From assembly GCA_037379345.1 (NCBI GenBank), contig CM074513.1, positions 33,166,885-33,230,884 of the forward strand: a stretch of 64,000 nucleotides of DNA. The letters run 5' to 3'. The position numbers and the translations under genes were made by a program. This document shows, one piece after another, positions 1-64,000 of this stretch. This stretch comes from Perna viridis (taxonomy: Eukaryota). Below the pieces are notes generated by a model. That model saw nothing but the letters and a program-made list of their open reading frames with translations, was not told the DNA's origin and searched no databases. The stretch's first letter is position 1; every line of letters begins with the position of its first letter.

Positions 1-1935
1 TTTTCGTTGTCAGAATTTAGTCCCCCCCCAAAAAAAAAATAAAAAATAAAAAAGTGCAAAAATCGGATAAAATCGTAAAATCGAAAAAAAAGTTGTATAA
101 ATTCAACTGTACAAGTTATAGCTAAAATAAAACGTCTGAAATTTTCATAAATATGGGAATTTTCAGAATTTCATATTTTCTTCAATTTAACATGTAATGT
201 GCCATTTTGTCAAATACCCTAATTCAAGGTCATAGTTTTCCTTTCCTCGTTTCTCTACCCCGGACTTGACTTTTTATGAGCAACTCGGCGGATGTTTCTA
301 GAAAAGCAGAGGACGCTTACCCTACCGGTGCACCTGGTCCATGCTCCCAGTTTTTAGTGGAGTCCGAGTTGCTCATTTGCTTTTGTTACTTTGTATGTAT
401 GATTTTAGTTACTTTATGTTCTTTGTTTTGTATGTCTGTTTTCCATGTCTGGTCTTTGTCCCTGGATTACATTCTTTTGATTACCGCTATAACTTTGGTT
501 CCCTTGATTACTCTTTCAAACAAGCTTTTGCATATTCAAACACATTTATATAGCATCTAAGTCTTCTAATGAGCCAAGAGAGTGCATAATTAAACGTATT
601 CTAGGACGTTTTGGGGAAAGAATAGTACCCCTACCCACTAAATTCTGCCCCAAAGTGAAAGAAAATGATCGTTTAAGCATACACGGACTGTATATAAGGT
701 ATATCTGGCATTTGTAATGGAGATCTTCATGTATAAATCATATTGTATAGCAAATATGCTTTAATTATCCCGATGACGACATAATAGTTAAAATGGGAAA
801 TTTAAAAATAACTGCAGATTATCACGCATTTTGGTTTAAAATATCACAATTTTCACATGAATTTTTGTTATCATTATATTGATACACATCAGGTTTCAAA
901 GAAACAGCTACGATGAATTATCGACAGAAATACACCTCACACCGTTTAAACTGCTAATCTACCACATGCGAATTGTAGGTTTTCATAGAAATTTTAGTGG
1001 GTAATGGGTACCATTCTTTCCCCTAAATTGCATGGAATACGTTAAATTGTGTATTGCCATGGCTACTTAAAAAGCTAAGATGCTAAATAAAATATACAAA
1101 AGCTTATTTAAAGTAGGGTACTTGAAAAAAATGCACATTACAGGTAAAATGGGAGAAAATATCAAATTCCGAAAATTCCTCTTTTCATTAAATATTCATA
1201 TTGTCATATCGAAACTGGAAAAACATACGCGCCTGAAATGAGCAGATATGTTGGGTACATCAATAATTAAAACAATAGTACTCAACATGTCTATTGTACA
1301 CTGTTTTATATATAAGCTAAAATTATATTTGAGGTATTTTTTTCATGGGCAGGGGGTGCAATTTTTCACTTAAAATGTTCAAATATTTATTGCTTGGACT
1401 CGTTTGAAAGCTAAGACACTATATAAATGTACTGTATCACACAAAAACTTGTTTAAACTACGATGTTTTGAAAAAATGACAATAATGGGTGACATAGAAG
1501 AAATTCTGAAATTCTGAAAATTCCCCTTAGTACGATTTTTATAGTGATTGTTATTTAAAAAAAAGAAAATCCAAGCCTCTGCATTAATCAGATATGTTGC
1601 GTACATCATTGTCTTAAATATGAATGCGTAAAATGTGAGATTTACCGTGTCGGTATGCTGTGAATGAGAATTCGGTTTGATATTGAGACCAGTTTTCTAG
1701 GGGTAGGGGTAATACTTTTTTAATACTTTTTTTTGGAAAATTCTTTTTTGAAAATAAGTTTTTTTGTGGTTTATTCATGTAGAAAATTATTATATTATCT
1801 ATCGAATGATACACAATTTCAGGTGTTTTGTTTGAGCTATAACTTGTAGAGCACAATTTCTTATGCGAATTTTTATGGGAAAATCGTAAATCCGATTTTG
1901 TGCATTTTTTTTATTAATTCTGATAACGAAAATCG
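1..1935. mobile_element. Degenerate foldback / long-inverted-repeat non-autonomous DNA element (probably continues past the left window edge)
   Basis: Nested imperfect inverted matches read by eye: ~1-135 vs reverse complement of ~1825-1933 (ttttcgttgtcag / ctgataacgaaaa; acaagttatagct / agctataacttgt), ~152-232 vs ~1110-1180, and ~520-650 vs ~990-1110 (ggggaaagaatagtaccc..acccactaaa / tttagtgggt..gggtaccattctttcccc). No ORF. Confidence 0.55.
236..517 (+). mobile_element. Penelope-like retroelement 3' terminal (UTR) repeat copy
   Basis: The same sequence recurs at ~33525-33666 (+), ~42725-42930 (+) and ~12500-12770 (-). The last copy directly follows a Penelope-type RT C-terminus. Confidence 0.7.
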
Positions 1936-2161
1936 GCACAAGTCATCAAAAGAACTCCAGAAGTACTAATCGTAATAATACTAAGCGGAAAATATCAAAT
2001 AAACCATTCTTTGCTGAAGCATAGATACTCTAGAGTATTAAAAAATATGTAAATTTAAGCGACTTTTCGATGGGGTAGGGTACATTTTTTCATTCAACTA
2101 AAAATCTTAAGTATTATTGCGACTTTCTTGGCACTATTGTAAAGTTGAGACATTGGGTTAC

Positions 2162-5100
2162 ATGATGATACCCACATTGTTTTTGGTTTCTTCGCACATA
2201 CTGTCCCAGGAAGATTTAGACGCCCGGACAATTGAGTAACAAAATTCTTGGCTTTTTGACCCAGTTAGGTTAAAATATATAGGCTTATCCTAGAAAAAAA
2301 TCCGAGAATATTCTTTAGCATCAAATTGATTCGGTAATGGAAGGTATAAAGTTACCTGAAAATCACCATGACGTTGACGAGTGGGGGATGTACGGTGGAC
2401 CCTCCCACCCATGGACTAATGATGATTGAGAATTTACTTTGATTTGTTCAACCATAATTATTGTGGATTAAATTAACTTCATTTATAGTTTCAATGAATT
2501 TCAGACTTTTGCCAGCGGATTTATTCCCGACGGATACATCTTACAAGGTAGGTAAGTCAAAAGAAACTTGTTGATTATGTTAGGGGTCATTCAAGGTGAA
2601 AGTTTAAAACCGGTTATTTAGTTTAACGAGTTTCACCTTTTGACATTATACGCTTTGTAATACAATTGCTGAATCCAACATAAATGGGGAGTGTTCGGAG
2701 CCAAAGTGACTGTGTTTCAAAAGATCTACACGTGAACTTCATACAATTGAAATCTACGGTATTAAGGGTCAAAGTTACAGATGATCACAAGTTGTTCTAA
2801 ATTAGAATTCAGATTCCCTTTGTTAATCATGATCGTCTGGGTGTTCAAATAGAAATGCTTCCGCTTTATTATGTTCGTTTCTATAGTGACACACACGTGT
2901 GGGACAGCCGTTTCTAACTCCAACCACAGTGGAACAAATGCTAAGATCACTATTGCGTCTGACCTGTACGTGGAGGCAAAGATAAGGTGTGCTGATTCAT
3001 TAATTTTTAATGTTGCCCGAATCAAGGACGGTAACTCCCTGACATCGGCTCGAATATTCTATACCAACGAGACTGGTGGTACAGTTGGCACTGACTGCTT
3101 CTTCTATGTAAGCATTCTTACTAATAGTAGTTATTGAAGTATATATATATATGTCCGGCAGTCGGACAAGATACTGTTGGTTGATTGGTCCATCGAGAAG
3201 TTTGTACAGCCCATTTTTGGAGTAATATAGAAACGTAATTTCCTTCTAAATACCGATTATCTTAAATGAAATTAAACCTGGCTTCGCTGATAAAAAGTCC
3301 TTTAAAATCTCGATATCTGCTGATTTTCAAGGTTAGATGTTCAAGGTTTTAAGGTCAAGACAACACAGTCTTATTTTCAGCAGCGAATCGGATGAAACGG
3401 TTCTCATCCTTCTGACCGAAAATCCAAAAGTTTTTAAGCACAATACATTGATTTGCTATTCACATTTAGGCGTTTTGCTCTTTTCCAGGGAAGGTGGAGT
3501 ACCATTAAAATATATTTTTATCAATATGTAGGAAGACCAACAATCTTTAAAAGTTGATCTATTTTTTAAATTCTTATTATATTGATACAGGTTCTTTGTA
3601 CAGGTGCATACCAGTATATTTTTTTATTCTTACACAGCATCCGAACGATGAATCCAACTTGTATACAGTAGAGATGGATATTTACTGGGGGTTGACCAAT
3701 GAATCTCTGTTGAACGACTATGAGTCCTACACCATAACCTGTACAATCGACGGCGCCGCCACGCAGCAACTAGCGGGAAAGACTGTCGATGAGTAAGCAG
3801 TTCATCTAAGGATAAGATAATGATAATGGGATTTGACCTGTTTAGTGAAGCCGGAGCAATTCTAAAAAGTGGTACCGTTACATTTCTCTTTTCATGTTAA
3901 TGAAATGAATTCATTTCAACAAAGTCAATTACTTCCGACACAATTAATCGTTCAATTTGATCATTGATCTGTAATCAATCTTATTTTGAACGCGCATCGT
4001 TTAATTTATTTCTCTAACCGAACACTTATCGATCGATCAACATCGATTAATGATCGAGGATTGAAATGACTTTTTTTCATCGAATTATATCTGGTTGCTG
4101 AATGTTTGATAAATCATTTTGTTTAGTTAATACTCATAATTTCACCACCGAACACCCTCAAATCAAACACATGAAACAATCGGTAAATAAGTATTATTAT
4201 ACCTTGTTTACAAAATACTATAAAAGATGTGTTTAGTTTCATATCCTCATTCGAATATTTACATGTAGTTTCCAAAGTGAACCTACTCTGCACTAAAAAT
4301 TGTTCAGTGGTAAAAAGTCATGAGAATTGCTAAGACAATACATTTCAATAGACGTGTGGTATTTATTTGAGAAGGCGGAAAGTTGTAAAAATACACGCTC
4401 CCTTCCACTTACTACAGGTTAAAAGTGTGCGGTGGCATTACACATTTTAATGCGTAGTTAATCGAAAAGGATGTCTGAAATACATTTCAATAGTTTTAAT
4501 AGTTTCAATAGCAGTTTTTTTTTGTAATTACACACTGTTTTATGTTGTTCCGTAGCAACCTCCTGTGTTGAGGTATACCGATATTAGCTCTTTCATAGCT
4601 TTTGAACTGCCGGAAGTGGATATAGGATTTCCGGTTTAGGGGCGTGAGTAAGATTTAACGCCGGTCTTCATGTAATTTAATAATAATTTCATATGGACAC
4701 AGTAAATTTGACATTTTCTTCACTGAAACCATGAAGAGGTGTTTTTTAGCGAAACATAAAATTAGCTACTAGGTGGTAATCAATTGCCGGAAATTTGTCT
4801 TTTGTTCAAGGAGCAAAAAAAAAAAAAAAAAAAAGAAACATTAAAACTGAAATATTTGATATTGAAAAAAAAAATGAAATATAGATAATTAATATTTAAA
4901 TACTAGTGGGATACTTATCACTGAAGATTTGGTTGGTAATGGTGGAAGTCCATATGCCAATACTGCGACGCTGAAACTGTTAGATGTCCTAGGAAGAGAA
5001 ATATCAGCGCCCTCTATCAGGATAGGGAAGAAGGTGTTCCTGGAGATGTCTATTTCTGGAGGTAACTAGGTAGAACGACAGCGGTGACTGATCCAGAAAT

Positions 5101-8100
5101 TAAAAAACGGGGATGGGGCCGCCATCTTCAGAATCTTTATTTCGATATCAAAACCACTTTATAGAGATAAAGGAGGCTTTTTCCGTTTATATTTCACTTG
5201 TAGAGTTAAGCATTTTACATATCTCCATACAAGTAACTACATATTTCTGTATGTTAACTATTTTTTTTTTTTAATAATTAACCAGGGAATTTGCGTATTT
5301 TTTGCTTATTTAGTTTTGTTCAGATCTCTCATAAAATTATTAGAGGTTAAAAGCTGAAATTTAACAAAATGGAAAAACATGCGTTACCCATGAAACTTAT
5401 TAAGCACTTTATTGAGACTGGGAGCTAAAATAGACTATACTTCAAACCCCATGACTACTTCTTGTAATGAACCATATTAACTTCAAGCTAAAATTTGACT
5501 TTTTTCCAAAATGTGTACCATTGTTAGTAAAGCCGGTTTCCCTCGATTTACTGTTTCATTCTAAATTCTTCGTATTATAACGGTGAAAATGCGAAAGGAA
5601 AATCAAAATATGACCATGATAAGTAAGTAGCATCTACCGACGTGTGTTTATGTCGGAGAATCAAGACATGGCGGAACTTTAGAATCAAAGAGAGCAATTA
5701 TATACAATTATATGGAATGCAAGCTTAGTTGACACATCGTTTGAAATTTTACGCTTCAAACAATCGTCGAATTGCAAAAATTGGGGATAAAAGGAAAGTG
5801 TGTGGATCGATTCTAAACGTGTCTAAACATAACCTTATTGTTATAATTGGTTAATATAGAACTCTACGATTTTATTTTTAAATTTACCATTCTGATTACG
5901 AAGAACCTTACATAAGCTACAACCATTCAATGAATCATGTCCTTTGGTACATGTCCATCTCAACTAGCTACATTCCTAAGTTGATAAGCTTTATAGCTCA
6001 AGTGCTACATTATCGCACAGACACCCCTGTGTCATTCAAAGCGTATAATTTCTTAGGCACCTAGTTTCAGATACACGCATATAGTAACCTAAACGCCAAA
6101 TGCTTAGAATGTAGTTTCAACAATTACGTCTGGTGCAGAAAACACTTGCCACGCACTTATAGGCACTGGAGCACATGCAGCTCTATTATCTCGACATGTG
6201 GCCAAATAGAATGATAATTACAAAAAGCAATATTACCAGGCCACAGACTGGCACCAATGCTGCGAAATAAATTATCGGAATTCTTATGCCATCGTCTAAG
6301 CAAAATTTCATTTTTATTTGTCATCTCCGGGCTTCGGTTGTCACGAGGTGATAACCGTAATACAAATACAAGATATAGCGAGTCATACATCGGGATGATT
6401 TCGGGGAATATGCTACCCTTTTGTATTAAATAAAATGCCAAAAAATGAGCGGAAAATAATACATGTAGCATGGAACCCCATTTCTTCTTGATTGGATCCA
6501 CTCCCCCTTTTTGTAAATATTTGGATCTGCCAGGGCCTGCACGCGATAGCTGAAGACAGCTCTTCAATTGGTACTCAGCATTCCTCTTTATTTCTATGGT
6601 TTTCATTTCTAGCTTAACATTAAATGGTTTATTATGCGTCTGATCTTGGATCTAAATTGATAAAAGTGCTTGATACAATTGTTGCGCCCGGATTAAGCGA
6701 CGCCCCTTATTTTCAAGGGAGTGAATATTTTTCTTTTTCTATATTGTCGATCAGAACCCTTTTTGGCCTGTTTTTAGACAAAGTACACAGCAAGAATCCG
6801 TCCATATAAAATTCAGACACTGTGTATTGTAGAAGTGATTCATGGTGTAGAAAAAACCCACTGAACTAACGATGCTTTTTTCGGTCTTAACGTGATATAT
6901 GTAATTATATAACGATAATCCTTTCTGTATTCAAATTCGTAATTTTGAGAAAACCATACGGGCAACCCGATTAAAATCTAGCCAATCAAACCAAAATAAA
7001 GAATGATAACTCTTGCAAAGTGCCGATTTCATATACATTCTAAGTATAACGACTGAATGACAAACTAAATTAGAAATAAAACTGAATTGGGTGGGTTTTT
7101 GACACGCATGAATCAAATCTTGTGTATATTATTTCGTTATTTAGGTTCTGATGCAGGACTTACGCCATATAGCTGCTATGCAGAAAATAGCGATGGTTCC
7201 AGGCGATACAAACTTTTGAAAGCTGGGTGAGTTGAAGGTATAGAACAATTCAATGCAATTGATACCAATATAGAGCCTGGCCATGAACTTTAAGGGCTTG
7301 TCCATTTCAGACTTAAGCACGCTAGATGGTGTTGATGACTATAAAATAATATGTTGCTCTGCACTGGTAATTAGAAATGTTCATTTGTATATAAAATATA
7401 GGTACATTGTCGAAAATTGAAGATATGTGATGAGGCGATGGAACGGGTAGGAAATGTGAGGCTTCGCCGAGCTATTTCCCCGTTCCAAGCCGAATGCACA
7501 TATTTTAACCGATAACCTGCTAATGTACGGATACAGCAAAAAAGAAATAACCGTATAACTTTATTCGTTTAACAAATAACCTCATTGCAGGATAAATACC
7601 GGTATACGACTTCTGGATTATCATCTTTGATATTGCTGGCATAATGAAAGGACCGGTAACATTAGCACACGAAACTATGTAAACATTTTCAACAAATAAT
7701 GTAGAAATTCCACTAGAATGAAACAAGCATGATCTATAACGGTGCACAAAACAATTTACCACTATAGAGTGGGACAAAAAATATAGCCAAACACAAAACA
7801 GTTTACTACTAAGGAGTAGGACAAATAATATAGCCAAACACAAAACAATTGTTGTTTGTGTCGTAGAATGGTCGTCTGGTACAAAATAGTATAATGCATT
7901 GTCTGCGATATGCATGGAATATTTGCCAAATATAATTGCTTTTATATGTTGTAGTTGTGGAGATGGTATAATTTTCCCCAAAAATGTTGGATTTACGACC
8001 ACAGGAACAAGTGTGAAAAGTCCGTTTTTTAAAATATTCAGGGTTACAGAAAGACTATCCAATTCAGCAAATGATCGGATATCTTTTAGTTGTTCCTTTT

Positions 8101-9714
8101 CAGCTTGTGCACAGGCATGTGATGGGGTATGTGTATACATCCATCTAGTTTAACTCTACTTTAAGAACGATTAGGTTTAATATTATTCTAAAATCTTATC
8201 AGTCTGTCATTTTCATTGTCCATAGGAAATAAACTCTGTGATAAAAGATTTGTTTTAATTTTTCGTACCTAACGACTGTGTTACTATAAGGACAAATTTA
8301 AAGTTGAATTTAAAAAAAGATGTTTTCGTAACATTTTCGACAATATCTCCTGGACAAGTTGAATATGGAAATTAATTGTATGTAACTGATAAAGAAACAA
8401 CGTGTTTTATATCTTGTCATTAAAATCTCCAGGAGGTGGGGGGCACTCCAATACTTCTTCGATAGTGGTGCCACTAGGATTTTCTAACCCCACCCTATTC
8501 AAGTATTTTTTTTTTAATGCACATCTTTTCACACACACACATGTTGTATATATATATATTATTGACATACCATATAATTATGTTTGTTTTCCACACCTGA
8601 TCACATATTTGCCCCCCCCTCCCCCGAGATAAAAATACTTAGTTTAACACAAACAATCATTAAAAAACATGATATCAATGAATTTAAGTGAGAATATATG
8701 TAATTTTATGCTATCTATAATATTTGTTTTAGTCTTCCTGTGCACTAAGACAAGTAAAACGCAGATCTTCGGGTATGTTTCATCTATTATTATCTTCAAA
8801 CAGAATTTCTTTCTGGCTTGAAAATATTTTAGTAGTGTGAAATATTAACAGCATTTCCATCTTCCGATCTTTAATATTAGGAAAAATACATCAGTTCACT
8901 CGAGGAACCACCACGATGGTCTCGTTATATTGGTAGCATGTTCACCTTGAGTGCAGGAATTCGCGGGTTTCATTCCCGACCTAGTCATACCAAAGACTTT
9001 GAAATTGTTGTCACTAGTTCTTTACCAACACAACGACTGTTGCTTCTGTGAGCTAGAACAATACGATACGGCTCAGGGTGTCGAAATAGTACTAAACATA
9101 TTATTAATGTAGTGAATTCGTTGGTGATCCTTTTATTTACAGTTCGTTTAAATTTATTCTCTTCATTGACCACTGATTGGATACATTTTTGTTACTTTTT
9201 TTATATGTATTCATTCACCAGTTTCCATAGCATATTTATCAAATTATGTTTTTCTATGTACTTCTAATATTTTGGAAGAATGTCAATACATATCACCGAG
9301 TTTATCTAATTTATCCAGCAAAGCAATTTTTAATAAGGGACATCCTTCTTGCAAATAAATGAATAACATGTTTTATGGAACTTGCTGAAAATAAAGAACT
9401 CAAATCAAAACAATTGAACATTCAAGTGATATTGTTATTTTTGCAGAGATGTACAGGTAAAATGTGATATCATTATTACAGGAAAAGAAACAACTGTTAA
9501 ATCTACTACGTTTGTTGTAAAACAGATTGAAGATGAAACTGAGAAGATATTACGAGAGTTTTCTATGGAGAGAAATTATAAGATTGCCAATGTAGTCTTG
9601 ATTGGTGTTGGACTGGCTTATTTAGTGACTTTCGTGTTGATATTTTACCAACTTTGCTGTAAACAACGACATGAAGACGAGGAAATTGTTCCATCTATGA
9701 AATATACATCATAA
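2162..9714 (+). CDS. ZP-module (vitelline envelope VEZP/VERL-like) type I membrane protein, paralog A; ~380-400 aa, 9 coding exons
   Basis: Exons: 2162-2235 (tentative), 2489 or 2505-2547, 2887-3107, 3638-3792, 4907-5061, 7145-7226, 7955-8126, 8733-8772, 9482-9714; exons 2-9 are GT-AG and phase-consistent. Translation IPDGYILQVTHTCG...YTITCTIDG...GLTPYSCYA...AGCGDGIIFPKNVGFTTTGTSVKSPFFKIFRV...FSCSFSACAQACDGSSCALRQVKRR gives 4 Cys in the ZP-N half and 6 Cys in the ZP-C half. A basic cleavage site and a C-terminal TM helix (IANVVLIGVGLAYLVTFVLIFY) follow. The GCGDG-I-F...GFTT...SPxF motif resembles abalone VERL/VEZP ZP-C as I recall it (not searched). Confidence 0.85.
8905..9100 (+). mobile_element. 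Degenerate tRNA-derived SINE (mollusc type)
   Basis: A-box-like tggtctc..tggtagc and B-box-like gggtttcattccc, followed by gtcataccaaagac and a tctgtgagctag core. A related copy lies at ~40215-40430. Confidence 0.55.
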
Positions 9715-10029
9715 AATATTAGTCTTATTATTTAATGGATGTAGTTTTTATGCATTAAAACATTATCCTACAGTAACAATCAATCAATCATTTTTTTTTT
9801 GTTATTCCTGCTTCACACCACAATTAAAAACTAGAGAAAGATGATCTAGTGATAAAAAATATCCCCACGTGTCAAATTTTGAAGTGTGAAAAAGACCAAA
9901 AAATCCTGACCTGACAAATTTTAATAAATCAACTTATGATTGTTGATATTGAGAAAACCAGTTTAAACGACATTGAGATTTCAAATATCGAAGGACAAAC
10001 AAAAAAAGAAGACGCACAGAAGCAATATA

Positions 10030-11736
10030 CACCCGGGTAAACTCGTTTCTCCAGAGTGGTGCTTATCGCAAATACGGTTGATAAACAAGTTCTCGAAAAT
10101 GTACACGTGGACTGCAGAAATGAATCCTTAAGAAACGTGGTGATGGTTTTTCAAGTAAGCATTTCACCATTCCCTACTTTAAAGTTTTCTCGTTAGTAAA
10201 TGATTCGAATATTGAAATAACTTTGTAGATTGAGAGAATTTCTACTTCATAGTAACAAATTTCCTTTTTTTTCATCTGAACTTTTCACAGATATTTTTTT
10301 TATTGTAAACGGGCAAGCCTAAACAAAAAATGATTTTCATTTGTATCTTTTTTTTATATATATATAAAAACAACTCATAGAAACATTATCAATCATTTAG
10401 AGTTAAACAACGATTTTATCAAAGCACTTAAGCCGAGAATGTGTAACTTTTAATACGATTGATGTCATAGTCGAAAGCGGTTGAGAGCACAAAAATGTCG
10501 CAAATGCGGATAGTTTTTGTTAATTTACGACATGAATAACAATGAAAAGTTGTGGTTATGATTAAAAACTAGTAAGACACATGAAATGAACTCTTGTTTT
10601 ACTATAATTTGCATAGTTGGTGCATATTATAGTTTTTTCCTAAGACGTTTTGGTGCTGTACATATGCCAATACATTGTTTTTGCAGGATATACATGGATT
10701 TTATATGTTACTATTGTGATGAAAAGACACAAGGATAGTGAAATTAAACTACAGAAAGCTAGATTTTAATAATCAGAATGGGAAATTTCAATACCAAACA
10801 AAGACATATTTTATGTTTTACAGGTGCAACACAAAGGGAACGTTTGCAGGACTATGACACAATCAGAAATTTCAAAGTTCATTGAGTATATGAATGCATG
10901 TACGTTGTATGTGTCCAGACTAAACACTTAAATAGTACATGTACATTTGCATAATGTATCTCCTTCGTGTACAAAACAATTTTCATTTCATTATGAACAC
11001 CCTCAGCTTATCTTTTTACCAGTGCCTTCTAAACCCGGCCTGTCAAAAAGTCTGTAAGACAGTTGACTGAATATGACTGTTTATAATGAGAAGGATATCA
11101 GTAAACTATGGTCTTGTACATGCATATATACAGGACCAAATAAACAAAAAAGTTGCATGTTTATAGTACTGTTTTAATTTTGGACTAAATGTTTTTCGTA
11201 AATGTTATGGATTAAAATAAGTTTCTCAGGTTTAAAATTTTCTCATATTAATCATCGAACATATTTTATATTAACGACAACATCAATCGCATTTTACAAG
11301 CACACAGTTTGTAATTCAACCGCCGTAAAAGCAACACCACTTCATGGAAAAATGTCTAATTTTTCCTTCATAACCGTTATCATTCATAAGTAACTGATAT
11401 ACATGTATCGACTATCATACTAGGTACATTAACCCCATGAAAAAATTGCGTTAGAATACATATACTTCGAATGATATTTAAAAAAATAGTATAAAATGAC
11501 TAGGATTACTGTATTGTCCGGACAAAAATGAATTACACAAGCGTCTCATCAACTTACAGCATATATCAAACTATTGGAAGTTGAACGTTTGCTTTTTAAC
11601 CAAAAGATAATTCATACTTTTCATGTTTAATCAAATATAACAATATTGTTAACTCATCTTAGATCTGATTTTAACTTGTTTATCAACCGTATTTGCGATA
11701 AGCATCGCTTTTGGAAGTAACGGGTTTACCTGGGTG
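10030..11736. mobile_element. Non-autonomous CACTA/EnSpm-like DNA transposon
   Basis: ~63-bp TIRs: CACCCGGGTAAACTCG...TGCTTATCGCAAATACGGTTGATAAACAAGTT at 10030 and its near reverse complement ending at 11736. The termini are CAC...GTG, flanked by a 3-bp duplication ATA (10027-10029, 11737-11739). Confidence 0.8.
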
Positions 11737-12499
11737 ATAAACAAATGAAGTAAAACCAACAAAACCCAACACTCGTCTTTAGAAACCAGCCCGGTGTCAT
11801 CAATTATTAAGGTTCAGTTAAAGTCAAAATCTAGGGCATTAATTGTCAAGATAATTTTAGTCAGGATGTTAAGAAAGCAATTAATATGTTCTTGAAAACT
11901 TTGTTTAATGCTTCTTTATACAGTATTCAACATATATGCACGTTTCCTTCCTTCACAAAACATGTATTACAGCAATATTTTGCTAACAACAGAAGTGTAA
12001 ACATCAAATTTTAAAAATAAATGTACAGATTTACCAGAACAGATTTTTGTTTGGAAATGCAAATATGCTTAATATGCTGTATGTTATTATCTATTGCAGT
12101 GCACGCTAGCAATAATGTGTGACAAATTGCCATATTTGAATGACAATTTTTTTCGTGTTTATTGGTGTTGGTATTTAGCTGGATCATGGCATAAATGTCT
12201 CAATCATCTATATTTAAAGAAATGTCAATTTGTTCATGACAATAAATGCAAGCTTACATTGCAAAATGCATTTAGGAAAAGTACTATATGAATTTCAGGC
12301 TTCAAATCTTGTTTTTGACTGCTGTTCATTTATTTTTAAAATATGTTGGTTACGCTTTTGTTGTTAGTGTAAAACAGAAGTTATAAAACATTTTATAGAA
12401 CATATTTTCCTAAGTTGTACTAGTGCTTGTGCATTAAATGCATACGTGTATAAAGGTGCATTTAGCGATGTTTTAGCGCTAAATTCAATGTGTTATTTT

Positions 12500-13265
12500 A
12501 GAGTAACCAAGGAACTAAGATTCTAGCGGAAATCAAAAGAATATAATCCAGGGACAAAGATCAGACATAGAAAACAGGCAAACACAATAAGGAACATATA
12601 GTAACTAAAATAATACATATAAAGTAACAAAAGTAAATAGGCAACTCTGACTCCACTGAAAACTGGGTGCGTGGACTATGAAAGGTGCATCGGTAGGGTA
12701 AATATCCCTTGCTTTTCTAGAAACATCTGCCAAGTTGTTCATAAAAGTCAAGTCCGGGGTAGACGAAAGAGGAAATTAAAACTATAACACGTTGAATAAA
12801 TCAGTTTTCATGGTGTAGATCCACGAGTTCATGATGACGACCATAAAACTCCTGTAGTGATGACTTCAATCTTGTAGCAACTTAACTCTGTTCCAGAAGC
12901 CTAATTGTAAGAAGTCTAGCGCGATACAAAAAAATATGTGTAGTTAAGGAAGCTCTGGCATAACATATGAGTTGTGATATGAAAACTCCATACGTAAGTG
13001 CTGAAGGGATGTTGCTAGATGAAAGGAAAGTTGACAATTCTGAATGAAGTCATCCCGTTTGTAGTAAAGTTTGGTCAATAGTTTTCCTTTACCATCGATC
13101 TTTAAGTGTAGGTCAAGATATGAGGCTGACTTCACATTGTCTGTGGTATCCTTTATCTCACGTGTTCTTTGGGGTAGATGCGATGTATCAAATCCTCGAA
13201 ACTACGATTGTTTAACGATAATAAGTCACCTATTCAGCGGAAACTGAGAATAAAGGATCTAGCTA
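12500..13265 (-). mobile_element. Penelope-like retroelement 3' fragment (RT C-terminus plus 3' UTR), degenerate
   Basis: Minus strand encodes SASYLDLHLKIDGKGKLLTKLYYKRDDF, then frameshifted ISQL-like and FYGRHHELVD segments typical of Penelope-like RT/thumb. The UTR repeat seen at 236-517 follows. Confidence 0.8.
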
Positions 13266-14599
13266 AACGATAGGACCAGATAGATGAATGAACACATTTC
13301 ATTAAAGCACGTCCTAGATACTGACTTTAGCTTTAGCTGAACCTGAACGGCATTCCTTTACATCATTTATAAAAGGTACACAAAATCTTCATGATAAAAG
13401 TATACATGTACAAATTTTCCGAACTAACCGAACTAAAAAAATGGCAGTTACTAAAAGTATACGTGATGTACTATTACGTAAACCTTCAGATTAAACATTT
13501 AATAAAAACTAGTGTCGTGTTTCTGTTTGTTCGACTTCCTTTATTTGTTGCTTAGAGTTCTTTGGTAATTATATTTTTATAGCAGACTCGGTTGTAGTAA
13601 ATGCTGCATTTGGAACAGTTTTCTACCAAATTTTAACGGGAATGTTGCGCTTACCTCTTGGAAGCATCAAGTGAACCTGTTCATGAAATAGCGTAACTTC
13701 AGGCGTCTCTTCACTGTGCGACACTGGCAATAGTAATATTCACGAATATAGAAAGCATGTCGTTCTAGATGTACAATTCATCGATAGGTATACTTGTTTT
13801 AAATAGTAAATGGTATGTTTTTGTTTTTGTATACTCTATAATCGTTACTTATTATTTAAAATGTCCGGTTTTTTTTTCTGTTTCGATGCAATTTGAAAAA
13901 TCCAAAGGAAATCACGGAATCGAAACGGATGATTTCTTTATTTATTTTATTGTCTTTTCAGTATTAAATATCGACCTAAACGACATTCCTGTTTATAACG
14001 CTTCCCTCTTTGGCGAAGAGCAGTGCTAAAAGTCCCCATATCTTCCAACAAGTTTTTTTTCAGAAACGATTAATTCGACCCATTATTTATTGATATTGTT
14101 TATAAATATATATATTCTTGCTTACCCCTAGGGTACATATATATATTAGAGTTGATGTTTGGGTGTGCACAGCGGTTACCTCAGCCCACGTATCTAGTCA
14201 AACATCTGACTCACTGACCTAGAAACAAATATAGTGTTTTCTTTCTTCATTCAAATAATCAAAGTACACTAAAATTATATCAAAGAAACGAACAAAAACA
14301 AACAAAAAAAACCATTTCTCACATGTAAAAATTATTTCGCATCAATTCAAAAGAGCTTCTTAAGTTCAACCTTCTATCTTTCCAATTTTCATTTGATTCC
14401 ATTAAGGCGACTTATAGATAATCACAGTGGAGTGATCGAGGGAATCACACCAACCCAGTACCCACCAGAGTACACGCAAACCAGTGTTATATATGCAAAA
14501 ATGCAGTTCTGGACAAAATCAAACACAAAATACCAACTACCTTTATTTAAGTTCTTAGATGTATCGCTTCGTATATATATATACTTATATAAGGACTAG

Positions 14600-17500
14600 T
14601 CATATTAAAGCGTTGGAATTATCAGACGTTTTGCTGCATGTACAAGACCGGTCGTCTTGTTTTGCAGCAGGACAAAGACATCCAGGTCCACACTCACAAG
14701 GTTTAATGTCCCCCGAGTAATCATCAGAAGCGCAATCTGGCGAGTCAACAAGGACAGGAAGATGTACCTTGTCGGTCTGAATCACCGACACTGGACGGGG
14801 AACATCTTTACAGTCAGGCAACTTGTTGCAATTTAGCTTTTGGAAGTCGTTCTCCATTCTTAACGTGCACTGACAAGACTTGACCTTTCCTAGTTTCTCC
14901 TTTAAAATGTTAGGCAGCATTTTGCTAGTATTAACGTTTCCATCTTTGGGTCTGTCGGTACACTTACAGTTGCACTGTCTGTTGCGACTGACAAATAAAC
15001 AAAATAAAATCATTCCAGATACACAAAAGATCACGCCAATCACTGTGTAATTGATGGTAAGCGACAATTTGATTTTCTCCAAGTCCATGCATTTGTTCCA
15101 AAGAGTCAATTCAATTTTTCTAATGTCGCCTTCAATATCAATATCTGGTATTGTATTTCCAGTTTTGGCCACAAGTGGAGAAACTGAATGAAGCAGCAGG
15201 TGTTTAGTGGAAGCCGTACCAAATGTTTTATCGACATCATCTGAAATATTCAGTGTTATGTAAAAATTGGGGTTTTTTCTAACAAACACATCCAAAACTT
15301 TTCTAAAAAAATCATATTACTGAGAAACCTGTCATGGAAAACAAAAATAAATAAAATGTCAAAGGGTCAAAGGTGACAATTTCATTTTTCGGTGCTTCAC
15401 TTTGTCAAGTTTTCTGTTTCGCCACATCATTAAATGCAAAAACTTATTGTGTCTTCCTCGAATGCCAAAATTTTATATGTTACCTATTCCTTGAAGCCAA
15501 CAAAAATACTTCAATAGATGTTTATATTATAACAACAGGTGTTTTTGTAACAATTAAAATGATTTTATAAGTATTTAACTGTTGATATTAATTAGGAAGT
15601 TGATAAATGGAACATTTTATACCATTTTTATATGGAAAACAACAGATTTTTAAAAATATGTAAGAATATAATAAAATTGTATTATTGAAAATTTGTAAAA
15701 ATATAATAAACTTTCAACTTTTTTTTTACTTGTTAATTTTAAGAAATGTATATTTATATACAAAAATATTAATAATAAACATTATTTCAAACTCTGAACT
15801 TTATATTAATGTTTTTCATTCTGTTTTAACTAAATAATAAGAGTACAGTGACATGCCAACCGTGAGATGACAACTTTACAGTTTGCAGACTCAGCATCAT
15901 ATCTTTTACACTTGTAATGAACTGTTAAATGTGAAAAGTGTTTTGTATGAACTATTCATCAATTGTTATCAGATCACATAATATGTAGTGCTTTTTGACA
16001 ATTTGCTAAATGTTTGCTTATGTTATATGTTTTGTTTTTAGTTTGTTCTGTGTGCAAATAAATAATATATTCTGATTTTTTTCTACTTTTTATGCCTCAT
16101 GTGATATCAAATTATAGTAATAATAGTCTAGTCCTTACAAAACAACCAAGACCAAACACAATATTTAAGTACTATGGACCATTTGTAAACAAAATAGTGT
16201 GATATTATTACATATACCAAAAACAAAACTATTATGAACTAATGAACAAAATAAACAAAGATATAAACCACTTAGAGCATAAATGGATCTTCTGTATTGT
16301 GTAGTAATTACAAATATTTCATTAAATTGAACAAGAACCTCATACTTAGTAACTATTCTATTACTAGTATTCCTACAATGAATGATAGATTGATATACCT
16401 TCAAGTTATTGGACTATAAAAATAATTCAAAAGTCTATACATGTACATGTATGTGATTTTGTGAAGAAATGCTTCAGTAAAAACAGCAAAAAAAAAAGAT
16501 TTTAACAACTGGAATAACTAAGGATGTTGGCATCCTGGGAATAAATTCATAAGGAGCTCTAGTTAAATAAATAGAATCACCAGTACCTTCTTCGGCTGCA
16601 GATCGTTTACGTCTACTTGGAAGGGAACAACTGGACTAAAATGAAATAAAACATTTTAATACTTTTTTTTAAATCAAAATGAAATTCAGCCTTACTGAAT
16701 GTAAATTCTGATTACTTTATTTTTTATTTTGTTTTAGTTAAATATACTAGCAGTTAACACATTATCTGAGTCTTGAGCTTCAGATCCTTTTACTATTGAT
16801 GTAAGAAAATTAGTCATTCATGGGGTAGACATGTGAGTGTTCAGAGAAGGTTTTTGTTGGATCTTTTGGCACCTGATAATCACCTCCAGTTCAGCAGGTA
16901 GAACTGTTTTTATGGCAATCTATCTGTTTTTTTAATCCTTTTTTGTTTTTTTTCTTATTATATTACAAAAATCACAGAATTTTTCACTTTTACATTTGCA
17001 TACTAAATACATGTTGATACCACTTACCCCATCGCAAGTATTGTTACAAGTTGTGAAGGAACATTTGTATTTCACAGCTGCTGTGTTCCCTGTGGATTCG
17101 ATTAGTTTGAAGGCTTTAAAAAAGGGACTTTTGGCTTTTGTACCAGTTGTGATAAATCCAGCTGTTTTCTTAAATATAATTCCATCACCACAGCTGAAAT
17201 ATAAAGGCTGGATCAAAGACATAAATCTTTCAACAGAATCTAGAGTTTTGTTTATATAAAAAGTATTTTGTGATTATAATTCTATCAAAGTCACAATTGA
17301 GCCGAAAACCAACCACAACATTGGATTATCTTAGATTTTTTGAATGTCTGCATTTTTTTAATAAATGCTTACTTCAAAGCTGTACATTCTTCTTTGAATA
17401 ATAGATGATACTAATATCAGATACAATTTAATTCTATATTTACCCAGCATTTAGAATTTTATAAGATTTCGTTCCATCGCTGTTCTGGGCAATGCAGTCA

Positions 17501-20500
17501 TATGGAGTAAGTCCTTGTTCTGTGCCTATAAAGGGTTAACATAGCACTATCTATGTTCATACCAATGTAAATGATTATAATATAAATGATATAAACAAAA
17601 AGAATGTGACCAAATGAATTTGAGATTCGTGAAATCTGAATCAAGTTAGTTAAAATTCTAAGGTACATTATATTGATATTTCTTAAACAGCTTGGTTAAC
17701 AATAAACGCGTGTTTTAAACATTCACACCATTTTTATTACAAACAGCTTGTGTAAAATTGTGTTTAACTTTCGACGAAGACCCGCAAGCTTGTCGTTTTG
17801 TCACAGTCCTTCCCAGTATTGCAGGCTGCATGGTGCAATCTTTGTAGTAAATTCATCACATCACATGATGTTCTCGTTGTATCGTGAAATGTCCTTTCAT
17901 CTCTTTGCTTTACTAGATTCAGTACATGGAAGAACATTTCTGAAATGAGCCTCACATGAGAAACGTGTACCATATAACATTGTGTATTGGCATACTCCCT
18001 TTTGGTTTACCAGCACGACACTGATGCACATATAGATTAAAAGATTTTAACAAAATGTTTAAAAGCTTTTTTATACAATAAAGGGGCTACTACATGAATA
18101 TGATAAGGAATATTATCCATTGTAGTATTTATACTGCGCTCACAAGCTCATTGTGCAATAAAAATAACTAAGTAAACGATATCACTCAAGACAATATACA
18201 TGTAACAACCCTACATAATTTACCTTACCTCCAGAAATAGAAAGCTGGAGAAATATTTTCTTTCCCATAGTGACTTTTGTTCCATCAATAACTTTGTCTT
18301 GAATGTCCATGATGTTCAACTGTCTAGAGCCACGGTACTCCGCTCCAAGATTGTGTACAAACCCACTTGTTATAGCCATGTGACTGTCAAAAAAATAAAT
18401 AATACTCATAGTGATTATATGGGAACCAAAAGACGAACATATGAATAAAATAATGAACGAAAAAAATTGTTACAACAGTTGATTGAGTAAAGTTATACCT
18501 TATAATAGATCGACAAGAAAAGACCAACTAAATGGATATTTATAAATATTTCGTTGAAGAAAAATATGTAATAATAAATAATAATGAAAGTGACCAATAT
18601 ACGAATCCGTCACCAACTTATACACTAGAAATCAGTATGGTATACAATCTGGTACGACTGAAGCATCTTGACAATATTATCTGGAAGTTGTGTTTGAGAA
18701 CTTGTACCTTTCTACTAACAAAAAAAATTGTCTTCCAACGCTATGCACCTGGTTTTATTCCGAAAGCTTTGTGTATATAGTAACACTTTTGCAGATATTA
18801 ACTTCTAACAATTGAACTTTGAAAAAAAAGACGATTTACGCAAGACAATGTTGTATGAATGCTTTATAACTTACTTATCATCAATATTTTTGGCACCGAC
18901 TTGTTGGTTACTGTATCCGTCTGTTGTGCAAGAGAGAGTATAGGTTTCATAATCCTCCATCAAACTGGCGTTTTTAAATCCCCACCACACTTCAAGTTTT
19001 ACAACGTACAAGTTTGACTCACCGTTTGGGTGCTGAAATTTAAGTTGGCGAATTATAATTCTATCATAGTGCTTAGATATTTTGTTAATAATCTAGTACG
19101 TAGAAACTAAAAACAAACAGCAATGCTCCCATTCCTCCACTTTATGAAGCTAACCTTTTGATATCCAAATTGATTTGGATCAAAATCTCAAAAAGAGGTT
19201 GTACAGTGGTAATAAACAATAAATTTCATTAAATTTCGTTCAGATATGTAGAATGAGTTACAGATAAGAGATGGATCCCCGCGTCGGGAAATGATGAAGG
19301 CCATGTTGGCTGAAGAGGAAGTTTTAACGAAACGATCCACTAGTTGACCTTCAAAATCAGTGAAATATGACGACGCTGAACTCTTAGCGAGTCCTCAAAA
19401 TCAACAAAATGAACCAATCAACATTAATAATGTAGTACGTGCCATACCAACCAACCAAATAAAAGACAACCACCTAACAATTCAATGCATTATGCCAAGA
19501 CCTGCATCCGTAATCATTATAAATTGGTCAGCACATATATGTTTAAATACTAAGCAAGAGTGGGTTACAAATTAGCACTAATGACAGCATATACTGCTGT
19601 ATTGTACTAAGGATAACATAAGCAGCTGGCAAACTGGCTAAGTTTTACATACTTATAAAATGGAAGAAAAATAATTTTCTCAAATTTGTCCGTAAGAAGA
19701 GATGCTCATCATCAATTTGTACATAAACACACACACACACAGTGCACGGTTTGAATAATATTTATCAAATTAGTTCTAGAGTCACATATCGCACTAAAGT
19801 ACTACCATAAGCGTGAAGGACGAACGTACGGACGGAGTCGAGCTTTCAGGTGAAATACAATAGACTTGCGCGTGTTGATTGGAAACTCAGCCCTACCAAT
19901 CACGAAAAGAAGAAAATCAGATCTATTGGTAACAAGGCTTCCTCAGCATGGTACATCTAAATTGTATTTTCAAAGCTTGTGAAATAAAGTTGCACGCCTT
20001 GTCTTGCTAGGAGTACTCCCACTCAAAGGTACAAAATCCTTACCAAATTATCCGAAAGAAAAAACACAGTAGCACCAAAATAGATATACAGAAAACATGA
20101 CCTTAACGAGAAAACAGGAAACAGAGACGTCCACATTCACAATATAAACAACGGAATTAAATATAATTACATATAAAAGCTGTAGATAAAAAATACTACA
20201 CCACTTGCAAATACGCCCCTCCCCCCCCCAAAAAAAAAAGATTAACATTAGCATCAGCGTCATATTCCTTAGATATTGCGAGTTGATAAAATCATTCGGC
20301 GGATTGAGAAATCTTGTATCATCTATGTGACAGAAACTACATATTGGTCAGTCAAATTGAGATAGTACCAATAAAGGTTGAACACACCCCTGTTTCAGAA
20401 GTTTATAAGTGTTTGACAGTATCTTCGATCTACTACTAGCTCAGAAAGACGTATGAACTACATGCATGATAGTAACATTTCAACTGTAAAGTGGTTAGAT

Positions 20501-22387
20501 TTTATAAATAGCCACTTATAAATTGAAAGTTTACTAACTGGAATTCATAATCATATACATTTGTCATATTACTTTCGATTTGAAATGTTATGTGTCATCT
20601 TTACATGGCCTTATACTTAAGGTCTCAAAGGTGTATCCGTTGTTGCAATCATGGTAGCAGTAGCCTAGGGCTGGCTTTCACTCTCCTTTGATTAAATACC
20701 CGTTTCATTGAAAATCTGTTAGAAGCTGCAAATCACTTAATATTTGATACAATCTTTATACAGGTGTCGGTGCCATATATTGTAAGTGTATTCCAGGCTT
20801 GGCTACAACAAATTCCTACTTGACGACTACAGGTTTTTATTTTGACAATAAACTAAATGAAGGGTGTTGTTGTGGTACTGGGCATATTTCTCATTTACAG
20901 CCATTTATCAATGAAATCATCTTGGTGTTTTTACATCTCTACCTTTGTAATAAAAAAGGGTTGCATTGTAAATTGCTGATGCCAAAATATTTCTTGATTT
21001 AACAATTTAATCATAAAACAAGTCATGCAATGCAAATTAGTAGTGGTTATTGACTGTTCGTTCATTTCACTTACAAAGAAGAAACAGTCCGTGCCTGTAA
21101 CCCCGTTCTTGTCTCCTGTGTAGAATAGATTTGTCGTCACTTCTGTGTTCGTGTCATTAATTGGGGGCATATCAACAGTAACTGGAACTCCTCCATTATT
21201 ACACGTGAGCTTCCCGAAAGCATGTAAATCTGACTTGATAGTGACGTTAGCGTCCAGAAATGTCCCACCCGCACCCGGTGCTCCACAGTTGTGTGTCACT
21301 ACAAAGACGTGCAGCATTGAAAGCCAGTTTTTATGTATATATACGTAATAAGAATTCAAGTTATAGATTGGAACCTATGTAAATGTATGTAGTTCATTGA
21401 TAGCGGAAGTAAGCGATTTCCTGCGAAATTATATATAACTTGTCCATATTACTGATATTGGCCGCAGACAAAACCTGATGTTAGTTTTTTGTTTTTTTTT
21501 CTGAAAAACGATTGATCAGTAAATATGTATACAACAAAAGTGTGGTCAGAAATTGGTAGTGATTTGAACTATTATGAACTTCATGTGATAGCAACACCTT
21601 CCATGTCAACCCATGTGTCATAAAATATTGTTTCCTTCGATCCTATACCAGACTTGTGGTTCGGAATTTTTAGACTTTCCGACATATAATTCGGAAAAAG
21701 TTAATAAGTAACTTAATCGAAAAGGAACGTATTCATATAATTATACACAATTATACACTAAGACTTACCTTTTAGAATATATCCATCAGGAATGGAGAAA
21801 CACAACTGACAAATAAAAATACAGCGTGCAGTAATTAAAACCAACCATAAACGCGAACTAACCGAAGATGCTCAATCTTGAGAAATAAAACGATGTACAG
21901 TCTATTTCCAGAAAACTTTTGGCCGTTTTGATCGCAACAGTTTATGTCAACAGGTTCTCATTCATATACCATGCACTTATTTCAAATGTTTTGTTTCCTG
22001 GTGATAATGGTTGTGAGAAAATATTTTAAACTTATCGGAGATAAACTCAAGCACGCCTAAGCTTTTCGAGCGTTTGTTTCAAGACCTAAATGTCTTTTAT
22101 TTAATGATTTAACTTTAAGTCAAGATCTATGACATTTAATGTAGAATAAATATTTCCAAATTATTGTCCTGAATTTTGACCTCAAATGAGCCTATAAAAT
22201 AATTTAAAACATGTTAAATATATGTTTACATTTTAGCAATTGAATACGCAAATAGTATATATAGTGAAACAATAAGTTTATAAATTATGTGTATTCTAAT
22301 TAACAGCCATGCCTTTGTATGAAAAGTTATTGAATGTTAGCTTACCTGCACCAACGACAGTACAATCCCAGGAACGATCAGATTCAT
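14600..22387 (-). CDS. ZP-module (vitelline envelope VEZP/VERL-like) type I membrane protein, paralog B, with long Cys-rich cytoplasmic tail; ~517 aa, 9 coding exons
   Basis: Exons (minus): 22387-22346, 21805-21769, 21298-21075, 19032-18875, 18383-18229, 17525-17444, 17193-17028, 16635-16587 (or 16581), 15240-14600; all GT-AG and phase-consistent. Signal peptide MNLIVPGIVLSLVQLCFS, then IPDGYILKVTHNCG... with the same Cys pattern as paralog A. It has a canonical furin site RRKR, a TM helix (YTVIGVIFCVSGMILFCLFV) and a 128-aa tail. Confidence 0.88.
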
Positions 22388-23097
22388 CGCCTACAATAGT
22401 AAAATTAAGTGAAATGTAAAAACTTCATTTTAAAATTTCATAGCAATTTAAGAAATACATGTATATTAAATCTACCAAAAGTTGCACTAACCTCAGACAT
22501 CGACTGACTCAACCCTTAGAGAAAACCGAAAATAAAACCGCGTCTATCGGTCGTGGCGGGAAAACAATTCGAGTTTTTCTTTCAAAGTTTGTTCTGAAAT
22601 GCGGGGCCAGCATAAGGAACGGAAAGAAATATGGAAACGCCACACGGGGCCGTCATTGATAATGTTTTAAGTAAAAGGATAGCAAAAATGCTAGACAGGT
22701 GACAAGGTGTATAAATATTCACTTCCATTGGAAATCAGTCTTATTCCGTTATTTTTTTAATACTGCTGATTTTGGCAAAATAAGCTGTGATATAAATCGT
22801 GTCAGACAAGTCTGACTGTTGGACTGTTGAATATTGAATACTGTCAGGGACCCTGGTCCACCAGCAGCGGTATCTCCTCCAGTGGTTGCTAAATATAAAC
22901 CATCACTAATATTAGACATGAGTTATCCCAACTCATATGGTCTTCTCTATACATGGAATATAAAACACAATAAATTATTGAACAAATAACGACAAGTGTA
23001 GTGTACAGAAATTGATGATTTAAGTTTTAACAAAAGAAGGTCCAAATCACAAAAAAAAGTAATAAAAAAAATAAGAAAAATGCCAAAGGTATTTTGA

Positions 23098-26000
23098 TCA
23101 GTCTAAACAGAATGGACCTGAGTGCTGAATAAAATGTTGTATTGTTTTAAAGTTGTCATCATTGCTGGTGTTATCAAGTATTGCGCTACTAAATAAAATC
23201 ATTGTTATTCGATCTTCACCAGTATCCGGAAGATTGTCTATGTATAATCTCCGTTGTTCTACATACAAAGGACATTGTAGAAAGAAATGAATACTATCCT
23301 CAGTAGGCCAGCCACAGGTGCATTTCTGGTCAGGCACCAAACCCAATCTGAACAGATCAGCTTTGAGTGTCCTACTCATGTGACGTAGTCTTGTATGCAA
23401 AATATTAAGCTTTCGAATTCCATTATAATAATATGAAGGTGGTTTGAACACGAAATTCTGATTTCTCAGTAATTGTTTGAAATTATCTAAGGTTGGCACT
23501 TGTCTCAATCGTAGGTCTAAGCTATTCCACAATCGTGTAGCAGATGGAAAGATATGCTGGTACCTTACTATTGTGTACTATATGGAATAGACACAGTACG
23601 TCTTCGTCGACGATCTGCTAATGTCTCCCAACCAGTTTCAAGATATAAAGATTCAATACTGGCATATCTTGGAAGACCGGTTACAATTTTGACAGCTTCA
23701 TTTTGTATTTTATCTAATTTATTTGCACATTCTGCAGAACACCCATCCCAGAGTTCACAAAAATATTCCAGTAATAGTAAAATATAAGTATGATATATCT
23801 TATTCAAATTTGATCTGTTCAGAGTGAACTTGAGCGTTCGCAGAACACCTAACTGTCTTGTTGCATTCAGACATATAATCAATATGGGTTGACCACTTAC
23901 AATCCGAAAACAATACTACTCCTAAATGCTTGTGAGTATCAACCATCTCTACTCGTTAAATCATTAAATTAAATAGTGATTGGTTGTTGTATTTCTTGAT
24001 TTGTAAGATATACAGCCTTGGTTTTGGCAGGGTTGAAGTCTACCCTCCAGTCTTCAGACCATTTTTGTAGTTTATCAAGGTCAGAGTTAATGGAATGCTC
24101 TATTGTTAAATGATTCTGAATGACGAACAGCCTAGTGAGGTATCGTCAGCAAATAATATAGTAAAACGATTCAAATCATCAGATATATCATTTATAAAGA
24201 TACAAAATATTAAGGGTCCAAGAACAGAACCTTGCGGAACTCCCGCGTTGATGAAAGACTCAGATGACATAGAATTGTTAACAAAGACTTTCTGTCGTCT
24301 TTTATATAAAAAGCTTTGAAGCCATAAAATTACATTATGGTTAATTCCATATGATCTAAGCTTTACTATTAACCCCATATGCCATACCTTATCAAATGCC
24401 TTCGAAATATCAATGAACACTACACAAGAATTATATCTTATGATAAATTCCAGTCAGTTAATGGACTGTGCTGTGCCCAGCCATGAAACCTGACTGAAAT
24501 TTATATAACAATGAGTTTGAAATTAGATAGTTGTAAAGGTACTTATATACTACTCTCTCAAAAACCTTTCTGACGCAGTTTAATAACGCAATCGGTCGAT
24601 AATTAGAAAGCAGAGACTTCTCCCCCTTTTTAAAGCAAGGCATAACTGAGGCAAGCTTCCAAAACTCAGGAAACACCTCTATCGATAATGATTTATTAAA
24701 GAGTATATGTAACGGGACCGATATACTATAAGCGGTGTACTTGAGCATATGGTGACTAATACAATCATGTTTGGTCAGTTCGAGGTGCAAATTCTGGAGT
24801 TGCTCGATTTGAAACTTTATTTGTAGAAATCGAACAAAAATATCTGTTAAGGAGGTCAGACTTGAATTCGTCATCAACGATAAGTTCGTTTCTAGTTGAA
24901 TCGTGAAGTGCTGGTATATGGGTAAATGATCTCGAGCCTTTCATGATCTTCTTAACTAAACCCCAGAATGTCTTTGGGCTAGAACTGGCATTAAGCATGT
25001 CATCTACGCTTAAGAAAAAAATGTTCCTTAGCGTATTTGATCATGTTAGTGACCTTATTACGTTGCCTTTTGTAATTTTGAATAGCAATATTAGTTTTGC
25101 TGTTTATCGCCTTGTCGAGTAATCGGTCATGTTTTCTGATCTCGCTACGCAGTTCAGAGTTAAACCACGGTTTATTGTCTGGGCGAATAGTTACCTCCTT
25201 TGACGGTATATGTCGTTTATATCTCAATAATTTTGTTGGAGGATTCAGTACACATCAGATCGATGTTGTTACCCATATTATTGAAATATTCCACCCAATC
25301 GATCGAGTTGATAATATCGTTAATCGCATTAAAATCTCCGTGCATGTATAACCACACGGTCCGCTTGGTGCATGAATTATTAAGTCTCTGAGGTATCTCA
25401 AATGCAATTGTGTAGCTTGATGATCACTGATAGATTTGTCAACATCAACGACTTCAGCAAGCTGCACATCACAGTTAGGAGATACTAGAACTGGGTCTAG
25501 AAGAGTTCCCATTAACATCATAGCGCATTGCCTCATTTATATAATTAGGAATGTTATAGACCTCAATGATGTCCTTCAATATATTCTTATTCTCCGATAA
25601 TAAGTTCACGTTAAGATCACCAGGGATTACGCGATTTGGCGTGTAATTCAAGGCCTATTCAATTGATATTTGGAAGTGTTCCCAAAAGGGGTTTGTAGCT
25701 CCTTGTGTTCGATAGACAGCACATAGTAGCAACTTAAAACGAGGAAAGCAAACTTCGAGCCATATAAGCTCTCCGTTCGGAAATTCTAGATCGTCACAAT
25801 GAATTACTGTAAGCTCATCCGCAATATATATTAAGACACCGTCCCATGGCAATTTCGATCTTTGTGGGTAAGGTTGTTTGAAAAACCGGTCATATGAATA
25901 TCATCAGATGGGATTGTTACATCTAAATGGGTTTCAGTAATACATAAGATCGATGCTCCATTAGCTAGGCTTCCAACGTAAGAAAGCTTGTACCTTCAGC

Positions 26001-26352
26001 TCCTAATATTAATATGCATGATCGCGAAAAGGAAATCAAAATTGGGACCCGGATTTTCACTGACGTCATCGCTGAGCAGTAAAAGAATCACTAGTATAAG
26101 TATGTAATAAGGGTTCTTGGTGAATGGCTCAAAAATGTATCTGTGATATGCAAAGACAAGTGATTTTAAGGCTGAAATTAGGATTCCTAGAAACAAAAAT
26201 GGTATATTGTATGTCCTGTATCTGTATATATACACACACCTCGTCCGGACACGAGAATAGACTTTGTCATAAAACAAGCCTATCGCGGAGCGATATAAGT
26301 TTATATCACTACCCGTAATCAAACATGAAAGCATGTAGTCGCTCCACGTCAT
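23098..26352 (-). pseudogene. LINE ORF2 (APE endonuclease + reverse transcriptase), fragmented
   Basis: Motifs HINIRS*..ILCITETHLD, GVLIYI, CAVYR, SDHQA (APE); NKPWFN, NYRPIALL, FQSGF, FIDISKAFDKVWH, GVPQGSVLGPLIF, LFADDT (RT), spread over several frames. Confidence 0.9.
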
Positions 26353-27682
26353 GGACTGTCATGTGGCAAAGAACAACGCAAGCAGATTAAAAAAAAAACA
26401 CAATTCGGCATTCGAGGTCTTAATAGTCAAAATTAAAATAACAAAGAAAACAGGAAATAAACTAAAATACAGTATACAAAACGTTCGCCCATTGTGAAAA
26501 AAAAAACATGTCAGGAACAGTTCGGATTTTTCCATATTATTGGTTTATGTCATATTGTCTGTATTTCCATTAAATAGACATTTTGCATATTATGACCAAA
26601 TTATTATATACATTTGTAGTTATAATAGTAATAAACTCTATTCTATTGTCAGCTGATGAATATGTGTAGCTAAATTTAGTTTCAAAATAATGAGAATAAT
26701 ACATAAACATTATACAAAAACTACCAAGCATGCTTTCAAGCAGATGATTTCCTTTTTCACAGGGATAGATTTTTAAAATTAAAATTAAAAGAAGCCAATA
26801 TTTTAGCCCGATAAAAGAAAACAACATGTTACCGTAGTAAATACCACGCTAATGTCAAATATGATATAAATAATCAGAATATATATTTTGAAAAGAAACG
26901 ATCAATTATCATAATGTACTGATAGCTAGTTAGTTCTATATAAAACATAGTAACATACAAGTCCTTGCGAAGCAGATATAATTTATATGATGTAAAAAAA
27001 AACCCAAAAAACAAAACAAAACAAAGCGCTCATAAAGGGATTATTTTACCATTAGTTTTTTTTTCAAATAGAGAGGGTTAAGAAAGTAATGTTGGGAATT
27101 TTTGAAATTTTAAAATATATAGTCGCATGTCATATGAAGATCAGTAATTAAATATACATATTTACGTCGTTAAAGATAAATTACAAACTATTAACATTAC
27201 CGAATATTCAGAATTGAATGTTAAGGGAAAATATAGATTTTGCACATCTAGAGTGGTAAATTAAACCGGCTTGAACATGTAAGTGACATTAACATGAAAG
27301 TGACATTCGCATTTTTTAATCAGCAATCAAGTTTGTCGTTTGATGACATTCTTTAAGATTTGTTAACATAAAGGAATTCTAGATATGTTGTTTGCATAAA
27401 TTATACAATGTATAAAGGATGGGTTGACAAATTAAAAATCAGGTATCAATTTAACCACAACATATGATATAGATAGACGGAACTACCCGTCATAACATCC
27501 ATAAGCATTTCGAGTGCACCCGATTTTAAAGCAAACACAAACTGGGAGTATAAATTGTTAACTGAGTACATTTGAAGCTCGGAATACAATATTTGATGGT
27601 GGTGATAAAAGAAAAACAATTTTTCAATCGAAACGTCTATTCATTCAACCTGTCTTAATTTAGAATTCAATTTGAGACGGGG

Positions 27683-28698
27683 TCAATAAAAGGTCATCTT
27701 TATGTACCAAGGCCAACTTGTTGTGGGAAATAAAATAATTGTTTTGTCCAATTCGTACTGGTATCGGATGAGTATTTTCTGACTGTTTTCCAACGTTTTT
27801 ACAAAGATGCGTCCGTCATTTGTCCAGAAGGAGGACAGTTCATGATTACGCCTGGCAAGATTGCAAAGAAAAATGATGCTCTGTCTGTATTTGGTAAGGT
27901 CTTCAGTAATTATTGCGCCTTCTGGATTCCCTTTGAACTCTTTCTTTTTACTGTAGAGAGGGTTTTTAACTTTCCAGTTACGGAAACGGCATATGATTTG
28001 GGCCTTACCTCGTCGGTCAATTTCACCAATGATGTGGGATCTAAAAATATCATCTTCTGAAATTTGATCACCAAGCATTTGGTTACAAATGCTAACTTTT
28101 TTGTTGTCTGTTTCTTGAAACTCATGTTGTAGCAGTGGTACATTGTGGAACCTCAGTGAGTTGCGGCGACCATATTGTTCAAGCACTTCAATTTGATCTT
28201 CTAGTTTGTAAGCATAATCTGTGAGGCTTTGATTTTGATCCTCAACCTGCTCAATAACTTTAGATAATTCTGTGATACGCTCATCTTGTTTTACTAATTT
28301 ATTTTCGGATTTTGACACTGCATCGCTTACAGCTTTTCCTGTGATTGGCTCAATTATATCCGTTACAACTGCTTCTATGGCATCTGCCATTTTAGCTACC
28401 AATGAGTTTATGAATTTTGGGCTTGAAAACACTTCTTTGAGGGTGGTATTTATTAATCCACTCGTGTTACACTTTTCCCCTATAATGGTTTGAATGTAAC
28501 CGGTTCATGTGATGAGCCTGGCTGACTTACACGGGACAGGTCCGGAGCCGAGCTACCCAACGGGGATGGTAATGGATGACGGTGTGGTGGACTATCAACA
28601 TTTTGGCTCAGTGCTTGCCGTTTACGGGGGTTGTTAGTTCCATCACTCTTATTGCTTGGTGTGTTTGGTATATCAGTCTTTGATACGTTGGATGACAT
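27683..28698 (-). pseudogene. LINE ORF1 (coiled coil + L1/CR1-type RRM/CTD RNA-binding protein), one frameshift near 28440-28480
   Basis: Coiled-coil stretch followed by LEQYGRRNSLRFHNVP, IICRF, IITEDLT and WTNDGRIFVK motifs. The N-terminal 72-aa piece is in another frame. Confidence 0.8.
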
Positions 28699-29399
28699 TA
28701 CAATTTTCTATGTTTGAATGTTTGTTTACGTTTAAGCGGTCTGTTCGATCAATATACAGAAGTGTAACCACGGGTCAAATATTCTTCTTTTACAAATCTT
28801 TACAAGTCAGTCTGAATAAATTTACCAGTTCTTTTTATGTTTTCTATGAATATTCAGTCAGTGACCATTTTTGCGATGATAAGCATAAAATATAACATGT
28901 ACATTTCCGAAATTTTCTTTGAAGTTTTACTTAGCTGTTTACACCTGTCGCCATCTTGTCCCGAATCTCGATTTATTTATTTATTTTATAGCACTAAGTT
29001 CACAGTTGTGATTTAAATTAATAACTAAATTAATACAAATATTTACTTTTTTTTGTAACTAAATATTGATTGAGGACAGGTTAATGAAGTTATTGTGTGT
29101 TGTTTTCTTATGAAAAAATATATATTAAGGAAACTATATAAGTATTTTTTTTATATTAATTTTAAAGCACTAATGTAACATCAGACTTAAGTAAACATTT
29201 ATAAAACAATACACAATAAATAACCACTACAACACATATAGCACACAGATTACACATTAGTTACACACAAGTCTATTAAAGTTCATGAATCTATTCGAGG
29301 TGAAGAAGGTGGTATGCTGCATCCCCAGACTGTTTGGTTGTGATCTCTTGGTTACTTTGTCTGTTCTTTAGGTCAGCTTATCTGCTACGTACTTGATCA

Positions 29400-29730
29400 T
29401 TGTCAGTTGATGGCTTCCTTATGTTTCAGTAGTTTGATGAGTTTGAAGAGGTTAGGACGTGGGTGCTGTGTATGTTTCTTCAAGTTGCTGTGCCAGCCCT
29501 CTAGATGGTTGGTAGATCTTGGTCCCTGGGTATCGTAGTGGTTCCATAAGTGTCTGTTCTGTTCTACCCAGTATTTTGTAAAATAGTCTGCGAATGGAGT
29601 GAAGTTGGTGTCAGTTTCGACCTGATCTATATCTGTGAGGGCATTAAACTATACATCTTCGACTTCAGCAGTAGGAATTAGTGGGAGTACAGCTGCACGA
29701 CGTACTAGTTTGTGGAGGTTGTTGTGTAGG
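29400..29730 (-). mobile_element. Mutator-like (MULE) transposase C-terminal fragment
   Basis: Manual translation LHKLVRRAAVLPLIPTAEVEDV*F...FADYFTKYWV...WNHYDTQGPRSTNHLEGWHSNLKK...PNLFKLIKLLK. The WN...RTxNxxEGWH signature is typical of animal MULE transposases. Confidence 0.75.
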
Positions 29731-29899
29731 TGATATTTAATTAATCTTAAATGCTATAAAACAAATTAACTATATATATAAACATCTATTGTTACATGCA
29801 TGTGGGAATAGGAGGAATAGTGATTATCATAGGCCTGTCATGTAGTAGTTAGATTACAGGTATTTGACCTTATGAAAGGTGACGGGATTATATTCCGAC

Positions 29900-30525
29900 G
29901 CAGTCGGTATTGCGTCCGCGCTATGACATACGTGACGTCCATGATGCTTAACCATTGCAACCTAACCGATGTAGCTTATAACCTCGAATTGGACAAATAT
30001 GATAGCAACCGTGAAATGAAAGGCTTCTTTAGGGGCATTGGTGTCCGGGATATTTTCGATCACTTTTATAGATTGAATTATTGGAAATAACAAATAATAT
30101 AATTGAAATTTGAAACAAAGTACAATGATCACACAGTTCACCAAATAAAATCTTATTAAGGTTTTGTTATTAACACAGCGAGCATATGCGTCGGCTATCT
30201 TTTTTCCGACACATCGGTATTGAGTTCGCTTTGACGTCACGTGGCATACATGATGCTTAACCATGGCAACCTATATTGATGTAGATCAGGACCTCGCATT
30301 TCATTCGAAAAAATGTGATAGCAACCGTGAAATTTAAGGGTCCACGGGGGGCATTGATATCCGGAATATTTTCAATCACTTTTATATATTGAATAATCTT
30401 TTATATACTGAATAATTAGAAATAGTTTATTTGTTGGACCAATAAAATAATTGATATACGAAAACCGTTTTAATCAGTTTTGTGTATTAGCAAAGGAAGG
30501 ATATGCGTCGGCTATCTTTTTTCAA
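29900..30525. repeat. Diverged tandem duplication, ~310-bp unit, about 2 copies
   Basis: catgatgcttaacca..gcaaccta, gatagcaaccgtgaaat, cacttttata and atatgcgtcggctatcttttttt each occur twice, ~310 bp apart. Confidence 0.75.
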
Positions 30526-31099
30526 AGATAGTACTTTTTTTAATGAAACAAATGTTTATTTCTTTGACCACTCTTCAGAGTCTCGTTGTCAAACTTTTAC
30601 AATGCCACAAACTAAGAAAACGCCATGATCAAAGATTTGATATACCATATAAAAGATCTTGTTGCGAGCACCGCGAAGCGGTGTGAGGTGTTAAGGTTTC
30701 CCAATATACTAACGAAAAAAGTCATGTTCCGGAAGTAACGAAATGACTGTCCTTATGGAGAAAATTCATCGCTTCCTTAAACCAAACAAATAAAAATACA
30801 TAGGTTAAGATTAAGTTTCAGTAAAAATAAATTCATCTTTAATGATAGTTTCGAGTCTTTCTCTATTTTTTTACTTATTGAAAGTAGTCAATGTAATGTT
30901 TTTAAAAAGTTCGGGATATACGTAGATGTACATACGAGTATCTCCGTTGTTCCACCGTGGCTGTTGTCAAGAACCTAACCCGCCATGGGGAAAAATATAA
31001 CTCCGATTATATTATCAAAATCGAAGCATAGCTTTTCTAAGATAGGAAAGGCAACCATTTTTTTGTTTGGACTTTGCAGCTGTCGTCTGTTTACGTCAC

Positions 31100-32621
31100 A
31101 TCTGTCTGTGGACATCTATAAAGGGGTTCCACAGGGGTCAATTTCGGGACCGGTCCTTTTTAATATCTTTATTAACGATATATTTCAATTTATTTCGAAA
31201 AGTAACTTATATAACTATGCTGATGACAATACTTATCATATAGCAGCAATGATCTACAAAGTACTGTAAACACTCTGGAACTGGAGAGTAGTATTTTAAT
31301 CAAATGGTTCTCAGACAATCACATGAAAACCATCCTGACAAGTTTCAGGGTATTGCGATTGGCAGTAAGACTCAAAAAGAGAACATTAGTTTTAATTTAG
31401 ATGAAAATGATATCCTCTGAGAATGAGGTAAATCTACTTGGTATAACATTTGATTTTAAATTGAACTTTAAGAGCCATATCTCTAATGTATGTAAGGCAT
31501 CACAACAATTAAATGTATTAAAAAGAATTGGAAATCATCTCAGTAAATTTGGTAAACTTGCATTATTCTTTTAAACTAGCAAATTTCAACTTTGTCCATT
31601 AGTATGGCATTTTTGTAATGAAAGCTGTACAAAAAGTTTCAAGAAAGAGCTTTGTAAACGCTTTATTTATAATGATGATAAAAGTACATATGAAGAGCTG
31701 TTAATAAAGTCTAAGATGCCATCCTTAAGAGTTAGACGACTGAGATTTTTAGCTATACATTTATATAAAATAATAAACAAACTTATATCCTGTATACTTA
31801 TATGATATGATAACTGTTAAAGAAAGTTCTTACTCTTTTAGGTACACAAACTTGGTGAACATACCAAGAGTAAACACAACCAGGTATGGCCTGCACTCTG
31901 TCAGTTATGGGGCAGCTAAACTGTGGAACCAACTTCCAAATGAATTAAGAGGGGACATGGGACTTGATCAAATTAAAAGTTTGATAAATAAGTGGGAGGG
32001 GGGGATGTTCTTGCCAATAGTTTGGCTTACCCAAGTGACAGGTGCAACATCATCTCCTTAAAATCTTTCATTTATTATAATAATCCTGGCATGTTAATTT
32101 TAATGCTTTTAGCTGCTTAGAAGCATCTGCTTTTAAATTTAGTCTGCATTGCTTTTATTATAATGGTTTTTTATGTGCTTGAATACTTGCATGTTATTTA
32201 TATTTGTATGTCATGTTGCTTTAAGTTTTTGTGTATGCATTTCTTGTGTTTATTTATGTCGATTTTAAAAGCTGTACAGGGGCGTAGCTAGGCCTGTTTC
32301 AGTTGTACGGAAAATTACGGCGAGGTCTTGGGGGGGGGGGTCGCTCAAGGCCCCAATGAGTCCGACAAGGCAAAGCCCTGAGGGAAACTCCTGAATTTTA
32401 ACGATTTTGGAGCCAGTTTTTCAGAGCCTATACTACGTTCATGGTATGCATATGTGATAAATAACCTTTATTTCATCTTTAAAATGCGTGTTTTTATTTT
32501 TGTTACTTTTCCCGAAAGTACGCAAGTGCGTATTTGCATATAGGCAGCTACGCCCCTGTCTACAGAGCTTATGTTTCTTGTTTGATATATCGACTTTAAT
32601 TAAGTTTACTTGACTAGACTT
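31100..32621 (+). mobile_element. 5'-truncated LINE (L2/Crack/CR1 group) RT fragment with 3' stem-loop and (acttg)-like tail
   Basis: KGVPQGSISGPVLFNIFINDIF...YNYADDN, then frameshifted HPDKFQ and VNIPRVNTTRYGLHSVSYGAAKLWNQLP. Ends in tttacttgactagactt. Confidence 0.85.
32277..32558. mobile_element. MITE nested in the LINE 3' end
   Basis: Perfect 13-bp TIRs CAGGGGCGTAGCT / AGCTACGCCCCTG. Flanks TGTA / TCTA look like a 4-bp TSD with one mismatch. Confidence 0.85.
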
Positions 32622-33099
32622 TTTGTCACGTTATGTATGTAAAATATTCGCACCATCCGTTGTGAACTGTAATATTTCCGGTATCTGTAAAGATTGGTCT
32701 GACCGGCTAAAACTGAAATGGGTGTTGCTTGAGATGCCCTTGAGGTATAAAAAATATAAAGTATTGCTTAGTGCTATAAAGTTATCGTCCATTTTGAGAG
32801 CGAGGGGGAAAAGGTGGGTATGGGGTTGGAATTTTGGAGAGAAAAAATATTTCAAGTTATTTATTAAAAAAAAAAACCATTAATTAACAAGATAGATTTT
32901 CAAATAGAAATATTGATTTAGCTTGCTGCTTAAATATAAATAAAACATTGTACATGTATGGTAAAGCTCGCGGTGCTCGCTGATTTAGACAATTCCTACC
33001 CCATATTATGGGTATATTCAGGGACTCAGTATTGTTGCGATATTGGATATTGGAGAGGAAAAAATGGTAGTTACATCCGGTGTACTTATTCTCGGGCTT

Positions 33100-33256
33100 T
33101 GTCGTGTCGGAAGCGAAAAGTCTCGAGGACACTAGTTCAAAATGGCAACGATGTTACGGTGCCACCAGGAAGGTCTTTCAAAAACTCTTAAAAGTTAGCG
33201 AAAGTAATGAAACGTTGTGAAAACTTTGTTATTTGGTTGCTCAATTTGGCCAAGAG
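33100..33256 (+). promoter_or_regulatory. Putative SMG5 promoter / 5' leader with two uORFs
   Basis: Locally CpG-richer. ETS-like CGGAAG (~33108) and YY1-like AAAATGGC (~33139). uORFs at 33142-33198 and 33207-33260. The TSS is unknown. Confidence 0.5.
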
Positions 33257-36200
33257 ATGAAGAAAGGGGCCGATAAAACCGGGGAAACGAAGCCTGATGT
33301 CGATAAAGCTAAACGTGTTTACAGGTGAGATATAATATTGATATTCTGTTCATTAACTGTTACGACGTCATCAAATTGTCTATTTCCTTTTGTCCTGTCT
33401 CTATATTTTAAGGGGTATTGTATATTGTTGTCTGTTTACCTAACTTCCTTATGTCATTTGTCTGAAGTCTAACACCAACAGTGTATGTTTAGATTGAGTG
33501 CTTATTTATTGACGTACGTTACTCATTAGTGGAATCCGAGTTGCTGATTTGATTTTGTCATTTTGTATGTATTATTTTAGTTGTTATTTGTTGTGTTTGT
33601 CTGTTCTTTGTCCCTGGATTACATTCTTTTGATTACCACCAGAACCTTGGTTCCTTTGATTATTCTTAGATCAATAATCAAACCAAGGAAGTACATGTAA
33701 TTCCATTTCACATAAACAGAGGGTTTTTTTTGCTCCACTTGACCCATAAATGGTCTCTTTGTGACTTTTTAATGTCAGAGAAACAATGAATTTTTTAAGG
33801 GGATTTCAGTATGAAGACAACCAGAAAATATGTGATTCTCCCCATCAGCAAATGTTAATACATTTATTCTTTGTTTAAGCATTTAATTATATGTCAGATC
33901 ATATTCTGTATCATGCTTCATTTAGTTTCTTACACTCACATTGAACATTGTACAGTGTTTTTGTTGCCTAGTTATGGATATCCTGTTTCTTGTTATTATT
34001 ATAGTTTCCTTGACTTAACTTAAACATCAGGATAACCTCAATAATGGATTGTAAAAAGGTGGTTCTTTCTCCCTATTGTTAAACCTGTAATATTTCTGTT
34101 AATCAGATTGTTCAGTGTATTTGACTCTATTGTTGATCATTCTTTTTATTATATAATTTTAGGGCTGCCCTTGAGGCCATAAGAAGATTAGATGATATAT
34201 CTAAGCAGAAAAAGGCATATAGAGAAGTATTCCACCAAGATGCTGTAGGACTGAGAAACAAGTATATATTGTTATAATGTCATTAAGAGTAACAAATAAG
34301 AGGATCCATCTACCGAATAGAATTAAATGAAACTTTCATGAATCATTATAACATGTTCCCATTGTGCACCTCCTATTTTAGATTTTGATCTGAATCAGTT
34401 TAGGAGTTTCACGAAGCAAAACATAGATTTGTCATTTATGAAAACATGGACATTGGGAGATCCATCTCATATCTATTACTCCTCCTACACCACTGAATGG
34501 AATGTTGTAATATGGGGAGTTGGGGGTATCAAGTTAGTGAGCATTGCTCACAATTTTTGTAGTTTTTACAGATTTTACAATCAGTTTACTGTCTTTTGTC
34601 AAAGCCTTCTACAGGATATAATCTTCTTTATTTTCACTTTATAATGGACTTGTCTTACAACAAAAGTGGTAAAAAATGATAGAGGTGTATCGATACACTT
34701 CCTTGACCATATTTCAAATGTACTTTGAATGAGATGTTTAAAATTGGTACGAATGTCAAGGTTATATATTTTTTTTTAAAATGGCAAGAGTTTGCCATGT
34801 TTAGCATTGCCCTTCAAGGCCTTGTTTAGAATATTGCTTCATGCGTCAATAAACTGAAGTAATACATGTAACTAGCTTATAAAAATTTAATCAGTTAATC
34901 ATTTTCAACAAAATAAAAAAACTGGTAATTTGTGGATATTAGAAAAAAATCGTTGTGTTATAAGCATATGAAGATTAAAAATTTACAGATAAATTTTACT
35001 TCAGCTTAAGAAAATGTTCTTATCAGGAATATTCACTCATACATGTAGAATAAATGATGATAGAGGCATTTTGTAAGTCATTTTAATTTTTCAGGTTAAA
35101 AGAATATTGTGAGAGACTTATGTTTTATAACCCATCTGATTATGGCAGAAAGGCAGAGGAAGTGTTATGGAGAAAGGTCTACTATGAGATTATACAATTG
35201 ATGAAACATAACAGAAAGGTAAGATTACTGTGGCTCAATTTGGCGGGTGTTCACTGGTTTTGAGGTGATACTGACCAATTTGTTACCAACAAATAGAAAA
35301 ATATTTGACGCCATGCCAGCCTAAAACTTGTGTGCTTTAAACTATTGAATCAGAACTGTTTCAAAATTAATTTCTCAAACTTGGAATAAATTTGATGGAA
35401 GACATTAATATGCATCTACTCTTATTAAGTTTCATTATTTGTTGTGTTTTATATGCCTCATCCCACTTGCTAATTTGGTGATGGGAGTTTGGGTCTGTCT
35501 TCCATCCATCCTTTTTCCTTCCTTTATATAACGGGGGCATCTTTTTTATGTTACTCCTCCTTCACCTTTGAATGGAAGACTTGAAAGAAACTTTCACAGA
35601 ATTCTTATTACATGTTCTCAGACATTGTGCACCTTTCATTTTAGATTTATGACATATTTCCATTGTGCATCTGCTATTTTAGATTTTGAATCCAAATCAA
35701 TATTGAGGTCAAAAGGTGAATGTTATTTCATGGGGGTGTGTAGATGCACTAAATCATGAATGGCTAAAAATCATTCTGTTGTAAGGGATGGATGTCAGAA
35801 ATGACTTATGTAGTAAGGAAGTGGTTGTTTAATTTTTAAAGAAAACACGTTGTATATGTAATAAAGAAATCTAGAATATTTCTGTCAGTCGAGACATCAT
35901 CCACGACAAGTACAAATACGTGTTGTTCCGTCCCTCATGTGCAAAGCCTAAAATCATTTAAGAAAGATACTGATTGACTCATTCATCTTTGATTGTGTTA
36001 AACATTATAATCCCCATCAAAGTTGTAATCATTGAATGAAATACTTGTTTCATTTTAGCACATCAGAATGGGAAGTTCATTAGAAGCAGCTTTTCGTACC
36101 CATCTATCATCAGCAACAGGGTACTACTATCACCTCTTATTCAGATTACAGCAAGAGTTTGGTCTTAAACTGAATGGCATCCTAGACTTTAACCTTGTTC

Positions 36201-39200
36201 CAGAACAAAAATCAGGTACATGTTACAGTTGTTCTCACCGCCTTTAAAATATGATATCTTATGAATATTTTCTAGCTAAAACTTCTTCAAAATGTCAAAA
36301 TTTTATGGGAACTTATGTCATGTGAACTTTGAAAATGATTTATTCTTGTAAACTATTCTAGGTGTTTTATTACTAGAGCTATTTATAGAAAGAAACTGAA
36401 CTTAACTTCTGGGGTCCTATGATATGGTGAATCGAACCATTGGAGAAGCTTTTTTATATATTTTGACCCATTTTCAAATTAGTGTAAAGGGACCTAACTA
36501 AACTTTTTTTATTTGAGCAAAAACAAAGTGGTTGTTGCTGATTCTAACCAGGTATTTGATAGTTTGATATTTTGATAAATAATTATTATTTTGATTTATA
36601 TTGAAATTTGATATTAGGCTCCATTTTCATGTTAATTTAAAGAAGGGTGAAATGGGTTCAAAATAATGATTTTTTTTTATTTCCATAAGATTTTGGTGTT
36701 TTACTAATTGGATTATTTAATATACTTAGTCTAGCTATGTATTTAGATTTTTTAATTTGGACCCTTTCAAGATTTTAAGCTCTTAGACAATACTCATTCT
36801 GTGTCATAAATCTATACTGTGTCATATACCAGTATATTATCACATATGTATCAAACTTAAATTTTATGAACATTTGTCAATTGTTCCATAATTAGTTATG
36901 CAAGCATTACTTAGTCAAATAGTAAAAAATAAAAACAATCCCTATTATTTGATTTCTAATTGATTCCAGTCCAAAGGAGACGTTCGTTTATGGCCAATTT
37001 TGCACTCAAAATTTGAAATTGTTCAAAATAAAGATTTTTATCATTTTTGTACACTTAAGTGTTTACACCAGCGAGTTTGATGAGATTTAGGGCAAAACAG
37101 GGAAGCATCTGGTCATTGTAGTACCACGATATTGCCTAATTGATGCAAAAGCCATAAAATCTCAATATTTCAGCATATTTTTGACAGTTTTTGTGAAAAA
37201 CAGATGTGGCCACATGCATGTTCATTCTTGATCTTTATATATATATTGTAATATTGAAAGATACAACATATTTGTCAATATTTTGAATAAACATGGATGC
37301 AGCCACTTCCATTTTAGGCTAAAACCATAGAAAAATATGTGCAAAAATGCAACAAAATTGAAGAATTCACTAATATTGTGTTAATTTTGACCTCTATTAA
37401 GTCAAAAACATTCATGATGTCACCTAAATCGACTGAGATGTACATGTTGTATTTACTACAACCATTATGCTTTCAAATAAACTAAGTAGTATAGACCAAA
37501 ACTAATCTTTCAAAAACGTTGAATACTGGGGCAAAATAGGGCCTTACCAGACATACTCCTTTGGATTTGATCCTCAATTGAAATTTTATTTAGTTTAGGA
37601 TTACATTTCGTATTTGAATTATTTTGACATTTATGCCATCACCGTACTATACCAGTTTATACAAAATAACGTATGTTGCATAAAAAACACTCTACCAATC
37701 AAGAGGCTATTACCAACAAAATTAATAAAAGATTTACTTGTCTCATTTTTTGATAGTTAAGATGTTTTTCAGTGATGAGAAAAATGGGATTGGCCAACAG
37801 TGTGAAGAAACGAGACTACAGCCCAACAGTTCAGACCTGGGCCATGTGGGCCTGTCATCGTTGCTTGGTGTGTCTTGGTGATATTGGTGAGTTCTGTTTA
37901 CCTAAACTTCAAATTATGACTTTTTCAGAAAAAAAATGGTCAAATATTCATAAAATTAAATTATAAGTAACACCAAAAACCCCAAAACACTAACATAGTT
38001 AAAAGAAAAAAAAAGAAAAAGAGTGTTACATGAGAACATAGAAAAAAATAACAGTATGTATCGCATTTTTTATACCCTCACTTGTTAAAGGGTGTACAGC
38101 AGCAAATATTTTTCACATGAAATTTATGTTAATCAAGCTTCAAAGGAAATTCACATGATTTTCAGGCGAAATTCACTTCTTATGAATTTCATGTGAAGAA
38201 TTCATGTGAATTTCACGTGAAGGTCTGATTCACCTAAAATTCATGTCATAAAGTTTATTTGCTTAATTCAGTGAAAATCTTGTGAAATTCGTGTAAAAAT
38301 CATCTGAAATAAATTTGTCTGTGTATATAGTGAAAGGAATGACTACCAGTTTTTTCTTCCTTTGGCTACTCACATAGATAACCATCCATTATCTGTTACT
38401 CCTCCTACACCATTGTATGAAATGTAATGAAACTTTCACAGAATCTTCATTACGTATTCCCATAGTGCTGTAAAGTGTGCCTCTTATTTAAGATTTTGAT
38501 CAAAATCACTTTGGAGGTCAAGAGGAACATGTTATTAAATGGGGAGTGGGGGAATCGTGTTATTGAGCACTGCTCACAGTTTTCTACTTTAAATGTCAAT
38601 AAACCACCTGTAAGGAAAATAGTAGTCCAATATTAACTGATCTGTCAAGAAGACAAAACTATTATATACCGGTACATCAAATGTGTTAAGACTAAAGCTA
38701 CATTTAAGGTAGACCTAGGGTAAGGGACATAACTCTTGAAATCAGTGATATGTTTGTATCATATTCAATTTCACCAAAGCCCATCAAGCTTCCATTTGAA
38801 ACAGAATGAAATCAGTCCAAGTTTTTTTTATGCTTACATGAGATTTATGTAAGATGCTGAATACAAATGTTCCAATGATTTATAGGAGTTTTGCCCTATA
38901 ACTTAGGTCTACTTTCTTAACTGCAAACCTTTCTTTATTATGCTGAGATTTCCAACCCAAAGATTGTTATGCCTTCTTACGTTTTCATTTAAGTAGAACC
39001 TCTTAGTGATTTGGTTTCCTTTTACGATACTTTTGGTTTTGAATACTTTTATTTTTGGATTTTGATCTTCCTATATATTTGATTCTAATGAGCACTGCTA
39101 ATGATATATTACTCCTTGATACACTGAACAGCATCATATCAAAATTTGATATATTTATATATTACATTGCATCATTGACAAGTCAAGTAGCAATCTTTAT

Positions 39201-42200
39201 AAAAATCAGATAGGAGGTGATTCATGCATGCCAAAAACACAGCATTCAGCAGTCAGTTTTATTTCTTGTTCAGAAACCGTTATGGATCACATAACCAGTC
39301 ATAGTTTTTCATTTGTAGACCATAAAAACATTGTCTGATCCAGTGATTTAGCTAGCGCTCGCCATTTTCGCCATTGACGAATGATTGTGCAAATTCTCGT
39401 GCACGATTCGTCACTTGATATTTCGCTCCCCCCAAAAAAATATCGGTAAAAAAAACTCTGATGTTCCCATGACCCCATAATTGACAACTTTATTACCTTT
39501 CCCAAGCCAATTAGGGTTTTACAATAAACAATCATGACCAATGTTTTGATTGCATCACCTTTGATCACACCTTGCTTGATCACCTGGTTGAGGCTAATTA
39601 TTCCGACAAACAAATTAATTAACGGTAATGATTTGTTTGTTGAGCGCTGTGACACGTTCTCAAACATGTTATTATTTATAATATAGTTGTTATAAGTATA
39701 TGTATATACATGCATGCTGATAAATTTGCGACGCGAAAAGAAAAAACAGTATTGAGATTTAGTCTTTTGCAAAAGTGACTAATGGGTTGAAAATCCTGGC
39801 TAAATCCCTGCTGATCCATGGGTTTTTCTACACCATGAATCACCTTACCATTGGTAGTGTTTGAATTTTATATGGACTGGTACTTAAATAAAATGCCCAG
39901 CTACAATTCATAGTACATTCTGTATTTATTGATGTGACTGTTTTTTTTTATGAATTACATATTTAAAATATTAGGATTGGCAGACATGAATTAATGGGTT
40001 ATTGTTAGTTTTACTAACTTGATTGTGAAATTGGAAAGAGTTTGTGTCCGTTGTTTTATCACTTTGTTTTATTGTACTTTCAGCACGATATCAACAAGAT
40101 TTTGACAAAGGTTATAGTAAATCTTCAGCAGAGAGATTCTATTACCAGGCTATAGCACTATACCCTGAAAGTGGTTAGTATCATATCATTCAACTGCCTC
40201 GATTGTCTTGTATCCTTTCCTTGAGAGTTTGAGGTTGTCAGTTCAATTCCTTGCCAAGTCTTACCAAAGAATATTGAATAAGTAATCACTATTTCTCTGC
40301 ACAGAGTTTTTTTCAGAGCTATTGAGACAACTGATTAGTTCAGAGTCAGAATAATGTGTCTGAGTAGTGTGATAAGCCCTTCTATTGTTTATTTCTTCTG
40401 TGAGGTAGCACATCATGTGCTGATGTAATGCAAATGATTTTTTGGGTTGACAAAACGTTTTTAACATAAAATACATGAAATATCAGTCATTTGGCATCAA
40501 ATTTCATGAACATTATACATCCCGTGCTAGATTGATACTCAGCATTTAAAGCTTAATATTGAATGTTGTTAATTATTTCACATTATCAGAGATACATAAG
40601 TCATAGTCTTTGCATTTGAGTTTTATTGTAACTATGTTTAATTTCATGGCCTGATGCCTCAGGAATTAAAAAATACTTAAGTTTGAGAATATTCTTATCT
40701 TCCATGGTAACTTCAATCAAAGCCTTTGAAATTACTGGTATTGAGGTCACAAATGGTTATTTTTCATGTTTTATCTTGCAGGGGCCTGATCTCAGATTGA
40801 CAATATCTATAAGTTTTTACTTTTTCTGTACAGTGAGAAAACTTTATCACTGTAAAATCAATAATTTTACAGTTAAAATATTATTGCAGTCATAATGTAC
40901 TGGACACGTATTAATTTTCGCAGTGTACTTATTATCGCTATTCTCGCAGTTGCATCAAGAACACGAAAATTAGTACCCAAGTAAATATTTAAGTCTTTTG
41001 ATTGTTAAAATCATGGTTTCCACAATTTTGAATAGAAACTAGTGTAATGGTCGTATCATTCAATGCAATCAAGTATGAATTTATACTAAATCTATGATAA
41101 AAATGTATACAATAAAAGCATGTGGGTTATAATTTCTAAATTCATGATTTTGTTTATATAATGATTTGTATCAACGGCCATAGAGTACCTGTCACATCAG
41201 AGAATAGAAACCCAGAAAATTTGCTGCCGCAAAAAATTTATTTATTTACAGTAATGAAGACTGAGACATACACATACAAGGATATTTGTACAATAGTATA
41301 CATTTTTCTGTAATATAGAATTAGGATTTTATGCTATCATGTGGAAAGGTATTCAACATGTGTAAAGTTTTTACCATGTATTGCACGCATTTGTGTATAC
41401 TGCGCACCTGCTTCTTGGCAAAAGTGATGGATGGAAAAAGTTGGTTTCTGTGTAAAACATGCAGTAGGAAGTGAGGAAAAAATCACCAGCAGAAGACCAC
41501 ATTAAGATGGAGGAAGGATTCTGGTGAATTCCTTGAAATGCATATCCTATCATCATTAATCTTTTAAATAAAAGTTGTTTTTTTTATGTTTCCCTGTGTT
41601 TGCCATTTATTGATTAAAATACAGTGATATATTTGATCCATTCAAGGCTAAAATGTTTACATTTCCTGTTTATAGTATGCAAAATCAGGTGTTTAACTAA
41701 AATGATGGCATCATGTCCGACCATTTATGAAAAAAGATGTTTTAATTTGCCAAGCTTGTGTACTGATATTTGACATCTGGAAACAGTTCATCAAGCAGAT
41801 TAAATGTTTATTGACAATTGTTTTCACCCTTTAAATTGATCTTTGTTATTTAATAATTAAATGACAATGGGCATGAGGACAGGTTAGCACTCCCGTTATT
41901 GTGTATTTTATGCTCAACTGCACATAGGTGAAGAAGTAATAATTAGGATGGCATGTTTTGAGAGAAAAATAAGAAGTTTGTGGTTTTTGGTACAAACTAT
42001 GAAATGCAAGAAAACGGCATTGGTGGATAAAACAACTATTTAATAGCAGTAAAACTTTAATTGTTTATATCACATAAAACTGTTCTCAAAAATACAAAAA
42101 AGACTTGATGTTGTCTTTTGCTGGTGACTTTGCTTCTGTTTTCTGAAAATTATGTCTCCAGAAAAAAATCTAGAAACTCATTGTTTTGGTGTATACCGTG

Positions 42201-45200
42201 CACCCCCCTCCTGGAACAAAGAAAAAGTTGAAAAAATGTGGACAGTATACCCAGAAGAATACAGTAATTTTTCATTGTGAAATGTCCTTGGTATTAATAT
42301 GCAAAGAAGATGTTTTTTTAAAGTCTATTTTGCAGCTTTCCTCAGACATGATTTTCTTCAAATTTTGTTTATTATTATATAGTTATCTACAACTTATCAA
42401 ATTAGACAGTATTTGAAGTTTACAGAAATAAAACCTATTTACTTTTAGGTATGCCTCATAACCAGCTAGGAACTCTTAGTGGGTCAAGGTATTATAATGT
42501 GGAGGCTGCATATTACTACATTAGATGGTATGTCAACCTTTATATGGTTTAGTTTTATACCAGTGATTTTGTTGTCAGTGTATTATGGGTATGTAATACC
42601 ATTTCTTATCTGTTGGTTTGCCCTATCTAAGAATGCCTATACTTTGAACTTGACAAGTTACAAGGTTCCTTAACAATTCTTTGAGACCTCCTTACCAACA
42701 AGGGATAATGATTGTTTTGAGGACAAAGCAGAGGACGCTTACCCTACAGGTGCACCTGATTCACGCTCCTAGTTTTTAAAGAAGTCAGAGATGCTCATTT
42801 ACTTTTGTTACTTTGTATGTATTATTTTAGTTACTTTATGTTCTTTGTTGTGTTTGTCTGTTTTCCATGTCTGGTCTTTGTCCCTGGGTTGCATTCTCTG
42901 CTAGAGATCTTGGTTCCCTTGATTACTTTTTGACTTTAATATATACGAAAACATGAAGCTATGTCATATTCCGAAGGAAAGTTTACCAGCTGTAATTGTA
43001 TATCATTCTTAAAGGAAATCATATAAACAGGAAATACATCTTAAATATAGTGCAAAATTATTTGCAACGTAAGAAGTGCTTTTCTGCCAAAATGGTAAAT
43101 GACAAATCATATGTGATAGTTTAGTTATTGTCTACTATTTAGTTTTATGTGTAAGGATTGAAATAGAATTGAATGAGGATTTTTTTACACAACATTTCAT
43201 TGAATATGGAATTCAGTTACACATGCTTGGAATTGCTTCATTACATTAAAACTTTTGCAGTTTGGTTTGTGACAAGCCATTTGAAGGAGCTGATGGTAAC
43301 CTCCAAAGATTATTTGAGAAGAACAGTAAGAGATTGTCAGAACTACAACATAATTTGCCTTTACCACCAGATGTACAGAGGTGAGTCCCCTGTCAGATTA
43401 ATAGGGTTATTTTTTTAACATCTCTTCATAATAACCTTGCTGTTTCTAGGAAATGAAGAATGATAATTTTTGAATTTTTATTCAAAAGTTGTTGCCCTGT
43501 TGTTTTTATGAATAAACAGATGAGCTAAATATAACAGGTTACTTGTAATAGGTATTTTATACCCCACTCTGATGGATAGGGGATTACTGTTTTACCCTTG
43601 TCCATGTGTCTGTGTTTCTGTGGGTCAGCATTTCTGTGTGTTAGTGTTTCCGTAACACTTTTTCTATCACAGTTTTCACAGCAACTACTCATTACAGCGG
43701 CTTGAAACTTGATCACATTCTTCCTGCAGGTAGGCCATATGATGGGGTACAGTTTCAGAAAAATTCAAAAACAATATCCTGTTTACTGAGGACTTTGTTT
43801 ATGATCCTTATATCCTGATTGAAAAAGGGGGTATTACTAGTGAGCCATTGCTCACAGATTTTTTTGTCTTTTATTTATTTTATTGAAGTTTTGTCAGGGG
43901 TATTTATTAGAGTGTACATCAGCTGAGTCATCTAAGTATTGATGAAAATTATTTTCAAGTAGTCCATGAATTAAAAAACAAACAGTAATAAGAAGTCTTG
44001 TTAGTTGTTTATTTACTTTCCAGTGGACTAATTTTGGAAAAGCAAAGGTTCATTATAATAGACCTGTAATTGTTCTATTGTTTGATATAGGTCTGTGCAT
44101 GCTGTTGGTACTTGTCTATTTCAGAGTACATGACACCAAGATGTTCTTGATTCAATTTCTACAGCTGATTGGGGCTTTTCATTCGACTGGAAAACAGTAA
44201 GTTTTACAAAAACCAGTTATCTTATTACTTTAAAATGTTTGTTATTGATCTTGATCACAGAGCTGTATTATAGATCAACTTAATTTTGTTTGGTAATAAC
44301 AAAAAAGGTAATCAAATATTTCTTGCGTTATAGTAATAAAAAAGTGTGAAATATAACAATCTTTGATGAATTCCTTTAATTGAAGTGAATATGTAGCAAT
44401 CCAAGATTGGTGTAACTTTCTCTTGACTTCTTTTACCTCTGTTTAATGTGTGTTTTATAAATCAGACCTAAGACTGCAGAAATCCAAGAGAAATGTCAAG
44501 CAACATTACAGAAATTTAACCTATGCATGTTCTACGAGGCTGATATGGAGGATGATAGGAAGGAGGAGAACACCTACTTTCTTGATGATGATATTGTGTT
44601 TAAATCAGTCATTATTTGCATGGCTACTATTTATCTTCTGCAACTCAGAGGTAATTGTCTTACTAATCTAAGGCTTGAGCTATTATACTTTCCTGCTCAA
44701 GAGTTTCCAGTCCATATTAGATGAGAAAGTCTCTAAGGTTTTTGCTTTCTGTTGTATTCATGATTTCTTTTGCAAACTCTCTACTGAACACAAACGTGGT
44801 CTATACTTGAGAAGTTTGTAATGAACAGTTTGTAGACACATTTTTTAGCTTTTGCCATCACTTGGGTACTGTTGTCATCTGTTATTGTCGTCTGTCGATG
44901 TTGTCCTGGTCTGTCAACAATTTTGATATGAAATAATATGAAACTTTGCACTGATGTTCCTTAGGGTAACATGCTCAAAAGGCGTGTCTGGACAAAACAT
45001 GGCCGCCTTTGCTATTTTTATATCACAGGGGTCAGTTCACTAATTTCAGCCAGTATCTTGAAAATTATAATAGATAGAAAAAAAATTTCAATTACTGAAA
45101 TGCTCTTTATGATAAGGTCTACCAAAGTCTCGATCAACTCAAAATTGTCTGATGACTCATTGTTATAATTATTGCTCTTGAAAGGTGAAATATTATGGGT

Positions 45201-48200
45201 CATCAAAGTTGTAGGACAATTCTTTGTAAGAGTTATTGTCCTTGAAGAGCAAAAATTTAACCAGGTGAGTGATTCAGGCTCCTGGAAGCCTCTTGTTTTA
45301 CTTAAAAGCAGAATTCCTCATTTTATTCCGAATTTTTAGGATTAAAATACCTTATGTCACCGGTTCATATCTGGAACTTCCCTACTGTTTTTGAACTCTA
45401 CACAGAAATATAGTCCAAATGTAATTCCTTTTATATCTTTCAATACCTCTTTTATAACAAGTAAATGTGTTTTTGGTAATTATTCAGCTTAATAAAAATC
45501 TATTATTTTTGTATAATAATGTTAAGATCTAGTCTTCAAACTAACTGAAGATTTGAGAAACTCCTTTTTGGCCTTCATATTAAGAATTAAAATTCATTTA
45601 GGGAATTTAGTTCCTGCAGTTATTTGTCAAGAAACATTAAATGTGCTAAGCATATTCCATTTAACACACTTACTAGTCACAATCTTCATCCTATTATCAA
45701 TATTTTATGATTAGTAAACAGGAAGTGAAGAGGAGTGATTTTAACAAAGTGAAAGTGACGGGAAAATTCAAATTGATTGAATGTGTTTAGCTTTGGAAAA
45801 TCTTATGTTCATCAAGGAAATTATTTTCTGAAGATGAAATTGGTTTTATTTGAGTATAATTATGGTGTAAGATAAATACTCAGTTAAAACAGTTTTTAAA
45901 TGTAAATGCAAATTAACTTTTGGACAGGTTTTAAAATTTGGGAAAAATGTGAAATGGAACAGATTTTATAAGTGCATGTTAAGTTAGATACTGTTTAACT
46001 ACTGGTTACAGTTTATACTTCAGAAATTGATAGTAAAGATTGACATTCAGTTTCTACATGCTGACAGCTCTTTTATTTTATAATACTTATTCAACTATAT
46101 AAAACGCTTGAATGGTTGAAAATAGCTGATCTGTTCTAACAAGAAACTTTCAGTATTAGTCCATATGAAATTCAAGCAAGCCAAAGTGATTTATTGTGAA
46201 GAAAACCCCACCAAACAAACAATACTTTTATGTAATGATAGTCCTTCCTGTGTTTTAATCTGTACTTTTGAGAAAACCATACAGTCATCTCACACTAAAA
46301 TCAACCAAATCAGACAATATTAAGAACCATAACTCTTGCAAAGGACCAATTTCATACACGATCTAAATAATTTTTATCTTATAAGTGCAACAATCAGATG
46401 ACAAACTAAGACTGTTTATGTGGTTTGTAAATGTTTCTGAATTCAAAAATAAAAGGAAATTTGATGAGTTTTTAAACATACTTAAATCACCTCATGTCTG
46501 ATATTTATAAAGACTGCTATTTAAATTGTCTCCACCAATTATTTTTTTTCAATTTTAAAATGTAAAATCTAATACATGTACATGTACTGAAAATGAATTT
46601 GTATTTTCAGGCTCAGGACAGACTACAGCAGCTACAGCTTTTTTGTTAGCATTGTTTTCCCACATTTTAAACCATGTAGTCATCAGGTTACAGGCTTCTT
46701 TATACAACAAAGAAAATCCAAATAAAATACTCAATCATTCTGATGATCAAAATGGTATGTTGTTCTTTACTACTGTAATGATATGTGAAAAAAAATCTGT
46801 TTTTTAACATCTTTTTCTATGAGGTTTGATAGAAAGGAATGATGTTGATCAACTGAAGTTTGAAAAATACACTGTTTAGATAAAAATACATGTATTAGGA
46901 ATATGAAAATACTTGTCATTCCTTTTAATTTCAACATTTTTTCATATACCATAATTGATAAATTCATTTTCAAATTACTGCCAAAACATTTAAAAAAAAT
47001 TTGGTACATTACTTCACTTATGGGTATGTTATAGATGAAGACTTATCAGATGATGATATTGTATGCAATGGTTTGACCTCTGACCCAGAACCAGATCAAC
47101 ATATAGATAAATCCCAGATCACCAGGGAAACTGTTGTTAGACAGGATACTACAGAAAGTGAAGATGGAATGAAAAAGGTAGGTTTTCATTCTTGATGAAA
47201 AAAAAAATGATTAATTTTTCTAGGCTGGCAATATTATCAGGACAGAGCATTAGGGGCATCCAAAACTGGGGTCTGAAACATGGATGCCTTAAAATCTTTC
47301 TTTCAAAATTTACACATATAATTGACAAGTGACTGATAGGGCATTTATTTTAAATGTTGTTATATGAGTGCAAATAGCCAAAACCTAAAATCATATTAAT
47401 AGTGATTACAATGTATTTGTAATAATAAAGAGCAGTTATGTAGCTTGGATTTTTAGGTCACCTAAATTGAAGGTCATGTGTAGGGTTTCAAATTAGAAGT
47501 GGTTTGAAATTCTGAACCCTTGAAATCTTACGTAAGACTACTGAATTCATTTATTCAGGTTTGGGACCTTCAACAGATTTATTAATTCATTGACACTTAA
47601 TCAGGGACATTTGAGTATACTCAAGTCGACCCATTGCTTTGTAACTTGAAAAGTCCATGACTTTCCACTTTTGACCCCTGGTGTGCTACTTCAATCATAT
47701 GACTCAGTCAAAGTACATTGTTGTAACAGATTAACGCAAGGACTTTTCAAAGTGAGAGAGAAGCAATAGAGATAAAAAGCAATCATTTAGCCCTACCCGT
47801 CTCTCATAAAGTATAAATTTGACAATTTTTTAGAAGTCACGTCAGTGTAGATTAAAAAGTTACAAAAGACGAAGACGACGAGCAAGAGGAGACAACAGTG
47901 ACAGTTCTGACCTGTCAGACATGTCAGACCTAAGTGAAGGTTAGTATGGTCAGTAAATACTTTATATGTTAGAAGTGTCTATTTCATTAATCAGGGTCTC
48001 TTCTTTGTTATTTGAGGTATGTGTTCATGATCAAGATGCATAGTTCCAAGTAGTCCATTATATCAGTTTAATCTTAAACAGTTATATAAATGTACATGGT
48101 CCAGATGCAGACAGACCCATTTGCTTTTTGTTATTTTATAACTGTAAGTAAGAGTTGGTATCAGCAGTTAAAGAATTTATTGTTCATCGACAGTTGACAT

Positions 48201-51200
48201 ATTGTTTTTGTACTGAATTATCATAATGTCTGTCTTATCTTTTTGTTTGTTAGAAACTAAATACTTCACATTTACTGTTGATTGTGCTCTGAACTTGATG
48301 TATCAGATTTAAACATGTTTCAACAGTAAACCAAAAGAATACATGAACTTTGATTAGCCTATGAGAATTGGAGAGGACAATACTGTGAAATTTGAATATG
48401 ACACTGTTCTCATGGTCAGCAAGTAAAGTAAAAAAAAATGATGATCAGGTCAACAGAACAAACAAGGACTTTTGGATTAATAATTTAAAATGATACACTT
48501 GATTTACTGTAGAAATAAATAATAAAGTATAACATTCTGTGATATCTTACTTGACAGGTGGCGATGACTTACCTGTTGACTTCATGTCTGATGAATCTGA
48601 GGAAGAGGAAGAATTTGTTGGGTTTTTCACCAACGATTCTGACTCAGATATGTCAGACAATCACATGGGCAGTGAGGAGTTAGATCATGGCTTCTCTAAT
48701 GAGGACAAGAGGAAAAATATACTGCAAACTATTGAGGAAAGAAGTAATGCTAGCGACAGTTCACAAAACACTGACAACAAGTCATCACCTAGACCTTGCA
48801 TCAAACCTGATCCCAGTTCAAAGGTTAATCCATGGTTGAAATCAGTTGACCGTGACAATCTAGCTCATTTATCATCAGAGCTGTTTTCATCTTCTATGAG
48901 CTTTTTAGGGCAGAATTTTAAATTTTCTTCACAAGCTGACTCATCTTTCGAGAAAGACATAGAGGAATATGAGACATGTAAAGAGGTCATACAGGGATGG
49001 AAGCATGTTTCTGTTCCTCCAGGTAAGGTTATCAGGTCAAAGTAAAAAATCTTAAAAGTATGTTTCTATCTTTACTGCTGCATTGCATTATTTTTATATT
49101 TTTTTTTATTGAAAACTGTACATTTGTTAGTTTGAAAACATCGAGTACCGGTACCTTATCCCGGTTCATTAACATTAATAGCAATAATATCAAAATATAC
49201 ACAAATGTTAGTATTTGTTAGTACAGACATGATTTTCAATAATAATATTGACACACATCACAACAGTATATCAAAGAAAAAAACCACAGATAGATAAGTC
49301 TAGAGCAATAAAAATGTAATTTATTAACAAACATACAGATTTGAAAGCAGTTTGTTTAATTGAAAAAAAATTAGATAATTAGGATTTGGGACAAAATTAA
49401 AAAACCACATGAAAGAGAGAAAAAAAAATTAATAATAAAAAAAAAAACAAGATTTTTTTGTTTCCCTGGTAAATTTCTGAATCTATCTGTTGGCCATTGT
49501 ACATATGTTATTTATTTGTTTCATCATTTAGAATGAAATCTAAGTATATATAAATTAGTTTTCATAATATAACAGTGAAAATATTCCACAATTCATTAAA
49601 TTGCTCTAGTTTGTTATTTCTGACAGCAATAGATTTTTCAATGTTATATAAATCTTTGACAATGTTTTTAAATGCTTGTAAAGATAACTGTTTCTAAAGT
49701 ATTTACAATTTTATATGAATTGTTTAATTTTGAGAAAGAAAAGATTAAAAACTAGACTTCTTCTGCCTCTAGAAGTATCTGCCAACAAAAAATTCTTTTT
49801 AGTAAAGGGGATGCTGATATCATTCGATATAAGCCAAAAATCAATTTCCAGGATAAAATTCTGAACTTTTTCACAGTTCCAAAATAAATGTTCTATAGTC
49901 TCAACCTCTTCATCACAAAAAGTACAATTTGCAGTATCTGTAATTTGTATTCTAAAAAGATATTTATTTGTTGCAATTATGTAATGATTTATTCTAAATT
50001 GTAACCATTGGAGTTTAGTGTTTTTTCGTCACTAAAAATGGAAGTTTAAAAATATCCTTCCATTCTTGATCATTAATATCCAATATGTCCCCCCATTTTT
50101 GTTGTCCACAAGGCACACAATTATTTTTTATCAACACTGAATACATATCTTTTGTGCCTTTTTTACTCTTCATAAACAATTTAATATAATTCAGACAGAA
50201 TGGACATACAACATTATTATCATTGTACACAAAAGATCTTTTTGTCTGTCTTAGTGCAGATATTATACTTCATAGTATCAATATTAATAGCAAATTTCTG
50301 CTGAAAAAATCTTAAAAGTATGTTTCTATCTTTACTGCTGCATTGCATTATGGAATGAAGATAACTTAGGCAAAAAAATAATAATAGTCTTTTTCCCTGC
50401 TACCAGAAAGAAAACAGTAAGGTAAATAGGTAGGGAAATTATTTTATTTTTCAAAAATATTTTACATTGAGATAATCAGGGAACAATTTAGACTTTAACA
50501 GTGCTTGAGCCATAATGGCCGTAAATGTTAAGGGTAGACACAAAAAAACTAGCGGAGGTAGTGTAGCAGAAAACAGGCGTATTATTTTTGATGCCTTATC
50601 ATTTTGGGTCCAAATTATCAATTGTATGATAATTTTTCAAATTTTTATCATTTTAACACTTCAGATTAATTTATATATATTATGTTATCTGCAGGATTTG
50701 ATTCCTCGTCAGAAGCCCATCATGTAGCGGAGATAACTAACAAGCTTGCTAACTTTGTTATTGAGACTGACACAGAAGCTAGTATCATGCCCACTGATGC
50801 AGGTTTGTTCATAATGTTGATAAGGAATACTGAATTTTTTGTACTATTAGTCAATATTTTTAGCAAGTTGTCTGCTTCGACTTATGTAAGGATTTTTCAA
50901 GAAAAAATATTAACCATATTTTTCCATGTATACAGCACACTTTTTTTCAACTTTTTTTTGTTCCGGGAGGGGGTGCATGGTATACACCAAAACAATGAGT
51001 TTCTAAATTTTTTTTTGGAGACATAATTTTCGAGGTCTGTAATTTTTGGGAATCAGAACCAAAGTCATCAACAAAAGACAACATTGATCCATTTTGTATT
51101 TTTTAGAACAGTTTTATGTGAAATAAAGTTTTACTGCTATTTAATAATTATTTTATCTATAAAGGCCATTTTCTTTTATTTCATAGTTTGTACGAAGAAC

Positions 51201-54200
51201 CACGACTAGCTTCTTATTTATCTCTCAAAACACACACCGTCCTAATTATAACTTCTTCACATGTGTGTGGTGGAGTGTTAAATACACAATAATGGGAGTG
51301 CCAACCTGTCCTCGGGCCCATTGTTAATTATCAAATAAGAAAAGATCAACTGAAAAGGTGAAAACAATTGTCACTCATCATTTAATCTGCTTGATGAACA
51401 TTTTCCTGATGTCAAATATCAATACATAAGCTTGATGAAATTAAAACATCTTTTTATATAAGTCAGACTTGATGCCATTATTTTAGTGAAATACCTGATT
51501 TGCATACAAACAGGCAATGTAAACATTTTAGCAGACTCTTTCAATGGATCCAATACATCGCTGTTTTTTAATCAATAAATGGCTTGCAAATGCAGGGAAA
51601 CATAGAAAAATACTTTTATTTAAAAGATTAATGATGAAAGGACATGCATTTCAGAGAATTTACAAAAATCCTTTCATCTCAGTGTTGTCTTCTGCTGGTG
51701 ATTTTTCCTCACTTCCCAGTGCTCGTTTTACACAGAAACTTTTTTCATCGATCTTACTTGCCAAGAAGGGGGGTGTGCATCATACATGGAAGAATATGGT
51801 ACCTACAATGCATTTCATTAGGTCATAGTTACTCTATCATATTTTACAGATACACAGAATTGTTTATTTAATTGAGATCTATTTGAATCAAGTCATTTAT
51901 GATGATCCGACTTTTGTTTAGTAGACCTTAAGATTTAAAACCCATTGTTTTCTCCACATGAGTTTGTTGTGATTTATTTGATTATGATGTATTGATTACA
52001 TTCATTCCTAATTGTTTGGAGTAAACTTCTATCGCAAAGTCGTCGATTTGGTGATTAAAGATAACTTCTATCACATGTATTAGAAAAAGGAAAGTCATCG
52101 ATTTGGTGATTAAAGATAACTTCTATCGCATGTATTAGAAAAAGGAAAGTCATCGTTCTGGTGATCAAAGATAACTTCTATCGCATGTATAAGAAAAAGG
52201 AAAGTCATCGATCTGGTGATAAAAGAACTTCTATCGCATGTAGCATGTATTAGAAAAAGGAAGGTCGTCGATCTGGTGATTAAAGATAACTTCTATCACA
52301 TGTATTAGAAAAAGGAAAGTCATCGATCTGGTGATCAAAGATAACTTCTATCGCATGTATAAGAAAAAGGAAAGTCATCGTTCTGGTGATCAAAGATAAC
52401 TTCTATCGCATGTATAAGAAAAAGGAAAGTCATCGATCTGGTGGTTAAAGATAACTTCTATCGCATGTATTAGAAAAAGGAAAGTCATCGATCTGGTGAT
52501 CAAAGATAACTTCTATCGCATGTATAAGAAAAAGGAAAGTCATCGATCTGGTGATAAAAGAACTTCTATCGCATGTAGCATGTATTAGAAAAAGGAAGGT
52601 CGTCGATCTGGTGATTAAAGATAACTTCTATCACATGTATTAGAAAAAGGAAAGTCATCGATCTGGTGATCAAAGATAACTTCTATCGCATGTATAAGAA
52701 AAAGGAAAGTCATCGTTCTGGTGATCAAAGATAACTTCTATCGCATGTATAAGAAAAAGGAAAGTCATCGATCTGGTGGTTAAAGATAACTTCTATCGCA
52801 TGTATTAGAAAAAGGAAAGTCATCGATCTGGTGATCAAAGATAACTTCTATCGCATGTATAAGAAAAAGGAAAGTCATCGATCTGGTGATAAAAGATAAC
52901 TTCTATCGCATGTATTAGAAAAAGGAAAGTCATAGATCTGGTGATCAGAGATAACTTCTGTCGCATGTATAAGAAAAAGGAAAGTCATCGATCTGGTGGT
53001 CAAAGATAACTTCTATCGCATGTATAAAAAAAGGAAAGTCATTGATCTGGTGATCAAAGATAACTTCAATTATATGTATAAGACAAAGGAAAGTCATCGA
53101 TCTGGTGATCAAAGATAACTTCTATTGCATGTATAAGAAAAAGGAAAATCGTCGATCTGGTGATCAAAGATTTAAAACCCATTGTTTTCTCCACATTAAT
53201 TTGTTGTGATTTATTTGGTTGTGATGTATTGATTACATTCATTCCTAGTTGTTTGGAGTAAACTTCTATCACAAAGTCGTTGATTTGGTGATTAAAGATA
53301 ACTTCTATCACATGTATTAGAAAAAGGAAAGTCATCAATCTGGTGATTAAAGATAACTTCTATCGCAAGTATTAGAAAAAGGAAAGTCATCGATCTGGTG
53401 ATCAAAGATAACTTCTATTGTATGTATAAAAAAAAGGAAAGTCGTCGATCTGGTGATCAAAGATAACTTCAATCACATGTCTTAGAGGAAGGAAAGTTTC
53501 TGTTTATCATTCCAGCTGTTGTTTATACATGTAAGATTCATACTATTTATATCATGTATTTGGATTGATGCATATTATGGGGCAAAAGCATTCTGATTCA
53601 GTTGGGCTTTTGATCTGCATCAATCAATCAGGAATATCAATTTGAAATATAAAGACCAGCCATAAGAGGATGGGTGTATCATGCAGCTCTTTATTTAAAA
53701 GGTCTATTCATGTGCCACTTACTTTTATGTTTTAATTCTTTATATATTTATTATATTGCAGAGCAATCAGCAACTGAGACAGAGGAACAAAGCAGCGAAA
53801 CAGAGTCAGTGGAAAGGTAGGTGTTAATTGATATTGTTATGGGAGTGAAACAGAGTTGATGGTGGGTGTTAATTAATATAGACTTAGTCATGGGAGTGAA
53901 ACAGAGTCAGTGGAATGGTAGGTGTTAATTAATATAGTCTTAGTTATTGGAGTGAAACTGAGTCAGTGGAATGGTAGCTGTTTATTCATATAGACTTAGT
54001 CATGGGAGTGAAACAGAGTCAGTGGAAAGGTAGGTGTTAATTGATATTGTTATGGGAGTGAAACAGAGTTGATGGTAGGTGTTAATTAATATAGACTTAG
54101 TCATGGGAGTGAAACAGAGTCGGTGGAATGGTAGGTGTTAATTAATATAGTCTTAGTTATTGGAGTGAAACCGAGTCGGTGGAATGGTAGCTGTTTATTC

Positions 54201-57200
54201 ATATAGGCTTAGTCATGGGAGTGAAACTGAGTCGGTGGAATGGTAGCTGTTTATTTATATAGACTTAGTCATAGGAATGAAACTGAGTCAGTGAATGGTA
54301 GGCTTATATTCTAAGACTAAGTTGGTTATGAGAGTGATATAGAGTCAGTAGAAATGTAGCCTTTTATTCTTTGACTTTTTTGTGATGGGAGTGAAATGTA
54401 GGTTTATCTTCATAGACTTGGTTTATTATGGGAGTGAAATAGAGTCAGAAAAAGGTAGGCTTATATACTAACACTTAGATAGTCATGGGAGTGAAACATA
54501 GCCATTGTCAATGTAGACTTTTGTTCTAAAACAACTTATTTTGTCGTGGTATTGATATGGATAGGCGGCATTCTTTTTAATAATTTTACAAAATTATGGA
54601 GGATATGTTTTTCAATTAAGTAATTACATTTGAAAGGCTGTAAACAAATATGTTTAAGTTGATTTGGAAAGACATTAAATTGATATGGTAAAATTATAAA
54701 CAACTAACTGTAAAAAACATCTATAAAGGGGAGATAAATGCATAAACAGCAACAGGAATTTTTATTTTTTCGATATTACAATAAAAGAGTTTGATAACAC
54801 CCAATTTTCTTTTTGAATTATGAAAGAATAACAGATAAGTGGTCTTAAAATAAATTTTGAAGAAATTTTATGTACCAGTTTTTATACGCCTGTCAATTTT
54901 TACAAGATGTAGTATGGTATACAAATGTCCAGTGTCTGTCTGTTCTTTCATCGTAAACATGTCGCCTCATAACTTGAGAACAACTTATAAAAATTTTTTG
55001 AAACTTAACATAGTTGTTTCTCATGATGGTCAAACAGTTTGTATACTTTTTGGTGAAAATTTTTCGAGTTTCGGGACTTTAAAACTGAAATAGGTGGTGT
55101 TTTTTTTATCATATATCACACCATATCTCAAAAATGATTTATGATGATTGCTTAAAACTATACACACTTATTGGTTATATTAATCTAAAGATATGTGTAC
55201 TTTCTGATGATGATTCAATATTTCATTTTTTAGTTACTGAGTTTTTTCTGGTAAAAAAAAGGTTTTTTTTTTCACGTCACATCGTATCTTGGAAACTATT
55301 TATTATTGCAACAAACTTTATACGTGATGATTCTTTATTTTGTTATTCTAGTTAATGAATTTTTTGTATTGAGTTTCACATTTCGTGTTGTATAATGGAA
55401 TTCAGAAGGTGATTAATCCTTAAAAAAATATGTATGGGTGGGTGGGTCACAAAAAACTGCCTTCCAACCCTCCCATACATTTGTTGATGGAATAGCCTTT
55501 TGAAAGAACTTATATGGGGAATTTATTTAAGAGAAACATTATACAATGAATACTGAAACATGTTGTAACAATTTTTGTTTCTTTATCAATTTCCTGTTTT
55601 ATGGAACTTTGAGATTTTCCATTGATGTATTGATATGCAAAATTTTTGTTGTAAAAATCAGAATTTTGCTTCAATTTGGTATCATATAAAACATAATGTT
55701 AGCTTGAACAAGGAATTAATTAGGTTATACTAAGCCTGTGTTATTCCAAAAACATTTATCGTTTTTTATCACAGGATGACAGCCATACCATGCACTCATG
55801 ACACAGCTGTTTATTTGGTAGTTTGCCATATAGTGAAGTTTAAAAAAAATTGCTTACATTAATCCTCAATTTTCATAAAATCTTGTTCTGTGACATTAAT
55901 TATTACATTAAAATTCAAAAGAATGTTTGGTCAAGGTCATTGAAAAAGTAGGAAAATCTTTGTAAATAAATATCAGGTATAATCTACCTAAAGATTGTGA
56001 TCAGAAACACCGTCATACGGTCTCTACAATAAATATCAGGTATAATCTACCTAAAGATTGTGATCAGAAACACCATCATACTGTCTCTACAATAAATATC
56101 AGGTATAATCTACCTAAAGATTGTGATCAGAAACACCGTCATACTGTCTCTACAATAAATATCAGGTGTAATCTACCGAAAGATTGTGATCAGAAACACC
56201 ATCATACTGTCTCTAACCCTACAATAAATATCAGGTATAATCTACCTAAAGATTGTGATCAGAAACACCATCATACTGTCTCTACAATAAATATCAGGTA
56301 TAATCTACCGAAAGATTGTGATCAGAAACACCATCATACTGTCTCTACAATAAATATCAGGTATAATCTACCTAAAGATTGTGATCAGAAACACCATCAT
56401 ACTGTCTCTACAATAAATATCAGGTATAATCTACCTAAAGATTGTGATCAGAAACACCATCATACTGTCTCTACAATAAATATCAGGTATAATCTATCTA
56501 AAGATTGTGATCAGAAACACCATCATACTGTCTCTAAAATAAATATCAGGTGTAATCTACCGAAAGATTGTGATCAGAAACACCATCATACTGTCTCTAA
56601 CCCTACAATAAATATCAGGTATAATCTACCTAAAGATTGTGATCAGAAACACCATCATACTGTCTCTACAATAAATATCAGGTATAATCTACCTAAAGAT
56701 TGTGATCAGAAACACCATCATACTGTCTCTACAATAAATATCAGGTATAATCTACCTAAAGATTGTGATCAGAAACACCATCATACTGTCTCTACAATAA
56801 ATATCAGGTGTAATCTACCGAAAGATTGTGATCAGAAACACCATCATACTGTCTCTAACCCTACAATAAATATCAGGTATAATCTACCTAAAGATTGTGA
56901 TCAGAAACACCATCATACTGTCTCTACAATAAATATCAGGTATAATCTACCTAAAGATTGTGATCAGAAACACCATCATACTGTCTCTACAATAAATATC
57001 AGGTGTAATCTACCGAAAGATTGTGATCAGAAACACCATCATACTGTCTCTACAATAAATATCAGGTATAATCTACCTAAAGATTGTGATCAGAAACACC
57101 ATCATACTGTCTCTACAATAAATATCAGGTGTAATCTACCGAAAGATTGTGATCAGAAACACCATCATACTGTCTCTACAATAATTATCAGGTATAATCT

Positions 57201-60200
57201 ACCTAAAGATTGTGATCAGAAACACCATCATACTGTCTCTACAATAAATATCAGGTATAATCTACCTAAAGATTGTGATCAGAAACACTGTCATACTGTC
57301 TCTACAATAAATATCAGGTGTAATCTACCGAAAGATTGTGATCAGAAACACCATCATACTGTCTCTAACCCTACAATAAATATCAGGTATAATCTACCTA
57401 AAGATTGTGATCAGAAACACCATCATACTGTCTCTACAATAAATATCAGGTATAATCTACCGAAAGATTGTGATCAGAAACACCATCATACTGTCTCTAC
57501 AATAAATATCAGGTATAATCTACCTAAAGATTGTGATCAGAAACACCATCATACTGTCTCTACAATAAATATCAGGTGTAATCTACCTAAAGATTGTGAT
57601 CAGAAACACCATCATACTGTCTCTAACTCTACAATAAATATCAGGTATAATCTACCTAAAGATTGTGATCAGAAACACCATCATACTGTCTCTACAATAA
57701 ATATCAGGTATAATCTACCTAAAGATTGTGATCAGAAACACCATCATACTGTCTCTACAATAAATATCAGGTGTAATCTACCGAAAGATTGTGATCAGAA
57801 ACACCATCATACTGTCTCTACAATAATTATCAGGTATAATCTACCTAAAGATTGTGATCAGAAACACCATCATACTGTCTCTACAATAAATATCAGGTAT
57901 AATCTACCTAAAGATTGTGATCAGAAACACCATCATACTGTCTCTACAATAAATATCAGGTGTAATCTACCGAAAGATTGTGATCAGAAACACCATCATA
58001 CTGTCTCTAACCCTACAATAAATATCAGGTATAATCTACCTAAAGATTGTGATCAGAAACACCATCATACTGTCTCTACAATAAATATCAGGTATAATCT
58101 ACCTAAAGATTGTGATCAGAAACACCATCATACTGTCTCTACAATAAATATCAGGTGTAATCTACCGAAAGATTGTGATCAGAAACACCATCATACTGTC
58201 TCTACAATAAATATCAGGTATAATCTACCTAAAGATTGTGATCAGAAACACCATCATACTGTCTCTACAATAAATATCAGGTGTAATCTACCGAAAGATT
58301 GTGATCAGAAACACCATCATACTGTCTCTACAATAATTATCAGGTATAATCTACCTAAAGATTGTGATCAGAAACACCATCATACTGTCTCTACAATAAA
58401 TATCAGGTATAATCTACCTAAAGATTGTGATCAGAAACACTGTCATACTGTCTCTACAATAAATATCAGGTGTAATCTACCGAAAGATTGTGATCAGAAA
58501 CACCATCATACTGTCTCTAACCCTACAATAAATATCAGGTATAATCTACCTAAAGATTGTGATCAGAAACACCATCATACTGTCTCTACAATAAATATCA
58601 GGTATAATCTACCGAAAGATTGTGATCAGAAACACCATCATACTGTCTCTACAATAAATATCAGGTATAATCTACCTAAAGATTGTGATCAGAAACACCA
58701 TCATACTGTCTCTACAATAAATATCAGGTAAAATCTACCTAAAGATTGTGATCAGAAACACCATCATACTGTCTCTACAATAAATATCAGGTATAATCTA
58801 TCTAAAGATTGTGATCAGAAACACCATCATACTGTCTCTAAAATAAATATCATGTGTAATCTACCGAAAGATTGTGATCAGAAACACCATCATACTGTCT
58901 CTAACCCTACAATAAATATCAGGTATAATCTACCTAAAGATTGTGATCAGAAACACCATCATACTGTCTCTACAATAAATATCAGGTATAATCTACCGAA
59001 AGATTGTGATCAGAAACACCATCATACTGTCTCTACAATAAATATCAGGTATAATCTACCTAAAGATTGTGATCAGAAACACCATCATACTGTCTCTACA
59101 ATAAATATCAGGTGTAATCTACCGAAAGATTGTGATCAGAAACACCATCATACTGTCTCTAACCCTACAATAAATATCAGGTATAATCTACCTAAAGATT
59201 GTGATCAGAAACACCATCATACTGTCTCTACAATAAATATCAGGTATAATCTACCTAAAGATTGTGATCAGAAACACCATCATACTGTCTCTAACTCTAC
59301 AATAAATATCAGGTATAATCTACCTAAAGATTGTGATCAGAAACACCATCATACTGTCTCTACAATAAATATCAGGTATAATCTACCTAAAGATTGTGAT
59401 CAGAAACACCATCATACTGTCTCTACAATAAATATCAGGTGTAATCTACCGAAAGATTGTGATCAGAAACACCATCATGCTGTCTCTACAATAATACAGG
59501 TATAATCTACCTAAAGATTGTGATCAGAAACACCATCATACTGTCTCTACAATAAATATCAGGTATAATCTACCTAAAGATTGTGATCAGAAACACCGTC
59601 ATACTGTCTCTACAATAAATATCAGGTGTAATCTACCGAAAGATTGTGATCAGAAACACCATCATACTGTCTCTACAATAAATACATATTGCTTTGATTC
59701 AAAACTACTTGCTTAGTTACTATATATTGTTTGATTGACAAAAATGAAGTCTATTTTACATATTTTTACACTTCTTCAAATTTGATCTTTCTTTGAATAT
59801 TAAAGAATTATGAAAGTTTGTTCTCTCCAAGTATTATAAAGTCTGATAGGAGTTATTTTTCTTGGAATGCCAAAAAAGATAAATGTTATTGCCTTTGTCT
59901 GTTATGGAATCAAGTTTAAGTTATTTGATGATTTAATTTAGCATGTGACCAAAGATACTAAGTACAACACAACATGATAGGTGTCATAGAAAGTCCCATT
60001 AGATGCCCTAGTTGTATGCTTATGATGTAGTATGGATAATGTGTTTGAAAATGATGAATACTATACAAATAAAAATGATTTGATATGAAAGGCAAATGAT
60101 TATATTTCAGGTCTGAAGATGAACACAGACATTTACAGTATACATTAGACATTATACAGCAGGAGGGTTTATTGTCTGTTGTCAAGGTGATGTGTGACTG

Positions 60201-63200
60201 GATGAAATGTAATACAGGTGTAATATCAACATGTGCTCAGGTAACCAAAAAAATCAGGTTGTGGCCAGTAGCATGACATAGTATTATTTTTTATAACTCC
60301 ATAATGTGAAGATGTTATATTAACACATTTGTTAACATTTTATTGTAAAGGTCAAAGGTTATGCAGTTTCCAGAAATATTGTTACTTGCAATATTCCAGT
60401 AACTGTCAAAATTTCACTTGGAAGAGCAATATTTATTTCATGAAAACATTAGGTAGAAACCTCTTTCTCTTACTAAAACTTTCATTGATCATTAAATATA
60501 TCTTTTTGTTTGGAAAATTAACATACATGTAATCTGATGAGAGATTTCGATTGTTCTAATACTAAAATATATCTGTTTATTTTATTTGAACTAGACAAAA
60601 TGGAAGCATGAAATGTCACACATTTCCTTGCACTATTCAAAAGTACAATTCTACAGTTACTAGTAGATCAGACTAATTATATTTGTAATGTTGTATAAAG
60701 TTTTTTTTAAGCTAAATAATGATAATAAATGTAGATGTTTAACGATAAAATGTAACATTATATAATGTGACAGCTTGATTTTCACAGGAACTGAATTTTA
60801 TATGGAGAACCAGCATATCATATTTATTTTTAAACTTTGAATTTGTTTATTTTTTTTATCAGTCAAATCTTTAATTATACCAATATATGTCTGCTGTCTA
60901 CGGTAATGTAGAAACAGCAGCTTGAATCATGTGATGTTTGAAACAAGAGTTATTTACCTTTTTCTGTTCATATCAAACAGAAATCACACTGATATAACCA
61001 GGTCTCAGTGTTGTATTGATTTTTCCATAGACTTACGAAGTAAAGTGCATATCTTTAGGACTTTTAAGAAAAGTAAAAATTGATTAAAGAAGTATCATTC
61101 ATGTAGCACTACGAAGGACAGATTTAGAAATTTAATTTTCTGTAAAAATATAGGAGCTGTTCACGAAGATTGAGGAGAAAAGTAGTCTTGAACTATAAAT
61201 AGCCATTTTCTTCACTTTCACTTTTGTTTTGCACTCTTTCTGGGGAGCATTTTTATGTCATAATGTTAAATTCCATGAAAAAAAATTGCAATGTCCTAGT
61301 GTGATGTTTACTCTATCTTATAAGTCATAATTCTTATTTGTTTTTTACAAAAGGTTAGTTTGTGAAGAGACAAAAAGAAAACACTTTATTTTAATATTCT
61401 CCATGCTTTGCTGTATAACCGCTCGAGGATATGAAGTTTAAGACTTATCCAGTATACCCATGAAATGATAACTTCAGAATGGAAGATATCATTTCGTGGG
61501 TATTGCATTTTAACTTACTCATGAAGTCAAATAAAAATAAAGCAGGCATGATTTCTATGGTGAACATATACATTAATCCACAAAACGTTTCAAATGTATT
61601 GAAGTAAAAATGAATGATTTATTTTAGAGTTCACAGTCCCTTTGGCACAGATTATCAATATTACTTAATATACTACCAATAGAAACTACATTAATCGACA
61701 ATGGTAAGTTCAGCATAGACACAGATTTATTTACTGTGGGTTGTTTTGTTCCAAATATTATTTTAACATCTTGCAGATTTCCTTATATTTCATCAATTTG
61801 TAATGGTAAGAATAGTCTTTAGTATTAACCCTACTCCATGCTTAAGGGTAGCATGTGACTGCTTGTATTTTATCAGAATGTGACTACATGTACTTAATTT
61901 TGTCGTCTTGTTGACAGTTTTCCAATATTCTTGCTCTTTACTGGTGTCTTTTCTAAAATATTTGGTCGGTAATACTTTTCAGACAAGTAAAAGAAATTTA
62001 GTATCTATAATTATTGTAATTGTGAACTAAGACAAAACTTAATGAGCAGTGGGTAAATTATTTGCAGAAGTAATTACACACCCTCTCAGCCAGTACACTT
62101 GAATCACCTTGTCAGCCCATATGTTGGTCTGGCCGTTTGTGTGTGTGTCTGTCTGATATTGGTTGCAATTCTCAGCTCCCAGTCAATGGATTGATTTGAA
62201 ATTTGTTGTGTGGCTTTGTAAACAATTTTAGTTGTTTCCTGATATAAACATCCTGTTTCGTGGATTTTTGTCATTTTTTCATTATATGGAATGATAGAGA
62301 ATAACTTCATCACAAAAATCTCAGCTCCAAATGATGAGTTGACTTAAAATTTGGTGTTTGTCTTTTTAGAGATGTTGGCTGCAGCCTGATATCAACTTCC
62401 TGTTTTCTTAGACTGTCAATTTTTCATTATATGGAATGATAGAGAAAATTTCATCACAAAAATCTTAGACTGAAATATTTGAAAAAGATATATGTGAAGC
62501 AACATATCATTATACACAAAATTGGTTTGATATTTTATCCTTCAGATAACTGTTGGGTTGATGATTTGAAAAATGTGCTGAAATCAGTTCAACAATCAGA
62601 TTGGAAACAAGTCATTCCATTGAGAGAAGATATCAGCTTGTGTCAGTTATCTCCCCTAGCTGATGTGCACAACTCCATAGAATTTAGTGTGAAAAGGAGG
62701 GGACAGCTGAATGAAATCCAAGAGGTATTACAATTCTGATGAAATTTTGCTTTTGGAAATAATTTATGATAAAGAACACATTTTTTGTGTATTAAAAAGC
62801 ACAAAAAAGATATTCTAAAATAGACCGCAGATGTTTTATGTTCCCACTCTACAAGTGAGTGATAAATTGGAATCACCTTATCCGTCTGTCACTCCATCTG
62901 TCTGAATTCTGTCGCAACTACCCCAGCACCCAATAGATTGATTGATTTGAAATTTGGTGTCTGGCTTTATATAAATAGGGCATATGTTGTAAGAAATTTT
63001 GGATGCCTCTGATATCCACTTCCTGTTTCTTTGGACTTTGCCATTTTTCACTATATGTCATAATGGAAAAAAAATTTCATTACAAAAATCTTGATTCCCA
63101 CTGGATAGATTGATTTCATTTTTGGTGTGAGGCTTTATAAAGATGGGGCATATGTCAGTAGTGATTTTGGTTGCTGTCCAATATCAAGTTCTATAAAACT

Positions 63201-63788
63201 GGGGGTATATCTAGGACAACATTGCATGCAACTTCATGTGTTTGCTAGAATGGTATTTTAATGAATTTCTAGTATAATCATCTATTGGATAATAATTACT
63301 ACTTATGATCACTTGAGAAAAGTAATGAAGATATAGCACTGAAAATTTATATTAATCAGTGTTGGTACAATAATATATATACAATACTGATAAAAATAAA
63401 TAAATAAAACAAAGGTTAAAATATTTCAATACTGATTTATCACTTAGTAGCTATATTGTAACTATTTGAGGTTATAGCCTTATTCAATTAAAATTTTGTT
63501 TCATTTTTTAAGTGAAATATTTTTACATCATTAAGGTTAATATAATACTAAACATTCTTGGCACAACCTATATTTTGTATCTTGTAATATTCTGCTGAAT
63601 AATTTTTTTAGTATTTTACTGATAAATTGCAGACGTTTCTCCGAATTGGATGTATCAGGCAGTTTGGTTACTTTCTTTCTGGTCTGGATACGGTACAATT
63701 TGGTTATGAAGAAACACAGGGTGTATTTGTTGGGCCATCACAGACAAATACAAGTTCTGGCAATGAGAAAGTCAATATGCAGAGAGTG
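33257..63788 (+). CDS. SMG5: Nonsense-mediated mRNA decay factor SMG5 (EST1B), first 20 coding exons (890 codons); 3' end with the PIN domain lies outside the window
   Basis: Exons: 33257-33324, 34163-34261, 35095-35218, 36059-36215, 37773-37886, 40084-40173, 42449-42527, 43261-43380, 44125-44196, 44466-44650, 46611-46754, 47035-47177, 47834-47939, 48558-49022, 50695-50802, 53762-53816, 60111-60240, 61628-61703, 62546-62724, 63633-63788. All are GT-AG and form one open frame. Motifs match vertebrate SMG5 as I recall it: DYGRKAEEVLWRKVYYEIIQ, ACHRCLVCLGDIARYQ, AERFYYQA, GMPHNQLGTL, FEGADGNL, AFLLALFSHILNHV, SDLSEG, EGLLSVVKVMCDW, CAQSSQSLWHRLSILLN, RIGCIRQFG. Confidence 0.96.
33525..33666 (+). 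mobile_element. Partial Penelope-like 3' UTR repeat in SMG5 intron 1
   Basis: tagtggaatccgagttgct...tctttgtccctggattacattcttttgattacc...ttggttcc matches 355-515. Confidence 0.7.
34300..34560 (+). mobile_element. Helentron-associated non-autonomous element (HINE-like) fragment
   Basis: atgaaactttca..cattgtgcacct..ttttagattt core ending in gggggtat..gtgagc-N-gctcac hairpin. Related copies at ~35450-35760 and ~38380-38585. Confidence 0.55.
36970..37565. mobile_element. Non-autonomous TIR DNA transposon in SMG5 intron 4
   Basis: Inverted ends tccaaaggag...ggccaattttgc / gcaaaatagggcc...ctcctttgga. Confidence 0.5.
38095..38325. repeat. Palindromic MITE-like element built from ttcacgtgaa/ttcatgtgaa units
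   Basis: Repeated self-complementary aattcac(a/g)tgaa motifs with inverted ends (tacagcagcaaatatt / aaatttgtctgtgta). Confidence 0.55.
38705..38920. mobile_element. Short MITE with ~30-bp imperfect TIRs (Kolobok-like TTAA context)
   Basis: ttaaggtagacctagggtaagggacataactc ... gagttttgccctataacttaggtctactttcttaa. Confidence 0.55.
39341..39810. mobile_element. hAT-like MITE with 6-bp target-site duplication
   Basis: TIRs CAGTGATTTAGCTAG / CTGGCTAAATCCCTG (13/15 match), flanked on both sides by CTGATC (39335-39340, 39811-39816). Confidence 0.8.
40215..40430 (+). mobile_element. Degenerate tRNA-derived SINE
   Basis: B-box-like agttcaattcc followed by gtcttaccaaaga and gtcagaataatgtgtctgagt...tctgtgaggtagcac; related to 8905-9100. 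Confidence 0.5.
40898..41253. mobile_element. Tc1/mariner-type MITE
   Basis: TA-CTG...aattttcgc left end and gcaaaaaattt...CAG-TA right end. Confidence 0.5.
41371..42266 (-). mobile_element. pogo/Tc1-mariner-type non-autonomous element, copy 1 (SMG5 intron 6)
   Basis: Reverse-complement homolog of 50913-51801 over ~0.9 kb; terminal agaagaatacagTA. Confidence 0.8.
42725..42930 (+). mobile_element. Penelope-like 3' UTR repeat in SMG5 intron 7
   Basis: aaagcagaggacgcttaccctac.ggtgcacctg...ttggttcccttgattact is nearly collinear with 303-515. Confidence 0.8.
43553..43865 (+). mobile_element. Helentron-associated non-autonomous element (HINE-like)
   Basis: ttttataccc start, a degenerate (gtct/gtgt) microsatellite, a tgaaactt core, and a gggggtatt..gtgagc-N-gctcac 3' hairpin. 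Confidence 0.65.
44840..45300 (+). mobile_element. Helentron-associated non-autonomous element (second family)
   Basis: ttttttagct start, gtcgtctgtc microsatellite, and a caggtgagtgattcaggctcctggaagcctcttgtt end. Confidence 0.6.
49092..50303 (-). mobile_element. 5'-truncated Tx1/L1-clade LINE 3' end in SMG5 intron 14
   Basis: Minus strand encodes LQWLQFRINHYIIATNKYLFRIQITDTANCTFCDEEVETIEHLFWNC (zf-RVT/CCHC), then a 3' UTR with AATAAA and an A-rich tail. Flanked by an exact 48-bp direct repeat (49044-49091 = 50304-50351). Confidence 0.88.
50913..51801 (+). mobile_element. pogo/Tc1-mariner-type non-autonomous element, copy 2 (SMG5 intron 15)
   Basis: ~26-bp TIRs accatatttttccatgtatacagcac / gtgcatcatacatggaagaatatggt-a; inverted homolog of 41371-42266. 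Confidence 0.8.
52023..53497. repeat. Minisatellite A, 55-bp unit, ~25 copies in two blocks
   Basis: Unit aacttctatcgcatgtataagaaaaaggaaagtcatcgatctggtgatcaaagat. The array is interrupted at ~53167-53260 by a copy of its own left flank (~51930-52022). Confidence 0.95.
53797..54500. repeat. Minisatellite B, ~56-bp unit, ~12 progressively degenerate copies, beginning inside SMG5 exon 16
   Basis: Unit gggagtgaaacagagtcagtggaatggtaggtgttaattaatatagacttagtcat. Confidence 0.9.
54880..55330 (+). mobile_element. Helentron-associated non-autonomous element
   Basis: tttttatacgcc start, gtctgtctg microsatellite, and repeated ~150-bp tgaaactt..tactttt cores. Confidence 0.55.
55966..59684. repeat. Minisatellite C, 63-bp unit (69-bp variants), ~58 near-identical copies in SMG5 intron 16
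   Basis: Unit aaatatcaggtataatctacctaaagattgtgatcagaaacaccatcatactgtctctacaat; variants include gtgt/ccg substitutions and a 6-bp aaccct/aactct insertion. Confidence 0.97.
62085..62480 (+). mobile_element. Helentron-associated non-autonomous element upstream of SMG5 exon 19
   Basis: gaatcacctt-gtc start, (gt/gtct) microsatellite, and tandem ~160-bp cores (atggattgatttgaaatttg...cacaaaaatctcagctcc). Confidence 0.6.
62835..63150 (+). mobile_element. Helentron-associated non-autonomous element downstream of SMG5 exon 19 (same family as 62085-62480)
   Basis: ttggaatcaccttatccgtctgtc start followed by the same gattgatttgaaatttggtgt cores. Confidence 0.6.
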
Positions 63789-64000
63789 GTGAGTCTATGA
63801 TCTTCTTAACTTTAGTGGTATATTTGAAATCTCCTTTAAATACTGGTAAATTTTACTTTGTCTTGTTGATCACATTAAGATTAACAAATCCTAGAATGTT
63901 ATTGTCAAGTGTATATGCATGTATTACAGGAATAGTTTGCAAAAAATGCAGTTATCAAACTTTTATTCTTAATCATACTGTGATGCTCTTTTGAAAAATG

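Follow-up and report, generated by a model that had tools for sequence, protein, structure and literature searches.

ZP proteins are usually described as having a short cytoplasmic tail (PMC7155028, cited here, like the other sources marked "in part", from excerpts); in the same excerpts the short tails of the precursors steer trafficking, and zinc acts on the coat from the outside, after fertilisation. The precursors are cut at a furin site, and their transmembrane (TM) helix and tail are needed for incorporation and for separate trafficking (PMC7155028, PMC8005149, both in part). VEZP is a mollusc-wide family (PMC9290575, in part) whose type I precursors are cleaved ahead of the TM (10.64898/2026.07.29.741504, in part); in Mytilus edulis gonad, a VEZP transcript has been reported in testis (PMC3144882, in part).

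Cysteine-rich cytosolic segments are known from other settings. In CD4 and CD8, a CxCP motif in a single-pass tail binds Zn and forms zinc clasps (PMC12198760, in part), and in the long C-terminal extension of the Arabidopsis Zn pump HMA4, dispersed di-Cys motifs bind Zn at nanomolar affinity (PMC6255694, in part). Mollusc metallothioneins (MTs) are mostly shorter than 100 aa, with 15-30% Cys in alpha (12 Cys), beta1, beta2 or beta3 (9 Cys) and gamma (10 Cys) domains; bivalve MTs have 66-78 aa and 26.9-32% Cys, in 12- and 9-Cys domains (Calatayud et al., PMC7826182, in part).

The locus considered here, gene B, lies in a 64,000-nucleotide stretch of Perna viridis DNA (the window). Its product departs from the usual ZP description in a cytoplasmic tail of 128 aa; a short tail is the customary description of VEZP/VERL-like ZP proteins, not a family-defining one. 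The tail is a real, transcribed, unusually long Cys-rich variant in a known ZP family, with a putative function. The open-access listings and abstracts searched, a coverage outside which abalone VEZP tails fall, describe no ZP or VEZP protein with a Cys-rich tail; in the available parts of two papers, the terms "cytoplasmic tail" and "zinc" (PMC13361971) and "vitelline" (PMC8892766) are absent. Mytilus orthologue proteins are present in databases without comment on the tail.

Structure and family of gene B

Gene B comprises nine exons (22387-14600, minus strand, as are all its features below) with canonical GT-AG introns, and encodes 517 aa. The GT-AG model begins with exon 1 (22346..22387), which holds the start ATG and a signal-peptide-like segment (hydropathy 1.99, residues 1-19), and exon 2 (21769..21805), homologous to an exon of paralogue A. 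Exon 3 (21075..21298), part of the ZP-N region, matches Mytilus P0001 at 64%; exons 4 (18875..19032) and 5 (18229..18383) follow in the gene model, the first matching VERL_C (PF25272) at E=2e-7 and the second weakly (E=0.14). Exon 6 (17444..17525) is spliced to exon 7 at 17444>17193 in three of four mapped runs, and exon 7 (17028..17193; the ZP-C end, VERL_C E=3e-20) to exon 8 at 17028>16635 in all four; VERL_C is above cut-off on exons 4 and 7. Exon 8 (16587..16635; gene model and transcript reads) contains the consensus furin site RRKR (16603..16614), where cleavage would be expected, and the RxxR pattern is invariant in 26 family members (R297 and R300 of the alignment). The last exon (14600..15240; gene model and transcripts) encodes the linker, a single TM helix (residues 370-388; 14990..15046; hydropathy 2.68), which is the highest-pLDDT helix in the model, the tail (14603..14986) and the stop. 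Searches at both the protein and the DNA level found one copy of this exon in the genome.

The nearest relatives of B are Mytilus proteins named VERL-like, and its Mytilus orthologues match VERL_C at E~1e-58, with PF00100 (ZP-C) above cut-off. Foldseek, run with a structure predicted for the M. edulis orthologue (mean pLDDT 55.6; below 50 in the tail), returned uromodulin, ZP3/ZP1, ZPD and abalone VERL repeats, at best E=9e-7 and with low TM-scores. B has the VEZP/VERL-like traits of a signal peptide (by hydropathy only), a consensus furin site and a single C-terminal TM; the molluscan VEZP/VERL-like proteins of M. californianus (XP_052100314.1), M. coruscus (CAC5420309.1) and M. edulis (XP_071166562.1) share with it the signal, single ZP module, RxxR, linker and one TM. 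By eye only, TASTKHLL after the furin site of B resembles Mytilus TDSAKYQI, where an external hydrophobic patch would be expected, in a region with pLDDT below 50. Judged from its sequence, the product is a VERL_C/ZP-module membrane precursor and likely an egg-coat subunit. One M. coruscus VERL_C protein, P0007 (CAC5401630.1), is labelled PICALM at source and looks misannotated.

Paralogue A (2505..9714, plus strand; eight exons found, first exon not found) lies tail to tail with B and is 46% identical to it over 287 aa. Its tail of 21 aa, with CC next to the TM, agrees with the original prediction that it ends about 20 aa past the membrane. At 9440-9449, the last exon of A stays in frame only if the acceptor is placed two bases beyond the first AG (…gcagag|). 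Eleven exon-7 copies of VERL_C genes were found genome-wide, and three loci carry an inverted pair of such genes: the window and G000:C13 683564-698232, both tail to tail, and G000:C12 31513440-31529632, head to head.

The window has several other features. Broken pieces of LINE-type reverse transcriptase (RVT_1, zf-RVT) lie at 23098-25040 (minus), about 700 bp upstream of the B start codon, at 30979-31269 (plus) and at 49711-50028 (minus). An ORF of 273 codons at 27683-28504 (minus), with only a sub-threshold GCD14 match, resembles a LINE ORF1 coiled-coil protein, and a 170-codon acidic, Ser-rich ORF at 48533-49045 (plus) has no Pfam match. Arrays of 55/56-bp minisatellites with strong GC skew occupy 52036-53497 and 53797-54496. 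A 63-bp tandem array at 55965-59684 (58 copies, 93% matches) contains a 921-codon open frame on the plus strand with a His/Cys-containing repeat; it is probably a satellite, open by chance.

Composition and transcription of the tail

The tail had been predicted to hold 14 Cys in 128 aa after the TM, mostly as CxC, and translation of 14603-14986 agrees: the Cys are at positions 5, 7, 9, 38, 40, 53, 59, 85, 97, 99, 103, 105, 115 and 117, forming six CxC pairs, with 11 of the 14 in CxC context. Hydropathy gives one TM helix, with five K/R in the 15 residues after it and two before; the tail is predicted to face the cytosol, as had been supposed. At least 14 Cys in 128 codons would be expected with a probability of 0.0003 against the window's six-frame background, and at least six CxC, given the tail composition, with a probability of 0.0007. 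Among 20000 base shuffles of the tail, none reached 14 Cys and seven kept an open frame. GC content is 45% in the tail, 42% in the ZP exons and 25% in intron 8. Aromatic residues are limited to one Phe and one Tyr, with no Trp, in the 128 aa, and the M. californianus tail has none.

Neither the tail, the last exon nor the last 36 aa of B matched a Pfam family at E<=10, and the whole last exon has no homologue among longer proteins. A single-sequence model of B predicts no fold for the tail (low confidence; pLDDT below 50, mainly coil). Short imperfect DNA repeats are present in the tail region, and internal CxC repeats are suggestive only, with p values of 0.03, 0.08 and 0.39 in three tests. 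A tandem duplication that copied linker, TM and tail together, the second TM then decaying, was rejected (protein p=0.48, DNA p>=0.47; TM-remnant test p 0.57-1.0), and a squash trypsin-inhibitor match (E=0.5) and Atlas matches to NB, TMEM52, stannin and M2 (scores <=0.80) were both taken as chance.

The stretch is contained in 20 of 24 listed sequencing runs, four of which (X1, X10, X21, X22) were mapped on 14100-17600. Three of the four (X22, X1, X10) have the splice joint 16587>15240 into the last exon. Contigs from X1 (1739 nt) and X10 (1720 nt) cover exons 6-9, run through the tail and past the stop, and end at 14540, beside an AATAAA poly(A) signal (14542..14547), and at 14586, respectively; none of the listed runs containing the stretch was recorded as RNA, and the spliced joints show an RNA origin for both of these. 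In the raw RNA run X22, reads fall on the tail and two of them cross the joint; X21, for which 29 reads mapped, including single reads over two upstream joints, has no read on the last exon. Depth is low in both raw RNA runs. The last exon, for which the original prediction had looked to RNA for confirmation, is thus upheld by the joint and by contigs spanning the tail to beyond the stop, and the idea that transcripts end or are spliced before the tail is contradicted by the spliced contigs that include it.

These data also bear on whether the tail could be an annotation artefact or a recent read-through into a 3' UTR. The whole last exon found no homologue except the same gene among 1.84 billion representatives, as an artefact might; the spliced full-length contigs with an open tail refute this at the transcript level, the GC content is coding-like and the frame open, and a Mytilus-like cluster lies at the far end of the tail, which argues that the extra length is an insertion and not read-through. 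An artefact is scarcely credible.

The cluster shared with Mytilus

Orthologues were reached via the ZP exons; searches with the whole last exon yielded the same gene only. B is 61-66% identical to a tail-bearing Mytilus clade and 42-50% identical to other mussel paralogues, and groups with that clade, from five Mytilus species, with support of 96/94 in a tree without Haliotis and Lottia; in a first tree including these long outgroups, its position was unresolved. It is also the best of the 11 genomic exon-7 copies for P0004 (75%, versus 53% for the next). A search of this genome with P0027 found no match, the last exon of B being too diverged for that search, and two metagenome scans found no mussel locus, so that the orthologue tails compared with B are from Mytilus only.

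Tails differ in size across the family: that of B has 128 aa and 14 Cys, those of the Mytilus orthologues have 30-33 aa and 4-6 Cys, and those of other paralogues 10-20 aa and 0-2 Cys. All 11 clade sequences, which come from five named species and include two isoform pairs, each from one gene, have at least one CxCP. The motif occurs once in B, once or twice in each of the 11 orthologues and in none of 16 other family tails, 15 of which lack any Cys beyond the one at the TM end. Of the nine other paralogues in the genome, six have a readable candidate tail, in each case short and without Cys; the tails of the other three were not found. Outside the clade of B, P0044 and P0021 (ENA) show alternative C-termini of one sequence. 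The tail of one of them has two Cys (CDQRC), a hint that tail Cys may arise repeatedly in the VERL_C family.

The conserved part of the B tail is a cluster of six Cys in 21 aa, CECGPGCLCP-x8-CTC (14636..14698), which aligns to Mytilus ECVPGCKCP..CPC; B ECGPGCLCP and Mytilus ECVPGCKCP have the common core EC-x-PGC-x-CP. The B cluster is the only match in the genome to the pattern CxC-x-PG-CxC. Its spacing, CxC-x3-CxC-x9-CxC, is unlike that of a typical Mytilus clade tail, C-x3-CxC-x5-CxC-x2-C. In shuffle tests, the B-Mytilus cluster similarity has p values of 0.002-0.03 in six of seven tails (M. trossulus 0.20); with Cys positions fixed, these weaken to 0.01-0.03 in five of seven (P0001 0.13, M. 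trossulus 0.53), and because of this the case for homology of the two clusters, as read from sequence, is only modest. The membrane-near CNCKC (14960..14974), which may be S-acylated or represent a second module copy, aligns weakly to the Mytilus module (p 0.02-0.08). The CQC pair at 14867..14875, in the lineage-specific insert, has no counterpart in Mytilus tails, and eight of the 14 B-tail Cys have no clear one.

The Mytilus tails are short and match only the last cluster of B, and so the conserved unit is, on the alignments, a cluster of about 20 residues in one orthologue group. The extra ~85 residues in B are a lineage-specific expansion and, by the model, probably disordered. The Cys conservation by which the original prediction was to be judged holds in part: the cluster is kept in Mytilus, but only the last ~20 residues of the tail are matched, and only three cluster Cys are invariant across all orthologues.

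Another possibility is that the tail is weakly constrained, an ordinary sorting tail that has drifted and expanded, its Cys having no specific job. Length varies from 33 to 128 aa, and the similarity of linker plus TM between B and Mytilus falls short of significance (p 0.08). Two of the six tail Cys are gone in M. trossulus, and two M. galloprovincialis-type sequences have Cys>Ser changes; no fold is predicted; and of three read variants in the B tail, one is silent and two are non-synonymous (P77S, P96L), with none at Cys, a number too small to test. Across the deepest Mytilus split sampled, however, M. californianus and M. edulis are identical at 30 of 33 tail positions and at 26 of 43 linker positions (Fisher p=0.003; ZP module 225 of 276, p=0.23 against the tail), the motif is common to two genera, and the CxC enrichment noted above also speaks against drift. 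We consider weak constraint a distinctly unlikely account of the tail.

Metal binding, acylation and the role of the tail

The original prediction saw a metallothionein-like domain, and the likeness is local. CECGPGCLC of B is identical at six of nine positions to CKCAPGCSC, the C-terminus of Mytilus MTs, and this part of the prediction stood; the part that did not was a 14-Cys MT domain, the alpha, beta1, beta2, beta3 and gamma MT patterns matching neither B nor any of 27 other tails. Nor did the proposed profile comparison bear the domain out, Pfam, PDB and Atlas giving no MT match for the B tail with tools that are weak on short Cys-rich queries; the PF00131 profile found no MT gene in this genome and none in controls either, and is hence uninformative. 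Overall, the tail has 11% Cys over 128 aa and at most 6 Cys per 30 aa, reaching 29% only inside 21 aa; the Mytilus clade tails have 13-18%. MTs are poor in aromatic residues or lack them, and the B tail shares this trait. Like MT10/MT20 (alpha/beta1), B has CxC pairs, one [CxC]x3[CxC] element, few aromatics and a cytosolic setting; unlike them, its Cys are not invariant, and the tail is part of a 517-aa membrane protein (PMC7826182, in part). To judge from sequence, four Cys and Pro-Gly can converge on such a likeness, capture of the cluster from an MT exon finds no support, and the B tail is not a metallothionein. It may nevertheless bind metal in the manner of MT fragments.

The stronger form of this idea is a membrane-tethered, MT-like buffer, in which the stub left after furin cleavage would store several Zn, Cu or Cd ions and link envelope secretion to metal handling. 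Fourteen Cys could in principle bind three or four divalent ions, and the motif shared with the Mytilus MT end, the near-absence of aromatic residues and the nanomolar Zn binding of dispersed di-Cys motifs in the HMA4 tail (PMC6255694, in part) are in keeping with it. Against it are a Cys content well under the 26.9-32% of bivalve MTs, the thin spread of Cys, the unmatched MT patterns and searches, and the eight Cys with no clear Mytilus counterpart. We regard such a buffer as improbable, with a slender chance of being correct, and the link that the original prediction drew between envelope secretion and bulk metal handling has no support.

A further possibility is that the tail is multiply palmitoylated, its Cys serving as S-acylation or redox sites that control how the precursor or stub partitions in the membrane and how fast it turns over, with no physiological metal. 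The whole family has a Cys where the TM meets the cytosol (YSC in all 27 tails read, the tails having been cut at that motif; CC in paralogue A), Cys number differs between species, and the Cys sit among basic residues and prolines; acylation and Zn binding compete on one CD4 tail (PMC12198760, in part). However, the conserved cluster in B is about 100 residues from the membrane, and the paralogues manage with one TM-end Cys. S-acylation does not require CxC or CxCP spacing, and here that spacing is preserved. Palmitoylation as the whole explanation is unlikely, if well worth keeping in view; palmitoylation of the membrane-near Cys is itself likely, and acylation there is compatible with all the readings.

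The reading that we tentatively prefer, at somewhat below an even chance, is that the conserved cluster is a small Zn-thiolate/CxCP module acting as a putative sorting or interaction tag and not as a metal store. Thiol sets of this kind have precedent as tetrahedral Zn sites or Zn2Cys6 pairs. It is established for ZP proteins that cleavage at the furin site frees the ZP module, and the TM and tail of B would guide trafficking and incorporation. The 4-6 thiols in ~20 cytosolic residues would most plausibly bind Zn, as one tetrahedral site or as a Zn2Cys6 pair, and the cluster likely holds one or two zinc ions. Zinc might be bound within one tail, or in a CxCP clasp with a second tail or a partner, in the style of CD4/CD8-Lck; the TM-end Cys would be S-acylated; and the disordered, lineage-specific insert, with its further CxC pairs, may add weak sites.

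Two described systems offer partial parallels. The CD4/CD8alpha-Lck zinc clasp likewise has CxCP in a type I cytoplasmic tail with a potentially acylated Cys near the TM, but B has neither homology to it nor a known CxxC partner, making this an analogy only (PMC12198760, in part). Like the HMA4 extension, the tail of B is long and cytosolic, has scattered Cys pairs and belongs to a membrane protein; HMA4, however, has CC motifs, is a Zn pump and has measured binding, whereas B has CxC motifs, is a matrix precursor and is known from sequence (PMC6255694, in part).

Most speculative is the suggestion, to which we give a small chance of being right, of an egg-coat subunit with a cytosolic zinc switch: a Zn-bridged CxCP clasp would track oocyte free zinc and set when the coat precursor is sorted, released by furin or anchored to microvilli. 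In this lineage, the Cys would have been multiplied into a membrane-tethered multi-zinc tail.

The Mytilus version of the cluster, a 20-residue peptide with natural Cys-loss alleles, makes these ideas cheap to test. If the cluster binds no metal, the tail would simply be an unusual one. On the cytosolic side of one coat subunit, a conserved Cys cluster would let zinc or S-acylation act on coat secretion from within the oocyte, and might also, we infer, offer a possible target for Cd and Cu in animals used for pollution monitoring.
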